In this document: positions 1 through 64,000 of the stretch, one piece after another | How positions within the stretch are numbered: position 1 is the stretch's first letter | Layout of the letters: each line of letters opens with the position of its first letter | Assembly: GCA_964607415.1 (NCBI GenBank) | Contig: CAZSKK010000003.1 | Location: forward strand, 3,693 to 67,692 | DNA length: 64,000 bases | Direction of reading: 5' to 3' | Source: an uncultured Candidatus Saccharibacteria bacterium | Lineage (GTDB): Bacteria; Patescibacteriota; Dojkabacteria; J137 | Notes under the pieces: generated by a model | What the model was told of the DNA's origin: nothing | The model's database searches: none | Seen by the model: only the letters and a program-made list of their open reading frames with translations | Translations under genes and position numbers: made by a program

Positions 1-1
1 A

Positions 2-871
2 AATCAGGAAGAATTAAAATCTGACTTAAACAAACTTATAACCGAAGGCGGTTACAAATTAGTTGAAGAAGAATCCAATCTCTCTTTAAATTTAAACGAA
101 ACAATCTTTGCATTTGTTCTTTCTGCTTTTATTTTTGCAATATTTATTGCAATTCAAAAGCTTGGAATTGCCAATACAGTAAGTTCCGATAGCGAAAACT
201 ATAGCTTTGCATTTATTTTTAGTATTGGAGTAATTGCATCACTATCAACCTGCATGGCAGTTGTTGGCGGATTAGTTTTAAGTTTATCTGCAAAATACTC
301 AGAAGGACAAAAAACATTACCGCTTATACTTTTTCATATCTCTAGAGTTGTTGGATTTTTTTTACTTGGAGGAGTAATTGGTTTAATAGGATCAGCTTTT
401 GTGATTGGAGTTAATACAACGTTTGTTTTGAATTTAATCTTATTTTTAGTAATGGCAATTTTGGGAATAAGTCTAACTGGACTTTTCCCAACTATAGATA
501 AATTTCAGGTTAGATCACCAAAAGTTTTGGGTAAAAAAATTTTAGAACTGGAATCTGTAAATTCAAAAGCGCTTCCAGTGTTTTTAGGTACCTTAACATT
601 TTTTCTTCCATGTGGCTTTACCCAATCCATGCAAGTTTACTCTCTAACAACAGGAAGCTTTTTTGAAGGAGCAGTAACTATGTTAGTTTTTGCATTAGGA
701 ACTTTACCTGTTTTGAGTTTAATCAGCTTTGCATCTGTTAAGCTTTCAAAGGGATTACAATCAAAGTTATTTTATAAAACTGCAGGATTTTTAATCATCT
801 TCTTTGCGTTAATTAATCTTCATGGTGCCTTGGTTATAAAAGGAATTATTGAGCCACTGTTCACAATTTAG
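2..871 (+). CDS. Polytopic membrane protein, TauE/SafE / DsbD_2-like transporter family. It is 5'-truncated by the window edge.
   Basis: The frame is open from base 2 with no stop upstream of the annotated ATG at 254. Multiple hydrophobic TM segments are present, with a conserved FLPCGFTQ motif in a TM helix. Family assignment is by general resemblance only. Confidence 0.45.
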   Translation, partial: NQEELKSDLNKLITEGGYKLVEEESNLSLNLNETIFAFVLSAFIFAIFIAIQKLGIANTVSSDSENYSFAFIFSIGVIASLSTCMAVVGGLVLSLSAKYSEGQKTLPLILFHISRVVGFFLLGGVIGLIGSAFVIGVNTTFVLNLILFLVMAILGISLTGLFPTIDKFQVRSPKVLGKKILELESVNSKALPVFLGTLTFFLPCGFTQSMQVYSLTTGSFFEGAVTMLVFALGTLPVLSLISFASVKLSKGLQSKLFYKTAGFLIIFFALINLHGALVIKGIIEPLFTI

Positions 872-1087
872 CGTTTGAAGTAAGGCCATTCGATGAAGTA
901 ATAAATAAGTTGGATTCAAGAATGTTAGATCTGGAAGAAAAAGAAACTGAATAGATACTATGTACGCAGAGATTGGCGAGTTTTGATTTCATGCCTGGAG
1001 AAGTGCAAGACTTATTAAGTTTTTGTCAATTAATTCATCTCATACGCTTTACCATCCATAGGCTACTAGCTTATTATTTACAGTTTC

Positions 1088-1116
1088 TTGACAGTTCTCC
1101 TTTTCTGCATTACAAT
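1088..1116 (+). promoter_or_regulatory. Sigma70-like promoter (TTGACA-17-TACAAT) for the first XRE regulator gene
   Basis: TTGACA lies at 1088-1093, followed by a 17-nt spacer and TACAAT at 1111-1116. The ORF-track start at 1088 is the TTG of the -35 box and is spurious. Confidence 0.55.
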
Positions 1117-1147
1117 TCGTAGAATCCCCAACAAAAAGCACCACCAA

Positions 1148-1927
1148 ATGGAGGATCTTAGTTCAAAAACAGGAAAAAAGATTCGTTACTTTCGCGAGCG
1201 GGTAAACGAATCGCAGTTAAATATAGAAACAGCAATAAATGCTTCTCCCGGTACGCTTAGTAGAATTGAAAATGGTCAAACAAATCCTACCAAAGAAACA
1301 CTTCTTAAGATTTCAAGATATTTAAAGTTGAATAGGCTAGAAACAGCTTACCTACTGGGAGATACTGATAAACCAAGTTCAATAGAAGAGATTAATGAAG
1401 TTCGAGATAGATTAAAAGAATACTTTGGGAAAAAAGATGTAGTTGCGTATTTAACTGATGATCGCTATAGACTTGTTGCTGCCTCAAAGGGGATCCAGCA
1501 ACTGATGGACGTATCACCTGAACATTTGAAAAAACTCCTAGGTGAATCTTTAATAAAAATATTAATGGATGATTCTTTAGGTATAAAAAAATTTGTTGCA
1601 GACGACGAGTACAAAACAATTTTAAAAAATCTGATTTATCGATACTACGTTGAGGTTGGGTTTATGATCTGTGACGAAAAAAACCTTGAAACAATAGAAT
1701 TTATTTTGCATAATTCTGAAGCAAAAAAATATTGGGAAGAGTCGCACAAAGATTATCTAGAAAATAAAAGCATTTATACACTTGAATCTAGGAAAGTAAC
1801 TTTCAAATTTGGTTTTTTGACTGTTCCTATGTATTTTACCGTAGAACCTCTAACCTGGAATGAAAGGTTTCAAATGGTAGAGTATATGCCTACGAATTTG
1901 ATTATTCGATTGCTTCAGAAGCTATGA
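1148..1927 (+). CDS. XRE-family HTH transcriptional regulator, paralog A. It has a C-terminal domain of about 170 aa that may be an MmyB-like ligand-binding domain.
   Basis: The HTH_XRE signature is QLNIETAINASPGTLSRIENGQTNPTKETLLKISRYLKL. The start is placed at MEDLSSK, downstream of the promoter. The protein is about 45% identical to the next ORF across its full length. Confidence 0.75.
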   Translation: MEDLSSKTGKKIRYFRERVNESQLNIETAINASPGTLSRIENGQTNPTKETLLKISRYLKLNRLETAYLLGDTDKPSSIEEINEVRDRLKEYFGKKDVVAYLTDDRYRLVAASKGIQQLMDVSPEHLKKLLGESLIKILMDDSLGIKKFVADDEYKTILKNLIYRYYVEVGFMICDEKNLETIEFILHNSEAKKYWEESHKDYLENKSIYTLESRKVTFKFGFLTVPMYFTVEPLTWNERFQMVEYMPTNLIIRLLQKL

Positions 1928-2694
1928 TGAATAAAACCGGAGAAAAAGTAAGATATTTTAGAGAGCGTTTAAAAGAGGCACAACTTGACATAGAACTTGC
2001 TATAAATGCAGCGCCAGGTACACTTAGCAGAATTGAGAATGGGCAAACTAATCCCACTAAGGAAACCCTTCTAAAAATTGTTAAATACTTAAAGCTTAAT
2101 AAGTACGAAACAAGCTATCTACTTGGAGAAACAGATGAACCTGTTAATCAGCTAGAAATTGAAAATGCTCAGAAGAAATTACAAGATTATTTGGATAAAA
2201 AAGGAGTACTTGCCTATGTTAAAGATGACAGAGCAAGACTGATAACACTTTCAAAAGATTTTAAACGCCTAATGAACGTTTCTGAAGACAAAATGCATAA
2301 TATGATTGGAGTTTCTTTAGTAAAAGTGGTCCTTGATGATTCTTTAGGAATAAAAAGATCACTGGATGAAGATGGATATGCAGATCTATTGGAAGGAATG
2401 ATATACAGATACTATTTTGAAGTAGGATTTATGGTAACAGATTATTTTAATATAGCTACGAAAGAGCTCATTTTTAATAGTCCACTTGCTAAAAAATTTT
2501 GGGATCAGGCTGAGGAAAAATATTTAAGTGGAAATGAACTTTATACTTTGGACTCCAGAAAAGTAACTTTTAAATTTGGCTCATTTAAAGTTCCCATGTT
2601 TTATACAGTTGAGCCTGTAATGTGGGACGACCGGTTTCAGATTATTGAGTATACTCCTACAAATTCGATTGTTAGATTACTTCAGAAGCTGTAG
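1924..2694 (+). CDS. XRE-family HTH transcriptional regulator, paralog B. It is a tandem duplicate that overlaps paralog A at ATGATGA.
   Basis: It carries the same HTH (QLDIELAINAAPGTLSRIENGQTNPTKETLLKIVKYLKL). The C-terminal block KVTFKFGxxxVPMxxTVEP..W..RFQ..EY.PTN is conserved with paralog A. Confidence 0.8.
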   Translation: MMNKTGEKVRYFRERLKEAQLDIELAINAAPGTLSRIENGQTNPTKETLLKIVKYLKLNKYETSYLLGETDEPVNQLEIENAQKKLQDYLDKKGVLAYVKDDRARLITLSKDFKRLMNVSEDKMHNMIGVSLVKVVLDDSLGIKRSLDEDGYADLLEGMIYRYYFEVGFMVTDYFNIATKELIFNSPLAKKFWDQAEEKYLSGNELYTLDSRKVTFKFGSFKVPMFYTVEPVMWDDRFQIIEYTPTNSIVRLLQKL

Positions 2695-3424
2695 CTGATT
2701 TGTTTAATTTATACTCCACAACCACAAACCTTGGATCATTTGGAATATTTGTCCATGTATATGTAAATTCAAACTTTTTTACTAACAGATCAAACTCAAC
2801 AATTCTCCTTTCTTCTTCCAGAAGATTAATAGCTTCGTCAGGCAAGCTGTCCCACAATCTTTGAAAATCGGGCTGTTTTTTTAATCTTTCAATTAACTCC
2901 TTCCACCAGCTTTCATCAATCAAATAATCTCTTTCCTGCTTAAGAACAGCAATAACACTTGTTGCCACATTATCAAAATCTTTTATAAACTTTCTAAGAC
3001 CTAAACTGGGATCAAAAACAACTTCTGCAACTTGACTATTATAAATTTTCGAGAGATCCAGCCTTGCAAGTTTCGCTATAATCTTAAATCCATCACTAAT
3101 TTCCAGTATTATAGATTTATTATCCAGAAGGTAAGCAAATACCGTTTTCTTTTTGAAATGCGCCCTCAAAGAATTAATCATATTTTCAACTTCTTCCGGA
3201 GTTGGATCACTATGGTTAACATCTAGAAGATATGCCACTTCTGCTTGCGATAATTTTAAAAAGTTAGCAACTTTTACTATTGTCTCTTTAGTAGGATTTA
3301 CCAGATCATTCTCAATTCTGCTAACACTTCCTGCTGAAAGACCAAGCGCCATTTCAAGGTCGAATTGGCTAATACAATTCTTGTTTCTAAAGAATTTCAT
3401 TTTTTGTCCAAGGGATTTTGACAT
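2672..3424 (-). CDS. XRE-family HTH transcriptional regulator, paralog C. It is convergent with paralog B and overlaps it by 23 nt.
   Basis: The HTH is LEMALGLSAGSVSRIENDLVNPTKETIVKVANFLKL. Its size (250 aa) and C-terminal layout match paralogs A and B. Confidence 0.7.
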   Translation of the reverse strand: MSKSLGQKMKFFRNKNCISQFDLEMALGLSAGSVSRIENDLVNPTKETIVKVANFLKLSQAEVAYLLDVNHSDPTPEEVENMINSLRAHFKKKTVFAYLLDNKSIILEISDGFKIIAKLARLDLSKIYNSQVAEVVFDPSLGLRKFIKDFDNVATSVIAVLKQERDYLIDESWWKELIERLKKQPDFQRLWDSLPDEAINLLEEERRIVEFDLLVKKFEFTYTWTNIPNDPRFVVVEYKLNKSATASEVI

Positions 3425-3528
3425 ATCGTGCTCAAGGATTAGGAAATAATATACTAATTTGCATGTATTGTAAATACCAGTAATATCTTAAATAATAATA
3501 AAAACTCCTAGGTATTTGCCCAAGAGAT

Positions 3529-3558
3529 TTGACAAGTTATAAAAAGTTAGAGTATAAT
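3529..3558 (+). promoter_or_regulatory. Sigma70-like promoter (TTGACA-18-TATAAT)
   Basis: TTGACA lies at 3529-3534 and TATAAT at 3553-3558. The ORF-track TTG start at 3529 is the -35 box itself. This region is divergent from the paralog C start. Confidence 0.5.
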
Positions 3559-3579
3559 AGTTATATATTGTTAAAAGAT

Positions 3580-4659
3580 ATGACCCCAACAGATGAAGCT
3601 ATAGTTGAAACGACACCGGATGTTAAAAGCATTCCAGAAGCGCAACCTTCTGCTATTTTATTGTTGATTAGACTACTTACAGATAAAGCTAGTAGTCCGG
3701 ATGGTTCAGATCTGAGAGATGAATTGGCAAGTCTTATGTTTAACATAATGAATAATAATAGCTATGGGCCACAACTAGCCGAAAAACTTGATACACAGAT
3801 CGAAGAACTATACCCATCCTTAAATGTAAGATTGAATGGTCTTGCCGGTAAATATAATTTGGAAACGCTTAACTATAACGGAGATTCGCAAGCGCTAAAT
3901 ATTGCTCAAGATATAATAGAGCAAGGATATAGAAGGCATAAGAGCAAAGACAATAAAAACCAAGGGACATCAAGCGAAGAAGACAAAAATTACAGACCAA
4001 CTATTCCTAGGGTTAAAGGGATTCGTACTGGTTTACTAATGGCTAACCCTAACGAAACAGAAGTGCACCCTAACATTCCTCGTGCAATAATAGGTGTCGG
4101 CATACCGTCAGATTTAAACGATCCAACTTGTAAGCTTGAGGTCGATTACTTTATGAGTAATCCAGAGATAAGCGAAGCTGGGGTCATACAGTGGCTAAGA
4201 ACTAAAGAAGGATTTGAAAATGCTAAGGTCGCTAGTCTTGGTCCTTTCGTAATGGTTGAAGAGATACAGGATGATGGGAAAATAAAATCTGGGTTTAATA
4301 ATCCTAAACATTTAAGATATGCATTCAACTTATTTTCAGGTGTGAGAGGCCTATTAATGGATAAAGCGGGCGTCGATACTATTACTATGATTGCTAGTCC
4401 TAAATTAATTGAACGACTAAACCAATTTGGATTTAACTTTCTTGAATCACCTTTTACCGTATCTCCAGAGAAAATTTCCCCAGAAGGTATTCCTGTTTCA
4501 GAAATAATGAGAAAGTATCCAAGATACTGGAATCCGGATAATGCAGATAAACAACCAAAGCTTTACTATGCAAAATTAGAAGACTTAGCTAAAGCACTTC
4601 CGCATTTAGAACAGATGGTTTCATTTATTGAACAAGCCGGAAATAAGTCAGAAGCATAG
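3580..4659 (+). CDS. Hypothetical protein of 359 aa. The C-terminal region is weakly GNAT/acyl-transferase-like.
   Basis: It is a long ORF with its ATG at 3580, downstream of the predicted promoter. There is no signal peptide. The C-terminal segment HLRYAFNLF...ASPKLIERLNQFGFNF resembles the fold-closing region of GNAT or N-acyl amino-acid synthase-type enzymes. This resemblance is weak. Confidence 0.5.
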   Translation: MTPTDEAIVETTPDVKSIPEAQPSAILLLIRLLTDKASSPDGSDLRDELASLMFNIMNNNSYGPQLAEKLDTQIEELYPSLNVRLNGLAGKYNLETLNYNGDSQALNIAQDIIEQGYRRHKSKDNKNQGTSSEEDKNYRPTIPRVKGIRTGLLMANPNETEVHPNIPRAIIGVGIPSDLNDPTCKLEVDYFMSNPEISEAGVIQWLRTKEGFENAKVASLGPFVMVEEIQDDGKIKSGFNNPKHLRYAFNLFSGVRGLLMDKAGVDTITMIASPKLIERLNQFGFNFLESPFTVSPEKISPEGIPVSEIMRKYPRYWNPDNADKQPKLYYAKLEDLAKALPHLEQMVSFIEQAGNKSEA

Positions 4660-4728
4660 CATTATCCACAGTTACATTTTTCTTCTATTATCTGTATAAT
4701 TCATCATAGAATTGTTATTAACACCTAA

Positions 4729-7008
4729 ATGAGTGAATTTTTATATTACATCTACCTTTTTGTTCTAATTTTTGCTTCAGTGCTCGCCTTTTTAGTCATT
4801 TCACATAACTACAAAAAGCTCTATAATCAAATCTTTTTTGGGATGTTAATCACATTGTCCTTATGGATTGTATCACTATATTTTTTACAAAAAGAAAAAC
4901 ATCCCGATGCCTCTTTGATTTTCGGCAGAATGGGCTTTTTGTTACCGGCAGCATTTATCTTGTTATTCTTTATGTTTATTATTGTTTTTCCTAAAAGGTA
5001 TAAGATTCCAAGCAAAATTGAAATTTTTGTGTTTGGAGGAATACTTATGCTTAACTCAGTTTTATCATTATCTCCATGGATCATTGAATCTGTAGAAATT
5101 AGTGAAAGATTGCCAGTTCCTAATTACGGACAATTTTATCCTATTTATGGGATTTCAATTGTTATATCGATTATATATATTTTTTACATATTTATTAGGA
5201 AACTTATACTTACAAGTGGCTACGAAAGATCAATTCTCAAAGTAATAACTTATGGTTTTAGTATTTCAATATTTATTACTGTCGGAACAAACCTCATATT
5301 GGCAAATATTTTAGAAAATAGAATATCTTCAGCACTTGCTCCACTGAATATGATACCTTTACTTTTATTTGTATTGTACGCAATACTAAAATATAGGTTT
5401 CTTGATATTAGGGTAGTAATAAGTAGAGTTATATACTTCATAATAGTCGGAGGATTTGCATATGTTACGTTTTATGGGCTTATATTGTTTTACACGTATG
5501 TAATAGAAGGAATTTTTACACCCACTGCTTTTTTACTGGGCATATTTAACGCAATTGTTTTCACATCAGCATATGATCTTCTAAATAAATACATAAAGAA
5601 AAATATAAATCCAAGAATTGTTAATCCTCAATTCAACCCTGACGAAGAAACTGCAAGCTTCAATAATATGATTAGTCAGATTTTAAATATTGAGGAAATA
5701 CTAAATATCTCTACAGGGTTTCTTCTTAAAGTTTTAGATGTAAAAAATATAGTACTTTACATTATTAGCAGAGATGAGATCTTGATTAGATCTGGCAAAG
5801 AAGATCTTATGCCCAAAGAAACAATCCAGGCAATTTATCAAACTCTTATAAGCACTGACAAAACAGAATTCATTACTGATGAAATTGAACTTTATGAAGA
5901 CAAAGATTTTGGTAAATTTAAAAACGAGATTAAAACTATCTATTCTATAAGTAAAGCAAATAGAGTCAAAATGATTGCAAAGCTTAAATCTCTAAATAAC
6001 CAATCGGGGGCATTTTTCTTAATTGATAAAGATAACGGGATACTAAATACAACTAAAATTAAATTTATCCATGGTATTTTAGACCTTATTTCTCTCTCTC
6101 TCGGAAGAGCATTTTTATATAAGGAAGTCCAAACGTTCAATTCAACTCTTCAACAAAAAATCGATCAGGCAACTCTTGAACTTACCTCCAAAAATCAACA
6201 ACTAGAGGAAGCTTTGCGTAAAGAAAGAGATATGCTTGATATCTTAGGTCATGAACTTAGAACTCCACTTAGTACCTCCCGAAACTCATTAGATATAATT
6301 GATATCTATAAAAAACAAGGAAAACTTGATGAAGCTAAATTAAACCATCATCTAGATATTGCAAAAGAAAATCTTACCCGAGAGATTAAAATACTTGAAA
6401 CAATTCTTTCTTCTTCAAGAATTGACAACAGTAGATTGCAACTTAACTATGAAGAAGTTGATGCCAACGATGTAGTTGAAGATTCAATATCATCATATAA
6501 AGAACAAGCAGAGAAAAAAGGACTCATATTAAAAACCATACTTCCAAACGATAGAGTCTATTGTTATGGTGATAGAGCTGCTACTCAACAAATTATTGAT
6601 AACCTTGTAAGTAACGCCATCAAATATACACAAAAAGGAGCTGTTACAGTTGAACTAAAACTAGAAGCAGAGACCGTTGTATTCACTGTGAGTGATACAG
6701 GAGAGGGAATTCCAGCAGAAGAAATTCCAAACCTAGGTAAAAAGTTTTATAGAATAAATCCATACCTTAAATCAGAAGGGAAAATTGGTGGCAGACAAAT
6801 TGTAAGGCCAGGTGGCACGGGAATTGGTCTATATGTTGTTTTTAAATTAACAGGTATGATGAACGGTACAGTAAATGTGTCTAGTGAGGTAGGAAAGGGT
6901 AGTGCCTTTACTATAAAGCTTCCAAGATTTAACCCTCAAATCCACGAAATTAAAAAGATTGTGGAAGAACAACAACAACCTGTAAAAGCTGAAGCGTTGG
7001 TTGTTTAA
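4729..7008 (+). CDS. Membrane-bound sensor histidine kinase with a multi-TM N-terminal sensor, HisKA and HATPase_c domains
   Basis: About seven hydrophobic helices lie in the first 280 aa. The H-box is LGHELRTPLS. The N/G boxes are NLVSNAIKYT, DTGEGIP and GGTGIGL. No cognate response-regulator gene is adjacent. Confidence 0.85.
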   Translation: MSEFLYYIYLFVLIFASVLAFLVISHNYKKLYNQIFFGMLITLSLWIVSLYFLQKEKHPDASLIFGRMGFLLPAAFILLFFMFIIVFPKRYKIPSKIEIFVFGGILMLNSVLSLSPWIIESVEISERLPVPNYGQFYPIYGISIVISIIYIFYIFIRKLILTSGYERSILKVITYGFSISIFITVGTNLILANILENRISSALAPLNMIPLLLFVLYAILKYRFLDIRVVISRVIYFIIVGGFAYVTFYGLILFYTYVIEGIFTPTAFLLGIFNAIVFTSAYDLLNKYIKKNINPRIVNPQFNPDEETASFNNMISQILNIEEILNISTGFLLKVLDVKNIVLYIISRDEILIRSGKEDLMPKETIQAIYQTLISTDKTEFITDEIELYEDKDFGKFKNEIKTIYSISKANRVKMIAKLKSLNNQSGAFFLIDKDNGILNTTKIKFIHGILDLISLSLGRAFLYKEVQTFNSTLQQKIDQATLELTSKNQQLEEALRKERDMLDILGHELRTPLSTSRNSLDIIDIYKKQGKLDEAKLNHHLDIAKENLTREIKILETILSSSRIDNSRLQLNYEEVDANDVVEDSISSYKEQAEKKGLILKTILPNDRVYCYGDRAATQQIIDNLVSNAIKYTQKGAVTVELKLEAETVVFTVSDTGEGIPAEEIPNLGKKFYRINPYLKSEGKIGGRQIVRPGGTGIGLYVVFKLTGMMNGTVNVSSEVGKGSAFTIKLPRFNPQIHEIKKIVEEQQQPVKAEALVV

Positions 7009-7123
7009 AAAAAGCTTATTATTATTAAAACCTATCCCGATCCTTGATCCTCTCGGATCACCCTCTCCTAAAGGAAAGGAAATGAACGCAGTGAGCAGGG
7101 TGGTGGAAAACTTCTATTTTCTT

Positions 7124-7152
7124 TCAAAATTTGTATTGCAATACAATGCGGC
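7124..7152 (+). promoter_or_regulatory. Conserved upstream element, copy 1 (tcaaaatttgtattgcaatacaatgcggc). It contains the 16-bp perfect palindrome TTGTATTGCAATACAA at 7131-7146, overlapping a TACAAT -10-like hexamer.
   Basis: It matches copies at 14262-14290 and 15748-15776 almost exactly. Each copy sits 75-130 nt upstream of a secreted or envelope protein gene. Confidence 0.6.
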
Positions 7153-7201
7153 GAAAAATTTTTTACGCTATGATCAGTTATTTATTGATCATTTACCTCA
7201 T

Positions 7202-10200
7202 ATGAAGGGCCTTCTCAAAACCACACTAGTTTGGATAAGTATCTATTTAATTCTTTCACCGCTACTCTTAATAAAGCCATCGATAGCTGAAACACTTCAA
7301 AATATTGAAGTTTGCTTCATAGCCTTGGACATCAATAATCAAATTAAACAAAACCTACCTTCAGATACCAATGTGCAAATTGATTTTTATGACAATGTTC
7401 ATTTGCAAGAAAACACAATAAATACCTTATCTGGCAACTTTGCAACAGTTAGTTATACACAAGCATCACCTGCAAATCGAGATTTAATAGGAAATGATGG
7501 AATTTACGATGGCTACTGCGAAACCAGACAGTTTACAGTTGATGCTACAACTGAGTACGCATACACTCAGGCCCGAATATTTTCGCCAAATGATATTTCA
7601 GTTGTTGGATATAATGACCAGTTTGATATACAAGTCCAATCGATAGCAGACGTTTTTACTTATTCTAATGAATTTTTTGATGACATTATTGGAAACGAAT
7701 CAGCAAGAAACATAAACTCGGATGGACATATTATTATGGACGTCAATCGTGAATATAGACATTTAATCACAATTCTTAAAGATAATACACCAATAATCAC
7801 AAACCAACCCCCACAAATCTACCTGAGTTTAAATGGTGAGGCAGAGTATACAAATAATGCAGTTGTACAAACTGACTTGAATATAGCTACAACAAATGTA
7901 ATTCAGAATATCAGGTTTGGACCGAGTGAAGTAAGCATAGCTTCTTTAAACTGGGCCAACTATTCTGATTTTAATGGTGAATATATTTTACCTGGAAGCG
8001 ATTCAACCGGAAATAAAAGGCTTTGTATACAAGTTAAAGATAGTTTAAATCAAGATTCTAATATAGCCTGCGACGAAATAATTTTTGATAATCTACCTCC
8101 AATAGGCAGTATTTTTATAAATAATGATGAAATAGAAACTAGTAATACAAATTTAAACTTGAGCTTAAACGCTATCGATCCAATTTTAGAAGATGATCAA
8201 AATGGAATTGGGGGAATTCAAATGAGATTTTCTGAAGACAATTCGAATTGGTCAGTATGGGAACCTTACTTAGCAACAAAAACTTTCCAAACAACGACTA
8301 ATAATGGACAAGCTTTCGTATTTGTTCAATTTCAAGATTCTTTAGGGAATGTTTCAATATCCTATAGTGATAACATCTTAGTAGATCCAAATTCAACTAT
8401 TGGAACATTAAGAATAAATAATGATGACGCATACACAAATACTAGTTTAGTAAATCTAACTCTTAATAAAATTGGTAATCGAACTCCTTTGTATGTAAGA
8501 TTTATTCAAACTTCTAACGGTCAAGTTCCTTCTAACCCTCCCAATGTTTACAATCCAACTGATAATTTAGGTGGTTGGACATATTGGCAAAACTATTCTG
8601 AAAATAAACAGTGGGATCATGATCATCCCGAAGCAGGAACTGGTACAGATGGATATGGTAAAAAAAGTATTTATGCTCAGTACATGTGGAGCGATAATAC
8701 TGTTACAGAAATTTTTCGAGATAGCATTATCTATGCACCTTACTATGCAATAGAGTATAGGAGTGTAGATCATTCTGAACTTATAACTGAGCCTCAAAAT
8801 TCTACTCCTGATTTCAGTTACGAACCATTTTTTCCGGAATACACTCTGAATAATATCCCAACAAGCTTAAATACTCAGGAAGAAGTTATTATTAAATTAA
8901 ATACAAAAAATAACGGAACTTTTTCTTGGCAGCCAAATATTGTAAATATAACAAATTTTTGGGAGGTAATAAATATTGCCCCAGAATTTCAGTCCTTAGT
9001 TCAATCTTCAACCAGAGGCAACAATGCAACACCTGCGAGTATAATTAACTATAACCAGGAAACTGGAACTTTGAGCTTAACAGTTAAAGCCCCAAGTTAT
9101 CCTGGAACTTACAAGTTAAAACTAGATGCAATTCACGAAGGTGTAGCTCAATTTTCACAGTTTAATAATCCTTCGCCTGGTTTTGAAATAACCGTAACCA
9201 CGAATCCTAATACTCCACAACCTGGAAGTGACGAAGAACCTGATACAGATTTTACCGGCTACTATCCCTCCAATCCATACTCTGGTCAGTTGCATGTAAT
9301 TACTGGTTATGTCAGGTACGCGCCGCCTAACCAATATAATGCACCCTACATGATTGTAGAAGCTGATGGTAGTAGTGCTTATTGGTATATAAATCAGTAT
9401 GATATTGGTCAGTATCTAAATCAAGTGATAAGTGTACCAATTGTAATAGACAATCCTAGCATATTATCTTATTACGTAATCGGCTGGGACGCCATTCCGA
9501 TAAGTTACCCATCTAGTCTTACGTTAAGACCAGGGGATACCATCCCAATTGAAATAAGATATCAAAATGCCGGATACCATATATGGCCGATAGGTACAAC
9601 CAGGCTTGGAGTAACACAATCTGCCAACGGAACGTCTCTTTTTTACGATGGTAGTTGGTTAAGCGATGGAAGAATAAACATGGCTAATAATAATCAGGTT
9701 CGATATGGTGATGTGGCAAGTTTTAGATTTAATATTCATGCTCCAACTAATATCGCAGTTGGGTCCTATAGACAGTGTTTTGAACCATTAGTTGAGATGG
9801 TTACATGGATCGGAGGAAGTGGGAGAGATGTTTGTATAAATATTACAGTTACAAATCAGCCAACTCCTCCAGTAAACAATATTCCGCCAATTTCACCAAC
9901 ACCATCTGGCGATACTGGCTATGTTGTAAGGTACGCGTGCCTAGATGTTCTAGCAGGGCCTCAAGCGGGATTTCCTGTTGTTGTTCATATTAATTACGGT
10001 GATGCAGTTACAGTAATTGGGGAGGCTACGGTTGGAGCAACTGATTGGCTACAAATTAGAACTGGTAGTGGTGTTGAAGGCTGGGTTCCAAGAAGTTCAA
10101 TTGATCATGTAAATGATCCTGCTAATATTTCATTTAATCTTAATAATACTTATATTGCGTCTTATGTTTGTGGAAGTTCGTTAACAGTTTATAGTGGTCC

Positions 10201-13200
10201 TGGAGCTGAGTATGGAGTTAAGCAAATTCTTCCACAATGGACATCTACATATATATTAACAAGTTATAATGGTTGGCAGTTAATTACAATGCCTAATAAT
10301 ACAACTGGTTGGGTAAACTCACGTAGTCAACTTTGTGCAGGCAGCCCACAAGTTTTAGGTTATAGTACTAATAACGGTAACTACTCAGGACAAACAATTT
10401 ACAATGGCGAATTGATATCAAGACCTCTAAATCAAGGTAGCTATATAGTAACTCAGTATTTTAACAGTAGACACAACGGTGTTGACTACGCAGCAAGTTG
10501 TGGAACTCCCGTTTTTTCAATTGCAGAAGGAATTGTGATGATTGCACAAAGTGGATTTTCAAATACGTACAATCCTAATTTAACTGGAGCTGCAAGAATT
10601 GAAGCAATGAACAGAGTCAATTACGTTATGATTGCACATAAAAACGGGATAATGAGTATTTACGCACATCTGCAGGATGTAAATGTGACTTTAGGCCAGC
10701 ATGTCCAAATGGGTCAGAAAATTGGAACGGTTGGGAATACGGGATGGAGCACTGGTTGCCATCTTCATTTTAGTACAAGAACTCCAAGTGGAGCATATTT
10801 GGATCCAGAATCTATTCTTAGTCAGCAGGTAAATGTAGATCAACTAAGAGCATTTAATTCTGTAAGAAGCAGAGAAAATAACTCTACAAGTTATCTTGCA
10901 GTTAATAATCCAAATGGAGTCACTCATCAATATTGTGGAGCATGGATTAAAGATTATGAATACTTTCTCGAACCAGGTGAAACTTGGAGAACATATACAA
11001 ATTTGATTTACAATCCTTCAATTAACAAATCTTTAAGATTAAGAGGTGATATCAGGCTTGCGTATTGGAATAAATATGGTGGGACTTGTGGCAATTTAGG
11101 ATTGCCAACAACAGACGATCTTTGGGCCGCACAATACATATCTAATGGAACAACTACAACTGGTGCTTATCAAAAGTTTGATAAAGGAACCATTCATAGT
11201 AGCGGGCATGGAACATATGCAACAACTGGAACATTAGATTATATTCATACAAGTGGTGGTGGAACTGGAAGATACGGATTTCCTTTAGGTGAAATGTATA
11301 ACACAACTGAACGAGGCATGTGCCAGCAGTTCGAAAGTGGTTTGCTTTGCGAAAGGGATGCACCAGATAATAGATCTGATGCAGAAAAGGCAATTGACGC
11401 AAGAGCTAAAGCATTAGGAAGTACAGGACCAAGTGCACTAATCAATATTTGCGGATATCCGGCAAAAACATATTCCAATGTGATTACAGGTGAGGATGGT
11501 GCGATTGTATATGTAAACGGGAAAGCTACATATAGTTATGGTGGAACGTACGATACATTCGATTACTTTAGCGATAGATGTACAAGATTTGGCATTTGGA
11601 CAAATGATCCAGCGGTTGGAGGAAAAGGTCCATATAATACTCCAGGTGCATATCAGGACTATCAAAACGGAAGGATTTATTGGAGCTGGAAACATGTTGG
11701 AAAGTTTGTTTTTGGAACAATTAAAAATAGGTTTGAAACAGCCGGTGGTACAAATTCACAATACGGCTGGCCAACCAGTGAGGTTTATTCGGTAAATGAA
11801 AACGATGTACAAACAAATTGTCAGAATTTTGAAGGGAGTGGAGTATATAGAAGAATTTGCGAAAGCACAGTTCCAGAGGATACTCCAGCACAAAAAGCAT
11901 TTTATCAGCTTACAGGAATTCGCTTTAGTCCAAGCCAAATTAGGATGGAGTGTGGTAGAGAAACAGTAAATTTGGCTAATGGCGTTGCTATTTATGATTC
12001 AAACCGAAATCTTGCCAGATCTATAACTGGAAATATTTTTACGGCTTACAATTCTAATGGTGGGTGTACTACTTTTGGAATACCTGAGAATAATACTGAT
12101 AGTGTTTGGGGTGCTGGAAATGTGACAGGCTTTGCCCAGCGATTTATAAGATCTGGTAGCCCTCAAGTTATTAACGATTTTTATGAATATAATAACAATG
12201 TAACAATATTGGAAGGCACACCTAGAAATATTTTTGAATTACATAATGGTTTAGGAACTAATGGTTTTCCGGTTAGATACTTTATTGATAGTTCCCTTGA
12301 AGATAGAGGCGTTTGTGTTCAAACAACTACAAGTGGAAATATTTGCGAAAGGCCAATTCCAGAATGGAGTGTTTTGTTAAGAAGTAGGGTAGAAGGTGAA
12401 AATCAAACTTACGATCTTTCACAAATTTCGAGCATTTGTAGTAACAATGATTACAAAATCCATCCTTTAAGTAATGGCATTATTTACTACGATCCGATTT
12501 ATCACAATACAAGAATAATTAGATCAAATATTTTTATTTACTGGAATAGGGCAGACAAAGGTTGTGCTGTGTTAGGATTACCAGAAAACGATACTAGCTT
12601 TCCAATTAGTCCACAAGGAACACCTGGGGAAGCGCAAAGATTTTATAGAGATGAAAAGATTTTTGATATTTACTGGTCACAGTTTGGTACAATCGAATTG
12701 GAAGGTGCTGCAAGGAATTTGTATAACAATAATGGTGGATTATGGAACAATGGCTTTCCGAAGAATGTATTTGAAGACAGTGTAAGAGGTGTCTGTGTTG
12801 AAACGGAAGATAGCACTATATGCCAAAATGAAGCTGCTGATCCCGGCACCTGTGCAGAAGGCCAAACCTGGGATCCTGTGAGTGCACAATGTTTAGAAAA
12901 TAAAGAGTATGAATGTAGACAGCTTCAAATGCATAAATTCACAAGCTCTCAAAATCAAGTGGTATGTGCTAAAACTCTTAACATTTCCTACTTCAATCAG
13001 TACCTAAAGGACGATGGTACCTATAGCGAACCTAGCGATGGGAATAAAATGTGTGGAGCTGCAAGCATAGTAATGATTTCATCTTATTTAGGCAAACTTC
13101 CTATTAAAGATAAAAGTACAAGGATCAAAGATTATATGTATAAAGATGAGGGTCAAGGAATTATTAATGGTACGCAATTAGCTTCAATAACAAATCCTTA

Positions 13201-13630
13201 TACTGGTCAGCCTATTAATATATGTCATGATGGTGCATTTGGTCTTACAGGAGCATTTGTAAGTTGTTCAGAAAGTTCCAAAGAGGGCATGGAAGCTTAT
13301 ATCAAACTAATTGGATTAAAAAAAGATAGTGAAATATGGCATAACCCATATGATTTTGATCCTTCTTGGAATTTTGTAAAAAATTCGATTGATAATGGAC
13401 ATCCAGTTATAATAACTTATGGTTGGAAAGATAAATTATTTGGCCATATTACAGTCATAAAAGGTTATACAAGTGATATCGATGGTAAAAAATTTGTAAT
13501 GAACGATAGCTTTACAGATACAAGTGTTCATGGTGTAGAAAACGGTTATAACTTAGATGGGAATAATGCTCTATATTCTCTTTGGGAAAAAGGATGGGAG
13601 CCAGGATACCTAATCTCAGTCAGCAAATAA
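7202..13630 (+). CDS. Giant secreted cell-wall-active protein (about 2142 aa). It contains a signal peptide, a long Ig/beta-rich region, an SH3b domain, an M23 (LytM) metallopeptidase, about five LGFP repeats and a C-terminal papain-like C39-type cysteine peptidase.
   Basis: The signal-anchor is MKGLLKTTLVWISIYLILSPLLLIKPSIA. The SH3b-like block is GYVVRYACLDVLAGPQ...GWVPRSSIDHV. The M23 motifs are HNGVDYAA...GTPVFSIAEG and GNTGWSTGCHLHF. The LGFP-type repeats include YGGTCGNLGLPTTD, YGFPLGEMY, YGWPTSEVY, FGIPENNTD and LGLPENDTS. The C-terminal block is MCGAASIVMISSYLG...GHITVIKGY. The true start is probably the ATG at 7202, or possibly 7082. The ORF-track TTG start at 7001 and the frame through 7082 translate the conserved upstream motif. 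Confidence 0.8.
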   Translation: MKGLLKTTLVWISIYLILSPLLLIKPSIAETLQNIEVCFIALDINNQIKQNLPSDTNVQIDFYDNVHLQENTINTLSGNFATVSYTQASPANRDLIGNDGIYDGYCETRQFTVDATTEYAYTQARIFSPNDISVVGYNDQFDIQVQSIADVFTYSNEFFDDIIGNESARNINSDGHIIMDVNREYRHLITILKDNTPIITNQPPQIYLSLNGEAEYTNNAVVQTDLNIATTNVIQNIRFGPSEVSIASLNWANYSDFNGEYILPGSDSTGNKRLCIQVKDSLNQDSNIACDEIIFDNLPPIGSIFINNDEIETSNTNLNLSLNAIDPILEDDQNGIGGIQMRFSEDNSNWSVWEPYLATKTFQTTTNNGQAFVFVQFQDSLGNVSISYSDNILVDPNSTIGTLRINNDDAYTNTSLVNLTLNKIGNRTPLYVRFIQTSNGQVPSNPPNVYNPTDNLGGWTYWQNYSENKQWDHDHPEAGTGTDGYGKKSIYAQYMWSDNTVTEIFRDSIIYAPYYAIEYRSVDHSELITEPQNSTPDFSYEPFFPEYTLNNIPTSLNTQEEVIIKLNTKNNGTFSWQPNIVNITNFWEVINIAPEFQSLVQSSTRGNNATPASIINYNQETGTLSLTVKAPSYPGTYKLKLDAIHEGVAQFSQFNNPSPGFEITVTTNPNTPQPGSDEEPDTDFTGYYPSNPYSGQLHVITGYVRYAPPNQYNAPYMIVEADGSSAYWYINQYDIGQYLNQVISVPIVIDNPSILSYYVIGWDAIPISYPSSLTLRPGDTIPIEIRYQNAGYHIWPIGTTRLGVTQSANGTSLFYDGSWLSDGRINMANNNQVRYGDVASFRFNIHAPTNIAVGSYRQCFEPLVEMVTWIGGSGRDVCINITVTNQPTPPVNNIPPISPTPSGDTGYVVRYACLDVLAGPQAGFPVVVHINYGDAVTVIGEATVGATDWLQIRTGSGVEGWVPRSSIDHVNDPANISFNLNNTYIASYVCGSSLTVYSGPGAEYGVKQILPQWTSTYILTSYNGWQLITMPNNTTGWVNSRSQLCAGSPQVLGYSTNNGNYSGQTIYNGELISRPLNQGSYIVTQYFNSRHNGVDYAASCGTPVFSIAEGIVMIAQSGFSNTYNPNLTGAARIEAMNRVNYVMIAHKNGIMSIYAHLQDVNVTLGQHVQMGQKIGTVGNTGWSTGCHLHFSTRTPSGAYLDPESILSQQVNVDQLRAFNSVRSRENNSTSYLAVNNPNGVTHQYCGAWIKDYEYFLEPGETWRTYTNLIYNPSINKSLRLRGDIRLAYWNKYGGTCGNLGLPTTDDLWAAQYISNGTTTTGAYQKFDKGTIHSSGHGTYATTGTLDYIHTSGGGTGRYGFPLGEMYNTTERGMCQQFESGLLCERDAPDNRSDAEKAIDARAKALGSTGPSALINICGYPAKTYSNVITGEDGAIVYVNGKATYSYGGTYDTFDYFSDRCTRFGIWTNDPAVGGKGPYNTPGAYQDYQNGRIYWSWKHVGKFVFGTIKNRFETAGGTNSQYGWPTSEVYSVNENDVQTNCQNFEGSGVYRRICESTVPEDTPAQKAFYQLTGIRFSPSQIRMECGRETVNLANGVAIYDSNRNLARSITGNIFTAYNSNGGCTTFGIPENNTDSVWGAGNVTGFAQRFIRSGSPQVINDFYEYNNNVTILEGTPRNIFELHNGLGTNGFPVRYFIDSSLEDRGVCVQTTTSGNICERPIPEWSVLLRSRVEGENQTYDLSQISSICSNNDYKIHPLSNGIIYYDPIYHNTRIIRSNIFIYWNRADKGCAVLGLPENDTSFPISPQGTPGEAQRFYRDEKIFDIYWSQFGTIELEGAARNLYNNNGGLWNNGFPKNVFEDSVRGVCVETEDSTICQNEAADPGTCAEGQTWDPVSAQCLENKEYECRQLQMHKFTSSQNQVVCAKTLNISYFNQYLKDDGTYSEPSDGNKMCGAASIVMISSYLGKLPIKDKSTRIKDYMYKDEGQGIINGTQLASITNPYTGQPINICHDGAFGLTGAFVSCSESSKEGMEAYIKLIGLKKDSEIWHNPYDFDPSWNFVKNSIDNGHPVIITYGWKDKLFGHITVIKGYTSDIDGKKFVMNDSFTDTSVHGVENGYNLDGNNALYSLWEKGWEPGYLISVSK

Positions 13631-13649
13631 AATTTTAATTTATATTTAT

Positions 13650-14240
13650 ATGAAACTTAATAAAAAAAATAAAATATTTCTTGTGCTTGGATTATTTCTA
13701 ACATTAGTAACTATATCAGTTCTGATATTTATATTTACTAATTCCCAATACAGGAAACATAAATTCGTCTTTAATAAAAATACATATCAAATATCATACA
13801 AAAAAGATTTAAAATTCGAAGCAAAGGATAATGAATTCTTGAGATTAGAAACATTAGATAGTTACTCATTCAACATAATTGAAAAGACACTCCCTCCTGA
13901 TAGTAATAAACAAGACATATTAAACTACCTTATAACTGTACAAGGATACTATGAAATACCTTTTGATGATAAAAATTATGAATACATTTTTAGTATTGAA
14001 GGAATCGACGTTTATATGTACAAAGACTTTAAGCAAACTTCTGATGAAGATAAATACTATGATTTCAGGCTATTTTTCAGATCGGGTAACAATTTAAGTA
14101 ATATATACATAGATTATAATAATTTATTTTTTACTCAAATCCTAGTCCAATTACCTAAAGCATTAACATCTAATGAAGTTTCAAAGGAAAGCGTAAATGA
14201 ATTGAAAGAAGCGTTTAAAAGTATAAAAAATGCTGAGTAA
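13650..14240 (+). CDS. Hypothetical membrane-anchored protein (196 aa)
   Basis: It has an N-terminal TM helix (IFLVLGLFLTLVTISVLIFIF). It lies immediately downstream of the giant protein on the same strand. There is no recognisable domain. Confidence 0.5.
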   Translation: MKLNKKNKIFLVLGLFLTLVTISVLIFIFTNSQYRKHKFVFNKNTYQISYKKDLKFEAKDNEFLRLETLDSYSFNIIEKTLPPDSNKQDILNYLITVQGYYEIPFDDKNYEYIFSIEGIDVYMYKDFKQTSDEDKYYDFRLFFRSGNNLSNIYIDYNNLFFTQILVQLPKALTSNEVSKESVNELKEAFKSIKNAE

Positions 14241-14261
14241 TTTATAAATATAAATTTTCCT

Positions 14262-14290
14262 TCAAAATTTGTATTGCAATATAATGCGGC
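14262..14290 (+). promoter_or_regulatory. Conserved upstream element, copy 2. Its palindrome has one mismatch (TTGTATTGCAATATAA), which creates a perfect TATAAT. Similarity to copy 3 extends to about 14335.
   Basis: The sequence is tcaaaatttgtattgcaatataatgcggccacaaagtaattttggtagacttactcaaatacttt. It is about 85% identical to copy 3 over roughly 70 nt. Confidence 0.6.
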
Positions 14291-14394
14291 CACAAAGTAA
14301 TTTTGGTAGACTTACTCAAATACTTTATAGCAATTGTGAGTTAAGCGCTAAAGCTAAAGCATTTATATTATTACATACGACTTATCAACTCTAT

Positions 14395-15672
14395 ATGAAA
14401 AAGCTATTTAACAAAATATTCTCAAAAGGACGAAAAAGAAAAAATTTCATTATTGCTATCCTACTAGTTACTATCTCAATAACAGCTTTAGGTTTGATCA
14501 CTTATAAAAAGGAAGTAATGGTTTACCATAAACTCGAAGGTTTTGCTGAAATGGAAAATTATTATGTGTTTGGATTTAAATTTAAATCAGAGAATAAGTT
14601 ACTTACGCCTAGCGAGGAAATAACAATATTAGATACGAATATTTTCTATAAAGGTAGTATATTAAGTCCAACCGATATTCCAGGGTTTCCTTACGTAGGC
14701 ATTTCAGAGACAAAATTAGATTTTTTCGAAACTAAAGTTAAAGATAGCTCAATTTTATTTTTGCCTCATCAAATTGACTCTCCATGCCCTAATGCTTATG
14801 TGGAAACTTTCCGTTATATAGTTTGCCAAACAGATGAGTACACTAAAATTTTTTCTATTTCTTCTCTCAAAAGCAAACCCATTACTAACCAAATTATTAG
14901 TGTGCACGGCAGAAGCCGTATAATGGATTATGTAATAACAGAATCCAAAGAATATTTTTTTATTCAGAACATAACAAAAAATGAAATCTGCCTTTTTCAA
15001 ACCAAAAAACAAGAAGAAGCTTATAGTAGTTGTACTGATGCAGAAGCTGAAATAGTGCCTAATAATGGTTCATCAGAATTGTACGTGTTTGATGTTAAGT
15101 ATTTTAACATTGAAGCTAAACAGGCGATTTTGTTAGGAGGCATACGTATTCGTGGGCTTTCTGATCTTTTTTTTGTAGACCTTAATTTAGATAGAGTTAT
15201 TAAATTCCCCGCGTTCTCAAATAATCTATGGTACGACAGATACTACATAGAATCTAATAATATTTTTGTGATTGCAGCAGATACTAATATTAGATATAAG
15301 TTGGTAAATAATAGTGAGTATGAAATGCAAAGTGATGAATTTGGCGCAGGTATAACTCTATATTGGAGTAATATTGCTACTAAAGCTTTAGTAGACAATA
15401 AGATAATCAATTTATATACTAATAGCACCTTACTAGATCTAAATAAATTTAAATGCAACGCAACTAGTCTAGGAGGCTTTGGCTCAAATAGAAACACTAT
15501 TATTGCAATCAGCTTTAATAATCAATGTAAATTTCACACAATGCTATTAGATCCTCACAAAAATTTCATAAAAAAGCTTGACATTGATACTACGGAAGAT
15601 AGATATAAATTTGTAAAACTGATAACCTTGAAAGATATCGGGTTTTTAAAACAAGAAAACTTCTATATGTAG
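14395..15672 (+). CDS. Hypothetical signal-anchored extracytoplasmic protein (about 425 aa)
   Basis: The start is placed at MKKLFNKIF...FIIAILLVTISITALGLI, which is an N-terminal TM helix. The ORF-track start at 14269 translates the upstream regulatory motif. There is no recognisable domain. Confidence 0.55.
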   Translation: MKKLFNKIFSKGRKRKNFIIAILLVTISITALGLITYKKEVMVYHKLEGFAEMENYYVFGFKFKSENKLLTPSEEITILDTNIFYKGSILSPTDIPGFPYVGISETKLDFFETKVKDSSILFLPHQIDSPCPNAYVETFRYIVCQTDEYTKIFSISSLKSKPITNQIISVHGRSRIMDYVITESKEYFFIQNITKNEICLFQTKKQEEAYSSCTDAEAEIVPNNGSSELYVFDVKYFNIEAKQAILLGGIRIRGLSDLFFVDLNLDRVIKFPAFSNNLWYDRYYIESNNIFVIAADTNIRYKLVNNSEYEMQSDEFGAGITLYWSNIATKALVDNKIINLYTNSTLLDLNKFKCNATSLGGFGSNRNTIIAISFNNQCKFHTMLLDPHKNFIKKLDIDTTEDRYKFVKLITLKDIGFLKQENFYM

Positions 15673-15747
15673 ACTAACAAGCTGAAAGTACCAAAATATT
15701 TATTCTAGCATGTATTAATTTAGCAACAAAAATTTCTTGATTTCCCT

Positions 15748-15776
15748 CAAAATTTGTATTGCAATACAATGCGGCC
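15748..15776 (+). promoter_or_regulatory. Conserved upstream element, copy 3, with the perfect palindrome TTGTATTGCAATACAA at 15755-15770. Similarity to copy 2 extends to about 15812.
   Basis: The sequence is tcaaaatttgtattgcaatacaatgcggcccaaaagtaattttggtagacttacccaaatacttt. Confidence 0.6.
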
Positions 15777-15903
15777 CAAAAGTAATTTTGGTAGACTTAC
15801 CCAAATACTTTGCGGAATAAACAAATTCGAATAAATAACTTCGAATTAATTTCCAACTTCAAATAGAAAATATTAAAAAATTTTACTTTTTTATTAATTC
15901 ATT

Positions 15904-16665
15904 ATGTCAAGAATACTACATTTGTTTCTTCAGCTTTCTTTGAAAGCTAAAGTTCTTATCTTATTTGCATCAAGCGCTTCTGTTGCTGTAACTGGAACTG
16001 GTGCCTACTTCGTAGCACAAAGTTTAACTACAAATAACGAACACGAGCAAGTTATTACAGAGGAAGTTAACACTAACGAAGCTTTAGACGTTCCATCTTA
16101 TCCTGTAGCTATTGAAGATAACAAAACTGAAGAAGTTGTTGCCGAAGTACCAGTAGAGCAACCTGCTACACAGCCAACATATATTCCTCCAATTCAACAA
16201 CAACCAACTCCAACCCCACAGCCTGCGCCTACACCAGAACCTGAACCTCCAACTGGTGAAGAACCAGAATCAATATTTGGAGGAACTTTTACTAGCAGTA
16301 ACTATCAATTCTCATTTTCTTATATGCCAAGCATGGGTACTGCCTCAAGTACATACGATCCCAATGCGATGACTAAACCAGAAACTATCACTTTTAGTTC
16401 TAGAGCTGGATCAGTATCCGTAAATCCCATGCCTTTTGGAATTGAAACGCCTCCTCCAATTGAAGAATATTCACTTAACGCTGCATCAGGACAAACATTT
16501 AACGTTAGAATTAACAATCGAAATGGAATAATATTCTATGAAGCAAGCTATGGTATATGGGATCAAGGCTCTGTTACAATAGTCCTTTCTGGATACCCTT
16601 CAGTAGAATATGCAAAAGCAGAAGCTAATTATATTATAACCAGCATGAATATAGGAGCAATTTAA
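15904..16665 (+). CDS. Secreted Pro/Thr-rich protein (253 aa)
   Basis: It has an N-terminal signal-anchor (LILFASSASVAVTGTGAYFVA). A low-complexity PTPTPQPAPTPEPEPP linker is followed by a globular C-terminal domain. Confidence 0.6.
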   Translation: MSRILHLFLQLSLKAKVLILFASSASVAVTGTGAYFVAQSLTTNNEHEQVITEEVNTNEALDVPSYPVAIEDNKTEEVVAEVPVEQPATQPTYIPPIQQQPTPTPQPAPTPEPEPPTGEEPESIFGGTFTSSNYQFSFSYMPSMGTASSTYDPNAMTKPETITFSSRAGSVSVNPMPFGIETPPPIEEYSLNAASGQTFNVRINNRNGIIFYEASYGIWDQGSVTIVLSGYPSVEYAKAEANYIITSMNIGAI

Positions 16666-16696
16666 AGTCAAAAAATGCTTAATAGCTCTTTTGCTC

Positions 16697-18160
16697 TTAA
16701 GCTGTTAACCTTTCCAAAACCTCCTTCTTCCCCAAAACTTGCAAACATTCAAACAGTTGCGGGGAGAATGGAGTTCCTACAACCGCTACTCTTAAAGCCA
16801 TAAAAATATCGCCATGTTTTGCTGAATATTTATCTCCTATAGCTCTCATTCCTGTTTCCCATTGTTCGTGCGTCCATGTAGATGAATCATCAGGCATTGT
16901 TTCAATTAAGGCATAAATATCTTTTTTTATGTCTGATAACTGAGAACTGATTGCTGACAACTGTTTTATATTCCAATCAATATTGGCAGGTTTATTGTAA
17001 AAAAACATTATTTGTCCTAATGCATCCTTTAGTGTTGTAGCTCTATCTTTAACCAAAGACAACTTAACGGATAGAGCGGTGTCTGCATTTATTGTAGATT
17101 TTGTAGCCTCATCAGCATCTGAAAAGTTATTAAGCCACTTTAAAAACTTATTTGTAAGTAACTCCGAATCCATATTCTTAATGTATTCTTTGTTAAACCA
17201 AACAAGTTTATCTCTATTAAATACAGAATTCGTTCTATTCAAATCTTTCAAATCAAACATTTCAATGAATTCTGAAAGAGAAAAAATTTCTCGCTCTTTT
17301 TGCCCGTGCTCTCGTTTAATTGGAGCAGACCAACCTAAAAGCATTAGAAAATTTAAAATGGCTTCTGTAAAATATCCTTCATTTACAAACTCTCTTGAAG
17401 ATACGGCTCCTTTTCTTTTAGAAAGTTTTCCTCCGGCTGGATCTAAAATGACAGGCAAATGATAATATGGTGGCATTTCAATTCCTAAAAATCTATGAAG
17501 TAAAACTTGCTTTGGCGTACTAGGTAACCACTCAATTGCTCTAAAAACATGAGAGATCTTCATTAAATAATCATCAACAACAACAGCTAAATGGTATGAA
17601 GCCATTCCGTCTGATTTAATCAAGATTTCGTCACCCACAATATTTGAATCAAACTTAATTTCGCCCTGCAGTCCATCTTTGTGCATAATTACTTCATCAT
17701 CTGGAACTTTTAGTCTGATCGTATATTGTTTCCCTTCATCCATAAGTTTTTTTACATCATCATCAGATGCATTTCTATATGGTGATCTAAATCCTTTACC
17801 TTTAAATTCGGCCTGTAAGGATTTAAGCTCTTCACCTTCCAAAAAACAATAATACGCATTGCCTTGATCTAAAAGCTGATTTGCATATTTTCTATAGATT
17901 TCTTTTCTTTCGCTTTGAATGTAAGGCCCATAATCTCCACCATGCTTAACACTTTCGTCGGGTTCAAGCCCGTACTCATGAAGCATGTCAAAAATTTCAT
18001 CAATGGCACCTTCTACAAGTCTTTTTTGATCAGTATCTTCAACTCTAACAATAAATTGACCGCTTGTATTTTTTGCAAATGCATAGGCATATAAAGCAGT
18101 TCTTAAACTACCTATATGAAGCATTCCTGTTGGGCTTGGAGCAAATCTTGTTCGTGCCAT
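16697..18160 (-). CDS. gltX: Glutamate--tRNA ligase (GluRS)
   Basis: The N-terminus RFAPSPTGMLHIGSLRTALYAYAFAK carries the HIGS HIGH motif. KLSKRK is the KMSKS motif. The length of 487 aa fits the family. Confidence 0.9.
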   Translation of the reverse strand: MARTRFAPSPTGMLHIGSLRTALYAYAFAKNTSGQFIVRVEDTDQKRLVEGAIDEIFDMLHEYGLEPDESVKHGGDYGPYIQSERKEIYRKYANQLLDQGNAYYCFLEGEELKSLQAEFKGKGFRSPYRNASDDDVKKLMDEGKQYTIRLKVPDDEVIMHKDGLQGEIKFDSNIVGDEILIKSDGMASYHLAVVVDDYLMKISHVFRAIEWLPSTPKQVLLHRFLGIEMPPYYHLPVILDPAGGKLSKRKGAVSSREFVNEGYFTEAILNFLMLLGWSAPIKREHGQKEREIFSLSEFIEMFDLKDLNRTNSVFNRDKLVWFNKEYIKNMDSELLTNKFLKWLNNFSDADEATKSTINADTALSVKLSLVKDRATTLKDALGQIMFFYNKPANIDWNIKQLSAISSQLSDIKKDIYALIETMPDDSSTWTHEQWETGMRAIGDKYSAKHGDIFMALRVAVVGTPFSPQLFECLQVLGKKEVLERLTA

Positions 18161-18311
18161 ATTCGGGTTACTGTTAATTAGTTAATTTGTATTTTGTTAA
18201 TAAGTGCACTGACCAATTAACAAATTAACTAAATTGAAAATTAAGTTAACTTGACATTCAGTATTTATTATGTCATAAATTATATAATAAGTTGTTATTC
18301 AAAACAAATAA

Positions 18312-18782
18312 ATGCAAGATAACACAATGTCATCCCCAACACCTTCCGTTTCCCAAAAATATAACATTTTAGTAGTTGAAGACGAACCAGATGCTAAAGA
18401 ATTATTTATAGAATTATTGGCTACAGTTCCAGAATATGAAGTTCAGGGTGCTAATGATGGAGAGGAAGCTTTACAAAAAGCTGGAACAACTAAATTTGAC
18501 CTTATCCTTTTAGACATTGTAATGCCTAGAAAGGATGGTATCGAAACTTTAGATGATATACTTAAAGATAAAGCTAAATATGGCAACCCTATAGTTATCA
18601 TGCTTACAAATATTGGTGGTGATCTTGCGATTGAAAAAGCTTTAGAAATGGGTGCTGCCGGTTATAAATTGAAAATTGATACAGATCCAGAAGAATTACT
18701 AAGATATGTTGATGAGATGTTGAAGAAAAAAGGTGCACTGGGAGCGCAAAGTGCAAGTACTTTACCTCCACTAGCTGCTTAG
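18312..18782 (+). CDS. Stand-alone response-regulator receiver (CheY-like REC domain only)
   Basis: ILVVEDEPD carries the acidic pocket. DLILLDIVMPRKDG carries the phospho-acceptor Asp. No output domain is present. Confidence 0.8.
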   Translation: MQDNTMSSPTPSVSQKYNILVVEDEPDAKELFIELLATVPEYEVQGANDGEEALQKAGTTKFDLILLDIVMPRKDGIETLDDILKDKAKYGNPIVIMLTNIGGDLAIEKALEMGAAGYKLKIDTDPEELLRYVDEMLKKKGALGAQSASTLPPLAA

Positions 18783-18796
18783 AAATACAAACTTTA

Positions 18797-18833
18797 AAGC
18801 GGGTCTGAAGAAAATTCTTCAGGCCCGCTTTTT
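18797..18833. terminator. Bidirectional rho-independent terminator between convergent genes
   Basis: The stem AAGCGGGTCTGAAG with loop AAAATT and CTTCAGGCCCGCTT is followed by TTTTT. A-rich sequence lies on the 5' side. Confidence 0.75.
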
Positions 18834-18838
18834 ACTCC

Positions 18839-19282
18839 TTATCTAGGAACAGTCCCATCTTCGTTCAAGTCTAAATTTTCATTTTCAAGTATAAATAGAT
18901 CTAAAATTTTAGGATCTTCTTGAAAATCTCTTATTCTTCTTAGCACATTTCCGCTTGGAATAAGTTCTATATTTTCTTTATTAGTAATGCCTTCTTCTGC
19001 TGCAAGCAAAGTATAATTTTCAAAAAAAAGCTCAAGATCATCGTTAGAATTGATTTCATTTAAGTATATTATCGCTTTATCATCCTTTACTTCAATAGTG
19101 TAGTCAATATTTTCTTTAATATAACTTCTATTAATTTCTTCTACATTGCTTTGTCTAAACAGTCCTTCGCCTTTATAAAATAATATATTAATACCCACTA
19201 AAGTTATCACCAGAAGTACTAAAACTATGGTAATAATTCCAAAGTTAGACCTTAAATTTTTGAATCTATTCTTTTTATCCAT
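18839..19282 (-). CDS. Small membrane protein (148 aa). It is tightly coupled downstream of the giant hydrolase gene.
   Basis: The start is placed at MDKKNRF, 8 nt after the stop of the 1979-aa ORF. It has one TM helix (IITIVLVLLVITLVGINILFY). There is no recognisable domain. Confidence 0.5.
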   Translation of the reverse strand: MDKKNRFKNLRSNFGIITIVLVLLVITLVGINILFYKGEGLFRQSNVEEINRSYIKENIDYTIEVKDDKAIIYLNEINSNDDLELFFENYTLLAAEEGITNKENIELIPSGNVLRRIRDFQEDPKILDLFILENENLDLNEDGTVPR

Positions 19283-19289
19283 ATTTTTA

Positions 19290-22200
19290 TTAATTTGAGC
19301 TACAAACATATTTAGAATCAGGTGTTCCGTCAGAAACCCCATCATCATTAGTATCATTTACAATTTTACTATATTCCCTAAATACTAACTGACAGTAATC
19401 TCCAACTTCTCCACCATACTCCCAAATACAATCGCCATATAGAGAATGTCTTCCATAATAAGGTGCAGAAGCTATGTGCAAAGCACTAATCTTATAGTTA
19501 GGATTGAACAATCTTTCTCGTAGATTAATAATTGACTGCGTACCCGGATATTCATCCAACAAATCTTCCAATTGTTCGATAGTAATATCATAAAATCCAT
19601 TTTCGCCAGTCGCATCGTAAACTCTTTGCGTCCACTGTTCTTCAGTAAATACTTCCCCCTTTGGAATACCCAAATAATTTCTGCCATCTCTAGCAAGTTT
19701 AGTTCCACCTGCACACAAAGCGACTCCCAAAATTACTGCATCATCATGACTTAGGTCTTCCACAGTATTAAATGGTAACCCTAGTCCTTTAACACAGTAT
19801 AGAATTAAGTCGGCATCTGTTCTCATAATTCCGTCCCAACCTATTTGAGTAAATTGCATTGGACCTCTAGTTCCATATCCATTATCAGTCACATAGCTAA
19901 CATATGTCGGATCACCAGGTCTTTTATCTGCTTCTCCACGACTTTCTACATCTAAAATAGCTCGAATAACGTTACCAGTGATTCCAGGATAGTCTCTGCC
20001 TATTAAATCAGCAACTTCATCCAAAAGACATTGAATACTTGAAAAATTTTTATCCCCATCAACAATTGGATTACCATTTTCGTCGTATTTACATTCAGAA
20101 TTCAATTTAGCAGAAATAGTACTTGTCTGGGTTGTATCTTGGCTTGTCTTTTTACCATCAGTTACTGTTGTCCATTCAGGAGCTTCGCAAGCCTTGTCAT
20201 AACGACATGAATTAGTACTTCCACAGCCCAAAACATCTCCATACAAAACATACGGATTAATCTTTTGTCCATTGTAGGATGCATTAGTATGCAAGTGGGT
20301 TCCTTGGATACAAGGTGTCCACAAACCGTTAGGAACCTCATAAAGCCTAATAGTGTTTCCGTTAGCAGTCATAAATTTACCAGGCTTATCATAAGTAGTA
20401 ACATAATCAGACATAATCGAAGATGTTATTCTTAAGTGTAAAAATACATACTTAACACCACTCTTGCCTTGATAAATTATGTACCCTCCATTTGATCTCA
20501 TACCTAAGAGCTCTTCATCACTCATATTATCAATGATCTCAACTAAAGCAGCTCCATTAGATAGCTTTGAATTTAATTCCTTTAGTTGGCCCCTTATTGT
20601 TTCCGGTTTTGTACCAAGATTAGGACAAAAGTTGTTTTGACCTGCAACAATTTGTACAATTTCGCCAGCTTCAGGAGCATATAGATCACTATTGCCTCTT
20701 ACAGCACCTTTTGTATAAAGATCAAACGATAGTGAAGGCCTTGGATCTTGAGTTGTACTACAATAGTGTGTAAATCCACCTAAAGGCCCTTGATAACAAG
20801 CATCATTTTGGAGAGGACATGATGTTGCTCCAAAATCTAGCTTAGTTACATCACCATTAATTTGTTCTTCTGGTGGAACTTTGCATGAGTTGTCGCACAA
20901 TCCTTCTATTGTATAACCTTTACTGCATAAAAATTCACCCAGTTCATCTTTAAATCTATTATCCGACATATCTGTAATGCACGTTAACTCATCGTCAGGC
21001 TTTATCAAAGCTTCCGGGTTTAAAGCAAGGTCTGCCGAACTTGAAGCACCAACATTTCCTTGTGCCCCCAAAACAACATCACTTCTAACAAAACAACTAT
21101 TCCCAAAATTATCAAAGTCTTGATATCCCAAACCAGTTGCACCTTGCATATCGCAGCCTAAAGCTTTTGTAAATGATGCTATATTATTTTTATATTGACC
21201 TTCTTCGACTTCCATGTGCAAGTGAGGACCTTGTATTCCAATACATCCACCTTGGTTAGGATCTGTAACATCTAGATCTGAAAGCTTTGAAACTCTGGTA
21301 ATCTTTTGACCTGCTTTATAGGTATTGCCCTCCTGAACACTGTCATCAACCAGAACATGTAAGAACATCAGTTTTACTGTCTTACCATCAATCTTGCCTT
21401 GATAAAATATTCTTCCTCCAGCTTTTGTTCCATTATTACAATAGTTAAACTCATCTGCATTTTGAACTTCTACAATCTCACCATCAAAAGGAGCGATAAC
21501 GTTTTGATCTCCGCCATTGTAATTTGTATTAAATAAATCTACTGCATTTAATCCTTCATGCGATTCAACTCCAGGCCCTTTACCACAAAGTCCTGCTTCT
21601 ACAGGACAATAATACTGTGTGCTTGGTTGGTTTGACGAATCGGTGGTAGAATTTTGTACAGGATTTTCGTCAAATTTCCATTGCTCAACCTGATCACAAG
21701 TTACCACAGGAAAGCTTGTAGTAACACTTGCAAGCCCTGTTTCCAATACCTTTCTTCTTGTATTATTTGCTGCATTATTTTTACCATAGTTTGGATTATC
21801 AGTAAGTTTTTCTGCGCTAAAGGTAGAATCTTTTGTATAAGCAACGCTCATTTCTTGTAGTACATCTAGATATCCCAGCCAATCATAATATTGATATTCT
21901 GTTCTAGTTGGATTGGTTTTTGCTAGTAAAAACTCGTTGTTATAGATGTTGCTTGGAAGTTCGCAGGAATCTAAGTCTTGTGCATATTGATTTGGAATTA
22001 CATCTGGCAAGCCTCTATCATTTGATTCGGACAATGGCCTATTTGCATCTCGAACTTTTGAAGTTACCTCTGTTTTCCATGCAAGGTTTTCCCTAAAAAC
22101 CATCTTTAAACCTCTTTCACTCATTTGTGTTTGAAGCCTTTGGTACATTCTATACAAAGAATCATAGACTCCCGGAATATCATAATTTGGATTATTAGGC

Positions 22201-25200
22201 CACTTATCAGTTTTAATATAAATTTCATCTCCTCCTTGTTGGTTATATTTTAAACACTCTGCATATTCTGCTGGGATTGAACATTCACCCTTTTTAATTT
22301 TATCTAAAGTACAAAAACTAAAAGTTGATAAGTAACTTATATTAGGGCAGTAGAAAGAAATTCCATTAGCAATAATCGATTTATTTTCTATCTGGCAATC
22401 TAGCGCTGCTGCCTGATATTGTTCAGAATTAACTCCTCCAAGCTGACCTGGATAATCAACGCCAGCTAATACATCTTTTTCATTTTTCCTGTTTGCATAT
22501 TTTCTACAAACTTCGCCACCTGTTCCCGACCAAACTTGAGTTTTGTCCTGTACTTGAACTTCTGGCCCAATAATATAGTTTGATCTATTTTCAAGATAAA
22601 TAGTATCTTCACCACAAGTAGTTTTTCTATATTTAGAAGGAGTATTTTGTGGTAAATAATCTCTAAGCCCATCGATGATATCTGAAGCAACACCTTTATC
22701 CAAGCAAAAACCCAATGAGTCTATGCACAAAGCTTTTTCATCTTGCACAGTTTTACTAACATCATTCCAGGGTAAAGGATATATTGAACTACCTCCTTTT
22801 TGAGAAAAATTCTCTTCCCAGAAAGTTGTACCAAAAGGGTTGTCTTTAGAATTTAGTTCTTTAATTGTTTCCAATGTACTACTTCCTGGATTTAGGCTTG
22901 CCTTATCAGGAAGCCTTGCAAATTCCTGTGATGCTAGTATTAATTCTGCAGAACAGTTAATTGCTGATCCCAACCAAGGCATAGGATATGCTTTAGAAAG
23001 ATCTATGCTTGCTAATTGAGAGTCTATGTTATTAAAGTTGACTATACTTGCAGTGCCGCTAGAAATCAATGAATACAGACCTTCGTTTATTGGCTTATAG
23101 TTATCAATATGTACACCGTCGGAATATAAAAATGAATCTTTGTTTGATGCATTGTAGCTTACATTCAAATATTTAATAGAACTGCCGTTATCTAAGCTTT
23201 TCAAAAACTCATTAAAAGAATTGACTTTACTGTCAGAACAAAGTCCATCAGATCTCAATGGGATTGGAACAAAAATTATACTTTGGTTCTCAAGATTAGA
23301 AATTATATTATTGATATCTAACTTGAATCCTTCCAAATCAAAAGAGGGGCAGTCATTGGTACCTAACCAAATTACTACTGTTGTATTTGATGCAAGATCG
23401 GAAGGAATCGGATAACTGGCATCTGCAAAACCTCTTGCACTTGATCCAGCAATGGCAGCACTTCTGTTTACAGTTGTAAACCACTCTTGCGGTAGAAAAT
23501 CACCTCGTTCTGGACCAGGGGCCCCTTGGCTATCACTTATTACTGCTATAGGATTTGATAAGGCGGTTTTACCTGTATACAAGTTATCGATTCTAGAACT
23601 AGTAGTTACGCCTGTTGTTAGAATTCCAGCAAATTGATTTAATGCATCCACTTCTGAGTTCGCATAATACGATGCAACTTCTGCGCAAATTGGTGTAAAA
23701 GGCAAGGCTGATGTCCCTGCAGAACTATTACTTCCAAACTGTTTTATAGGTAGAGCAACTTCTACTGTTCCAATCATTTGCGTTGTGCAGTTATTATTTT
23801 CACACTTAACCTTTAATGCCGCTCCATTATCAATATTAAAAGTTCTGCTCTCCAGCTCTTCCCCACATGCACTTGCAGTTGAGCTTGTTGAATATTCCTT
23901 AGGATAAATACATGAGTCAAAATTACAATTTGCCCATGAAAAATCTTTAAATCCTGGCTTTTTCTGTACAGGACAATCACCAATTATTAGAGCATGCTCA
24001 CTTGGAGTCATTCCGTGCCTATCTTTCCAAACCAATTCATCATTTAAAGCTACACTCCCATTTTCGTTCAAAAACGATCTGAAAAATAATACACCTTCAA
24101 CATTGCCATCCTGACAGAATTTTGCAAAACTTTGAGTTTGTTCTTCAAGTGCTGCTTGTCTTCTTCCTTGATAGTTTTCAAAAAATGCACCAAACTCTGA
24201 AATAATAACAGGAATATCTTTTCCGTCAGCGTATTCTTTTAAAGTGTTTTCACCGTTTGTTTCAGCTCCGTTTACATAAAAATCATACGCACTAACACCC
24301 ACAGAAAGTTCATATGTGTTTCCTAGAAGGTAATCGTAGTATTCAGGATTAAAAATCCTACCACTATACAAATACTCCTTAACATCATTGTTAACAGCAT
24401 TCGTTAAGTTAAAAATTGCAGGAGCTAACAGCATATGCCCTGCATTAATTCCACTTGGACGTAGTCCCTGAAGTGCTTTGGCAACTTGATCGGTTTCATT
24501 CAAAAGAGCATCATAATTTAATCCTCCCACAAAGCCATTCATCTCAAGAGCTGGCTCTCCAGAGCCAGGTTCGTTTGGTCCAATTACCCCTAAAAAATAC
24601 TCATCCGGAGATGTCAATGAATGTACTTTTGTATAAAAATCAATAATTTGGTTTTGATCTTGAAAACTACAAAAACCAGCAGCACAAAGTCTTATTATTG
24701 GAAGCATTCCTAAAGCATTTGTTTGTTTAATAAACTGTGCAGCTGCTTCCTGAGAAGTTGGAGAGTTAGCTGTGACCATTCCTAGGTTATAACTCATTCC
24801 TAAATCAGAAGCATATTTCAAAATCTTTTCATTAAGCTCTGAATCGTATCCACCATCTAATACAATTGCCGTATTTGCACCTCCCATATTTCCTTCTAGC
24901 GATGGAAGTGCTAGTCTACTTAATTGTGAAGCAGTTTTAATTTCTGCTTTATTAGGGTCTATGATTTGACATCTATCATTTGATTCTAAAAGATTTCCTC
25001 CTCCGTCTAGTTGTTTTGCGAGTTTGCCAGTATTCAAACCAAAACCAGTAACTTGTGCCAGTACATCGCTAATAACTCCAAACGGTCTTACTCCTTTCCA
25101 GGTTGAAATATCGTTAATAAGTCCTATTGTTGCAAATATGAAAACGAAGCCGAGAAGGACTACAATTGCCGTTGGTGGACGAGAATTTGAATGATTGTTG

Positions 25201-25229
25201 TTTTTTGCGTTGGAAAGATTGTGATTCAA
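19290..25229 (-). CDS. Giant multidomain cell-wall hydrolase (1979 aa). It has an N-terminal TM anchor, a GH clan-A TIM-barrel glycosidase-like domain, an SGNH/GDSL esterase-like domain, two M23 metallopeptidase domains and a C-terminal lysozyme-like/SLT domain.
   Basis: The TM is IVVLLGFVFIFATIGLI. The GH-A acid/base and nucleophile motifs are VIGPNEPGSG and VIISEFGAF. The SGNH blocks are VIWLGTNDC and SDGVHIDN. The two M23 motif sets are CIGIQGPHLHMEVEEGQY and CIQGTHLHTNASYNGQKINPY. The SLT-like motif is ILDVESRGE...GTRGPMQFTQ. Confidence 0.75.
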   Translation of the reverse strand: MNHNLSNAKNNNHSNSRPPTAIVVLLGFVFIFATIGLINDISTWKGVRPFGVISDVLAQVTGFGLNTGKLAKQLDGGGNLLESNDRCQIIDPNKAEIKTASQLSRLALPSLEGNMGGANTAIVLDGGYDSELNEKILKYASDLGMSYNLGMVTANSPTSQEAAAQFIKQTNALGMLPIIRLCAAGFCSFQDQNQIIDFYTKVHSLTSPDEYFLGVIGPNEPGSGEPALEMNGFVGGLNYDALLNETDQVAKALQGLRPSGINAGHMLLAPAIFNLTNAVNNDVKEYLYSGRIFNPEYYDYLLGNTYELSVGVSAYDFYVNGAETNGENTLKEYADGKDIPVIISEFGAFFENYQGRRQAALEEQTQSFAKFCQDGNVEGVLFFRSFLNENGSVALNDELVWKDRHGMTPSEHALIIGDCPVQKKPGFKDFSWANCNFDSCIYPKEYSTSSTASACGEELESRTFNIDNGAALKVKCENNNCTTQMIGTVEVALPIKQFGSNSSAGTSALPFTPICAEVASYYANSEVDALNQFAGILTTGVTTSSRIDNLYTGKTALSNPIAVISDSQGAPGPERGDFLPQEWFTTVNRSAAIAGSSARGFADASYPIPSDLASNTTVVIWLGTNDCPSFDLEGFKLDINNIISNLENQSIIFVPIPLRSDGLCSDSKVNSFNEFLKSLDNGSSIKYLNVSYNASNKDSFLYSDGVHIDNYKPINEGLYSLISSGTASIVNFNNIDSQLASIDLSKAYPMPWLGSAINCSAELILASQEFARLPDKASLNPGSSTLETIKELNSKDNPFGTTFWEENFSQKGGSSIYPLPWNDVSKTVQDEKALCIDSLGFCLDKGVASDIIDGLRDYLPQNTPSKYRKTTCGEDTIYLENRSNYIIGPEVQVQDKTQVWSGTGGEVCRKYANRKNEKDVLAGVDYPGQLGGVNSEQYQAAALDCQIENKSIIANGISFYCPNISYLSTFSFCTLDKIKKGECSIPAEYAECLKYNQQGGDEIYIKTDKWPNNPNYDIPGVYDSLYRMYQRLQTQMSERGLKMVFRENLAWKTEVTSKVRDANRPLSESNDRGLPDVIPNQYAQDLDSCELPSNIYNNEFLLAKTNPTRTEYQYYDWLGYLDVLQEMSVAYTKDSTFSAEKLTDNPNYGKNNAANNTRRKVLETGLASVTTSFPVVTCDQVEQWKFDENPVQNSTTDSSNQPSTQYYCPVEAGLCGKGPGVESHEGLNAVDLFNTNYNGGDQNVIAPFDGEIVEVQNADEFNYCNNGTKAGGRIFYQGKIDGKTVKLMFLHVLVDDSVQEGNTYKAGQKITRVSKLSDLDVTDPNQGGCIGIQGPHLHMEVEEGQYKNNIASFTKALGCDMQGATGLGYQDFDNFGNSCFVRSDVVLGAQGNVGASSSADLALNPEALIKPDDELTCITDMSDNRFKDELGEFLCSKGYTIEGLCDNSCKVPPEEQINGDVTKLDFGATSCPLQNDACYQGPLGGFTHYCSTTQDPRPSLSFDLYTKGAVRGNSDLYAPEAGEIVQIVAGQNNFCPNLGTKPETIRGQLKELNSKLSNGAALVEIIDNMSDEELLGMRSNGGYIIYQGKSGVKYVFLHLRITSSIMSDYVTTYDKPGKFMTANGNTIRLYEVPNGLWTPCIQGTHLHTNASYNGQKINPYVLYGDVLGCGSTNSCRYDKACEAPEWTTVTDGKKTSQDTTQTSTISAKLNSECKYDENGNPIVDGDKNFSSIQCLLDEVADLIGRDYPGITGNVIRAILDVESRGEADKRPGDPTYVSYVTDNGYGTRGPMQFTQIGWDGIMRTDADLILYCVKGLGLPFNTVEDLSHDDAVILGVALCAGGTKLARDGRNYLGIPKGEVFTEEQWTQRVYDATGENGFYDITIEQLEDLLDEYPGTQSIINLRERLFNPNYKISALHIASAPYYGRHSLYGDCIWEYGGEVGDYCQLVFREYSKIVNDTNDDGVSDGTPDSKYVCSSN

Positions 25230-25839
25230 AGTGATTTTTATGTTAATTTGTTAATTAGTATAATGCTAATTGGTATAACGAATTAGCTAATTAACTGTCC
25301 ACTAATTAACGCTAATAAAGTTTTTAAAACTAATTTGTTCATTCTATGTGGTCGATAGTTGCTAGTGATAAGCAGTAAACTAGAATTTTCTTCAAAACTT
25401 ATGACGTCATTCCTGCGAAAGCAGGAATCTTCTTTATAACGGCATTGCTAGATTCCAGATCAATTACTGGAATGACTATTTCAGCTCATTTGCTCTATTG
25501 CTCTAAACCTCTACCGCTTTCTTTATTCTAAACCAGATCAATTTACTACTCAATAAAATTATGACTTTAGCACCAAAAAAACTTAGCAATCTGCCCGTGA
25601 GTCTGCTAAAATATAAACAATCAAAACTTAAAATATTGATACAATATAGTTGTGAAAACCATGTGAATGTGAGAATGTGCAAATATGAAAATAATGAATA
25701 GTTAATAGAGGTTTGGGTGTTGATGAGTTTGCGAGTTTAGGCTATTCGCTATATTCTATAAGCTATAATAAACTACTAACCATCGACTATTGACCAAAGC
25801 AAAATTATTACTTCAAACTAATAACTTAAAACTTTTTAT

Positions 25840-28314
25840 ATGAACATATCAGACCTTTTTTCAAACCGAACTCAAGAAGCGCTTCAAAGAGCAATCGGAG
25901 CTGCTATGGATAAAAAGCAAAGAGCTGCGGATACAGAACATATTCTGTATGGTCTTTGTGATGATGAAGTTGTAATGAACAGAGTTTTTAAAGAACTTGG
26001 TGTAAACATTAAAGAGCTAAAAACTACTCTTGATAAACAAATGAGCGAAGGTAACTTTGCTGGTGGGCAACCAGGCTTAACTCCCAGAGCTACTCAAGTT
26101 GTTCAGCTTGCATATCAAGAATCTTTGAATTTGAAACACAATTATATTGGCACAGAACATCTTTTCTTAGGACTAATTCTAGAAAGTGAAGGACTAGCAG
26201 CACAGATTTTAGAAAAATATGCAATCACGCATATCAAAGCAAGACAAGCAGTTGTAAAAGTTGTAGGAGAAGGAGATAAAGAAGGAAAAAAAGTTGGAGA
26301 AGAATCCGAAACACCAACTTTGGATCAATTTACAAAAGATTTAACTGAACTAGCACGTCAAGACAAAATCGATCCGGTTGTTGGCCGAGAAAAAGAAATT
26401 GAGCGAGTAATAGAAATTCTATCCCGTAGAAAAAAGAATAACCCAGTTTTAATAGGTGAGCCTGGTGTTGGGAAAACCGCAATTGCCGAAGGTCTTGCGC
26501 ATAGAATTATCAATGGTCAAATTCCAGAAGTTTTAAGAGACAAAAAAGTTAAAGCCCTTGATTTAAGTGCGTTAGTTGCGGGTTCAAAATTTAGAGGAGA
26601 ATTTGAAGAAAGAGCTAAAAAATTAATTGAAGAACTTAACAAAGTAGATAGGCAAATCATTTTATTTATTGACGAACTTCATACAATTGTGGGAAGTGGC
26701 GCTCAACAAGGCGAGCTTGATTTTTCAAATATGATTAAACCTGCCCTTGCACGTGGGGAACTTCAAGTAATTGGAGCTACAACGCTAAGCGAGTATCAAA
26801 AATACATAGAAAAAGACGCAGCACTTGAACGTAGATTTCAACCAGTTATTGTGGAAGAACCATCAGTTGAAAATACAGTCAAAATTCTAAAAGGAATTAA
26901 GGAACGATACGAAGCTCATCATAAGCTTAAAATTTCAGACGGTGCGTTAGATGCTGCAGCTCAGCTTTCGCATAGATATATTAAAAATAGATTTCTACCA
27001 GACAAAGCAATTGATGTGATTGACGAAGCTGCAAGTAGGGTAAGATTAAATTTCACAAGTGAGCCTGTTGAAATCAGAAACTTAAAAAATGAAATTTCTA
27101 AACTTGAAACTGAAAGAGAATCATTAACCAGAGGAGGCCAACACAAAGAAGCTGCTGAAATCAAAGTAAGAATTGAACAACTAAAAGAAGAATTACAACC
27201 GTTAGACTCTGAATGGGCTAAAAAAAGAGGTACAGGTACACCAGAAGTTAAAGTTTCTGATGTTAATGATGTAATTTCAAGAATGACTGGAGTTCCAATT
27301 ACTGAGCTAAATCTTGAAGAAAAAACAAGGCTAATAAACCTGGAACAAGAGTTACATAGTAGAGTAATAGGGCAGAGTGAAGCAGTTCATTTGGTAGCAC
27401 AAGCAATTAGAAGATCAAGAACTGGATTAAAAGATCCCAATAGACCTATTGCCTCATTTTTATTTTTAGGACCAACAGGAGTTGGAAAAACAGAGCTTGC
27501 AAAAGCACTTTCAGAAGTTATGTTTGGGTCCGAGGATGCAATGATTCGAATTGACATGAGTGAGTATATGGAAAAGTTTGCTGTTACTAGATTAATCGGC
27601 TCCCCTCCAGGATACGTTGGCTACGAAGAAGGGGGTCAACTAACCGAAAAAGTAAGACGCAAACCTTATAGCGTGATTCTTTTGGATGAACTTGAAAAGG
27701 CTCATCCGGATGTATTCAACATTCTTTTACAAGTACTGGATGATGGAAAACTAACGGACGGCAAAGGTCGAACTGTTGATTTTAAGAATACAATAATTAT
27801 TGCAACCAGCAACATTGGTTCAGATTTAATCCTTTCATCATTAGGTGCACAGCAAGTTGGGAAAATGCTTGATATGATTAGACCCAAAGAAGCTGATACA
27901 GGAATTATTAAAATGAAAGAGGCAAAAGAGCTAATTCCTAACTGGGAAGAAATAAAAACACAAGTTTTTAGTATGCTTAGAAATCATTTTAGGCCTGAAT
28001 TTATAAATAGACTTGACGAAATCATAATGTTTAAAGCACTTACCTTTTCAGAAGTTGAAAGAATTGTAAGGCTTGTTCTGGAAAAAACTAAAAAACTTTT
28101 ACAAGATCAAGAAATTGAAGTTGAGTTTGAAAATTCTGCTGTGGCCGAAATTGCAAGAAAAAGTTACAATCCACAATTTGGAGCAAGGCCTGTAAGGCGT
28201 GAAGTACAAAGGCAAATTGACAATCTTATTTCAGAAAAGATTTTAACAAACGAAATTAAAGCTGGAGATAAGATTAAGATAAGATTTACGAAAGGTAAAT
28301 TCGAAGTTATTTAA
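25840..28314 (+). CDS. clpC: ATP-dependent Clp protease ATP-binding subunit ClpC (two AAA+ modules with Clp_N repeats)
   Basis: Clp_N repeats are present. The Walker A motifs are GEPGVGKT and GPTGVGKT. A short middle coiled coil and the length of 824 aa favour ClpC over ClpB. Confidence 0.85.
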
Positions 28315-28334
28315 TTTTTAATAATGATGATTCT

Positions 28335-28356
28335 GAAGCCGCGACGTCGCGGCTTC
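28335..28356. terminator. GC-rich hairpin between convergent clpC and rmuC (GAAGCCGCGACGTCGCGGCTTC)
   Basis: It has a perfect 11-bp stem. It is flanked by TGATGA and TCATCA and by T-rich sequence. The stem sequence is shared with the hairpin at 44975-45002. Confidence 0.55.
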
Positions 28357-28367
28357 ATCATTTCATT

Positions 28368-29510
28368 TTATTCCTCCAAATGCGTTGGCTTTTCCACTTC
28401 TTCCGCTGTAATCACCAAGGATTCCCCATTTATATTTAAAATATCTTTATCAACCTTCTTAAGTTCTTTAAACGCAGTATTATAGGAATTTACAGTTGTT
28501 CCAAGGTTTCTTCCAATCTTATTAAAATTTTCTTCATACGCTTGCAGATGTTGCTTAAGCTTTGTTACATTTTCCAAAATACTTTTTGCTGATTCTTCAA
28601 TTTGCAATGCTCTTAATCCTTGAAGCACTGTCTGTAGATAAGCCAAAAAAGAAGTAGGAGATACAATAATTACATTTTTCTCTGCAAAAGCATATTGAAT
28701 AAGATCCCTTGTATTAACTTTTACAGCCCCTACCTGATTGATAAGTAGATCATAATAAATTCCTTCAGATGGAATAAACATAAAAGCAAAATCCATGGTT
28801 CCTTCAGTTGGCCTTATGTACTTTGAAGTTTCTTCAATCCTATTTTTCAGATCAATTTTAAATTGTTTTTCTAATTTTTCACGATTTGCAGGATCTTTTT
28901 CTTCAAGAATTTTATTGTAATTTTCCAATGAAAATTTTGAGTCAACAGGAATAATTTTATCTTTCACAAATACTGCAGCGTCAACAATTTCACCATCTTT
29001 AAATTTATATTGCATTTGATAAGATTTTGGTGGCAAAACGTTTTTAAGAACAGTTTCCAAAAAGTACTCTCCCAAAATTCCTCTTTGTTTTGGATTTTTT
29101 AGGATATTCTCTAGGCTTTGAAGCTGCTCTGCAAATCCAACAACTTGCTTGTTTGTATCCTCAACTTTTGTTAGTTTTTCAGTAACTTCTTTAAGAATTT
29201 GGGAAGTAAGTTTATTGGTTTCCTCTTTGTCTTTTTGGGAAAGCGAAAACTGACTTTGCAGAGATTTTTGATTTTCGTTTAATTGCTTGGTAAGAATTTC
29301 ATTTTGTTGTCTAAGTAATTGATCAAGTTCCTGTCTGGTTTTATCAATTTTATTTTCTTGCTGCTGTGAAAGTAGTGCTAATTGTTCTTTTAAAGATTTA
29401 ATTTCGCCGTTATCTTCTCTTGGCTTAGAAAGCTTTGTAACTAAGTAGGCAACGGTTCCAAGAACCATTATTAACAAGATTGAAATTATTATTAAAATTG
29501 TGGTTTCCAT
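28368..29510 (-). CDS. rmuC: DNA recombination protein RmuC
   Basis: It has an N-terminal TM helix, a long coiled coil and a C-terminal region with IPVDSKFSLENY and FAFMFIPSEGIYYDL motifs typical of RmuC. Confidence 0.7.
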   Translation of the reverse strand: METTILIIISILLIMVLGTVAYLVTKLSKPREDNGEIKSLKEQLALLSQQQENKIDKTRQELDQLLRQQNEILTKQLNENQKSLQSQFSLSQKDKEETNKLTSQILKEVTEKLTKVEDTNKQVVGFAEQLQSLENILKNPKQRGILGEYFLETVLKNVLPPKSYQMQYKFKDGEIVDAAVFVKDKIIPVDSKFSLENYNKILEEKDPANREKLEKQFKIDLKNRIEETSKYIRPTEGTMDFAFMFIPSEGIYYDLLINQVGAVKVNTRDLIQYAFAEKNVIIVSPTSFLAYLQTVLQGLRALQIEESAKSILENVTKLKQHLQAYEENFNKIGRNLGTTVNSYNTAFKELKKVDKDILNINGESLVITAEEVEKPTHLEE

Positions 29511-29556
29511 AGGATTTTGCTGGCTAATAGTAAATAGCTGATAGCGGATAGATAAA

Positions 29557-29910
29557 TTAGGTTTTCATTTTGCTTATAAATTTTGAAAGCATTTTTAGGA
29601 TCTCTGTTATTTTATCATGTAATTGTGTGTATTGTTCCTGATTTATAAACTCCAAATCTTTAGCAAGTTCAATCAGGCAATCTGTCTCACTAGCCGAACC
29701 CATAGCGATTTGTAAAAAACGATTAAAATCTTTGTCTGAACCTCGACAGCACCCTTCCGCAATGTTTGCTTCAATTGAAATAGTTGCTCGTGTTAGTTGT
29801 GAAGTTAATATGTATTGTTGAGATCTTGGGAATTGCTCAACAACCTTGAATATTTCTTTCGTTAAATCGTGAGATTTATACCAAACTTGTAAATTTCTAA
29901 AATTCTTCAT
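29557..29910 (-). CDS. Four-helix-bundle protein (TIGR02436 family, formerly called the 23S rRNA intervening-sequence protein)
   Basis: The N-terminal signature is FRNLQVWYKSHDLTKEIFKVVEQFPRSQQYILTSQLTRATISIEANIAEG. The length is 117 aa. Confidence 0.8.
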   Translation of the reverse strand: MKNFRNLQVWYKSHDLTKEIFKVVEQFPRSQQYILTSQLTRATISIEANIAEGCCRGSDKDFNRFLQIAMGSASETDCLIELAKDLEFINQEQYTQLHDKITEILKMLSKFISKMKT

Positions 29911-29996
29911 ACTGTTATACTTTCGTTATGTATGTGCTATACGCTATTTGCTATACGCTAATGTTACAAGTATAATATATGCGCACGAATTAAACA

Positions 29997-30767
29997 TTGT
30001 ATTACACTACAAAAATGGTTGAAAAAGCTGATAATAAAATCAAATTCTCTGTTGTCGTCCCTGTCTTAAACGAAGAAAAATTCATTGCAAAATTTCTTCA
30101 ATCAATGAATAACCAAACTCAAAAAAACTTTGAAGTAATTATTGTTGATAATGGTAGTACAGATAAAACTCTGGAAATACTTGAAGCAGAAGAAAATAAC
30201 ATAAATTATGACTTACGAATTGAGCATTGCACAGAAAGAGGGATAAGTTACGCAAGAAACTTTGGCGCCAAAAAAGCAAAGTACGATTATGTAGTTTTTT
30301 TTGACGCAGACAGTAAACCCAAGTCTGACTGGATTGAATTAGCAACTAAACTTTTTGAAAAAGATAAAAGAACTAAAGTTCTTGGTGGAGTAGTAGCCTA
30401 TAGTTATAAAACACCTTGGCAGATGATTTATTACAATGGTTATACAGTAGTTGTGTTTGGATATTTATATCTTTCCAAATTAATTTACGGCAAATGTACA
30501 ATTCCTGGAAACTGCATGGCAATAAAGAAAGATTTCTTTTTTAAAGTAGGTGCTTTTCCTCATTTGATTGCCGAAGACTTAGCATTTTCTGCAAATGCAT
30601 ATAAATATATGAAAGATAGAATTGAATATGTATTTAGTTTAAATCTAATTGTACAGGCTTCATCCAGAAGATTTGAAAAGCGTGGAATGTTCAGAACAAT
30701 CTTTTTGGAACAACTTGCAGGCTACAAACTTCGAAAAAATTCTAGAGAGTACAAGATTTATAGATAG
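29997..30767 (+). CDS. Family 2 glycosyltransferase
   Basis: The GT2 motifs are FSVVVPVLNEEKFI, EVIIVDNGSTDKT and FFDADS. An alternative start lies at 30015. Confidence 0.8.
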   Translation: MYYTTKMVEKADNKIKFSVVVPVLNEEKFIAKFLQSMNNQTQKNFEVIIVDNGSTDKTLEILEAEENNINYDLRIEHCTERGISYARNFGAKKAKYDYVVFFDADSKPKSDWIELATKLFEKDKRTKVLGGVVAYSYKTPWQMIYYNGYTVVVFGYLYLSKLIYGKCTIPGNCMAIKKDFFFKVGAFPHLIAEDLAFSANAYKYMKDRIEYVFSLNLIVQASSRRFEKRGMFRTIFLEQLAGYKLRKNSREYKIYR

Positions 30768-31015
30768 AATCACTAATGACCCCAAAATATCTTTGCGAGC
30801 AAAACGAAGCAAACTCTTTAAAGTAAAGTATTAATTAATGAGATTGCTTATTGCTTTGCCCTGATAAATCGTAACTCGCAGTGACTCAAGCTCATAAACA
30901 CGTGAACACTAAAACTCGCAAACCCATTAACTCCCCCCAACACGAAAACCCTTAAATGATGTATAATTTCAGTCAGCAGATAGCAAATAGACCTCACCCG
31001 ATTCGCTACGCTCAT

Positions 31016-31070
31016 CACCCTCTCCTTAAGGAGAGGGAAATCCGAGCTTGCAAGGATGGGGTGAGGTATT
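31016..31070. repeat. GC-rich palindromic repeat, family A (CCCTCTCCTTAAGGAGAGGG ... TCCGAGCTTG ... GGTGAGG). This is the intergenic copy upstream of lepA.
   Basis: It is about 85% identical to 31378-31443 inside lepA. Related hairpins lie at 33176-33191, 43303-43328 and 51402-51420. Confidence 0.7.
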
Positions 31071-31164
31071 ACTAAATCTTAAATCCCTGCCTGCGTGCCG
31101 AGCACTGCGACAGGCAGGTTGAATCATCAATCTTAATTCTGAACGATCAACAATTGTCTAACTT

Positions 31165-33126
31165 ATGAACCAAACAAGAATCCGCAACTTTTGCATAATC
31201 GCCCATATCGACCATGGTAAATCAACCTTGGCCGATAGACTTATTGAATATACCGGTGCATTATCAACCAGAGAAATGAAAGATAGAGTTTTGGATACAT
31301 TAGAACTTGAACAAGAAAGAGGCATTACAATTAAACTACAAACCGCAAGGTTGGAATACAAGTATAGCCCTACTCATAAAGGAGGCCCTCTCCTTGCAGG
31401 AGAGGGTGGCTCCGAGCTTGTCGAGGAGCCGGGTGAGGCTACTTACCACCTAAACCTTATCGATACCCCTGGCCATGTAGACTTTAGCTACGAAGTTTCA
31501 AGATCAGTTGCAGCTTCTGAGGGAGCATTAATACTTATTGATGCATCGCAAGGAATTCAAGCACAAACTTTGACTACTGTTTACAAAGCAATGGAGTATG
31601 ACTTAAAACTTATTCCAGTTTTAAATAAAGTTGATCTTCCCAATGCAGAAGTTGATAGAGTACGCCAGGAAGTTATGGAAACATTTGGTTTTAAAGAAGA
31701 AGAAATCATTTTAGCTTCAGGGAAATCTGGAATTGGTGTCAAAGATATTTTGGACGCAATCGTAGAAAGAGTTCCAGCGCCAAATAAACATAATTCCTTG
31801 ATATACACTTACGATCAGGATGAAACCATTACAAAAGGCTTAATTTTTGATGCTTTTTATCACGAGTATAAAGGCGTTGTAGCTTTAACAAAAATTGTTT
31901 CAGGAAATATTAAAAAAGGCCAAAAGCTTTATTTAACTGGAACCAACAAGCTTGTTGATCCTATTGAAATTGGTTATCTTTCACCAAAAATGAAAGAAAC
32001 AAACGCAATCTTTGAAGGAGAAGTAGGCTATATTGCAACAGGGCTAAAAAGCATTGGTGATGTGCATACTGGAGATACAATCACTCTTGCTAAGCCAGAC
32101 GGTAGTCATAAAAAAATTAAGCCTTTAGAAGGCTATCAACCACCCAAGCCTATGGTTTACGCAAGTCTTTATCCTGTTGAAGCTAACGATTATCCCCAAT
32201 TTAAAGAAGCTTTGGAAAAATTGTCTTTAAACGATGCGGCGCTCACTTATCAAAAAGAATATTCTGCAGCTTTGGGAACTGGATATGTTTGCGGTTTTTT
32301 GGGCTTACTTCATTTGGAGATAACACAAGATAGATTAGAGCGAGAATTTGGAATAAATTTAATTAGCACAACGCCAACAGTTGAGTTTCAAATAAAGCTT
32401 ACAACCAAAGATTATTCAAAAGTGCCAAACATAAACGTTGCAAATATCGATGAACAAACTAATATTGCAACAATAAGAACTGCAGCAGAATTTCCAGATG
32501 GAAGTCTTTTTTCTGAAGTTTATGAACCTTGGGTGAAAATTGAAATTGTAACACCAGAAGAATACATAGGAGGAATTATGGAGCTTGCACAAAAAAATCG
32601 AGGAATTTATAGAACTATGAGCTTTTTATCTAAAAACTCTACTGGTCAAAAACATGCAATAATCACTTATGAAATTCCTACAGTTGAAATGATTGTGAAT
32701 TTTTTTGATAAATTAAAATCAATTAGTCACGGTTACGCATCAATGGACTATTCATTTTTAGAATATAGAAAAGGTGACATTGCCAAAGTTTCAATAATGG
32801 TAAATTCTGAACCTGTAGAGGCGCTATCTTTTATTTGCCACAAGGAAAGTGCAGTTAGAAGAGGAAAACTTATGGTAGAAAAACTACAGGAAATCATTCC
32901 AAGACAACAATTTAAGATTCCAATTCAAGCTGCAATTGGAGGACAAATTATTGCCCGTAAAGACATAAACGCATTTAAAAAAGATGTTACATCCAAGCTT
33001 TACGGTGGTGATGTAACAAGAAAAATGAAACTTTTAGAAAAGCAAAAGAAAGGTAAGAAAAAATTAAAGATGATTGGAAACGTTGAAATTCCAAAGGAGG
33101 CGTTCTTAGCCGCACTTAAAGACTAA
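31165..33126 (+). CDS. lepA: Elongation factor 4 (LepA). It carries an in-frame insertion of about 21 aa derived from a repeat element.
   Basis: The G1 and G3 motifs are IIAHIDHGKSTL and DTPGHVDFSYEVSRS. The full LepA C-terminal domain is present. The insertion SPTHKGGPLLAGEGGSELVEEPGEA at 31378-31443 is GC-rich and homologous to the intergenic repeat. Confidence 0.9.
   Translation: MNQTRIRNFCIIAHIDHGKSTLADRLIEYTGALSTREMKDRVLDTLELEQERGITIKLQTARLEYKYSPTHKGGPLLAGEGGSELVEEPGEATYHLNLIDTPGHVDFSYEVSRSVAASEGALILIDASQGIQAQTLTTVYKAMEYDLKLIPVLNKVDLPNAEVDRVRQEVMETFGFKEEEIILASGKSGIGVKDILDAIVERVPAPNKHNSLIYTYDQDETITKGLIFDAFYHEYKGVVALTKIVSGNIKKGQKLYLTGTNKLVDPIEIGYLSPKMKETNAIFEGEVGYIATGLKSIGDVHTGDTITLAKPDGSHKKIKPLEGYQPPKPMVYASLYPVEANDYPQFKEALEKLSLNDAALTYQKEYSAALGTGYVCGFLGLLHLEITQDRLEREFGINLISTTPTVEFQIKLTTKDYSKVPNINVANIDEQTNIATIRTAAEFPDGSLFSEVYEPWVKIEIVTPEEYIGGIMELAQKNRGIYRTMSFLSKNSTGQKHAIITYEIPTVEMIVNFFDKLKSISHGYASMDYSFLEYRKGDIAKVSIMVNSEPVEALSFICHKESAVRRGKLMVEKLQEIIPRQQFKIPIQAAIGGQIIARKDINAFKKDVTSKLYGGDVTRKMKLLEKQKKGKKKLKMIGNVEIPKEAFLAALKD
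31378..31443. repeat. Family A palindromic repeat inserted in frame within the lepA coding sequence
   Basis: The sequence is ggcCCTCTCCTTgcAGGAGAGGGtggcTCCGAGCTTGtcgAGGAgccgGGTGAGG. The local GC is far above that of the gene. The reading frame is preserved. Confidence 0.7.
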
Positions 33127-33194
33127 CACGTAAGACGTTAGATGTATGACGTTTGACGAATCAAATTAATTATTTCCCCTCTTGAGAGGGGAAG

Positions 33195-33215
33195 AAAAAG
33201 CATACCATGCTTTTT
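33195..33215 (+). terminator. Rho-independent terminator after lepA (AAAAAGCAT-ACC-ATGCTTTTT). It is preceded by the family A hairpin CCCCTCTTGAGAGGGG at 33176-33191.
   Basis: It has a 9-bp stem including an A/T run, which makes it bidirectional-capable. It lies about 70 nt after the lepA stop. Confidence 0.55.
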
Positions 33216-33273
33216 AAGGGGAGTGACATAAGAATAGGAAATTCGATTACACAAAACTCATTACTCACAACTC

Positions 33274-34365
33274 ATGACCTTTTTCGAACTTAAAAACAAA
33301 ATTGAAGAAATCTCCAAAAGATTTGAACAAATCAAATCTAAAAAAGATCTTGCTAAACTTGAAAACCAAATAATTGATTTGGAAAAAGAATCTCAAACTT
33401 CTGAATTTTGGTCCGATCAGCAAAAGGCACAAGGTGTTATGCAAAACCTTGGTGATTTAAAAAAGGAAGTTGAAGAAGTAAAATCATTAGAATTAAGAGT
33501 TAAAGATACAGTTTCATTGGCCAACGAAATTTCAGAAAGTGATACCGAAATGGTTGAGCTTTTGGCATCTGAAAGTGAAAAATTAGAAAAGGATTTGGAA
33601 AAAGTTGAACTTACAACATTTTTATCTGGGAAATTTGATCATTGTAATGCAATTTTAAGTATTCATGCAGGGCAGGGTGGAACTGAAGCAATGGATTGGA
33701 CTTCAATGCTCCTTAGAATGTATGTAAGATATTGTAATAGTATAGGCTGGAAAGTTGAAGTCTTAGATCAAGTAGCTGGTGCAGAAGCAGGTTTGCAAAG
33801 TGTTTCTTTAGAGATCAAAGGTCGTAATGCTTATGGATATTTAAAACACGAACATGGCACACATAGACTTGTTCGAATTTCTCCATTTAATGCACAAGGC
33901 TTGAGGCAAACTTCTTTTGCTGGTGTAGAAGTAACTCCAGTTGTAGAAGAAGACATTGATTTTGAAGTTAAAGAAGAAGAAATTGAATTTCACGCAGTGC
34001 GAAGTAGTGGCGCAGGTGGGCAAAACGTAAATAAAGTTTCTTCAAAAGTAAGGCTTGTACACAAGCCTACTGGAATTGCAGTGGAATCTTCAGCACAACG
34101 AACCCAACATCAAAACCGAGAAACTGCTTTAAGAATGCTAAAAGCAAAACTTTACGAAATTGAAGAAGCAAAAAAGAATGCTGAGCTTTCAAAAGAAAAA
34201 GGTGAATATAAAGTTGCAGGCTGGGGAAATCAAATTAGAAACTACGTTCTTCAACCATATAAACTTGTTAAAGATTTAAGAACTGATGTAGAAACTTCTC
34301 AAGCAGATAATGTTTTAGATGGAGATTTACAACAGTTCATTGATGCTGAAGTTCGGATGCTCTAA
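33274..34365 (+). CDS. prfB: Peptide chain release factor 2, encoded in a single frame with no programmed +1 frameshift
   Basis: The SPF tripeptide (RF2-specific) and GGQ (SGAGGQNVNKV) are present. The protein is colinear with E. coli RF2 from the N-terminus to the C-terminus. Confidence 0.9.
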   Translation: MTFFELKNKIEEISKRFEQIKSKKDLAKLENQIIDLEKESQTSEFWSDQQKAQGVMQNLGDLKKEVEEVKSLELRVKDTVSLANEISESDTEMVELLASESEKLEKDLEKVELTTFLSGKFDHCNAILSIHAGQGGTEAMDWTSMLLRMYVRYCNSIGWKVEVLDQVAGAEAGLQSVSLEIKGRNAYGYLKHEHGTHRLVRISPFNAQGLRQTSFAGVEVTPVVEEDIDFEVKEEEIEFHAVRSSGAGGQNVNKVSSKVRLVHKPTGIAVESSAQRTQHQNRETALRMLKAKLYEIEEAKKNAELSKEKGEYKVAGWGNQIRNYVLQPYKLVKDLRTDVETSQADNVLDGDLQQFIDAEVRML

Positions 34366-34702
34366 AGGTATATTTTTTTATGAAAAAGCCAGTATCCCGT
34401 TTATCTTCATAACCTAAATACTTAAGAATTTCACAAACACTTTTTTTCTCACTCTCACCTAAATTATATCCACAACTAATTGTGTGGTTAAATTCTATTT
34501 CTGGCCACGATTTTAACAAAGGAGCAATACTAATTCCTATCTGTTCTGGTATTCTTTTTATTTTATCCTCATTGATTTCTATCACAACCGTATTAGCTTC
34601 GTAAACAGCTTTATCTTTATCTCTAACTGTATGGTCTCTTTCTACTTGAGTTTCAAAAATTTTGCTAGATGAATCCTCTGGTTTTAATATGTCGCTAAAC
34701 AT
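34337..34702 (-). CDS. Hypothetical protein (121 aa)
   Basis: The ORF is convergent with prfB and overlaps its 3' end by 29 nt. There is no recognisable motif. It fills an otherwise uncoded gap. Confidence 0.35.
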   Translation of the reverse strand: MFSDILKPEDSSSKIFETQVERDHTVRDKDKAVYEANTVVIEINEDKIKRIPEQIGISIAPLLKSWPEIEFNHTISCGYNLGESEKKSVCEILKYLGYEDKRDTGFFIKKYTFRASELQHQ

Positions 34703-34829
34703 GGAATGACGATTCCAGTACTCGGAATCATTAACAAATTATGCAGGTATTATAAAATAAACTAACACCTAACACCAGTAGTTTTTATGAAATTGTAATT
34801 AAAGAGGATTTGTTGACTTGGAAAAGAAT

Positions 34830-35507
34830 TTAAACAGTTCCCAACTTTACAGGATCGAAGATGAATCCTGGTATTATTTCTTCTTCAAATTCATCCATTC
34901 CTTTTCTTTCAACAACTCTCAAATTCATATCTGTTGTAGGGCAAACAAGCCTGCCGCCATCGATCTTTAGTTGTTTTTTTAATTCTTCTGGAACAGTTTC
35001 TAATGCAAAGCTAACATGAATTCCGTCAAAAGGTGCCTTGGAAACTAGCCCTTGCGATCCATCTCTATATAAGAAACTAACATTTCTTACTTCTGGATAT
35101 TTATTCGCATTTTGCCTTGCCTGTTCCCAAAGCCACTGAATCCTTTCCATTGTAAAAACAGATCCTGTACTACCTGCAATAAAACCTAGAGTTAATGCAA
35201 CATAACCAGCACCTGTTCCTAAATCCAAATATTTTCCACCAACTCTTGGCTTTAATAATGAAATCATTTGAGCAATAATTGTTGGTTTATTGATTTTTTC
35301 CCCATATCCAATATCCAATTCAATATCCATGTAAGATTTAGGCTGTAAAGTTTCAGGAACAAAATCTTTTCTATCAATTTTAAGAAGAGCATTGATTATT
35401 ATTGGGTCTGTAACAATTGGATTAACACCTGTGCTCACAACTTTTACAAGGTATTCTTTACTCCAGGCAAACATTTTTCCAGAACCAAGTGAGTTTATGT
35501 CAATCAT
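34830..35507 (-). CDS. pcm: Protein-L-isoaspartate O-methyltransferase
   Basis: The motifs are RKDFVPE, GEKINKPTIIAQMISLL and YLDLGTGAGYVALTL, which are SAM-binding motif I and PCMT pre- and post-regions. Confidence 0.75.
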   Translation of the reverse strand: MIDINSLGSGKMFAWSKEYLVKVVSTGVNPIVTDPIIINALLKIDRKDFVPETLQPKSYMDIELDIGYGEKINKPTIIAQMISLLKPRVGGKYLDLGTGAGYVALTLGFIAGSTGSVFTMERIQWLWEQARQNANKYPEVRNVSFLYRDGSQGLVSKAPFDGIHVSFALETVPEELKKQLKIDGGRLVCPTTDMNLRVVERKGMDEFEEEIIPGFIFDPVKLGTV

Positions 35508-35532
35508 ACAATTAGTTATAAGTATAATGAGT

Positions 35533-35582
35533 ACTATCAGCTATCAGCTATCACAGCTATCAGCTATCACAGCTATCAGCTA
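35533..35582. repeat. Tandem heptamer microsatellite (AGCTATC / AGCTATCAC)n immediately upstream of the pcm start
   Basis: The sequence is cagctatcagctatcacagctatcagctatcacagctatcagc. Related GCTATCAGCTAT-type tracts lie at 29519-29548, 29925-29955, 42505-42552 and 55375-55400, all in 5' regions. Confidence 0.7.
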
Positions 35583-35747
35583 AAATCATTCTAAAGCTAA
35601 TCGCAGCACTCAGCAACCCCGAGACAGCATATTATGCTGTCGAGTGAAGCTACATATATTTTGACGCTACACTCAAATGCACAATGTGCGTTTTAGGAGA
35701 AGGCGCGTAGCACCTAGGTGGGTTATTCGTGCTAAAATTACTTTTGT

Positions 35748-36647
35748 ATGTCAAAGATTTCACTTCCCAAAAACTATATGGGCTTCGTTTACCAAATAAT
35801 ACGCCCTACAGGCCTTTTAGATCCTATTGTGGAGATTAGGCCAACAATGCCAGAAAACCTAGATAAATTACAGGCTGAACTTAGAAAAAACGGCTACGAA
35901 GACATGCCAGCATATAAGGCAACAAGTTGGATAAATCCTCAAATTCCCAATCTTATAATTGAAATCGAAGCAAATATCAAAAAAGGCGAAAGAGTTTTGG
36001 TTACTACCCTAACTAAAAGAATGGCGGAAGAACTTTCGGATTATCTTTCAGAACGGCATATTTCTAGTAAATACATCCATTCGGACATAGATACAATTGA
36101 ACGTGTTGAAATCTTAAGAGATTTAAGAAAAGGTCTTTATGATGTTGTAGTAGGAATTAATCTTTTAAGAGAAGGATTAGATTTGCCCGAAGTGTCCTTA
36201 ATTGCAATTTTGGATGCAGACAAAGAAGGTTTTTTAAGATCCAGTACTAGTTTAATTCAAACTATCGGAAGAGCAGCAAGGCACGTAAACGGAAGAGTTA
36301 TTATGTATGCTGATAAAGTGACAGATTCAATGAAATTTGCAATTGATGAAACCAGAAGAAGAAGAGCGGTTCAGGAGAAATACAATACCGATCATGGTAT
36401 TAATCCTAAATCTATTATCAAAGAAATTAAAGATCAGCTTGAAAGGACTAAGAAAGAAGAGCACGAAGAAGAAGAGGTTAAAAACTGGCACAAAAAAGCA
36501 GAAAGTTTTAAGGCTATGACTAAAAAAGATCAGAAAAAATTTATTAAAGAATTAAAATTTGAAATGCAGATTTTGGCGGATTTGATGGAATTTGAAAAAG
36601 CTGCTGAAATTAGAGATATTATTGTGGAGCTGGAAGGGAAGGGTTAG
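35748..36647 (+). pseudogene. uvrB: uvrB C-terminal fragment (helicase domain 2 plus UVR domain only; about 400 N-terminal residues missing)
   Basis: It aligns colinearly with E. coli UvrB from RPTGLLDP onward. The matching motifs are [63 protein letters not shown] and QTIGRAARH, plus the C-terminal UVR coiled coil. The upstream 240 bp are repeat-filled and non-coding. Confidence 0.7.
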
Positions 36648-38575
36648 GATTCTTCCAGATAATCATCTGGGCTCAATACAAATCCATCCCTAATCAATGA
36701 TTCAACTAATTGATCGAGTCGTCCTAGCTGGCTTGGTTCTCGATAAGTAGCCACTTGCTCTTTTTCTATATTGCCTTTTCTTTTATTAACCTTCAGTTTT
36801 ATTGAATTCAAAGTTTTTTCAAGTAATTGGGCAGCCTCAATCACAACTTGTATCTCTTTTGATTTGTTCTGATACAAACTAGGATCTAATTCCTGTAAAA
36901 GAGTTACTAGCTCTTGAAGAGTAGTAAATTCTTTAGCTCTTTCATCACTGACTTCTTCATATGCCTGACGACTCTTAACTATATTTTCAATATCTCTTAC
37001 AAGAAGGGTAACTACAAAAGTTCTAATATTATTATAATCTTCGTTAATTTTATTGTAATCAAAGAAAATTGTCGACCAATTAGGCTTAACATTATTAGCT
37101 TTTGCTTTTTCTAACATCCGTTGCTCAGCAAAGTCAATTAATGCTGGATAAGCTTGATAAGTAGCTATAAAAGATTGCATAATTGTTGGAAGAAATTTAA
37201 CGCTTGGCAAAGCTCCAAATTTAGATTCAAGGCTAATAGTAGAAAGTGGAAATGGCTGAAACTGTTTTTGTCCTACTTGCTTTGGGTTTCTTCTACCTTT
37301 ATCTATAGCTTCTGCTGAAAGTATAATCGAGCAAAAAGACATAAGTTCACCTGCTTTAGCACTAATTAAGTTAAATCCATGTTCTGTCATTACCTCCATG
37401 ATTAAAGGGTTTTCAACAGCCATACATAATAGATTCTGTATCCCTTCTTGCAAATCTGCATAACTTATTGTTAAATTTGAATCAGTTAATAAATTATTGA
37501 TCACTTCCTCAGGTCTCAAGGATAAATTTGCTGATTCAATACAGATTTTTAATGCAAGCGCCATGTTAACAGCTGGGTCAGGTTTTGAACTTTCAATAGA
37601 TGTACCTAATGTAAAGTTCTCAGCACCAAAAATTCCCCTTACTTGATATATTTTAAGATCAGGAAAAGATGCTATATTTTCCTTATTTAGATTATATATA
37701 GGCAAAAAACTCTTACCTACAAAGTATTGTGTATGAAAGTATAGACGAGTCTTTTGATTGACCAGCAAATCCGCAGTACTTACCTGATCAATATTTTCTA
37801 ATAAACTATTTAAGCTAAATACTCTAGAAGGTAAGTAAGCTAAGTGGAGAGCTTTATTTTCGCTTTCTGATAGAAGTTCAGGGGGGAGACCTAACCTTTC
37901 TAAAAGTCTAATATTGTGGCTTGTTGGATTTTCAAGATTAACTCTTCTAATTATAGGATCTAAGTCCGTATTTACCCTAACTGGATAGCTAATGCTTCTA
38001 AGAACGTCGTATGGTAAGTGCTTTCTACTATATAATGAATCTGCTAAATCACTTGGTTTCACTACCTGTCTTAAAATATATTTTTGTGATCGTTCATCAA
38101 TATAAGGTAAATTTTTTAATATTTGTACTCCTATTAAATCTTCATGATACGGATAATCTACATCACCTTCAACAATGAGTGTAAGTGCATTCATAATTGA
38201 TTTCATTTTTATACCTCTCGCAATGACCAAATTAGCTTTGTATCGAATAATGTCTTTCCCTTCTTTAAGGAGTCTCTCAGTTTCTCGATTAGAGTAATCT
38301 GGATCCAAAATAACTCTTGCTTCTTTTGTTACCTGAAAAGTACTTGTCAATTCTCTGAGATCTTCAAAATTTGCTGATGAATGAAACGCCTTAAGAACTT
38401 GGAAGTTAGAAAAATCATTTAGCTTAACCAGCAATTGCATAACTAGCTCATAGTCGTACATTAATCGCTCTGTATTTACAAAAATTTTAATTAAATCTTC
38501 TGCAGTCTGCTGCAATTCTTCAGGAATTTCAAATTGTGGTTCTTCTTGCGGTGATTGATTCGCCATAGAAAACAA
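36644..38575 (-). CDS. Hypothetical protein (643 aa)
   Basis: It is a long uninterrupted ORF with coding-like composition. There is no recognisable domain. It overlaps the uvrB fragment stop by 4 nt. Confidence 0.5.
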
Positions 38576-38762
38576 TTCTAATATATATTCGCTATATTTG
38601 TCAACCTAGAAGCGTTATAGAGTTTACGAGTTTAAGAGTGGCGTGTTTAAGCATTTAGAAGTTTGAGTCGCGCCGTGAATAAACCTCCAACTTCTAATCT
38701 CTAGCATCTGATCTCTGGCTTCTAATTTCTGACTTCAGATCTCTAATGATATAATTCTCTTT

Positions 38763-39842
38763 GTGAAAAACGAAACAAAAAAACAAAAAGTATTTGTAGC
38801 GTTATCAGGCGGAGTAGATTCTGCTGTGTCTGCAGCGCTATTAGTAGAGCAGGGCTATGACGTAACAGGAGTTTATATGAAAAACTGGTCTGGCGATGAA
38901 TTTGGAATTCAAGCAGACTGTCCATGGGAAACTGATCAAGCCGATGCAGAGGCAGTTTGTAAACACCTAGGGATCCCATTTAGATCTTTTAATTTTGAAA
39001 AGCAATATAGGCAAAAAGTTGTAGAATACTTTTTTAGCGAATACGAAAAAGGCAGAACTCCAAATCCTGATGTAATGTGCAACAAAGAAATTAAATTCAA
39101 ATTATTTTTAGATAAAGCAATTATCGAGGGTGCAGATTTAATTGCAACTGGGCATTACGCAAGACACACCGGTGACGAACTACACATTGGCCTTGATCCA
39201 AACAAAAATCAAGTCTATTTTCTTTACAATATAACCCAAGAGCAATTGAGCAAAACCTTGTTTCCTATTGGACATTTAACTAAACCTGAAGTTAGAGAAC
39301 TTGCTAAAAAATATAATCTGCCCAATGCAAATAAACCTGATAGTCAAGGGATTTGCTTTATTGGAGAAATTAATGTTTTAAAATTCTTAATGTCTAGAAT
39401 TCCAGAAAAAAAAGGAGAAATACAAGATTTTGATACAAAAAAAGTTGTAGGTGAACATAAAGGTGTTTACTTTTACACAATTGGTCAACGTGAAGGAATT
39501 GGAGTTGGAGGTCAGAGTGAGCCTTATTATGTTGTGGATAAAGATTTCGAAAAAAACATTCTCTATGTGGGACATGGGCACAACCACCCGCAGATGTTCA
39601 AAAAAGAAGTTATACTTGAAACTATTCATTGGATAAACCAAGAACCTAAAGATTTTGATAACTTGCAGGCAGTTGTGAGGTATAGGCAGAAACCTTTAAA
39701 CGGTAAATTTGAATTACGAATTACTAATTACGAAAAAACACCTGTATTCATTTTTGATGAGCCGGTTAGAGCTGCAACAAGTGGACAGAGTTTAGTAATT
39801 TTTGATGGAGAGGTGGTGCTTGGAGGAGGAATTATCAAATAA
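38763..39842 (+). CDS. mnmA: tRNA-specific 2-thiouridylase MnmA
   Basis: The PP-loop is VFVALSGGVDSAVSA. Motifs RTPNPDVMCNKEIKF and DSQGICFIGE are present. The protein is colinear with E. coli MnmA. Confidence 0.9.
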   Translation: MKNETKKQKVFVALSGGVDSAVSAALLVEQGYDVTGVYMKNWSGDEFGIQADCPWETDQADAEAVCKHLGIPFRSFNFEKQYRQKVVEYFFSEYEKGRTPNPDVMCNKEIKFKLFLDKAIIEGADLIATGHYARHTGDELHIGLDPNKNQVYFLYNITQEQLSKTLFPIGHLTKPEVRELAKKYNLPNANKPDSQGICFIGEINVLKFLMSRIPEKKGEIQDFDTKKVVGEHKGVYFYTIGQREGIGVGGQSEPYYVVDKDFEKNILYVGHGHNHPQMFKKEVILETIHWINQEPKDFDNLQAVVRYRQKPLNGKFELRITNYEKTPVFIFDEPVRAATSGQSLVIFDGEVVLGGGIIK

Positions 39843-39903
39843 CCACTCAGGCTAAAGCCACCTCCACTTTAATTAAAGTGGAGGAAGGGAGGGTTATTTC
39901 ATT
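39841..39903. repeat. MITE-like repeat, family B (AACC..TCC ... CCTCCACTTTAATTAAAGTGGAGG ... GGGAGGGTTATT)
   Basis: The same architecture is found at 54437-54513 and 60317-60380, with a longer variant at 58631-58757. It has terminal inverted repeats (AACCCCTCC / GGAGGGGTT) and a central perfect hairpin. Confidence 0.65.
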
Positions 39904-40029
39904 CGTCATTTCTATAGGTCATTGCTTAAACAATTCATTCTTAATATAATTAAGTAATGAACTTGATTCTTGCTTCTTATTTTATTCCTGAATCTTGAAT
40001 CTAAAATCTTAATTCTTAAATCTTTTTAT

Positions 40030-40488
40030 ATGAGCATGTTTGGAGACGTAAACAAAGTAACATTAATGGGTAATATTACTAACGATCCCGAGCTGAGATA
40101 CACACCAGGAGGTGCTGGAGTATTAAATTTTGGGATGGCAACTAATAGAAGCTACCAAAAGGACAACCAATGGGTAGATGAACCAAGTTTTCACAATATT
40201 GTAGTTTGGAGAAGTGCAGAAACTTTGGCTCAAAGAGTTAAAAAAGGAACAAGGGTTTATGTTGAAGGAAGGCTTCAAACAAGAAGCTGGGAAAACGCAG
40301 AAGGTAAAAAACAATATAAAACTGAAGTTGTCGCAGAAGATGTAATTTTAGTTGCAAGATATGAAGGTGGAAAAGAAGATGGAGGAAGTAACGCAGCACC
40401 AGAAAGTGCTCCTAAAAAATCAGCTTCAAAATCTAAAAAAGAGGAGGCTAGTGACGATTCAATAAACCCGGACGATTTACCGTTTTAA
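40030..40488 (+). CDS. ssb: Single-stranded DNA-binding protein
   Basis: An OB-fold is present (LMGNITNDPELRYTPGGAGVLNFGMATN ... VVWRSAETLAQRVKKGTRVYVEGRLQTRSWE). It has a Gly/acidic tail ending in DDLPF. Confidence 0.9.
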   Translation: MSMFGDVNKVTLMGNITNDPELRYTPGGAGVLNFGMATNRSYQKDNQWVDEPSFHNIVVWRSAETLAQRVKKGTRVYVEGRLQTRSWENAEGKKQYKTEVVAEDVILVARYEGGKEDGGSNAAPESAPKKSASKSKKEEASDDSINPDDLPF

Positions 40489-41192
40489 AGTTTCTTGCTT
40501 TTAGTAAGCTTACTGAATATCTCTTTTAAGGATTTCAGTAAGCTTTTTTTATTTACTTCAGAATACTTGTTATCGACACTCTCCATTTCATCCCTTTTGC
40601 GAAAAAGTTCATATTTTAGCAGATTGATCATTAATTTGTTTTCATTGTCTGTAAAGTAATGTAACAAAACTCTTTCAAATTCTTCTTTATCTTTTAAAAC
40701 AAGGCACAACGTAGAAATTAGTAGTGCATTAAAATTATATGGCTGATAGTTTGAAACCGGGTATCCTTCAATCCACTCTTTAATTATTAGATTACCAAAA
40801 TAGGATTTCCAGTATTCATAATCGTCTGGTACAACTAAAGAATTTATATCTAATGATTCAATAAATCTGGGTATGATAAAGCTTTTGCCAAGTTCCACAG
40901 AGTCTAAACTTACTAACACCTGATATAATTCTCTTAATTCGTTTTCCAATCTTTCAACAATTAATGCATACTCTTTATCCAAAGGATCTTCGCTAAAAAG
41001 CCTAATAACAAGCATTAATTTTGTTCTTATATAATCAAATTGCAGGTCTTCTGGTTTATAACCATACTCGGGAAAACCAATTCCATCTTCAGAAAAAAAT
41101 CCGCCGGATCTTAGATAAGTTAAAAACAAGCTGTAAGCAGCTGGTTCTGCTAAAGGAGAAGCTTCAATTATTTCTGCTGACGCGTCCATCAT
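40485..41192 (-). CDS. Hypothetical protein (235 aa)
   Basis: The ORF has coding-like composition and no recognisable domain. Confidence 0.45.
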   Translation of the reverse strand: MMDASAEIIEASPLAEPAAYSLFLTYLRSGGFFSEDGIGFPEYGYKPEDLQFDYIRTKLMLVIRLFSEDPLDKEYALIVERLENELRELYQVLVSLDSVELGKSFIIPRFIESLDINSLVVPDDYEYWKSYFGNLIIKEWIEGYPVSNYQPYNFNALLISTLCLVLKDKEEFERVLLHYFTDNENKLMINLLKYELFRKRDEMESVDNKYSEVNKKSLLKSLKEIFSKLTKSKKL

Positions 41193-41242
41193 GTATTAGA
41201 TTAATTTGCGGAAATCTTAGCAAGAAGAAAAACGTTTTGCAA

Positions 41243-41869
41243 TTAGCCTTGTGGATAAAATCTTTCTTCAATAATTGCAAAACACACATCGCTAATTGAA
41301 CCTCCCATATATTCGCTTTGCCTCTGCATTGTTTTCATTCTTTTCCGATACTCATGGATATCCTTACTTGTTAAATGAATTAGAAGCATATTTAATAACT
41401 GTTCTCTAGCTGAATCTTGTTTTATTTGGAATCTATCTTCTTTGAATAGGGAATAAATATTATTAAATAAATATGGTAAATTTTGACGAACTAAAAATTT
41501 ATCCAAGCTAGTTCCAACAGTATGAATTAATATTCCAAAATTGACATTGGTTATGAAAGAATCATACCTTTCTTTATACTCATTATCCTCACTAAGTGGC
41601 AATGTAATCAACCTATAGCCAAGGCTTAAAAACACTTTCACTTCATTCAGTAAATGCTCGTTTATAACTTTTCCTTCGTCATCAAAAATAAGCTGTTCTA
41701 AAACACTTAGTCTCTTATAAACTGTTTCAGCATTTTTTTGATGAAGTGTCAGCCCAATTTCTTCTTCAGGTTGTAATTCTATTTGGTTTATAGTTGACAT
41801 CAGCTGTGTAAATATCTGAGAAAATTTTTCTGAATAATCAATGGTTTGTGGGGTATAACTATCAGACAT
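41243..41869 (-). CDS. Hypothetical protein (208 aa)
   Basis: The ORF lies directly upstream of the SpoU methyltransferase gene, with a 2-nt gap. There is no recognisable domain. Confidence 0.45.
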   Translation of the reverse strand: MSDSYTPQTIDYSEKFSQIFTQLMSTINQIELQPEEEIGLTLHQKNAETVYKRLSVLEQLIFDDEGKVINEHLLNEVKVFLSLGYRLITLPLSEDNEYKERYDSFITNVNFGILIHTVGTSLDKFLVRQNLPYLFNNIYSLFKEDRFQIKQDSAREQLLNMLLIHLTSKDIHEYRKRMKTMQRQSEYMGGSISDVCFAIIEERFYPQG

Positions 41870-41871
41870 TT

Positions 41872-42384
41872 TTAGAAGCTAAATAATGTAATTGCAACGC
41901 TTGATGCAACATTTAAACTTGCACCTTTACCATACATTGGAATAAATACCGAAGAATCACATCGTTCTAAAGTTTTTTTATTAACTCCATAAACTTCACT
42001 TCCCGCAACAAAGCAAATCTTATCTTTTCCCTCTAAATAATTTTTAAGTTGATCTATTAGCATTGCTTTATCAGTAAGCTCAATTGCAATAATTTCAAAA
42101 CCTTGTCTTTTTAGCGAATTAATTACTTCGCCAGAAGTTTTATTTCCTACCCAATCAATTGATTTTTCTTTATGGCGCGATACTTTAACCAAATCTTTTC
42201 CAAAAGGGGGTAGATGCGAAATCCCAGTTAAAAATACTTTTCTAACTCCTGCTGCGTCTGCAACCCTAAACATAATTGCTACATTTCTTGCATATTCAAT
42301 ATTTTCAAGAAGAAGATAAATTGTTTTGTCTCGTTTAAATTCTTTTGAAAGTTTTTTAATTTCTTTTTTTTGTAACTGACGCAT
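41872..42384 (-). CDS. SpoU/TrmH-family RNA 2'-O-methyltransferase
   Basis: The SPOUT motifs are FRVADAAGV, FVAGSEVYGV and PMYGKGASLNVASSVAITLF. Confidence 0.75.
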   Translation of the reverse strand: MRQLQKKEIKKLSKEFKRDKTIYLLLENIEYARNVAIMFRVADAAGVRKVFLTGISHLPPFGKDLVKVSRHKEKSIDWVGNKTSGEVINSLKRQGFEIIAIELTDKAMLIDQLKNYLEGKDKICFVAGSEVYGVNKKTLERCDSSVFIPMYGKGASLNVASSVAITLFSF

Positions 42385-42616
42385 TTTAATTGGTTAGTAA
42401 GTTAAAAGTTAATTGGTTAATTTGTAAAACCACTAATTAACTATTATACCGTTGACTAATTAACTTTACCAATTTCTACAGTCACTCACACAGTCCATCA
42501 GTTACAATTTACTCACTATTTGCTATCCGCTATCAGCTATCAGCTATTAGCTATGATATAATCTTCATACAACTTAACTTTATACATTAAAACGTTTTTA
42601 CCTTACAACGCTTTTT

Positions 42617-43273
42617 ATGAAAAACGCAACCAAAATCATTACCTCACTTGTTTTAATAATAATATTTTTATTAGCATGTGGAGCAATGTTAAGTATAGGA
42701 TTTGTTGGAGCATGGCTTCATACTTATAGAGTCTTAACAGATAGAAGACCAGTTGCGGAAATTTCGATTTCAGAACTAAAGGAAGATGATCTAGGTCAGT
42801 ACATGAATGTAACTTATAAGCCAATAAAAGAAGAATCTGCACTAGTAGCTTTAATTGCTCCAAACGATAGCGAAGATGTTGAATTTGAGCAAGAACAAAC
42901 GTTTAAGCTTTACGGAGATACTGTTCACATTGGAGGTCCAATGGTTAAGTTTAACGATGAATTAATTTTGGTAAATTTCAAAACAATTTATAAAGTAGGT
43001 AAAATTTTCTCTAGATATAACATAGATAACGAAAAAGAAATAAATAAGACTGATGAAATGCAAAAGCAATCATCTTATGATATAAATGGTGGAATTGATT
43101 CCAACTGGCAGTCAATTCATGATAAATTAACTGAAAATAGCCTAAGGGGAAAGTTTTATAGAATTTTTGTTGATACAACTCAACTTGATGTACCTGGTCA
43201 GTTTGCTAGTAATAGAGAACAAACCTACACTTTGTATATTACTAATAATGGATTTGTTTGGGACTTGAAATAA
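42617..43273 (+). CDS. Putative lipoprotein or hypothetical exported protein (218 aa)
   Basis: The N-terminus MKNATKIITSLVLIIIFLLACGAM has a lipobox-like LLAC. There is no recognisable domain. Confidence 0.5.
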   Translation: MKNATKIITSLVLIIIFLLACGAMLSIGFVGAWLHTYRVLTDRRPVAEISISELKEDDLGQYMNVTYKPIKEESALVALIAPNDSEDVEFEQEQTFKLYGDTVHIGGPMVKFNDELILVNFKTIYKVGKIFSRYNIDNEKEINKTDEMQKQSSYDINGGIDSNWQSIHDKLTENSLRGKFYRIFVDTTQLDVPGQFASNREQTYTLYITNNGFVWDLK

Positions 43274-43411
43274 ATAAGACAAAGGTTGTAAAGATAGATT
43301 ATGTTTCCTCTCCCTTTGGGAGAGGATTAAGGTGAGGGGTTCGAAAAAAGCACATTGTGCATTTGAGTGCAGCTAAAATAGCTCCATTCGACTGCATAAT
43401 ATGCAATCTCA

Positions 43412-43444
43412 GGTGTTGTGGCCAAGTGGTAAGGCGAGAGTCTG
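43412..43444 (+). other. tRNA 5'-half-like fragment (acceptor 5' strand, D-arm and anticodon-stem 5' strand). It matches tRNA-Cys at 31 of 33 positions.
   Basis: The sequence GGTGTTGTGGCCAAGTGGTAAGGCGAGAGTCTG compares with GGTGACGTGGCCAAGTGGTAAGGCGAGAGTCTG of the intact gene. It ends after the first anticodon nucleotide. Confidence 0.6.
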
Positions 43445-43514
43445 ACCCGAAAATCATGTTAAGCTTGCGAAACATATGATTTTCGTGGATCCCAAACTTT
43501 ATGAATTACAAAAA

Positions 43515-43585
43515 GGTGACGTGGCCAAGTGGTAAGGCGAGAGTCTGCAAAACTCTTACTCGCGGGTTCGATTCCCGCCGTCACC
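43515..43585 (+). tRNA. tRNA-Cys (anticodon GCA)
   Basis: A 71-nt cloverleaf is present, with acceptor GGTGACG/CGTCACC and anticodon stem AGAGT/ACTCT around loop CTGCAAA. The T-arm is GCGGG-TTCGATT-CCCGC. No CCA is encoded. It is flanked by the perfect 14-bp inverted repeat ATGAATTACAAAAA / TTTTTGTAATTCAT. Confidence 0.85.
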
Positions 43586-43674
43586 TTTTTGTAATTCATA
43601 TTTCTTTGTGGGGACAAAACTATTATCATACATACAGAATAATTTTCATTCTCAACATGACATTTAGTCATGTT

Positions 43675-43703
43675 TCGGGGTTCGATTCCCGCCAACACCT
43701 TAT
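43675..43703 (+). other. tRNA 3'-half-like fragment (T-arm and acceptor 3' strand). Its acceptor CAACACC is complementary to the 5' fragment GGTGTTG.
   Basis: The sequence is CGGGGTTCGATTCCCGCCAACACC. It is preceded by the hairpin CATGACATTTAGTCATG. Confidence 0.55.
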
Positions 43704-43835
43704 AGGTTTTTGGTTTAGCTCACTCGACAACATAATATGTTGTCTCAGGTGCAACTCCCACCGTGTCCTATTACTGCAAAACAGCTTTTTTTATATATTC
43801 GACTGCATAATATGCAGTCTCAACTCTCAGCATTC

Positions 43836-44960
43836 TCATTGCAGTTCAAACTCAAAACTCTTAAAGATCTCCCCATTAATTTGTATTTCAAGTTTGTGCG
43901 TTCCAGGATACAAAGTTCGTGTAGTCATAAACTGTTTTAGCATATGTTTCTTTTGAATTGTTGCAGTTTCACCTTCGTTAAGATTTAAAGCTTTAATTTT
44001 AAAAACCTTTTTGTTATTTAGCTTCCCAGTCTTATTCTGAAAGTAGAGTATATAGTCAACTACTAAATTAACTTCTGATTTAGCATAGATATCAAAGCTA
44101 AACTGCAAGTACGAATTCATTTTAACTTTGTTTGTTGCCGTAAAATTTTGAATTGCTATATCCGGTTTGTGGCTAAAACCCAGCAATTCCATTGCCCCCA
44201 AATCGCCTTGTTTTATAAGCGTTCTTAAAGAATGTTTTATAATGTAATCCATCTCTTTAGGATCTTGCTTTTTAGAATCCCTCCACTTAATCAAAGTTTT
44301 AATTACCAACTCTGGATCAACCTTGGAAATATCGTTCATGTGATTTGCCACCGAGCGTGTTACAAATCTAGCCGAATCGGAGAACAAATTATCTAAAATT
44401 GTAATTGGAGTAGAGTGGCTCATATTAATTTTTTGAGCCCAGGGAAGCTTAGGTCTTGTTCCTTCACTACAAAGCCTCCTTACGTGGTAGTTTGAATCTT
44501 TGCTCCATATCAAAAGTGTTTCTAAAGTCTCCTTTGGATATTTATTAATGAAATACCTGATTGCATCTTCAACCGAAAAACGCATTGTAATTTCCCTTAG
44601 GACATTTAACGACAAAGTTAGATTGTTCCTATCAAGCCCATATTTAGCTACAAACTCCGCATATGGTGCATAAATAAAATCTCCAAAGTCGTTATCAGTT
44701 AAACTGGGATCATTTGGCTCCGGAAGTGCCTTAAGTATAACTGCAACTGCATCACTATAATTGTTTGGCAAATATTTCTTAAGATTTTCTGCAATCCACG
44801 AAATTCTGGCTTTTAACTCAAGCTCTGGGAATTTTATCATCACCTCATCTATAAAACTTTCTTCGGCAAATTCCGGATAAACGTTTTTTACTTCACTAGC
44901 CAGTTGGCTAACTTTATTTTTATTAAAAAGAAAATCTTTTAAAGAAAATTTTTCAGCCAT
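43836..44960 (-). CDS. DNA alkylation repair (AlkD/AlkC-like HEAT-repeat glycosylase) family protein with an extra C-terminal domain
   Basis: It has an all-helical repeat architecture. The SNYHVRRLCSEGTRPKLPWAQ block resembles the DNA_alkylation family. Confidence is moderate. Confidence 0.5.
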   Translation of the reverse strand: MAEKFSLKDFLFNKNKVSQLASEVKNVYPEFAEESFIDEVMIKFPELELKARISWIAENLKKYLPNNYSDAVAVILKALPEPNDPSLTDNDFGDFIYAPYAEFVAKYGLDRNNLTLSLNVLREITMRFSVEDAIRYFINKYPKETLETLLIWSKDSNYHVRRLCSEGTRPKLPWAQKINMSHSTPITILDNLFSDSARFVTRSVANHMNDISKVDPELVIKTLIKWRDSKKQDPKEMDYIIKHSLRTLIKQGDLGAMELLGFSHKPDIAIQNFTATNKVKMNSYLQFSFDIYAKSEVNLVVDYILYFQNKTGKLNNKKVFKIKALNLNEGETATIQKKHMLKQFMTTRTLYPGTHKLEIQINGEIFKSFEFELQ

Positions 44961-44974
44961 AAGTTTTTAAATAT

Positions 44975-45002
44975 GAAGCCGCGACTTCGAAGTCGCGGCT
45001 TC
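44975..45002 (-). terminator. GC-rich hairpin terminator after the 524-aa acidic protein gene (GAAGCCGCGACTTCGAAGTCGCGGCTTC)
   Basis: The 11-bp stem is identical in sequence to the stem at 28335-28356. It is followed by T/A-rich sequence on the minus strand. Confidence 0.5.
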
Positions 45003-45046
45003 ATAAAATGTTCTACAAAATAAAGCCTGAATACAATAATTTAAGC

Positions 45047-46621
45047 TTACAACGACCCATCGTCTTCATAATAGTCTTCCCAGTTGTAGTCTTCCATATA
45101 TTCATCAAAATTGTAATCCGAATCATCCATGTAATCCTCCCAATTAAAATCGTCCGTAGAATTGTCATCCAAACCATAATCTCCCATATCTAAAAAACTG
45201 TATGGATCAATTTGGTTTAACTGTTCAGTTAAATCCACATCAAACTCAGGCGCTACTACTTCTTTGTCCGAATCATTACTTAAAATAAGATAATTAAATT
45301 TTAAGTTTATCAATGAATCTCCAAAGCTAAGCCCTGGATACGCTCCGTCTAGACTTCCGGAATTAAATACCAGATCAACCCCAGCGCCACTTAATTTAGA
45401 ATCATTTACACACATATTTACACTAACAGCAATTTGGCTGTTATCAATCTCATCTCTGAGTTGATCCATAGATTCTTCAATTGACTGTCTTGCTTCTTCT
45501 GGAGTTTCAGGTCCATCATAAGCCTCATCATTTGTTACAATATCAGAAATTTCAACAGCTGCAGTTTCAAGTTGATCAATCATTCCTTTAAAATCTACCT
45601 CACTTGAATCACAAGTTGAATCAGAGTCATCCCTTATTGGATCAAAACTTTCAGTGTTTCCAAAGATTGTAAAATCTTCCATTGTTTTAATTAAAACATC
45701 CTTTACCGGATTTCCAATTCGCTGAATTAAAGCTTCGTCTTCATCGGAAAGATCAGCGAATGTTTCGTCCAAAGAGTTAGTGTATTCTTCTAATAAATCT
45801 TCAGTTGAAAAAGAAGCTCCTGATACACTCATTTCTTCAGATTTTAAAGTACTAATAAGTTCAGACATATATTCAGTTAAATCAACTTTGAATACTTTAT
45901 CTTCAACCAAAGCCGCACCTAAAGCTGAATCACTATCTGTTGATTCAGGCATTACTAAGTTATCAAAGCTTATGTATACAACTTCATCAGTATAAGTTAG
46001 ATCAAAGTTCCCGTTAAACTCACCAGTTGAAGGTTCTGAAAAATTAAAGCTTCCTTTAATATTAATTGCAGGAATAGATCTTAATATTTCAGCCTCACTC
46101 ATATCGATAAAAGGATTTTCACCCTCAGATACTTCATATTTTGAGTAATCAAACTCCGGATAATCTACTAAAATATCTGAGTTTAAGTTTAGGCTCCCGG
46201 AATCTCCCATGTCTAAAGCCATATCAAAAGCAACCTCCAATGTTTTTCCAGATACATCTACATCTTCACTTGAAAAATACCTTAAATTATCACTAATCTC
46301 GCTAGATTTTTCTGAAATTGCATCCAGATCAAAAATCTTTGGAGGATTGTCTTTATCGAAATTTGAGAAATCAAGGTCTTCAAGATATAACTTAACAGAA
46401 TCAGAGAAAGCCATTTCAAGCTCTTCCTGAGGATTATCTGCTTTATAGTCATCGCTTAGTATGTTAATAGATGAGTCTTCAGAGATAAAAAGAAAAAAAG
46501 CAGCTACTGAAGAAATAGCAAAAAGGAACAAAATAGTAAAACAACCTAGCCCTAGCCAAAGAAATTTCTTACTTTTCTTTTTGGTTTTAGTTTCTACTGG
46601 AGCAATTGTTGCATCTGGCAT
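45047..46621 (-). CDS. Membrane-anchored, highly acidic (D/E-rich) extracytoplasmic protein (524 aa)
   Basis: It has an N-terminal TM (FLWLGLGCFTILFLFAISSVAAFFLF). The rest is strongly acidic and low in complexity, with a C-terminal DYNWEDYYEDD repeat. Confidence 0.55.
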   Translation of the reverse strand: MPDATIAPVETKTKKKSKKFLWLGLGCFTILFLFAISSVAAFFLFISEDSSINILSDDYKADNPQEELEMAFSDSVKLYLEDLDFSNFDKDNPPKIFDLDAISEKSSEISDNLRYFSSEDVDVSGKTLEVAFDMALDMGDSGSLNLNSDILVDYPEFDYSKYEVSEGENPFIDMSEAEILRSIPAINIKGSFNFSEPSTGEFNGNFDLTYTDEVVYISFDNLVMPESTDSDSALGAALVEDKVFKVDLTEYMSELISTLKSEEMSVSGASFSTEDLLEEYTNSLDETFADLSDEDEALIQRIGNPVKDVLIKTMEDFTIFGNTESFDPIRDDSDSTCDSSEVDFKGMIDQLETAAVEISDIVTNDEAYDGPETPEEARQSIEESMDQLRDEIDNSQIAVSVNMCVNDSKLSGAGVDLVFNSGSLDGAYPGLSFGDSLINLKFNYLILSNDSDKEVVAPEFDVDLTEQLNQIDPYSFLDMGDYGLDDNSTDDFNWEDYMDDSDYNFDEYMEDYNWEDYYEDDGSL

Positions 46622-46797
46622 AATGAAAGAATTAAGAATTATGAATTAAGATTTAAGAAAGTTAATTAGTCAGTTGGTAAACAGTCAATTAGTGTAATAT
46701 CCCAATTAACGCATCTACTAATTAACATATTAACCTAATGGTTTTATGTGTTTTACTTACGTCAAACGTCCTACGTCTGACTTCAAACGCTAACTAA

Positions 46798-48363
46798 TTA
46801 TACCAAAAGATCTCGACCCGTCATATCTGCGGGAGGCTCCACTCCCATAAGTTTTAATATAGTAGGTGCAACGTCTGCTAAACCACCTACTGGGAGTTCT
46901 CTACCATCAAGGCCTTTTTTTATTACAATGAAAGGAACCTGATTGGTTGAGTGCTTTGTATCAGGTTCGCCTGTTTGAACATTAATCATTTCTTCAGCAT
47001 TCCCATGATCTGCCGTAATAACTACCGCTCCGTCCTTTTTTAAAACTTCTTGTACAATTCTACCTACACAATCGTCACAAACCTCCATTGATTTTATTGT
47101 TGCATCTAAAACTCCTGTATGTGCAACCATATCGGGTCCTGCAAAGTTTACAACTATAAAATCAAATTCATCCTTTTCTATTTTCTCGATCAGAACATCT
47201 GTAACCCACTTTTGGCTCATTTCTGGTTTTAAATCATATGTTGCAACGTCTTTAGGCGATGGAATTTCAAGCCAAACTTCACCTGGCCAAATATTTGGAT
47301 TACCACCATTAAAAAAATAAGTAACATGAGGAAATTTTTCTGACTCCGAAATTCGTAGCTGCTTCAGTCCTTTATCTGAAAGTACCTTTCCTAATGGATC
47401 CGTAATCTCTTCTGGAGGAAAAGCTTTTCTAATTGGAAAACCATCCTCGTATTCTGTAAAACCAACAAAATACAAATTTTTAATCTTCGTCCTCTCAAAT
47501 CCTTTAAAATTGTCATCTTCAAAAGCTTTAGTTATTTGAGTTGCTCTATCTGCTCTAAAATTGAAGAAAATAACACAATCTCCTTCCTTGATTACTGCAG
47601 GTTTCTCTTTTCCAGTAACTACAACAAGGGGTTCCATATATTCATCAGTAACGTTTTTCTTATACATCTCCTCTAAAGTTTTCTTCCAGCTTTTTGTTTC
47701 CGTTCCAATTCCACTTGTTAGTAAATCATAAGCTCTTTTTGTTTTTTCCCACCTTCTATCTCTATCCATGGCATAAGTTCTTCCTATGATTGTTGCAATT
47801 CTACCTACTCTTTTTTGAATACAATATGATTCTAATTTTTCTAAAAGATCAGATCCTGCTGTGGGTGAAGAATCCCTTCCATCAGTAAAACAATGAATAA
47901 AAAGACTATCTGGATCAATTTTTTGCCTTTTAGCAACTTCCATTAGGGCAACTAAATGCTCAAAAGATGAATGCACAACTCCATCCCCGACTAAGCCCAT
48001 AAAGTGAATGTTACCTTTATTCTTCTTTGCATGCTCAATGCCATCTATTATTACCTGATTTGAATAAAAGCCATCGTTTTTTATAGCATTATCTATTCTG
48101 GGAAGATCTTGAAAAATTACTTTCCCAGCACCTATGGTCATATGTCCTACCTCAGAATTACCATCTGCATCTGATGGTAAACCAACATGTAATCCAGCAG
48201 CCTCTAAATATGTATGCGGGTAACTGGGCCACAATTTATCAAGATTTTTTGTGTCTGCAAGAGTAACAGCATTACCAGGTCCAGGCTGTGCAACGCCAAC
48301 CCCATCCATAGAAATTAATACAACAGGTTTTGGTCTTTTAAAAAAATCCGCCATTATAATCAA
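46798..48363 (-). CDS. gpmI: 2,3-bisphosphoglycerate-independent phosphoglycerate mutase
   Basis: The N-terminus VVLISMDGVG...SEVGHMTIGAG carries the iPGM catalytic Ser motif. Also present are DGRDSSP, VITADHGNAE and a metal-binding C-terminal half. Confidence 0.9.
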   Translation of the reverse strand: MIIMADFFKRPKPVVLISMDGVGVAQPGPGNAVTLADTKNLDKLWPSYPHTYLEAAGLHVGLPSDADGNSEVGHMTIGAGKVIFQDLPRIDNAIKNDGFYSNQVIIDGIEHAKKNKGNIHFMGLVGDGVVHSSFEHLVALMEVAKRQKIDPDSLFIHCFTDGRDSSPTAGSDLLEKLESYCIQKRVGRIATIIGRTYAMDRDRRWEKTKRAYDLLTSGIGTETKSWKKTLEEMYKKNVTDEYMEPLVVVTGKEKPAVIKEGDCVIFFNFRADRATQITKAFEDDNFKGFERTKIKNLYFVGFTEYEDGFPIRKAFPPEEITDPLGKVLSDKGLKQLRISESEKFPHVTYFFNGGNPNIWPGEVWLEIPSPKDVATYDLKPEMSQKWVTDVLIEKIEKDEFDFIVVNFAGPDMVAHTGVLDATIKSMEVCDDCVGRIVQEVLKKDGAVVITADHGNAEEMINVQTGEPDTKHSTNQVPFIVIKKGLDGRELPVGGLADVAPTILKLMGVEPPADMTGRDLLV

Positions 48364-48680
48364 GCTTCTTCATATTACTTCTCCTTTAGGAGAAGTCGAT
48401 TCTGAACTTTGTTTCAGAATCTGATGAGGTTAATAAAATCCCCTTTTTATTCTCAACAACATAAAATGTTGTTTCGGGTCGATTTCGATATTGTTCGAAA
48501 TCGGGTGAGGTTTTTAATTTTTAACTCCACTCAGCAGCACAATGTGCTGTTTCGGGAGAAATAAAGAGGGGTTGTACAACTATATCTAATATCAGCATAC
48601 CTGAAAAGAAAAAAAGTATAAAGACTATTGAAATCTTCAATAAAAAATTATATAAAGTCGTAATTTTTAAATTAAAATAA

Positions 48681-49043
48681 ATGTCAACACTAGAGCAAGA
48701 AGTTAATTTGTGGCCTGTAAACGTCCGTACCGATACTCCAGTATTAGGTCTTCCTGATGCTATATTTAACAGTATGGAAGAAAGTACGTTAAATTGGGGC
48801 CGTTTATTACATTCAGCCAAAGATTTACTAAAAAGTGAATCAACTACCGCCCAGTTGCTACTATCTGGGATGCCTGTCGAGGTTGCTCTCATAAAAATCC
48901 AAAATAGAGTGATAATTACACTACAAACCATTGTAAATGAAGCCGATATAGAATATGTCCTAAGCGACCTCATTCTGGCAATCAACGAAGCTAATAAGTC
49001 TCTTCCTCAAGCAGTATTTGAAATTGCGCAAATGTACAGTTGA
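48681..49043 (+). CDS. Hypothetical small protein (120 aa), first in a five-gene cluster
   Basis: The ORF has no recognisable domain. It overlaps the next gene at ATGA. Confidence 0.4.
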   Translation: MSTLEQEVNLWPVNVRTDTPVLGLPDAIFNSMEESTLNWGRLLHSAKDLLKSESTTAQLLLSGMPVEVALIKIQNRVIITLQTIVNEADIEYVLSDLILAINEANKSLPQAVFEIAQMYS

Positions 49044-49408
49044 ATATGACGCCGATTTTTGGTATCATATTTAGTATTTATATAATCATTATTTATATGG
49101 ATACATTAAATTTTAGTGAGCAAATACCAGAAGCGTTGCCTTATAGTGCAAGTATTAGAGAAATTATGCAACATATCCAATCTAATAATTTCGCAATTAG
49201 TACCACCTTACAAGTTATTAATGATGGTTTGTTCGAACTTTGGATAGATAAAAGTGGAAAGATAACTCCTATAATAAAAACTGACAACCTATCGTTAGAT
49301 TTCGAGAACTCGAGGCGATATAACCAAGCATTTGTTAGATTAGCAAATGCTAGTCGAGAAATTTTTCCACAAGTAAATACACCACCTGTATACTCTGATC
49401 TTTACTAA
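49040..49408 (+). CDS. Hypothetical small protein (122 aa) with an N-terminal TM helix
   Basis: The N-terminus is MNMTPIFGIIFSIYIIIIYM. Confidence 0.4.
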   Translation: MNMTPIFGIIFSIYIIIIYMDTLNFSEQIPEALPYSASIREIMQHIQSNNFAISTTLQVINDGLFELWIDKSGKITPIIKTDNLSLDFENSRRYNQAFVRLANASREIFPQVNTPPVYSDLY

Positions 49409-49454
49409 GCTTACCCTCAAAGCCAAAAGCCATATTAATCGTTAAAATTAAACT

Positions 49455-49736
49455 GTGGTTATACCTGACAGCTCTACAAAAGAAACTCTTATGCAACAAA
49501 TAGAAAAATCTATCACTCAACTGAATGATGATTCTATTTCTATTTCTATTGAACCAACATTAGGTATTTCGTTAGTAATAGAACGTTCTAATGGGAATAT
49601 ACATGCAACTATTGTAAGGCCTGAAAAGGTAAAGCATTTGAGCATCATCGGTGACACATGGAATATTCTTCATGTAAATAATATTAGCAATGTTTCATTT
49701 AAAAATATTTATAATCATTCAAACCATGAAGGTTGA
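49455..49736 (+). CDS. Hypothetical small protein (93 aa)
   Basis: The ORF is in the same operon-like array as its neighbours. There is no recognisable motif. Confidence 0.35.
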   Translation: MVIPDSSTKETLMQQIEKSITQLNDDSISISIEPTLGISLVIERSNGNIHATIVRPEKVKHLSIIGDTWNILHVNNISNVSFKNIYNHSNHEG

Positions 49737-50178
49737 AACTTTACCTAATAGACATGAGTTTGAAGTATTCTTTCGAGGAACAGGAAGACGTTCCAATCCT
49801 TTCGTTCCTCGATCCCTAACAAATGAAATTGCTATTGGTACATTTTTTAATTTATTGCCTTTTAGCCATCCTGAAAATGGTGGTTATCCTTTGTTTTTGG
49901 AGGTTTTTACTGGGCAAAACGAGACTCACTTTATCATAGAAGCATGCAGAGATTGCTATGGGCAATTAACTTACAACATTTTACTAAAAGAAGGATATTT
50001 ACCCTCTAAATCCGTAAAAGATTATTTTGAGCTACAAAAAATAGTAAACAAAATACTTCCAAATCCCGTAGAATACAATCTTGAGAATATTTCACTTCAC
50101 GAAAGACATAACAATCCAACCAAAGTCCTTCTGGATTCTGAACCGTATTTAGATATCACTATGCAAATAGAGGCATAA
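49726..50178 (+). CDS. Hypothetical protein (about 150 aa)
   Basis: The start is placed at MKVETLPN. It overlaps the previous ORF by 11 nt. Confidence 0.4.
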   Translation: MKVETLPNRHEFEVFFRGTGRRSNPFVPRSLTNEIAIGTFFNLLPFSHPENGGYPLFLEVFTGQNETHFIIEACRDCYGQLTYNILLKEGYLPSKSVKDYFELQKIVNKILPNPVEYNLENISLHERHNNPTKVLLDSEPYLDITMQIEA

Positions 50179-50240
50179 CATTTGTTGACTTCATTTTACG
50201 ATTATCTATAATATAATTATATTTCTTATTTGAAAATATT

Positions 50241-50816
50241 ATGGCTAATCCCACCCATGTTGCAATTGTAAATGAGGCATTGAAAAATCAAGCTGATGCA
50301 GGAAGAAAATTACAAAATGAGATTACAGAAGAAAAAGCAAATAGAGACACTTCTTATAAATCTCTTGAATATAAGCCTATTCCTATAATTCCCGTAGAGT
50401 TGTCATACAATAAATACGAACAGATGGATTTTGAGTCAATTCTACATGAAATTGATGAAATAAATTCAAACTACAAATCCGATCCAGCAGGAACAAACAA
50501 TAAAATCAGATGGTATCGTGAAAATCCCCAATCTCCACTTGCTAAATTAAAAACAGATTTAAGCTTAGCTATTGCAGAACAGATAAAATCTATCAATCAA
50601 AACAGCGAATCCCACCATGCCAATGAAGGTTTTATAGCAACTGTAATTAAATTTTCAGGTTCAGATTTACAAATTACTTTAAAAGGGCAGTATGGGATCG
50701 GTAATGTAAGTGGATTTATTACAGGAGGTGATGATATAGATCCAGCATTTCTTGATACGTTAACTTTTCTTGTACAAGGTTCACATGGAGGATTTGGTGT
50801 AAACTTACAAATGTAG
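50241..50816 (+). CDS. Hypothetical protein (191 aa)
   Basis: The ORF is last in the five-gene array. There is no recognisable motif. Confidence 0.4.
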   Translation: MANPTHVAIVNEALKNQADAGRKLQNEITEEKANRDTSYKSLEYKPIPIIPVELSYNKYEQMDFESILHEIDEINSNYKSDPAGTNNKIRWYRENPQSPLAKLKTDLSLAIAEQIKSINQNSESHHANEGFIATVIKFSGSDLQITLKGQYGIGNVSGFITGGDDIDPAFLDTLTFLVQGSHGGFGVNLQM

Positions 50817-50818
50817 TT

Positions 50819-52021
50819 TTACTTGAACTTATTCATCCAATCAGAATAAAACTTCAAATTATGAATTGTAGCAAGTCTTAGTCCACTTGATTCGTTAATT
50901 CGGATTAAATGTCTTAAATAACTTCTAGACACCGTTTTACAACATTCGCAATCACAATTTTCATCTACAGGCTTATCATCAAATTTATATCTTTCAGATC
51001 TTAAATGCAAAACATCGTATTTTAAGTTTTTATAGCCCTTTTGTACGTCGCCTTGTTCTTCTGAAACATATAAATATCCATGCCTTGCATTTCTGGTTGG
51101 CAAAACTGTATCAAATAAATGCCACCCAGTTTCTACACAAAATGCAATATCATCAGGTTGCCCAACGCCCATTGCATATTTGATTTTATCTTTAGGAATC
51201 AAATCCGACACAAATTGCAACATTTCTTTATAGAATTTTCCTTTGTCTTCATCATCTCTCCAGGTTAAACCTGAATTTAAAGGTACTCCACCAAAATTGT
51301 ATAAATCAAAATCTAAATCGATTAATTCTTTTGCGCTTTGTTTTCTAAGTTTAAAATCATCCCCACCTTGAATAACAGCCCCTAATAACGGTCTCAGGTT
51401 ACCCTCTCCTTTGGGACGAGAATGCATATTATGCATTCGGGCTGTTTTTTTTCCCCCATCACTTGACGACCCATGGAGCTCATCATACTTTTTCTTTGCC
51501 CTTTCAGCCCATTTTGTATTTATCCGAACACATTCTTTTCGCTCTTTTAAACTTGAATTCCCAATAATTGGGAAGTCCAGAACAGTCATTATATCCGATC
51601 CTAAATTATGTTGAATAACCATTGAAGATTCTGGAGTTAGTAAACTTGATTTTCCAGTATTAGGATCTATAAAACTACAACCTACTTCTGTTGCGGAATT
51701 CTGGGAGTTTCCACGTTTACTGTTTATTAAAGAAAAGACCTGCCAACCACCACTATCAGTTAATATGGGCCTATCCCAGCCAAAAAATTTATGAATTCCG
51801 CCAAATTTTTTTATAAACTGGCTGCCTATTTTTTGCTCAATGTGAAGTGTAGTGGTTACTATTTGTTCAATACCAGCATTTTTTGCATCCGCAAAGCTTA
51901 CGGTTTTAATTGAGCCATAAGTTGCATCCGGCATAAATGCCGGGAATTTTATCTCGCCGTGATTTGTAACCAATTTATCCATGGTGTAATATAGAGCTAA
52001 TTTACAAATTTCGCAACACAC
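50819..52021 (-). CDS. tgt: Queuine tRNA-ribosyltransferase. It carries an in-frame insertion of about 23 aa derived from repeat elements.
   Basis: The motifs are ILTDSGGWQVFSL and GVGQPDD. The Zn site is CDCECCKTVSRSYLRHL. The insertion ELHGSSSDGGKKTARMHNMHSRPKGEGNLRP has no counterpart in E. coli Tgt and is encoded at about 51395-51480. Confidence 0.9.
   Translation of the reverse strand: MCCEICKLALYYTMDKLVTNHGEIKFPAFMPDATYGSIKTVSFADAKNAGIEQIVTTTLHIEQKIGSQFIKKFGGIHKFFGWDRPILTDSGGWQVFSLINSKRGNSQNSATEVGCSFIDPNTGKSSLLTPESSMVIQHNLGSDIMTVLDFPIIGNSSLKERKECVRINTKWAERAKKKYDELHGSSSDGGKKTARMHNMHSRPKGEGNLRPLLGAVIQGGDDFKLRKQSAKELIDLDFDLYNFGGVPLNSGLTWRDDEDKGKFYKEMLQFVSDLIPKDKIKYAMGVGQPDDIAFCVETGWHLFDTVLPTRNARHGYLYVSEEQGDVQKGYKNLKYDVLHLRSERYKFDDKPVDENCDCECCKTVSRSYLRHLIRINESSGLRLATIHNLKFYSDWMNKFK
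51395..51480. repeat. Family A hairpin (CCCTCTCCTTTGGGACGAG) plus a GCATATTATGC-type hairpin (GAATGCATATTATGCATTC). Both are embedded in frame in the tgt coding sequence.
   Basis: These are the same two hairpin families seen intergenically, for example at 43303-43328 and 58657-58675. The local GC is elevated. Confidence 0.65.
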
Positions 52022-52512
52022 TTAAAACCATACATCCCGTGAGATGTCTCCAAAGGATATAAAATGTCTAATTCTGATTTAAGTATTCCAATCTTATCTC
52101 TTATTTTTCCCAAAATCTCTTCTGCTTTTTGCTTACTTCCACATACAAAATTGAATTCAATAATAGCGTACCCTTTAACATACTCGTAATCTGCTGTATC
52201 CAATTTAGTATTTAAAGCATGGATTTTTGTCTGCGTATTTTCCTGGAGCTGTTCGATTGTAATAGATGGAAATCTATTTTTATATTTCTCATACTTTTTT
52301 ATCAAACCAATTCCTGAAGACTCATATCTTAATTCAACAATTCGAGCAGGAATTTCCTTGTAATCATCAATTGTAGATCTGGTTATTTGAATTCCACCAG
52401 CTAATAGTCCCAATTCATCTGTAGAAAAAGATTTAAGGAAATCATAAAACTCGTTACTTTTTTGCTCAAATAAAGGAACTGTGGGTTCGGAGTCAAAATC
52501 TAAATTAGGCAT
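51997..52512 (-). CDS. Hypothetical protein (171 aa), a paralog of the upstream 205-aa protein
   Basis: A C-terminal block EYVKGYAIIEFNFVCGSKQKAEE is shared with EYAEGIARIELTFVGKNQATAES of the neighbour. It overlaps the tgt start by 25 nt. Confidence 0.45.
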   Translation of the reverse strand: MPNLDFDSEPTVPLFEQKSNEFYDFLKSFSTDELGLLAGGIQITRSTIDDYKEIPARIVELRYESSGIGLIKKYEKYKNRFPSITIEQLQENTQTKIHALNTKLDTADYEYVKGYAIIEFNFVCGSKQKAEEILGKIRDKIGILKSELDILYPLETSHGMYGFKCVAKFVN

Positions 52513-52567
52513 AAAAAGCTAACTTGCTAATAAATTAATTTAGCAATTATAGCATCCCAATCAATAA

Positions 52568-53185
52568 TTATTGTTCCTGTAAATGTGCATAGCTTTCCGG
52601 GCTTCCAAATTCAAAAGTACAAGTTATTTGGTACACACCACTACCCAAAGGCTCTTCCTTTATTAAAATTAATCTGCCTTGAAAATCTTGCGCGTTTTTA
52701 TTAAAGTCTTTTTTAAGCCAGCTTTCTGCAGTAGCCTGATTTTTGCCAACAAAAGTAAGTTCTATTCTGGCAATGCCTTCAGCATACTCGCTTTCAGCTT
52801 TCTCCATTCTGCCATTCAATTTATCTATTTGCTCTATTATAGTTTCTCTGATGTACTCAACTGTGATAGTAGGATGATCTGCAACTAGAGACTTGTATTC
52901 ATCAGTCAAATTTTCTTCTGTCAAACGTAGTTTTAAACCAGCTATTTGCGTTTGACAATTTAAGCGATCACTGATTGTTGATCTTAAAATTACAACACTT
53001 GCCTCCGACCTATAATCCTCAGCGTTCTCAACCAAATACAAAACAAATTCTTCAAAAGCTTTTGCGTTTTTTTCAAACTCTGGAATGTTTTCAAAGGAAG
53101 CTCCTGCACTATCTGGTATTGGAGGAAGGTTATCATCAGGCATATCGGTGTTTTTAAATACGGAAATTATACAACAGAAAATCAA
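52568..53185 (-). CDS. Hypothetical protein (205 aa), a paralog of the previous ORF
   Basis: See the previous entry. There is no known domain. Confidence 0.45.
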   Translation of the reverse strand: MIFCCIISVFKNTDMPDDNLPPIPDSAGASFENIPEFEKNAKAFEEFVLYLVENAEDYRSEASVVILRSTISDRLNCQTQIAGLKLRLTEENLTDEYKSLVADHPTITVEYIRETIIEQIDKLNGRMEKAESEYAEGIARIELTFVGKNQATAESWLKKDFNKNAQDFQGRLILIKEEPLGSGVYQITCTFEFGSPESYAHLQEQ

Positions 53186-53327
53186 TAGTTTGAAATTTTA
53201 ATCAGTAAGTAAGAACACCCAAGTTCTACAATGAATTACCATTAATTACAACCTAATAAGATTTATGAATCTTTTTACAATGTTATAATAATTTTAAAAT
53301 CTACATTTTTAATTTTACATTTTTTGC

Positions 53328-53900
53328 ATGTACCCAAATATTACTCTTCAAATAAAAAATCATAAGCCTTTGATAGTTTTTAAGCCAAACGAAAGTGAAA
53401 GTAAAGTAATAACAGAAAAAATAGAAGACATTGCAGATATTATGATCAACCTTGCTAAAAAACTGGACCTTGAAAATGAGATTGCATCTCAAATCAATGA
53501 TAGAGAAATTATTATTGAAAACCTACTTCAACTGGCAAGGGAATCTGATGAAACTAAAGTAAGTGCATATACAGATTTAGATGCAACCAGTACAGAGTTT
53601 GAGCTTAAGAAAGCAGTAGATAGCTTTTTTAAAAATGCTGAAAACGAAAAAGAAGATTTTGATGCGATTGTAGAAGCATCGGTTCAAGTAAAAAAAGAAC
53701 TCCAAAGAAATCAAAATTCTGATATTTTCGCTGCCGGATTGGATGCCATTTATAATATCTTGATTGCAAAGACATTAATTGCTGCGGAACAGCTAGGCAT
53801 TGGAACAATAAAACTTGACGATGAGCATGAAAATATAAGACTTTATGAAAAAATGGTCCAAGAGCTTTCCAAGATTGGGATTTCTTTAAATGAAGATTAA
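53328..53900 (+). CDS. Hypothetical acidic, helical protein (190 aa)
   Basis: The ORF lies upstream of msrA on the same strand. There is no recognisable domain. Confidence 0.4.
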   Translation: MYPNITLQIKNHKPLIVFKPNESESKVITEKIEDIADIMINLAKKLDLENEIASQINDREIIIENLLQLARESDETKVSAYTDLDATSTEFELKKAVDSFFKNAENEKEDFDAIVEASVQVKKELQRNQNSDIFAAGLDAIYNILIAKTLIAAEQLGIGTIKLDDEHENIRLYEKMVQELSKIGISLNED

Positions 53901-53908
53901 AAATATTT

Positions 53909-54439
53909 ATGAAAGAACTAGCAACATTAGCTTCGGGATGTTTTTGGTGCACAGAAGCAATTTTTAAAAGAGTAAACGGTGTAATTTCAGCCACATCTGG
54001 ATATTCAGGGGGAAATATTGAAAATCCAACCTATGAAATGCTGCATACAATGGATACAGGTCACGCAGAAGCAGTTCAAATCGAATTTAATCCAGAAATC
54101 ATTTCTTACAAAGACATTTTATACATCTTTTTTAAAACTCATGATCCAACAACATTAAATAGACAAGGAAATGATGTCGGAGAAGAGTATAGATCAGCGA
54201 TTTTTTACCATAATAAAAATCAGAAAAAAATCGCTGAAGAAATGAAAAAAGAGCTCGAGAAAAACAAAACATTTAAAGATCCTATAGTAAGTGCAATCGA
54301 GCCATACAAAAACTTTTACAAAGCTGAAGAAGATCAACAAGACTTCTATCAGAAGAATCCTAACGCTGGCTACTGCCGAGTTATTATAGACCCTAAAGTA
54401 AGGAAGTTTATGGAAGAATTTGAAGAGAATCTTAAATAA
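53909..54439 (+). CDS. msrA: Peptide methionine sulfoxide reductase A
   Basis: The active site GCFWC and the motifs HAEAVQIEFNP and RSAIFYH are present. Confidence 0.9.
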   Translation: MKELATLASGCFWCTEAIFKRVNGVISATSGYSGGNIENPTYEMLHTMDTGHAEAVQIEFNPEIISYKDILYIFFKTHDPTTLNRQGNDVGEEYRSAIFYHNKNQKKIAEEMKKELEKNKTFKDPIVSAIEPYKNFYKAEEDQQDFYQKNPNAGYCRVIIDPKVRKFMEEFEENLK

Positions 54440-54513
54440 CCCCTCCTGGTGCTACGCACCTTCCTCCCCTTTAATTAAAGGGGAGGTGGCTCGGAGAGCC
54501 GGAGGGGTTATTA
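54437..54513. repeat. MITE-like repeat, family B (TAACCCCTCC ... CCTCCCCTTTAATTAAAGGGGAGG ... GGAGGGGTTATTA)
   Basis: It starts inside the msrA stop codon. It has terminal inverted repeats and a central perfect hairpin. Confidence 0.7.
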
Positions 54514-54561
54514 ATTGTTCGAATTTCGTAATTCGTATTTCGAGTTTGACAGCTTTAGCTG

Positions 54562-55248
54562 TTAGCCATATTTCTCAAAAAACACATGTCCTTCCGGAAT
54601 CCCCAGTCCTTTTAACACGTCCTGCATGTCAAATATCATTTGGTTTACACCACAGATGTAAAATTGTGTATCCGATACGTACTCACTTTTTTTCGGTAAA
54701 ACTTTTGTAACTCTTCCCTCAATTGTATATTCATCATAAGCTTCAGGCTGACTTATACATCTATAAAACTTAAAGTTTTTATAACCTAAAAACTTTTTAA
54801 AATAACTATCATACGCTTTGTTATCGGCTAAAGTCCTGGTTCCCAAAAAGAATTCAATTTCATTATCTGCATTATCTTGCAGCAATTTATCAATCATTGG
54901 AATAAAAGGCACAAGGCCTGTTCCTGTTGCAATAAAAACCTGTTTTGGAGCAGAGTAGTTACATTTAAAAACACCAAGAGGAAGTAGAGCCGTAGTACCT
55001 TCACCAATCTTCGCATTCGCAAAAAATTGTGATCCAGGCCCTCCAGGAGATAAATCTACGATCAATGTCATTAGCCCATTTTTAACCTCTAGAATTGAAT
55101 AAGATCTTCTTAAAGGCGGTTTAACAACAATACTTGCAAATTGTCCCGGTTCAAAAACCAAATCCTTTGGAACAATGTATTTATACTCCCAGACATTTTT
55201 TGTAAGTTGAGATTTTTCGGATAATGTGATCTGTGTGTTGTATACCAT
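54562..55248 (-). CDS. Ferredoxin-NADP+ reductase-type FAD/NAD(P)-binding oxidoreductase
   Basis: The FAD-binding motif is RRSYSI. GGPGS is present. The NAD-binding motif is VFIATGTGLVPF. The length is 228 aa. Confidence 0.7.
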   Translation of the reverse strand: MVYNTQITLSEKSQLTKNVWEYKYIVPKDLVFEPGQFASIVVKPPLRRSYSILEVKNGLMTLIVDLSPGGPGSQFFANAKIGEGTTALLPLGVFKCNYSAPKQVFIATGTGLVPFIPMIDKLLQDNADNEIEFFLGTRTLADNKAYDSYFKKFLGYKNFKFYRCISQPEAYDEYTIEGRVTKVLPKKSEYVSDTQFYICGVNQMIFDMQDVLKGLGIPEGHVFFEKYG

Positions 55249-55453
55249 AAATTGATTTTAAACTAAAATATTATAGCAGAAGCCAGAGACCAGAAGTCAG
55301 TAAATAGAAATGAAATAACTGGCTCCCGTCCTCTGACCTCCAACCTCTATTCTGGTATAATATCCTTAAATTTAGAGCTAATTGCTAAAGCGCTATAGCT
55401 ATTAGCCATTTACCATCGACATGGGACTCAACTTATAATTTAAGCTTTTACAA

Positions 55454-56398
55454 ATGATCTCTATATTAATTACAGCCTGGAAAGAGGATAAAACAATTGC
55501 TAAATGTATTCGTTCAATTGCAGATAGCGAATATTCTGGAATAGTTCAGCCATTCGAGATTTTGCTTGCCTGTCCGGATGAGCAGACAAGATTGGAAGCC
55601 GAAAAAGAAATTAAAAGGCTTGGTTTAAAAGATAAATTCACGCATGTTAAGGATCCAGGGAAAGGAAAACCTACAGCACTAAACATGCTAATGGAAAAAG
55701 CAAAAGGTCAGATTTGGATTTTTACAGATGGTGATGTTTACTTTGGTGAAAATGCTGTTAGAAATCTTGTTGTAGAATTTAATGATAAATCAGTCAAACT
55801 AACTACTGGTAGGCCTGTATCTGGTGATACTAAAAGTAATATTATGGGCTATTTTGGACATTTACTTGCAGACGCAGCTGACCATAAAAGAAAACTTGAG
55901 TTATCCGATAACCCAGTGGGAAAAAGCACAAAATTAATAAAAAAAGTGGGCTTTTTCCCTGTGAGTGGCTATATTTATGCAATGCGTGCAGATAAATCAA
56001 TAAAATTTCCTGTAGATACGCTTGTGGATGATGCATACATTTCATATTTAGTATTTAATAATGGAGGGAAAATTGCGTACGCAGAAGATGCCATTGCCTA
56101 CATAAAATACGCGACAAATCTTAAGGATTATTTTAAGCAAAAGAAAAGGTCAACAGGAGGTTACGTTCAGCTTTGGGAATATGGCCTTGTAAAACCTGAA
56201 ACCAAAACTAGATCAGTAAAAAAAGAGCTGGAGTACTTCTGGTTTCCGTTTAAATATGCTAAAAACCTTAAAGAATTAGCTTGGTCTATTTGTTTATATC
56301 CTATAAGATTGTGGCTTTGGATTATGATTATTTGGGAACGTAGAGTGGTAAAGAAAGATTTTGTTAAGACCTGGGTTAGAGTAGAGAGCACCAAGTAG
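55454..56398 (+). CDS. Family 2 glycosyltransferase-like protein
   Basis: The N-terminal Rossmann-like region has IFTDGDV, which is D-x-D-like. The C-terminus is hydrophobic. Confidence 0.6.
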   Translation: MISILITAWKEDKTIAKCIRSIADSEYSGIVQPFEILLACPDEQTRLEAEKEIKRLGLKDKFTHVKDPGKGKPTALNMLMEKAKGQIWIFTDGDVYFGENAVRNLVVEFNDKSVKLTTGRPVSGDTKSNIMGYFGHLLADAADHKRKLELSDNPVGKSTKLIKKVGFFPVSGYIYAMRADKSIKFPVDTLVDDAYISYLVFNNGGKIAYAEDAIAYIKYATNLKDYFKQKKRSTGGYVQLWEYGLVKPETKTRSVKKELEYFWFPFKYAKNLKELAWSICLYPIRLWLWIMIIWERRVVKKDFVKTWVRVESTK

Positions 56399-56869
56399 TC
56401 TTCAGTTCTTAATTGTCAGTTCTCAGAATAACCTATTGGGAAATATAAATATGTTCGTTCCTAGTATAAATTCCTAATGACCAGAAGACTAGCAATTTTC
56501 AATTTCAAAGCATCAATTTTCAAGTTAGTCACTTTGAAAATTCTTTACATTTGTAAATTGATAATTTATCTCTAAACTTTCATGCCAAATAATTTAAACG
56601 ATGAGCTGTCAGAAAACGACACCCAGGAATATAGATTTGAGTTAAAGTTTACAGAAGCAATTGCACATAACGCTGCAGCAATTTTAATTTGCTTTGTTTG
56701 CTCAACTTTACTTTATTGTCACGATTTAGAAAAGGAAGCAGAAGTTTTTGCAGTACTTGGCTCAATCTTTGCACTAAATTTAGTACGGCTCGAATTCATG
56801 TATAACCAAAACGAACAGTAGTAATTTCCAAACACGTGAACTCGTTAACCCGCGAACTCTTTAACAATT

Positions 56870-57532
56870 TCACCATTCTATTTCCCCCAATCCTTTACTT
56901 TTTAAATATTCGTTTGCTTTACTAAATGGTTTACTGCCGAAGAACCCGCGATCAGCTGAAAATGGTGAAGGGTGTGCAGATTTGATTATAAAGTGCTTTG
57001 AAGAATCAATTAATGCTTCCTTTTTTTGCGCGTAAGCTCCCCATAAAAAGAAAACAACATGCTCTTTTTTTTCAGAAACTATCCTAATTACTTCATCTGT
57101 AAATTGTTCCCAACCCTTACCTTGATGCGATGCAGGCTCTCCTTTTCTAACAGTTAACGTTGCATTTAAAAGTAAAACTCCTTGCCTTGCCCAACGGGTC
57201 AAATCACCAGTTTTAGGTGGTTCTACTCCTAAATCGGCTTTCAGCTCTTTATAGATATTAATTAATGATGGCGGAATTCTTTGCTCTGGATTTACTGAAA
57301 AAGCTAGCCCATTAGCAACTCCAGGTGTATGGTATGGGTCCTGGCCAATAATTACCAATCTTACCTTATCAAAAGGGCATTCATCAAATGCTCTAAATAT
57401 AAAATTGCCTTTAGGAAAAACTACTTTTGAAGAGTATTCATCTTTAACAAACTTTGTAAGCTCGTTAAAATATGACTTTTCAAACTCCTGCTCTAATACT
57501 TTTTTCCAAGAAGTCTCAATTTGTACGGACAT
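56870..57532 (-). CDS. ung: Uracil-DNA glycosylase (family 1)
   Basis: The motifs are GQDPYHTPGVANGLAFSV and HPSPFSA. The water-activating and Leu-loop regions are present. Confidence 0.9.
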   Translation of the reverse strand: MSVQIETSWKKVLEQEFEKSYFNELTKFVKDEYSSKVVFPKGNFIFRAFDECPFDKVRLVIIGQDPYHTPGVANGLAFSVNPEQRIPPSLINIYKELKADLGVEPPKTGDLTRWARQGVLLLNATLTVRKGEPASHQGKGWEQFTDEVIRIVSEKKEHVVFFLWGAYAQKKEALIDSSKHFIIKSAHPSPFSADRGFFGSKPFSKANEYLKSKGLGEIEW

Positions 57533-57655
57533 ATAGTGATAAGTTAATTTGTCAATTAGTTAAAGGTCAATTTGTGGTCAGAATTAATTAACTGTAAACC
57601 AATTAACCAGTTAACTTTAACCAAAACCCTAACTCGTAAACCCAGAAACAACTCG

Positions 57656-58597
57656 CTAACACATAACACAATACACCTTCCCCTCCGACTCAAATTTACC
57701 AACCAATTTAAACCCAAATCTTTCAAACTTTTCTAAAACCTTTGTAACATTTGAATATTTAACAAAAACATCAATATTTTCAGTTTTTCCTTTTACAACT
57801 TCCCACTTCTGAATAAGCTCTTTTGATGTTTTTATGCCTACTACCAAGCATGATTCTTCCTTTCTAATTCTTAAAAGCTCTTTTATAAACTCAGTTTCGT
57901 GATCTTCTGAAATACTATTCCAAAAACTATCAATCCAAATCAAATCAAATGCTTTTTCTTTGTAATTATTCTTAAAAAACTCTTTAGATATTAAATTTGA
58001 CTTTATATTTAAGTTTGTTTTTACATATTTTACAGCATTTTTGGAAACATCAATTCCGAATATTCTGAAATTATTTTTAATAAAGTGTTTTAATAATTTC
58101 TGGGAATCAATTCCAATGAATAAAATTTGGTGTTTCACACTATCGGACAGTATTTGGCTACTTTCAATACTGGCAAATATTTCGTGGAACATAGTTTTCT
58201 TTTCTTTAAACTCATGGTCATTCTTTTCTAAAATTGCTTTAAAGTACTTGTTTTTAAATATTGCCAAAGATTTACTTATATATTTATAGTCAAAGCTATT
58301 TTGTGCTCTTAATTTTTTAACCTCGGCTCTTATTTGTTTCAATTTCCATAAAAATATTGGTCCACGGTTTTCAAACCTGGAATCAACCGCAAAGCTATAT
58401 GCCTGCTCCATCAAAGATCTTTCGACACTTTTAGCAAGGCGCATATAAATTTTAAGATTACCAAGGTCGTTTAAGTCATGTGCCAATCTATAAGCGTATG
58501 CCTGAAATTCATGTGACGGATGGCGTTTACCATCAGAAATTCCGCTTTGGAAATCATGAGAAATTAATAAATCTTTTGCTGATTTAATTGCAGACAT
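57656..58597 (-). CDS. Hypothetical protein with a C-terminal class I SAM-methyltransferase-like fold
   Basis: ILFIGIDSQ is motif I-like. FDLIWIDSF is motif IV-like. The N-terminal 130 aa are unassigned. Confidence 0.4.
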   Translation of the reverse strand: MSAIKSAKDLLISHDFQSGISDGKRHPSHEFQAYAYRLAHDLNDLGNLKIYMRLAKSVERSLMEQAYSFAVDSRFENRGPIFLWKLKQIRAEVKKLRAQNSFDYKYISKSLAIFKNKYFKAILEKNDHEFKEKKTMFHEIFASIESSQILSDSVKHQILFIGIDSQKLLKHFIKNNFRIFGIDVSKNAVKYVKTNLNIKSNLISKEFFKNNYKEKAFDLIWIDSFWNSISEDHETEFIKELLRIRKEESCLVVGIKTSKELIQKWEVVKGKTENIDVFVKYSNVTKVLEKFERFGFKLVGKFESEGKVYCVMC

Positions 58598-58630
58598 TAA
58601 AAAAGATTAAAGAATTAGAATGTTTAGCAA

Positions 58631-58757
58631 TAACCCCTCCTTTAATTCCTCCTGAGAGTGCATATTATGCACTCGAATGAAGCTATAGAGGTTCGGTTTT
58701 AGCTGCACTCAAATGCACAATGTGCATTTTCGGGTGGCTTTAGCCGCTGGGGTTATT
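58631..58757. repeat. Composite family B repeat. It has TAACCCCTCCTTTAATTCCTCC / GCCGCTGGGGTTATTCC ends enclosing a GCATATTATGC-type hairpin and an AAATGCACAATGTGCATTT-TCGGG hairpin.
   Basis: The ends match 60317-60380. The internal hairpins match 43339-43353 and 35675-35693. Confidence 0.65.
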
Positions 58758-58763
58758 CCAAAG

Positions 58764-60284
58764 CTAATTGGTAAGGTTACTTACGAGCTCTTTCGCTATT
58801 TGTGTCAACCTATACGAGCTAAAGAAAACCACAAGTACTTTTGTGTCTTGATTCTTGATTCTTGATTCTAATTGGCTAACTAATTGCTCACTCTCAACAT
58901 ATGTTGCTTTAACGTTCAAGTCACTCAGCCTTTTTATCATCTCTTCTGAATCAATAAATTCATCCTTAAAGCTTGAAAGATCCGGAATAATAATTTCGTC
59001 CGCATTTGTGAATGCGTCTTTGTAAATTTTATTAAAAATCTCCAGATCCTTTGGCCTACTTCCAGAATTTGGCTCAAATACGCCAATAATTTTGTAATCT
59101 TGATAGTATTCTTTTAAGGTTTTTAACGAATTCTTGGCTCGAGTTGGAGCAACGCCGAAATCGTCAACCACTGTTACATTTTCATTTTCAAAAAGTATCT
59201 CTAGTCGTTTTTTGGCACCTTTAAACTCTTTAACGCAAATTTCAAAGAAGTTACTAAACATATGTGACCGTAAAAGTTCTTTAATTTCGGGGATATTAGA
59301 AACAAGAGTGCCAACAGCCAAAATATTTTCAAAATTATATTCTCCAATTAAATTTGTTGTACCAGAAAAGACTTCATTGCCTTTGTTATCAGAAATTCGA
59401 TAGTCATGTCCACCAAGAAGCTTATGTTCGTCAATTTCATAGCTAATTGTCCAGATTCCCTCTCGTAATTCGCCTTTTGCAATTGAATATCTGATTACCT
59501 TACACTTTGCATTAATTAGTGCTTTATCAATATTTTCATCATCCGCTTTAGCTACAATCAAGCCATCTTCAGGTACAAGTTCAACTAATTTTTGAAATTC
59601 GTTAATATAGCTTTCTTGTGTTGGGAAAATATCTTGATGCTCCCAGCCAATATTAGTAATTACTAAATATTTTGGCTTATACTCCATAAATTTTGCGTGA
59701 CCTTCAATTTCAGGACTATGGTATTCATCACCTTCAATTACGGACCATTTGGAATCGTTTATTCGGACAGAATCTTCAAAGTTGGCAACTTCAGCTCCAA
59801 TCATGTATGAAGGATTTAGCCCTAATTTTTCTAAAACATATGTTGCAAGTGCTGTAGTTGTAGTTTTTCCTGCTGTTCCCACAACAACAATCGAATTTTC
59901 TTTAATTAAATACTCTGAAAGAACTTTTGCGTAAGGTCTAATGTCTATATTGTGTAATTTAGCGTATCTATATTCTTTATTTTTAGGAGTCAAAAAGCTC
60001 ATCACGAGTCCAAGATCTGGTTGTTCTCCGATTGAAAGCTCGTGGCTCGAAGCTCGCAGCTTTTTCTCCCAGAACTCTGATGTTAAATGACGATAGTCAT
60101 AACCTTCAACAGTATGAACTTTGGAATTTTTAAGTAATTCACTTGCTGGTGGTAAATATTGCATATCCGACCCTGTTACAAACCAGCCCATATCGGAAAA
60201 TGCTTTCGCAATATTTGCAGTTGTTTTACCACATACCCCAATAGCATGAAACCACTTTTGTTTTGGTTGAGTGTTTGTTTGCAT
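58764..60284 (-). CDS. Mur ligase family protein (MurC/Mpl-like UDP-N-acetylmuramate-amino-acid ligase)
   Basis: The N-terminal domain is HAIGVCGKTT...VTGSDMQ. The central Mur ligase P-loop is VVVGTAGKTTTTA. The C-terminal domain has GVFEPNSGSR. The choice between MurC and Mpl cannot be resolved by eye. Confidence 0.7.
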   Translation of the reverse strand: MQTNTQPKQKWFHAIGVCGKTTANIAKAFSDMGWFVTGSDMQYLPPASELLKNSKVHTVEGYDYRHLTSEFWEKKLRASSHELSIGEQPDLGLVMSFLTPKNKEYRYAKLHNIDIRPYAKVLSEYLIKENSIVVVGTAGKTTTTALATYVLEKLGLNPSYMIGAEVANFEDSVRINDSKWSVIEGDEYHSPEIEGHAKFMEYKPKYLVITNIGWEHQDIFPTQESYINEFQKLVELVPEDGLIVAKADDENIDKALINAKCKVIRYSIAKGELREGIWTISYEIDEHKLLGGHDYRISDNKGNEVFSGTTNLIGEYNFENILAVGTLVSNIPEIKELLRSHMFSNFFEICVKEFKGAKKRLEILFENENVTVVDDFGVAPTRAKNSLKTLKEYYQDYKIIGVFEPNSGSRPKDLEIFNKIYKDAFTNADEIIIPDLSSFKDEFIDSEEMIKRLSDLNVKATYVESEQLVSQLESRIKNQDTKVLVVFFSSYRLTQIAKELVSNLTN

Positions 60285-60316
60285 ATACTGTGATTATAAC
60301 AAAAACATGCTATCAC

Positions 60317-60380
60317 AACCCCTCCTTTAATTCCTCCCCTTTAATCAAAGGGGAGGTGGCGTTAGCCGGAGGGGTTATTA
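60317..60380. repeat. MITE-like repeat, family B (AACCCCTCCTTTAATTCCTCCCCTTTAATCAAAGGGGAGGTGGCGTTAGCCGGAGGGGTTATTA)
   Basis: It is about 85% identical to 54437-54513. Confidence 0.7.
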
Positions 60381-60516
60381 GGAGTTCGAAGAAAATTTGT
60401 TAACTAGAAACTGATAAAATTGTGCCTAAAAATTTTCATCAATATTATCCCATAGCATAAATATGTACCTCTGGAATCTTCTACTCACGGTCTAGCTCAA
60501 ACTTGCACATTTTCGC

Positions 60517-60569
60517 TTGACACCACAACCGATTGTGTGTAGATTGATAAAATACCACAATTTGTAGTA
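60517..60569 (+). promoter_or_regulatory. Putative nrdR promoter (TTGACA-17-TAGATT) with two NrdR-box-like palindromes (CACAACCGATTGTG at 60524-60537 and TACCACAATTTGTAGTA at 60553-60569)
   Basis: Both palindromes have CACAA...TTGTG arms resembling the NrdR box consensus (acaCwAtATaTwGtgt). The first palindrome lies between the -35 and -10 elements. Confidence 0.4.
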
Positions 60570-60603
60570 TATTATTAAAAGAAAACATGTTTAAATTAAG
60601 CCA

Positions 60604-61059
60604 ATGATTTGCCCTTATTGCAAAAGTGAAAAAATCAAAGTTGTTGATAAAAGAGACAACAACGAAACAAATACTATAAGACGAAGACGTGAATGTGAAG
60701 AATGTCATAAAAGATTCACAACTTATGAAAGAATTGAAAAAGTTTTATTAAATGTTTTAAAGCGAGATGGTAGAGTAGAGGAATTTGATAGAGAAAAGCT
60801 AAAGCGAGGAATAATGAAAGCAGTAAAAAAGCGAGCTATTCCTGAAGACACAATTGATGATCTAATTGATGATATTGAAAATACATTAATGGTTAGAGAA
60901 GAGCAAATTATAAGATCAGTTGACATAGGGCAAATGGTGCTAAAAAAGCTTAGCAAGATTGATAAATTAGGGGCACTTCTTTTTGCGGCTGTCTATAAAG
61001 AATTTGAAAGTTTGGAAGATGTTGAAAAAGAATTGAAGAAGTTGAATGGAACTAAATAG
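60604..61059 (+). CDS. nrdR: Transcriptional repressor NrdR
   Basis: The N-terminal zinc ribbon is MICPYCKSEKIKVVDKRD...RRRRECEECHKRFTTYE. It is followed by an ATP-cone. Confidence 0.9.
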   Translation: MICPYCKSEKIKVVDKRDNNETNTIRRRRECEECHKRFTTYERIEKVLLNVLKRDGRVEEFDREKLKRGIMKAVKKRAIPEDTIDDLIDDIENTLMVREEQIIRSVDIGQMVLKKLSKIDKLGALLFAAVYKEFESLEDVEKELKKLNGTK

Positions 61060-61181
61060 ATTTTTAGATATATGAAACGATAATTGGTGCTACTTTTGTT
61101 GCACTTTTATTAATCCTTGTACCTCAAGGATTAACTTCAAGATAACACTTGAAGGCTACTTTTACTTATTATGTTAAATCA

Positions 61182-64000
61182 ATGAAGACAGGTAAGAAAG
61201 ACCGTGTTGTTAGTGACGAAGCTCTTCTTCAGAGAATCAACAACAATATCGGAAAGAAAGGTTTAAAAATTCCAAGAGTATTCACAAAAAAAGGATTAGA
61301 TAGATACGATGGAATTGATTTTGATTACAGAACTTCAAAAATAATAAATCCAGATGGATCGGTGGTATTTGAAATGAATAATGTTGAGGTTCCCAAATAC
61401 TGGAGCCAAATGGCGACCGATATTTTGGCTCAAAAATACTTTAGGAAAAAAGGAGTTCCTCAAAAAAATTCCAAAGGAGAAATCAGAAAAGATAAGAATG
61501 GGAAAGTGATTCTAGGAGGTGAAACTTCAATCAAACAAGTAGCAGATAGACTTGCTGGAGCATGGAGAACATGGGGAGAAAAATACGGATATTTTGATTC
61601 TAAAGAAGATGCCAATGCATTTGAAGACGAAATTGCTTATTCGATTGTTACCCAAATGGCCGCTCCAAATAGCCCTCAATGGTTTAATACAGGATTAAAT
61701 TATGCTTATGGCTTAACTGGAATCCCACAAGGGCACTATTATGCAGATCCTGCTACAGGAGAACCTAAACTTTCTGAGGATGCCTATACCAGATCTCAAC
61801 TTCATGCATGCTATATACAATCTGTTAATGATGATCTTGTAAACGAAGGAGGAATTTTTGACCTTGTAACCAAAGAAGCTAGACTATTTAAATACGGTTC
61901 TGGAACTGGAACAAATTTTTCAAACTTGAGGGCTGTTAACGAACCCCTTTCGGGTGGAGGAAAATCATCTGGTTTAATGAGCTTTCTTAAAGTCTTTGAT
62001 GCTGCAGCAGGCGCAATTAAATCTGGTGGAACAACCAGAAGAGCTGCAAAAATGGTTTGTTTAAATATAGACCACCCAGAAATTGAAACATTTGTTCAAT
62101 GGAAAGTTAAAGAGGAACAAAAAGTTGCAGCTTTAGTTACTGGATCGTTCATGAACTATGCTCATCTAAAAAAGATTATGCAATCTGCTGAGGAAAAAGG
62201 AATTGATCCTAAGCAAAATCCTGAGCTAAAAAAATTAATAAAAAAAGCTAACGAAGATTTTGTTCCTCTAAACTACATAAAAAGAGTTCTGATGTTGGTT
62301 GAAAACGGTGTTAGCGCAGATGAATTCTCTTTAGAAAGATATGATACAGACTTTAGATCAGAAGCTTATTCAACAGTTGGAGGTCAAAACTCTAATAACT
62401 CAATCAGAATCACAAATGATTTTATTGAAGCTGTTAACGAAGATAAAGATTGGAATCTTATAAATAGAACTGATGGATCTGTTGCAAGAACAATAAAAGC
62501 TAAAGATCTTTGGGGAAAAATTGTTGACGCTGCTTGGAATTCAGCTGATCCAGGAGTTCAATTTGATACAACAATAAACGAATGGCACACATGTCCTAAA
62601 GACGGAAGAATTAACGCAAGTAACCCTTGTTCTGAATACATGTTTTTAGATAACACAGCTTGTAACCTTGCATCGCTAAACTTAATAAAGTTTTATGATT
62701 ACGATACTCAAAAATTTGACGTAGAAAGTTACAAACATGCAGTTAGAATTTGGACAATGGTTTTAGAAATTTCAGTTTTAATGTCACACCTTCCAAGTAG
62801 GGAACTTGCGGAACTTACATATAAATACAGAACTTTAGGACTTGGATATGCCAATATTGGTTCTCTTTTGATGGTACAAGGAATTCCTTATGAAAGTGAG
62901 GAAGGCTATGCAATTACAGGTGCCCTTAGTGCAATTCTAGGTGGAGAATCATATGCCACATCTGCAGAAATGGCAAAAGTAGTTGGAACCTTTGAAAGAT
63001 ATGAACCAAACAAAAAAGACATGTTAAGAGTAATGAGAAACCATAGAAGAGCAGCATACAATGCAGCAGAATACGAATACGAAGGATTAACTATTAAACC
63101 AATGGGAATTGATGAAACTTTAATTGAAGACAAATCTTTGATTGAAGGTGCTAAAGCTAGCTGGGATTATGCATTATTTTTGGGTGAACAGTTTGGATAC
63201 AGAAATGCGCAAGCTACAGTAATTGCGCCAACAGGAACAATTGCTCTTGTAATGGACTGCGATACAACTGGAATTGAACCTGACTTTGCCTTGGTCAAAT
63301 TTAAGAAACTTGTAGGTGGTGGATATTTCAAGATTGTTAACCAATCGGTTAGACCTGCACTTAAAAAACTTGGCTATTCTGAACAGCAAATTAAAGACAT
63401 TGAACAGTATATTGTAGGTCACGCAACACTTGGAGGAGCTCCATTTATAAACCCGCTAACTTTAAAAGAAAAAGGTTTTACTGAAAAAGAATTAATGGTT
63501 GTAGAAGGTTCTCTGGCTGGTGCATTCGATCTAAAAAGTTCATTCAGCAAATGGGTTTTGGGTGAACAATTTTGTAAAGAAGTTTTGGGGTTAAGCGATG
63601 AAGATTTAAATTCAGGAAATATTTTAGAAAAACTTGGATTTACCAAAGAACAAATTGAAAAAGCTGAAGAATATGTTTCAGGAACAATGACAATTGAAGG
63701 TGCACCACACCTAAAACCTGAACACCTACCTATCTTTGACTGTGCAAACAAATGTGGCGCAAAAGGTCAGAGATATATATCTACAATGGGTCACCTTTTA
63801 CAAATGGCTGCAGCTCAACCGTTTATAAGTGGTGCAATAAGTAAAACTGTAAATCTTCCAGAAGAAGCTACTCTTAAAGACGTTGATGAAGCATATATTG
63901 AAGGATGGAAATTAATGTTAAAAGCGAATGCTTTATATAGAGATGGCTCTAAGCTTAGCCAGCCACTAAATTCATCGGCTGGAAATAGTGCTTACGCAGA
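61182..64000 (+). CDS. nrdJ: Adenosylcobalamin-dependent (class II) ribonucleoside-diphosphate/triphosphate reductase. It is 3'-truncated by the window edge.
   Basis: The N-terminus is [54 protein letters not shown]. Active-site motifs [21 protein letters not shown] and APTGTIAL are present. There is no stop before position 64000. It lies immediately downstream of nrdR. Confidence 0.85.

Follow-up and report, generated by a model that had tools for sequence, protein, structure and literature searches.

GC-rich hairpin repeats related to Whalefall-1 RNA in a Candidatus Dojkabacteria genome, with in-frame copies in lepA and tgt

Results

Repeats and host genes in the window

The DNA analyzed here, called the window, is a stretch of 64 kb from an AT-rich candidate-phylum bacterium, Candidatus Dojkabacteria (CPR). 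Another 7 kb was reached via nrdR, and the genome sequence covered amounts to about 71 kb. Whalefall-1 RNA corresponds to Rfam family RF01762, which has a curated gathering cut-off of 37 bits. R1 denotes a covariance model made from the published seed only and R2 a second-round model. The following features were assigned:

7036–7112, no strand assigned: degenerate A-type copy (BLAST, Smith-Waterman; R1 E 0.092)
30990–31068, no strand assigned: element A, intergenic, two Whalefall-1-like units on opposite strands (31016–31068, plus; 30990–31039, minus) with the central palindrome CCCTCTCCTTAAGGAGAGGG common to both
31165–33126, plus: lepA (elongation factor 4), host gene, 653 aa (Pfam domains, homologues, PDB alignment, AF2 model)
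31365–31443, plus: element F in lepA, about 78 nt or 26 codons, SPTHKGGPLLAGEGGSELVEEPGEAT; its Whalefall-1-like unit is at 31384–31440
33172–33227, plus: Whalefall-1-like unit in the lepA-prfB spacer (R1 21.0 bits, E 8.9e-5)
35612–35735, plus: element G, M1/M2 double-hairpin module with GGTGGGTTATT terminus, upstream of the uvrB C-terminal ORF
39843–39900, minus: element D, B-type (BLAST to B and C, fold; R2 E 0.2)
43304–43339, plus: short Whalefall-1-like unit, Y/R hairpin and GGTGAGGGG tail (R1 E 0.053)
43712–43822, plus: two M hairpins (43722–43747 and 43797–43822) downstream of tRNA-Cys
48375–48431, plus: best Whalefall-1-like unit (Rfam 33.1 bits, whole-window E 8.2e-5; R1 30.2 bits)
48471–48512, plus: truncated Whalefall-1-like unit, second hairpin and GGGTGAGG tail (Rfam 20.9 bits; R1 E 0.036)
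48519–48556, plus: M2-type hairpin
50819–51982, minus: tgt (queuine tRNA-ribosyltransferase), host gene (homologues, PDB alignment)
51389–51482, minus: in-frame insert in tgt, about HGSSSDGGKKTARMHNMHSRPKGEGNLRP
54437–54512, no strand assigned: element B (fold −49 kcal/mol, z −7.2; R2 E 1.2e-3 on the plus and 7.7e-3 on the minus strand)
58633–58762, plus: element E (BLAST to C, 43345–43413 and 35618–35694; fold)
60319–60382, no strand assigned: element C, B-type (BLAST 88.7% to B; R2 E 4.8e-3)

Sequence comparison indicates that this genome harbors a family of GC-rich hairpin repeats, located mostly between genes, which are relatives of Whalefall-1 RNA. Perfect hairpins of 8 bp or more numbered 15 in the window compared to 0–2 in shuffled sequences, and 14 of them were found within the 15% of intergenic sequence. 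The spacers are filled by a wider modular set of nested palindromes, including TAACCCCTCC…GGAGGGGTTA elements and the GCATAATATGC hairpin family.

Element A has an outer stem of ACCTCACCC/GGGTGAGGT and a predicted RNA fold of −43.6 kcal/mol (z −6.4). Its two units scored 23.0 and 25.2 bits with RF01762 and E 7.9e-5 and 4.9e-5 with R1. In element B, three hairpins sit inside the outer stem TAACCCCTCC/GGAGGGGTTA, forming a four-way junction. Element E has the termini of element C and a central M1/M2 double-hairpin module, GCATATTATGC and GCACAATGTGC. The short unit at 43304–43339 abuts an M2/M1 double hairpin at 43341–43413 (repeat families D3, D4 and I2-I3). Within the M hairpin family, 97.9% of positions were paired and 5 of 8 pairs showed compensatory changes. 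For the Y/R hairpins, MAFFT gave an alignment in the wrong register, which was left out of the pair counts.

Several copies touch gene ends. The stop codons of msrA and mnmA lie inside the terminus of element B and the AATAA terminus of element D, respectively, and the C-terminal tail of a DUF998 protein, its final ~22 residues, is encoded by element N. The copy at 7036–7112 is located just upstream of, or overlaps, the ATG at 7082 of a 2182-aa M23/SH3/C39 protein (Pfam).

Some other assignments were rejected. The four-way-junction elements are not tRNA-like, as ARAGORN and Rfam found tRNA-Cys only and the loops have 3–4 nt. A bAvd-like gene adjoins, and mutagenesis of the DGR type was considered; the copies differ by indels and there was no reverse transcriptase. 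A possible extra insert in a Mur ligase (60028–60070) contained no convincing palindrome.

An element related to the intergenic copy lies in frame within lepA

The first-pass annotation had placed GC-rich repeats upstream of lepA and within lepA and tgt. The sequences were found at these positions, and the presence of copies in both genes was confirmed. Local alignment of element A with the lepA copy gave 49 identical columns out of 62, with 8 gap columns and 5 mismatches (79% identity with gaps, 91% without gaps). The similarity held in a formal test: the Smith-Waterman score was 46, and shuffled sequences had a mean of 14.0 (sd 2.2, maximum 33). This indicates common ancestry of element A and the element inside lepA. 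The exact pattern with a 2-nt loop proposed earlier fitted the lepA copy and missed the intergenic one, because the loop of the intergenic hairpin is one base shorter.

Element F consists of a Y/R hairpin, a GGCTCC…GGAGCC hairpin with a CUUG-type loop and a GGGTGAGG tail, and has a calculated RNA fold of −40.3 kcal/mol. Its GC content is 0.58, compared to 0.36 for the gene. It reached 24.5 bits with RF01762 (E 3.9e-4 in a search of 531 nt, 0.047 over the whole window) and 18.2 bits (E 7.7e-4) with R1. Both of these independent covariance models thus score the insert as a member of the family.

When LepA was aligned with the solved structures 2ywe and 3cb4/3deg, 21 residues had no counterpart, in agreement with the length given in the first-pass annotation. 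Compared to the closest homologue (P0002/L085, 77% identity), in which the site is empty, LepA has 26 additional residues (78 nt). The gene is otherwise intact and encodes 653 aa; typical LepA proteins have ~590–600 aa, as judged from contigs matching the universal patterns IIAHIDHG and IDTPGHVD across 80 unrelated phyla. The insert sits between the G-domain beta-strands 61–67 and 92–99 and has a pLDDT below 50 in the AF2 model, which predicts a disordered loop. An example of a peptide spanning it is GGPLLAGEGGSELVEEPGEATYHLNLIDTPGHVDFSYEVSR. The identical 653-aa LepA was encoded on five contigs from at least four independent sequencing runs, so the insert is no assembly artefact. Runs in which this organism occurs include SRR29850212, SRR7051045, SRR22443709 and SRR20083768.

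The tgt insert carries a hairpin of a second family

Alignment of Tgt with solved Tgt chains revealed ~22–24 additional residues, located between positions 171 and 194 of the query, close to the ~23 aa first proposed. The PDB alignments and the AF2 model placed the insertion points in inter-strand or surface loops, as had been expected. The tgt insert carries one GCATAATATGC hairpin, an M-family hairpin at 51418–51439, and aligns collinearly with element E over the latter's left half. Two hairpins had originally been described in this insert. The GAATGCATATTATGCATTC hairpin is one of a 12-copy family; an intergenic copy in the related locus L089 matches its core exactly over 22 nt. The supposed 'CCCTCTCC hairpin' was rejected, as it does not fold as a hairpin and was not detected by any covariance model. 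This stretch resembles an element terminus (TACCCTCTCCTTT vs TAACCCCTCCTTT), a similarity that is not significant on its own.

The Tgt protein of L089 is 88% identical and the flanks of its insert are ~90% identical in nucleotides. The insert at the same site is completely different and cannot be aligned with that of the source tgt. Similarity between the L089 tgt insert and L089 intergenic sequence was not significant. A lineage-specific loop, with orthologs carrying the same residues in AT-rich codons, was not observed: the closest LepA orthologue is empty and others carry different inserts. From these comparisons, the insertions in lepA and tgt are recent and lineage-specific. The first-pass annotation had neither the kinship to Whalefall-1, nor the presence of several modular families of nested palindromes, nor the wide length variation of the host loops.

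Relationship to Whalefall-1 RNA

The RF01762 scores in the window (33.1 bits for 48375–48431, then 25.2, 24.5 for the lepA copy, 23.0 and 20.9) lie below the gathering cut-off, with whole-window E-values of 8e-5 to 0.69. Together, RF01762 and R1 identified nine units with E<0.1 in 74.7 kb, among them the lepA copy; R2 added the elements B, C and D. Besides A and the lepA copy, at least seven further units matching RF01762 are present in ~71 kb. The order of a Y/R hairpin, a CUUG hairpin and a GGGUGAGG tail matches the RF01762 architecture, and the GGGUGAGG tail is identical to many published seed sequences. In the nine local Whalefall-like units, 95.6% of cells were paired and 14 of 16 pairs showed compensatory changes. 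The loop of the second hairpin is G-CUUG-C in copy A, G-CUUG-U in the lepA copy F and a related CUUUG in 48375; other copies have GAA, ACC, GGA and similar loops.

Weinberg et al. (2010, PMC2864571) reported Whalefall-1 RNA from whale-fall metagenomes alone; they classed it as a non-coding sRNA and assigned it no host. Its whale-fall contigs include wf2_Contig264, 5380, 5173, 42, 4944 and 3569. Like the published RNA, the Dojkabacteria units have two hairpins and, after them, a purine-rich SD-like tail, a first stem of the CUCUCC/GGAGAG type, a second loop that is often CUUG, and AT-rich flanks. Both occur in several copies per organism and as inverted pairs, which the published seeds also form on one contig. 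The paired Dojkabacteria units share a central palindrome, whereas published pairs have a spacer of ~35–50 nt. The Dojkabacteria host genome and a copy inside coding sequence also differ from the published description.

This kinship raises the question of whether the units are functional structured RNA genes or cis-elements (a Whalefall-1 sRNA, an mRNA stabiliser, a processing site or a translational SD/anti-SD hairpin), the lepA copy being an incidental or exapted duplicate. Weinberg et al. graded the motif as certainly RNA from its covariation and tetraloop (PMC2864571). The strong covariation of the local units and their CUUG-type loops would be equally expected for a functional RNA. To form its outer stem, the lepA copy relies on G·U pairs, which are workable only in RNA. 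By our own reading, a TTGACA…TATATC-like spacer is found just upstream of each whale-fall seed unit. The palindromic first hairpin of 48375–48431 has its purine arm, on the minus strand, at Shine-Dalgarno distance from the iPGM start (48363), and the same applies to the ORF start at 7082. However, the tail is at Shine-Dalgarno distance from no gene by window coordinates, as the original authors also saw (PMC2864571). One copy lies in frame within coding sequence, another forms a protein tail, and the symmetric double units read alike on both strands. Moreover, their position is not conserved in relatives and the copies are numerous enough to break assemblies. We therefore regard functional RNA as an unlikely main explanation, though it can coexist with duplicative spread.

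Length variation of the LepA and Tgt loops

Across Dojkabacteria, the LepA and Tgt loops contain from 0 to about 45–60 extra residues, and some orthologues hold GC-rich palindromes of another kind at these places. Both loops could be free of constraint and lengthen through slippage or low-complexity expansion, with one local duplication or gene-conversion event accounting for the similarity of the lepA insert to the copy 368 nt upstream. The copies that resemble each other most are indeed neighbours, and the LepA loop inserts of L087 (z −0.6) and L100 (z +1.1) are non-palindromic and of low complexity, showing that a loop can also grow without an element. Against a local duplication, the lepA copy is a mosaic: its hairpin 1, junction and tail are nearer to copy N, ~33 kb away, than to copy A. 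It also scores as a complete unit in models built without it. Also against this explanation, the hairpin core in tgt recurs over 22 nt between genes of another genome, and strong palindromes other than element F lie in the same LepA loop of L088 (z −5.7) and L098 (z −3.1). This explanation is improbable.

There is very little to recommend the view that the inserts stay untranslated through ribosome bypassing or removal at the RNA level: the lepA insert has a strong hairpin (−40 kcal/mol), is flanked by the Tyr codons TAT and TAC as possible take-off and landing codons, and is analogous to GC-rich mobile inserts in AT-rich mitochondrial genomes known in general, but both inserts are in frame and stop-free while typical copies are closed in 4–5 of 6 frames, a constraint expected only under translation, and the LepA hairpin would end one residue shorter than in any orthologue. 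Precedents for bypassing are T4 gene 60 and the mitochondrial 'byp' GC-clusters of Magnusiomyces.

Dispersal of the repeats

At least 12 loci in 71 kb carry short elements that end in inverted repeats, ACCTCACCC/GGGTGAGGT in A and (AA)TAACCCCTCC/GGAGGGGTTA(TT) in B, C, D and E. Among ~16 loci, there are two internal genic copies and one C-terminal tail. Full elements are free of stops in only 1–2 of the 6 frames; the two intact in-frame copies therefore represent a selected subset. Of the four Logan contigs with lepA, three stop at 33202, within the Whalefall-1-like unit 33172–33227, and one Logan contig starts at 60331, within element C.

Six related Dojkabacteria loci (80 kb) gave only two marginal matches, and the orthologous spacer of L089 lacks element B. 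A search of JGI metagenome contigs with the M-hairpin pattern gave five matches, of which only L092 was a real family member; the M-hairpin family is therefore not widespread in these metagenomes.

The element ends show TA or TAA on both sides, inseparable from an extension of the palindrome. The only empty site, in L085 lepA, has diverged too far for a duplication to be defined. All contigs of the source species were 100% identical and yielded no filled/empty strain pair. The ORFs of the window yielded no transposase, RAYT or reverse transcriptase, and those of the window and L096 together yielded no transposase family (only ~71 kb of genome). The alignments A3, A5 and A8 showed no conserved GTAG/CGTC tag, and no Y1 transposase was found.

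Discussion

Palindromic repeats inserted in frame in housekeeping genes, as first suggested, are supported by our analysis. We moderately favor a lineage-amplified family of MITE/RPE-like palindromic repeats, the in-frame copies of which are tolerated as loops. The Dojkabacteria genome would have amplified a modular family of GC-rich nested palindromes. The basic unit comprises a polypyrimidine/polypurine hairpin, a second hairpin often with a CUUG loop, and a purine-rich GGGUGAGG or GGAGGGG tail. Units often appear as back-to-back inverted pairs, so that the tails form terminal inverted repeats, and a whole element would fold as a multi-hairpin junction. We infer that the repeats are mobile and 'selfish': as non-autonomous, MITE/REPIN-like sequences they would spread as DNA, moved by an enzyme encoded outside the window. 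Because the genome is compact, elements would survive only in spacers, at gene ends and in rare tolerant coding sites. A tolerant coding site would require a length that is a multiple of three, a stop-free frame and a surface loop, and all three are found for the 78-nt copy in lepA as well as for the one in tgt. The in-frame copies would be translated as Gly/Pro/Glu-rich disordered loops. Most likely, the copies in lepA and tgt add disordered surface loops to the proteins, in an RPE-like manner.

Rickettsia palindromic elements (RPEs) offer a parallel. According to PMC10969869 (Ogata et al. 2000, 2002, cited therein), RPEs of Alphaproteobacteria are ~100–150 bp long and form ten families with conserved peptides. 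Many lie in frame in unrelated housekeeping genes, and the peptides are compatible with fold and function (PMC10969869). Both systems consist of palindromic repeats dispersed in a small AT-rich genome, and the repeats occur between genes and in frame at loops of unrelated conserved genes, here lepA and tgt. The Dojkabacteria elements differ from RPEs as described there by a size of ~55–130 nt, their GC-rich sequence and the CPR host. In view of the different phylum and size, homology is unlikely, and the resemblance is best taken as an analogy only.

Bacterial MITEs (Correia/NEMIS, ERIC, BOX, RUP, Nezha and others; PMC10969869) share with our elements the small size without coding capacity, the terminal inverted repeats, the stable fold and multiple copies near gene ends. 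Unlike for these MITEs (PMC10969869), neither a parent IS with matching termini nor a target-site duplication was identified in ~71 kb. REP/REPIN sequences, which are mobilised by RAYT (PMC3733652), are likewise short extragenic palindromes that are numerous in spacers and form longer hairpins as inverted pairs. In contrast to the Dojkabacteria repeats, REPs are essentially extragenic (PMC3733652), and the window showed neither their tag nor a RAYT gene. In the literature searched, no palindromic or MITE elements were found for Dojkabacteria or Patescibacteria.

GC-rich palindromic mobile inserts in an AT-rich genome, also within coding regions, are also known as the GC clusters or 'byps' of yeast mitochondria. 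Byps are organellar; the ribosome bypasses them and they may be out of frame, whereas the Dojkabacteria inserts preserve the frame and the ORF.

In-frame palindromic repeats in housekeeping genes are best documented in Rickettsia. The case in CPR/Patescibacteria suggests that in-frame colonisation by repeats recurs in small AT-rich genomes. The orphan family RF01762, a metagenomic 'sRNA' unassigned since 2010, gains a likely host lineage and a different interpretation as a dispersed repeat. In practice, such repeats fragment short-read assemblies, make proteins longer and can lead the annotation of RNA genes and ORFs astray in CPR metagenome-assembled genomes.

Our analysis offers a concrete explanation for the length-variable LepA and Tgt loops of Dojkabacteria. 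A more far-reaching idea, which we put forward as tentative, is that the Whalefall-1 'sRNA' is a mobile CPR palindromic element and that such elements repeatedly re-colonise the same surface loops in essential proteins, namely the LepA beta-hairpin and Tgt loops; insertion might be targeted to pre-existing hairpin DNA. If true, this re-colonisation would explain unrelated inserts at the same codon in near-identical orthologues, and the repeats would be a source of new loops for Dojkabacteria proteins in general.

The lepA Insert and Its Intergenic Counterpart

The GC content of the window was 32–38% throughout. The first-pass annotation had described a GC-rich palindromic element upstream of lepA (31016-31070; here element A, 30990-31068) that recurs within the gene (31378-31443; here element F, 31365-31443, + strand), which is an intact ORF of 653 aa (31165-33126). 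The sequences it quoted were found where it had placed them, and its estimate of about 85% identity between the two copies was fair. In a local alignment 49 of 62 columns were identical and 8 were gap columns. The alignment score of 46, compared to 14.0 ± 2.2 (maximum 33) in 2000 shuffles, demonstrated that this similarity is real. The literal pattern proposed for the element matched the lepA copy but not the intergenic copy, because the hairpin loop of the latter is one base shorter.

Five contigs, all 100% identical to the window, encode an identical LepA protein; they stem from at least four independent sequencing runs, which rules out that the insert is an assembly artefact. Between "…RLEYKY" and "TYHLNLIDTPGH" the protein has 21 residues without counterpart in solved LepA structures, and compared to the closest homologue (P0002 from locus L085, 77% identity), in which the site is empty, lepA of the window has 26 additional codons (78 nt). 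In the AlphaFold2 model the insert, residues 68-91, is a coil that separates the G-domain strands 61-67 and 92-99; pLDDT is <50 at residues 72-86. The named homologues of LepA and Tgt belong to Candidatus Dojkabacteria (CPR/Patescibacteria lineage).

Another GC-rich hairpin, CCTGCCTGCG…CGACAGGCAGG, is located at 31083-31122 between element A and the lepA start and has a single copy in the window. A gene about 1.1 kb upstream of element A (29557-29910) encodes a 117-aa protein with a four-helix bundle that belongs to the 23S rRNA intervening-sequence family and matches bAvd weakly; its surroundings showed neither a reverse transcriptase nor DGR repeats.

Relationship to Whalefall-1 RNA

An Rfam scan of the window at gathering thresholds found tRNA-Cys alone. 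When matches were selected by E-value, five matches to RF01762 (Whalefall-1 RNA) appeared, all below its gathering score of 37 bits.

Sub-threshold matches to RF01762 in the window
48375-48431, + strand, 33.1 bits (E 8e-5 for the whole window)
30990-31039, - strand, half of element A, 25.2 bits
31384-31440, + strand, lepA insert, 24.5 bits
31016-31068, + strand, half of element A, 23.0 bits
48471-48512, + strand, truncated unit, 20.9 bits

The sequence CACCCUCUCCUUAAGGAGAGGGAAAUCCGAGCUUGCAAGGAUGGGGUGAGGUA of the window is plainly of one design with Whalefall-1 seed sequences such as UCACCUCUCCUUUAGGAGAGGUCGAAACUACUAAUAGUAGUUUCGGGUGAGGAU. A covariance model (R1) built from the 15 published seed sequences and nothing else, and run with filters off, identified nine units at E<0.1 in the 74.7 kb formed by the window and locus L096, which adds 7 kb of the source genome to it. 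The score of the lepA copy was 18.2 bits (E 7.7e-4), E-values of the models built here being rough. In the nine units 95.6% of the cells were paired, and compensatory changes were present at 14 of 16 pairs. Element A consists of two opposite-strand Whalefall-1-like units with a common central palindrome, and its apparent outer stem ACCTCACCC/GGGTGAGGT results from this arrangement. The published seeds are likewise paired in inverted orientation on one contig. By its structure, the element is related to RF01762, with scores below the threshold of that family.

In the whale-fall contigs of the published alignment (PMC2864571, supplementary alignment), each unit is preceded by a spacer resembling TTGACA…(17 nt)…TATATC/TGTATC, which suggests a promoter between two divergent units. 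The compact elements of the window have no spacer of this type. In the searchable literature, Whalefall-1 is mentioned by the original paper alone (Weinberg et al. 2010).

A Wider Family of Modular Repeats

A second model, R2, was built from the nine local units; its scores are circular for these training sequences, and independent support comes from the Rfam scores, the R1 scores and the new R2 hits. These were elements B (54437-54512, E 1.2e-3), C (60319-60382, E 4.8e-3) and, weakly, D (39843-39900, E 0.2). All three have the termini (AA)TAACCCCTCC…GGAGGGGTTA(TT), which enclose two or three hairpins; element B folds with -49 kcal/mol (z -7.2). Element E (58633-58762) shares the termini of C and has at its centre a double-hairpin module (M1/M2) based on GCATATTATGC and GCACAATGTGC; further copies of this module are at 35612-35735 and 43341-43413. 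Of the twelve M hairpins compared, ten are from the window and one each from L089 and L092; they were 97.9% paired, and 5 of 8 pairs had compensatory changes.

Perfect hairpins with 8 bp or more and a stem GC of at least 0.4 numbered 15 in the window versus 0-2 in shuffles. Fourteen of them were located in the intergenic 15% of the sequence, the fifteenth being the lepA copy. At 33202 and 60331, contigs of independent short-read assemblies terminate within elements, as expected for multi-copy repeats. A structured palindromic repeat family has been amplified in this lineage.

AT-rich repeats of the CGAATTACGAATTAC type adjoin D (39705-39737) and B (54515-54547) in inverted orientation, and a similar string lies within the long LepA loop insert of L098, another Dojkabacteria contig. 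A different GC-rich hairpin, GAAGCCGCGAC…GTCGCGGCTTC, has two copies between gene ends (28334-28357, clpB/rmuC; 44972-45005, after 43836-44960), which look like terminators.

The tgt Insert

The tgt gene is on the minus strand (50819-51982/52021). Alignment of Tgt to solved chains gave two blocks with a break at residues 171-194, corresponding to about 22-24 extra residues. The insert carries CGAATGCATAATATGCATTCTC, which matches the M family exactly, and the same 22 nt recur in an intergenic copy of the related genome L089. The left half of element E, from the terminus to the M1 hairpin, aligned collinearly with the insert (score 40 versus 20.3 ± 3.7, maximum 36, in shuffles); the terminus-like stretch of the insert taken alone was not significant. 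The "CCCTCTCC-type hairpin" previously assigned to tgt showed no pairing and was detected by no model. Two family members are present in frame at loop positions of conserved genes, lepA and tgt.

Elements at Gene Ends and Starts

Element N (L096:4495-4580, about 4.8 kb past the window end) is Whalefall-1-like and located between the convergent nrdJ and DUF998 genes. It encodes the last ~22 residues of the DUF998 protein, past the Pfam domain (residues 10-177 of 203), and has apparently created this C-terminal tail; the nrdJ stop codon is also within the element. Elements B and D meet the 3' ends of genes exactly, by abutting or overlapping them: the AATAA terminus of B contains the msrA stop codon (54437-54439), and that of D contains the mnmA stop codon (39840-39842).

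The purine arm of a Y/R hairpin (GGAGAAGT; GGAAAGG) is at Shine-Dalgarno distance from two starts (regions 48360-48400 and 7060-7085), those of iPGM (minus strand, 48363) and of a 2182-aa ORF (7082). Pairing with the pyrimidine arm would sequester it; this arrangement could be translational control or coincidence. The 2182-aa ORF (7082-13630) has clear M23 peptidase, SH3, LGFP and C39-like domains, and a second giant ORF (19290-25229, 1979 aa) has a sub-threshold M23 match only; both probably encode proteins of the cell surface or for interaction with a host, of a kind typical for CPR episymbionts.

The tRNA-Cys gene (43514-43587) has a partial copy 100 nt upstream (43411-43444, 94% identity) that comprises its 5' half as far as the anticodon loop; both copies are flanked by M hairpins. 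Downstream (43712-43770) an M-like hairpin is joined to a degenerate version of the tRNA-Cys 3' half. The unrelated metagenome contig L092 (2650-2800) has the same layout: tRNA-Gln is followed by an M hairpin and then by a second copy of its T-arm and acceptor 3' half. An integrating element may have left this layout behind as a scar, or it may reflect tRNA-linked repeat formation.

Element G, which carries the M1/M2 module, is directly upstream of uvrB, represented in the window by just a 299-aa C-terminal ORF (35748-36647; Helicase_C, UvrB, UVR). L085 and L086 also have ORFs of 298-299 aa with UvrB C-terminal domains (a weak UVR hit was recorded for L085 only), so that a split or truncated UvrB seems to be conserved in this lineage.

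Comparison with Related Genomes

The analysis covered roughly 71 kb of the source genome and roughly 100 kb from its relatives. L089 encodes a Tgt with 88% protein identity and about 90% identity of the flanking DNA, and has an unalignable 69-nt sequence at the codon of the insert. Element B is missing from its orthologous spacer downstream of msrA. In six related Dojkabacteria loci totalling 80 kb, R2 gave only two marginal hits, versus about one unit per 6 kb in the source genome.

Among 120 homologues each, the LepA loop contained 0 to about 45 and the Tgt loop about 0 to about 60 extra residues. In homologues with DNA examined, the GC content of loop inserts was 0.42-0.69 versus 0.35-0.38 for the genes. 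The inserts of L088 (CACCCCCCTGTGAACCCCCCAGGGGGGTGTCAGGGGGGTG, z -5.7) and L098 (z -3.1) are strong, unrelated palindromes; those of L087 and L100 were non-palindromic. Based on these varied, GC-enriched and partly palindromic inserts, we conclude that the LepA and Tgt loops are permissive sites of fast turnover, with palindromic repeats a recurrent occupant among others.

Probable Spread and Possible Function of the Elements

The elements probably spread by duplication at the DNA level, in the manner of MITEs or REPINs. Among the ORFs examined in the window and L096, none encoded a transposase, RAYT or reverse transcriptase. Full elements are typically stop-free in just one or two of the six frames, and the only copies retained by selection would be those in spacers, at the ends of genes, or in frame within tolerant loops. 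Covariation within the units and their CUUG loops are compatible with a role at the RNA level, as are the G·U pairs that the lepA copy has in its outer stem and the SD-like purine arms beside the iPGM and 7082 start codons; such a role would not exclude duplicative spread, and the two can coexist. The lepA and tgt inserts are presumably translated, which is supported by the preserved frame and ORF, and the same preservation counts against bypassing of the inserts by the ribosome.

The phenomenon is functionally the same as for the Rickettsia palindromic elements and MITEs, but the phylum is new and the element is different; the searchable literature yielded no report of repeats of the palindromic or MITE-like type from Dojkabacteria or Patescibacteria. 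Our analysis adds a probable host lineage for Whalefall-1 and recasts it as a dispersed repeat.

Follow-up and report, generated by a model that had tools for sequence, protein, structure and literature searches.

The tRNA-Cys locus described here is, in all likelihood, the scar of serial replacement of a tRNA-Cys gene and not a functional composite RNA. It lies within a window of 64,000 nucleotides (the whole stretch of DNA that was analysed) from a Dojkabacteria-like genome of the candidate phyla radiation (CPR). Judging from the sequence, the gene appears to have been replaced at least twice at this position, which would be a hotspot for such exchanges. At this one locus, three strains whose flanking genes are ~90% identical have three different tRNA-Cys alleles, together with nested relics of the alleles that were lost. 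This is direct evidence that, in a reduced CPR genome, a tRNA gene that is essential and single-copy is replaced by horizontally acquired copies, without a recognisable integrase. A bacterial tRNA that is split, or nested and interrupted by an intron, would be a remarkable find; the locus holds no such thing.

An intact tRNA-Cys gene between the pieces of another

The intact tRNA-Cys(GCA) gene, allele A, occupies positions 43515..43586 on the plus strand and is the sole tRNA within the 64 kb. It is called at 43514-43587 by ARAGORN and matched at 43515-43586 by the Rfam tRNA model (RF00005, 68.5 bits), in agreement with the initial annotation, which had placed an intact gene at 43515-43585. Its acceptor strands are GGTGACG and CGTCACC, the discriminator is U and CCA is not encoded. 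An ordinary tRNA-Cys gene of the relative L169 (L169:4003-4074) is identical to allele A at 71 of 72 positions and has flanks unlike those in the window. tRNA-Cys appears to be single-copy in the host, and allele A is predicted to be the only working gene at the locus. No sigma-70-like promoter was found within the spacer upstream of the gene (spacer X, below), nor an intrinsic terminator in the region; allele A is probably transcribed from upstream across the 5′ relic and then released by the normal tRNA processing enzymes.

Self-comparison reveals that the gene is bracketed on the plus strand by an inverted repeat extending the acceptor stem, with a left arm at 43500..43514 (TATGAATTACAAAAA) and a right arm at 43587..43600 (TTTTGTAATTCATA), the latter preceded by the discriminator T at 43586. 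The repeat is perfect, as initially reported, but longer than the 14 bp then given: 22 contiguous pairs join 43500-43521 with 43579-43600, and 15 of these lie outside the acceptor stem. Beyond the arms, the inserted segment comprises spacer X on the left (43445..43499, plus strand, as read from the sequence), which holds an imperfect 12-bp hairpin at 43448-43485, and spacer Y on the right (43601..43655, plus strand), which is unique sequence. Other copies of X and Y are absent from the window, every fetched locus, the JGI metagenomes and IMG/VR.

Immediately upstream of spacer X lies the 5′ relic of a second tRNA-Cys, allele B (43412..43444, plus strand, 33 nt), which covers tRNA positions 1-34, from GGTGTTG to the anticodon base G34. 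Positions 43411-43444 match the inner gene at 43514-43547 in 32 of 34 nts, differing only at acceptor positions 5-6, and nhmmer with a tRNA-Cys profile recovers the relic at E=1.3e-7, so the proposed copy of the 5′ half with a variant acceptor strand is real. The 3′ relic of the same allele (43678..43700, plus strand, 23 nt) covers positions 51-73, running from within the T stem across the T loop to the acceptor strand CAACACC and the discriminator. It matches the inner gene in 22 of 24 nts (43678-43701 against 43564-43587) and is found by nhmmer at E=1.2e-3; the 3′ piece noticed earlier is thus a genuine tRNA fragment, but its homology starts at G51 (43678) and not at 43675. The T-loop part is identical between this relic and the current gene over 16 nts, while the acceptor strands differ and the relic cannot pair with the current 5′ strand. 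The two relics lie 70 nts upstream and 91 nts downstream of the intact gene, with non-coding sequence between.

As the initial annotation had observed, CAACACC is complementary to the variant GGTGTTG and not to the intact gene. The outer 5′ and 3′ strands form 7 of 7 Watson-Crick pairs, whereas the outer 5′ strand with the inner 3′ strand gives one T-T mismatch and one T-G pair, and the inner 5′ strand with the outer 3′ strand gives A-A and C-A mismatches. Sixteen nts (positions 35-50) are absent from the outer molecule, with the loss of C35 and A36 of the anticodon, the 3′ half of its stem, the variable loop and some of the T stem. What is left of the T stem is disrupted, its 5′ strand reading CGGGG in place of GCGGG, and neither ARAGORN nor Rfam calls the outer molecule.

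At least three sequencing runs have given independent assemblies (L082/L089, L083 and L087) that cover the whole structure at 100% identity. The organism occurs in runs such as SRR22443709, SRR8109493 and SRR22077680, and the related lineages L098 and L164 (below) in SRR12072163 and SRR35674854, respectively. An assembly chimera is ruled out by the three independent assemblies that cross the locus. Exact look-ups of the window proteins gave only 100% identical same-strain copies and were used as an assembly check. A spurious 151-aa ORF overlies the locus; its search returned only the same strain and the A-type gene of L169.

Three alleles and their relics in related strains

The sister strain L098, in which the neighbouring 218-aa protein is 96% identical to that of the window, carries allele B as an uninterrupted tRNA-Cys gene with GGTGTTG and CAACACC acceptor strands (L098:1585-1656). 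The 5′ relic of the window (43412-43444) matches this gene at 33 of 33 nts (L098:1585-1617), and the 3′ relic matches at 24 of 24 nts both L098:1634-1657 and a relic in a further strain, L164. Of the explanations offered initially, these matches support the relic of a duplication and insertion event. Since L098 has the gene uninterrupted, the co-variation of the outer fragments was inherited from one former gene. The two compensatory substitutions had been taken as a sign of a selected, paired acceptor stem, an argument that fails because the intact L098 gene has both strands. Hence caution is needed: the compensatory pairing of separated fragments can come from a dead gene and does not imply selection. 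The 3′ relic of allele B is nonetheless identical (24 of 24) in three lineages while the adjoining hairpin is just ~70% identical, which could hint at constraint.

A third allele, C, is represented by a relic that the initial annotation had missed. It was recognised by its match to L164 and lies at 43748..43796 on the plus strand, where GGTGCAACTCCCACCGTGTCC and a discriminator (positions ~52-73) are followed by the downstream flank of allele C. Positions 43748-43796 match the 3′ end and flank of the intact L164 gene (L164:1380-1451, minus strand) at 96-98% over 45-50 nts. The flanking genes of L164 share 85-92% nucleotide identity with those of the window, and the order in this strain is intact allele C, then a palindrome (the counterpart of hp′, below), then the same B 3′ relic; no B 5′ fragment is present in 4.9 kb of L164. 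Alleles C and A differ at 21 of 72 positions and allele C is closest to the gene of a distant relative, which argues for its acquisition from outside the lineage. In the distant relatives L105, L107 and L110, one plain tRNA-Cys stands directly after the same 218-aa gene. The initial annotation had considered that related genomes might show a plain tRNA-Cys here, as L105, L107, L110 and L169 do, and that the fragments might belong to the intergenic repeat family, whereas they are genuine tRNA pieces.

The relics have the properties of pseudogenes. Those of alleles B and C are identical or near-identical to intact genes of sister genomes (L098 and L164, respectively), allele A is a normal gene in the relative L169, and the outer relic, with parts missing, is unable to encode a functional tRNA. 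From these relationships, we infer the following order of events. Allele B would have been the resident gene, located directly after the upstream repeat module. A complete allele A tRNA-Cys would then have arrived within allele B on a segment of ~230 bp (43445-43677), deleting positions 35-50 and leaving positions 1-34 upstream and 51-73 downstream. The 3′ end of allele C and its flank, farther downstream, would have been left by an earlier replacement. An insert that destroys a single-copy tRNA-Cys gene survives only if it brings a working copy, which would explain the nesting. The relic order differs between strains, with B before C in the window and C before B in L164, so that no simple linear history fits. 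In addition, the junction between hp′ and B positions 51-73 is common to L164; the 3′ relic may therefore predate the insertion of allele A, and the B fragments may stem from more than one event. The exchanges could have occurred by illegitimate or microhomology-mediated recombination with DNA from related strains, possibly promoted by the palindromes at the junctions. It also counts against serial replacement that no donor of the exact X-A-Y segment was found and that replacement by itself does not account for the 15 perfect pairs by which the acceptor stem is lengthened.

Alternative readings of the locus

The outer fragments could instead yield a functional RNA, either a tRNA interrupted after position 34 by a 230-nt insert or one encoded in two halves that are held together by its acceptor pairs, as the initial annotation had also suggested. 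The 7/7 acceptor pairs, a minimum-free-energy fold that pairs outer 5′ with outer 3′, and a break falling after G34 are in keeping with this idea. In bacterial tRNA-Leu(UAA), the group I intron classically interrupts the gene at this point. Moreover, ARAGORN accepts some spliced constructs, for example 43444 joined to 43644, a 92-nt “tRNA-Asn(GUU)” with a long variable arm. However, among 1316 arbitrary splice constructs, ARAGORN called 147, with 14 amino-acid identities; in 60 calls no anticodon could be assigned, and tRNA-Cys accounted for just 2 of the 147. Since arbitrary constructs are so often accepted and their identities are scattered, these calls carry no weight; lenient tRNA finders that accept arbitrary “spliced” constructs call for caution. 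With U37 and C38, the best construct would amount to a class II tRNA-Asn, a type not known from bacteria, and the proposed variable arm, earlier described as a variable-arm-like hairpin, is a degenerate copy of the intergenic repeat-family palindrome whose L164 counterpart is a clean family member. Besides the 16 nts missing from the tRNA body, only 3 good pairs are retained in the T stem. The cmscan search of 43300-43900 against all Rfam at E<=10 returned the inner tRNA and chance-level matches only; no model of a group I or group II intron, or of any other RNA, matched. L098 carries the same gene uninterrupted, and the difference between the two is not that of a precise intron, as 16 nts of exon are also lost in the window. 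The halves also fail to co-occur: in L164 the 3′ piece stands alone, and L098 has a 15-nt 5′ piece next to an intact gene. The locus resembles group I introns in the anticodon loop of bacterial tRNAs (cyanobacterial tRNA-Leu(UAA), tRNA-fMet; RF00028) by its break after position 34 and intervening sequence of more than 200 nts, but has no intron core, an incomplete 3′ exon, an “intron” that holds a complete tRNA gene and an uninterrupted counterpart in the sister strain. Similarly, pieces set apart in the DNA with complementary acceptor strands recall the tRNA halves of Nanoarchaeum equitans and the permuted tRNAs of Cyanidioschyzon merolae. Such systems encode every tRNA nucleotide and use bulge-helix-bulge motifs with an archaeal/eukaryotic splicing endonuclease. 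Here 16 nts are absent, the host is bacterial with no splicing endonuclease seen among the ORFs of the window, and relatives do not retain the two pieces as a pair. The intron and split or permuted readings are consequently unsupported, and the probability that the outer fragments act as an RNA is negligible.

Mobile elements offer a different account of the fragments. These might be attachment-site scars of integrase-driven islands or prophages at tRNA-Cys that have since been lost, leaving a remnant of two cargo genes. The 3′ fragments begin in the T arm (positions 51-52), and a tRNA-Cys fragment in L101 (positions 35-73) starts at the anticodon loop; both are classical sublocations for tRNA-targeting tyrosine integrases (Islander database, PMC4383910; PMC9897764). 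Variable genes also follow the tRNA, including a patchily distributed AlkC-like gene. As in tDNA integration of the Islander type (PMC4383910, PMC9897764), incoming DNA hits a tRNA gene and restores a working copy while truncated old copies remain, with variable genes after the tRNA and breakpoints in the anticodon loop or T arm. In contrast to that type (PMC4383910, PMC9897764), the insert here is ~230 bp without an integrase, brings in an entire gene, acceptor stem included, and not only the part past the crossover, and keeps both 5′ and 3′ relics at 70 and 91 nts from the new gene; furthermore, the fragments are not repeats of the acceptor strand of the current gene. The acceptor strand of each fragment is unpairable with the current gene, which indicates that the whole gene was exchanged, and the closeness of the relics to the intact gene leaves no island between, the two variable genes lying past the fragments and not between them and the intact gene. 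Pfam searches of the ORFs of at least 110 aa in the 64 kb detected no integrase, recombinase or transposase domain, and no IMG/VR contig carries the B or C 3′ ends or allele A. Island scars are therefore unlikely; an attP sequence in this scenario would carry GGGTTCGATTCCCGCCAACACC. Alternatively, X, allele A and Y could together form a small self-compensating mobile cassette that prefers the resident tRNA-Cys and keeps the host alive with its own copy. Three lineages independently have a 5′ fragment 60-110 nts upstream of the intact tRNA-Cys (positions 1-34 in the window, 1-15 in L098 and 1-16 in L102), perfect inverted repeats extend the acceptor stem in the window (15 bp) and L102 (~10 bp), and the insert ends are loosely inverted (CCCGAAAATCATG ... 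CATGTTTCGGG). Against this, the window and L098 inserts are unrelated in sequence, X and Y have no second copy in any of the collections searched, no target-site duplication is seen and a transposase is absent, while survivorship bias alone accounts for inserts in a single-copy tRNA gene that carry a tRNA; such a cassette is highly improbable. Turnover of the single tRNA-Cys by a dedicated process, through homing tRNA-Cys cassettes or exchange at the bounding palindromic repeats, is also very unlikely. If this were true, strains could swap the acceptor-stem alleles A, B and C, perhaps in response to toxins or phages that target tRNAs, and the perfectly conserved 3′ relic and 15-bp extension would be functional recombination or processing sites.

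A metagenome scan with a 26-mer common to alleles A and B yielded 51 contigs, all with ordinary tRNA-Cys genes of other organisms and none with a fragment or X/Y flanks; one of these contigs, L141, carries an intact gene of the B type in unrelated surroundings. Nothing relevant was found in IMG/VR with the tRNA core, the allele A 5′ end, the upstream module, the B and C 3′ ends or the palindrome.

Neighbouring genes and a family of palindromic repeats

Downstream of the relics, an AlkC-like glycosylase gene (374 aa) and an ORF of 524 aa without a family match occupy 43836..46621 on the minus strand. The 374-aa protein has a weak Pfam DNA_alkylation match, and its relatives are named AlkC by JGI. 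These two variable genes stand between tRNA-Cys and iPGM in the window lineage only; the AlkC-like gene is missing between tRNA-Cys and iPGM/SpoU in L101, L102 and L169. A scan of genome contigs with the 374-aa protein gave 80 loci from many phyla, all at <=62% identity, a patchy distribution that is useless for synteny. PADLOC, PHROG and NCBIfam searches of the adjacent ORFs gave zero hits.

The initial annotation had noticed three copies of a hairpin repeat flanking the locus (43386-43411, 43722-43747 and 43797-43822), and these indeed belong to a dispersed family with 6 copies and one degenerate copy in the 64 kb, where 0 are expected by chance. Repeat copies define the upstream module (43345..43411, plus strand), which ends in the palindrome hp1 (43390-43408, GACTGCATAATATGCAATC) and a TCTCAGG tail and directly abuts the 5′ relic. 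Two more copies of this module occur in the window, at 58651-58730(-) and 35621-35694(-), and in L098 it directly precedes the 5′ end of the GGTGTTG tRNA-Cys. The degenerate palindrome hp′ (43656..43672, plus strand, CATGACATTTAGTCATG) is the ortholog of a clean family member in L164, AAAATGACATAATATGTCATTTT, located ahead of the same B 3′ relic. The palindrome hp2 (43726..43744, plus strand, GACAACATAATATGTTGTC), with a TCTCA tail, was identified by repeat search and arm co-variation.

Across the family, 98% of the cells in the palindrome arms are paired and both sides have changed in 3 of 9 pairs. The palindromes constitute a previously undescribed, mobile-looking repeat of this lineage, although the window has no cognate transposase and ends or target duplications are not definable from 6 copies. 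Like Rickettsia palindromic elements and miniature palindromic repeats (MITE/REP-like; reviewed in PMC10969869), they form a short dispersed family with co-varying arms, intergenic copies and one in-frame copy in a protein gene. Unlike these elements (PMC10969869), they have a far shorter core (~19-27 nts; ~70 nts in the long form), no definable terminal repeats or target duplications, an unrelated sequence and no matching transposase in the window. The in-frame copy lies within tgt, where the window TGT carries a ~21-aa in-frame insertion with the palindrome that is absent from the TGT of L169 and L101. The last palindrome at the locus found by repeat search, hp3 (43801..43819, plus strand, GACTGCATAATATGCAGTC), adjoins the stop codon of the AlkC-like gene and is 100% conserved in L164 and L165.

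An intact tRNA-Cys between the ends of an older gene

The sole tRNA detected by ARAGORN in the 64 kb is a tRNA-Cys(GCA) at 43514-43587, placed at 43515-43586 by the Rfam tRNA model (68.5 bits), in agreement with the initial annotation. This gene, allele A, is identical at 71/72 positions to the plain tRNA-Cys of the relative L169, which lies between iPGM and SpoU in flanks unrelated to those of the window. The inverted repeat surrounding allele A is perfect, as first described, but longer than the 14 bp then given: it covers 22 nt (43500-43521 / 43579-43600), comprising the acceptor stem and 15 flanking pairs. The extension of the acceptor stem could have arisen by fold-back synthesis on single-stranded DNA, or be a processing stem or a bidirectional terminator. 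An extension of about 10 bp (AAAAGTGACA / TGTCACTTTT), unrelated to that of the window, is found at L102:1855-1950 in another relative.

On the + strand, the locus begins with a repeat module containing the palindrome hp1 (43345-43411), followed by positions 1-34 of an older gene, allele B (43412-43444), spacer X, the left arm of the inverted repeat, allele A, the right arm and spacer Y. Further downstream are a degenerate palindrome, hp' (43656-43672), positions 51-73 of allele B (43678-43700), hp2 (43726-43744), positions 52-73 of a third type, allele C, with its own flank (43748-43796), and hp3 (43801-43819), after which comes an AlkC-like gene. Because spacer X holds no promoter-like site of its own for allele A, the latter is probably transcribed through the 5' relic and then processed normally.

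Both outer pieces reported initially, a 5' half-copy and a T-arm with acceptor strand, were recovered by a repeat finder, as a 34-nt direct repeat (43411-43444 / 43514-43547, 94% identity) differing solely at acceptor positions 5-6 and a 24-nt repeat (43564-43587 / 43678-43701, 92% identity). A tRNA-Cys profile built from seven related genes also matched them (E=1.3e-7 for the 5' piece, E=1.2e-3 for the 3' piece), with no comparable match in the window outside the locus. As had been noticed, the two outer ends pair fully (7/7), and both mispair when combined with the inner gene. The whole structure is contained, at 100% identity, in three independent assemblies made from different sequencing runs, which excludes an assembly chimera.

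The sister strain L098, in which the 218-aa protein encoded just upstream is 96% identical to that of the window (89% for the gene at the nucleotide level), carries an uninterrupted tRNA-Cys, GGTGTTG...CAACACC, at L098:1585-1656, behind the same upstream repeat module. The outer pieces are identical to this gene (33/33 and 24/24), corresponding to positions 1-33 and 50-72 of its 72-nt string. The 16 nts absent from the outer molecule are anticodon C35 and A36, the anticodon-stem 3' strand, the variable loop and the start of the T stem. Comparison with relatives, proposed as a check on an interrupted tRNA, revealed an uninterrupted one. Since the L098 gene matches both pieces, these are the two ends of one formerly intact gene, allele B, which differs from allele A at 5/72 positions. 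The two "compensatory substitutions" taken as signs of a selected stem thus reflect inherited pairing.

Exchange of tRNA-Cys among related lineages

The corresponding locus of L164, reached via its AlkC-like protein (89% identical), has flanking genes 85-92% identical to those of the window at the nucleotide level. Its intact tRNA-Cys is allele C (GGACACG...CGTGTCC), different from A and B, followed by its own flank, a palindrome, the B 3' relic (24/24), the hp3 palindrome and the AlkC-like gene, while nhmmer found no B 5' fragment in the 4.9 kb of L164. In the window, a third relic that had escaped the initial annotation (43748-43796) consists of the allele C 3' end and flank, with 96-98% identity to the L164 sequence across 45-50 nt. 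Allele C differs from allele A at 21/72 positions and is nearest to the tRNA-Cys of a distant relative. These affinities, together with the A-type gene of L169, point to acquisition from outside the lineage.

At least two exchanges of tRNA-Cys between closely related lineages have taken place at this locus, with truncated ends left behind. Of the explanations offered at the outset, the relic of a duplication or insertion event is the right one, borne out by L098 and L164 and extending to a replacement hotspot with three alleles. The window and L164 have the hp'-B[51-73] junction in common, and it may therefore be older than the arrival of allele A. The relics lie in the order B then C in the window, and C then B in L164. 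Short 5' fragments of their own occur 60-110 nt upstream of the intact gene in L098 (positions 1-15) and L102 (positions 1-16), and L101 has a 3' fragment (positions 35-73). Rearrangements have recurred at this locus, and more than three strains would be needed to place the events in order. It can be added that the non-functional 3' relic of allele B (window 43678-43701, L164:1305-1328, L098:1634-1657) is the same at 24/24 positions in the three lineages, against a divergence of about 10% in the flanking genes and an identity of only about 70% in the adjoining hp' hairpin; this could be due to constraint or to chance, the latter with a probability of roughly 8% at 10% divergence.

In the simplest history of the window, a segment of about 230 bp (X-A-Y) would have been inserted into allele B with the loss of 16 nts, by illegitimate or microhomology-mediated recombination of related-strain DNA. 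At hp1, the module tail TCTCAGGTG overlaps the GGTG of the tRNA 5' end; at hp2, it overlaps that of the T stem of allele C. Such overlaps are compatible with microhomology joins or with a repeat that has a target preference. tRNA-Cys appears to be an essential gene present in a single copy; inserts would survive only if they brought a working tRNA-Cys, which could explain the nesting without a targeting mechanism. ORFs of at least 110 aa across the window contain no integrase or transposase domain, neighbouring ORFs match no phage, defence or NCBIfam family, and IMG/VR holds nothing bearing these tRNA ends. A dedicated tRNA-Cys cassette or exchange system, the most novel of the readings, is very improbable.

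The nearest known phenomenon is the displacement of tRNA fragments by integrating islands (PMC4383910; PMC9897764). In contrast to these, the whole gene is replaced here, which makes the acceptor strands incompatible, the old gene has kept its two ends at distances below 100 nt, and the insert is tiny, with no integrase found. In an unrelated metagenome contig (Ga0209777_10029978, L138:303-420), the tRNA-Cys 5' strand GGTGCGG mismatches the 3' strand CGTGACC and a second T-arm fragment lies 8 nt after the gene, which has the appearance of a classical integration scar, in a different organism.

Intron-bearing and split-tRNA readings

The initial annotation also considered an intron after position 34 that holds the tRNA-Cys, and a split or permuted precursor. 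The locus resembles group I tRNA introns in break position only and split tRNAs in complementary ends only; the defining features tested for each are lacking. Although the outer ends pair in the minimum-free-energy fold, they do so because of their common origin. A sensitive Rfam scan of 43300-43900 (E<=10) returned no intron or structured-RNA family besides the inner tRNA, and the outer tRNA is short of its 16 nts. When 14 donor and 94 acceptor positions were combined in silico, ARAGORN called tRNAs in 147 of the 1316 spliced constructs, with 14 amino-acid identities (Cys only 2) and 60 more calls unassigned. Joining 43444 near 43644, as had been suggested, gave not a tRNA-Cys but a 92-nt "tRNA-Asn(GUU)" with U37/C38, three good pairs in the T stem and a long extra arm. 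This arm, formerly seen as variable-arm-like, is hp', to which a clean copy of the family palindrome corresponds in L164. L164 keeps the B 3' piece without its supposed partner, which is incompatible with a functional paired molecule. A functional outer RNA was rejected on the absence of an Rfam intron, the inconsistent splice calls and the L164 arrangement: the sequence observation is real, and its exciting interpretations are unsupported.

Palindromic repeats and gene neighbourhood

The three copies of a 26-nt hairpin repeat described around the locus were confirmed by the repeat finder. Six matches to the consensus GAnnGCATA(A/T)TATGCnnTC are present in the window (0 expected by chance). 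Its arms co-vary, with 98% of cells paired and both sides changed in 3/9 pairs, and neither the covariation score nor the paired-cell fraction was reached in 500 column shuffles (0/500). The family was found in the closest relatives only. One copy (51420-51438), with neighbouring repeat sequence (51395-51465), lies in frame within the tgt ORF (50819-52021, -), encoding queuine tRNA-ribosyltransferase, and adds about 21 residues (DGGKKTARMHNMHSRPKGEGNLR) without counterpart in the TGT of L169 and L101. Its absence from these two relatives indicates that the family inserts, or has inserted, into new sites; such in-frame insertion within a protein gene is reminiscent of Rickettsia palindromic elements.

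hp1 and two further copies belong to a longer module of about 70 nt, GCACATTGTGCATTTGAGTGCAGCTAAAA...TCGAnnGCATAATATGCnnTCTCAGG, at 43345-43413 (+), 58651-58730 (-) and 35621-35694 (-). This module has no Rfam match, is predicted to fold as three small hairpins or one long hairpin, and in all three cases immediately precedes a gene or the tRNA encoded on the same strand. Intergenic regions also contain another short dispersed repeat, GGAGGAATTAAAGGAGGGGTTA, accompanied by related cctctccctttgggagagg motifs, at 58631-58652 and 60317-60342, with similar sequence at 43305-43345; the same GGAGGAATTAAAGGAGGGGTTA-type repeat is directly upstream of tRNA-Cys in L164 (1452-1541). A short tandem array of GCTGATAGCTGTGATA-like units (~35535-35600, -) occupies the intergenic region between a module copy and a PCMT-like gene.

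The window (34% G+C) contains the housekeeping genes for MnmA, SSB, SpoU, iPGM, TGT, LepA, RF1, GltX and ClpB. Homologues of the 218-aa ORF that precedes the tRNA are confined to small uncultured genomes, one of them named Candidatus Dojkabacteria. This complete genome shows the same order (MnmA, UvrB-C, SSB, SpoU, 218-aa gene, tRNA-Cys), and the window is accordingly taken to be part of a Dojkabacteria-like CPR (Patescibacteria) chromosome. The 218-aa gene precedes tRNA-Cys in all relatives fetched. An ORF at 29557-29910 (-) is assigned to the 23S rRNA intervening-sequence protein family (PF05635, 131 bits) and also has a weak bAvd-like match; the window contains no rRNA gene.

Two ORFs at 43836-46621 (-), one for the AlkC-like DNA glycosylase (374 aa) and one of 524 aa that matches no family, occupy the interval from tRNA-Cys to iPGM in this lineage and L164/L165 only. 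Relatives of the glycosylase (50-62% identity) are scattered over Bacteroidota, Planctomycetota, Proteobacteria, Campylobacterota and CPR, a distribution that indicates horizontal spread. Finally, a 299-aa ORF (35748-36647, +) corresponds to the C-terminal half of UvrB only (Helicase_C, UvrB and UVR domains); since L105 and L107 have ORFs of equal size and domain set, this truncated or split form seems to be conserved.
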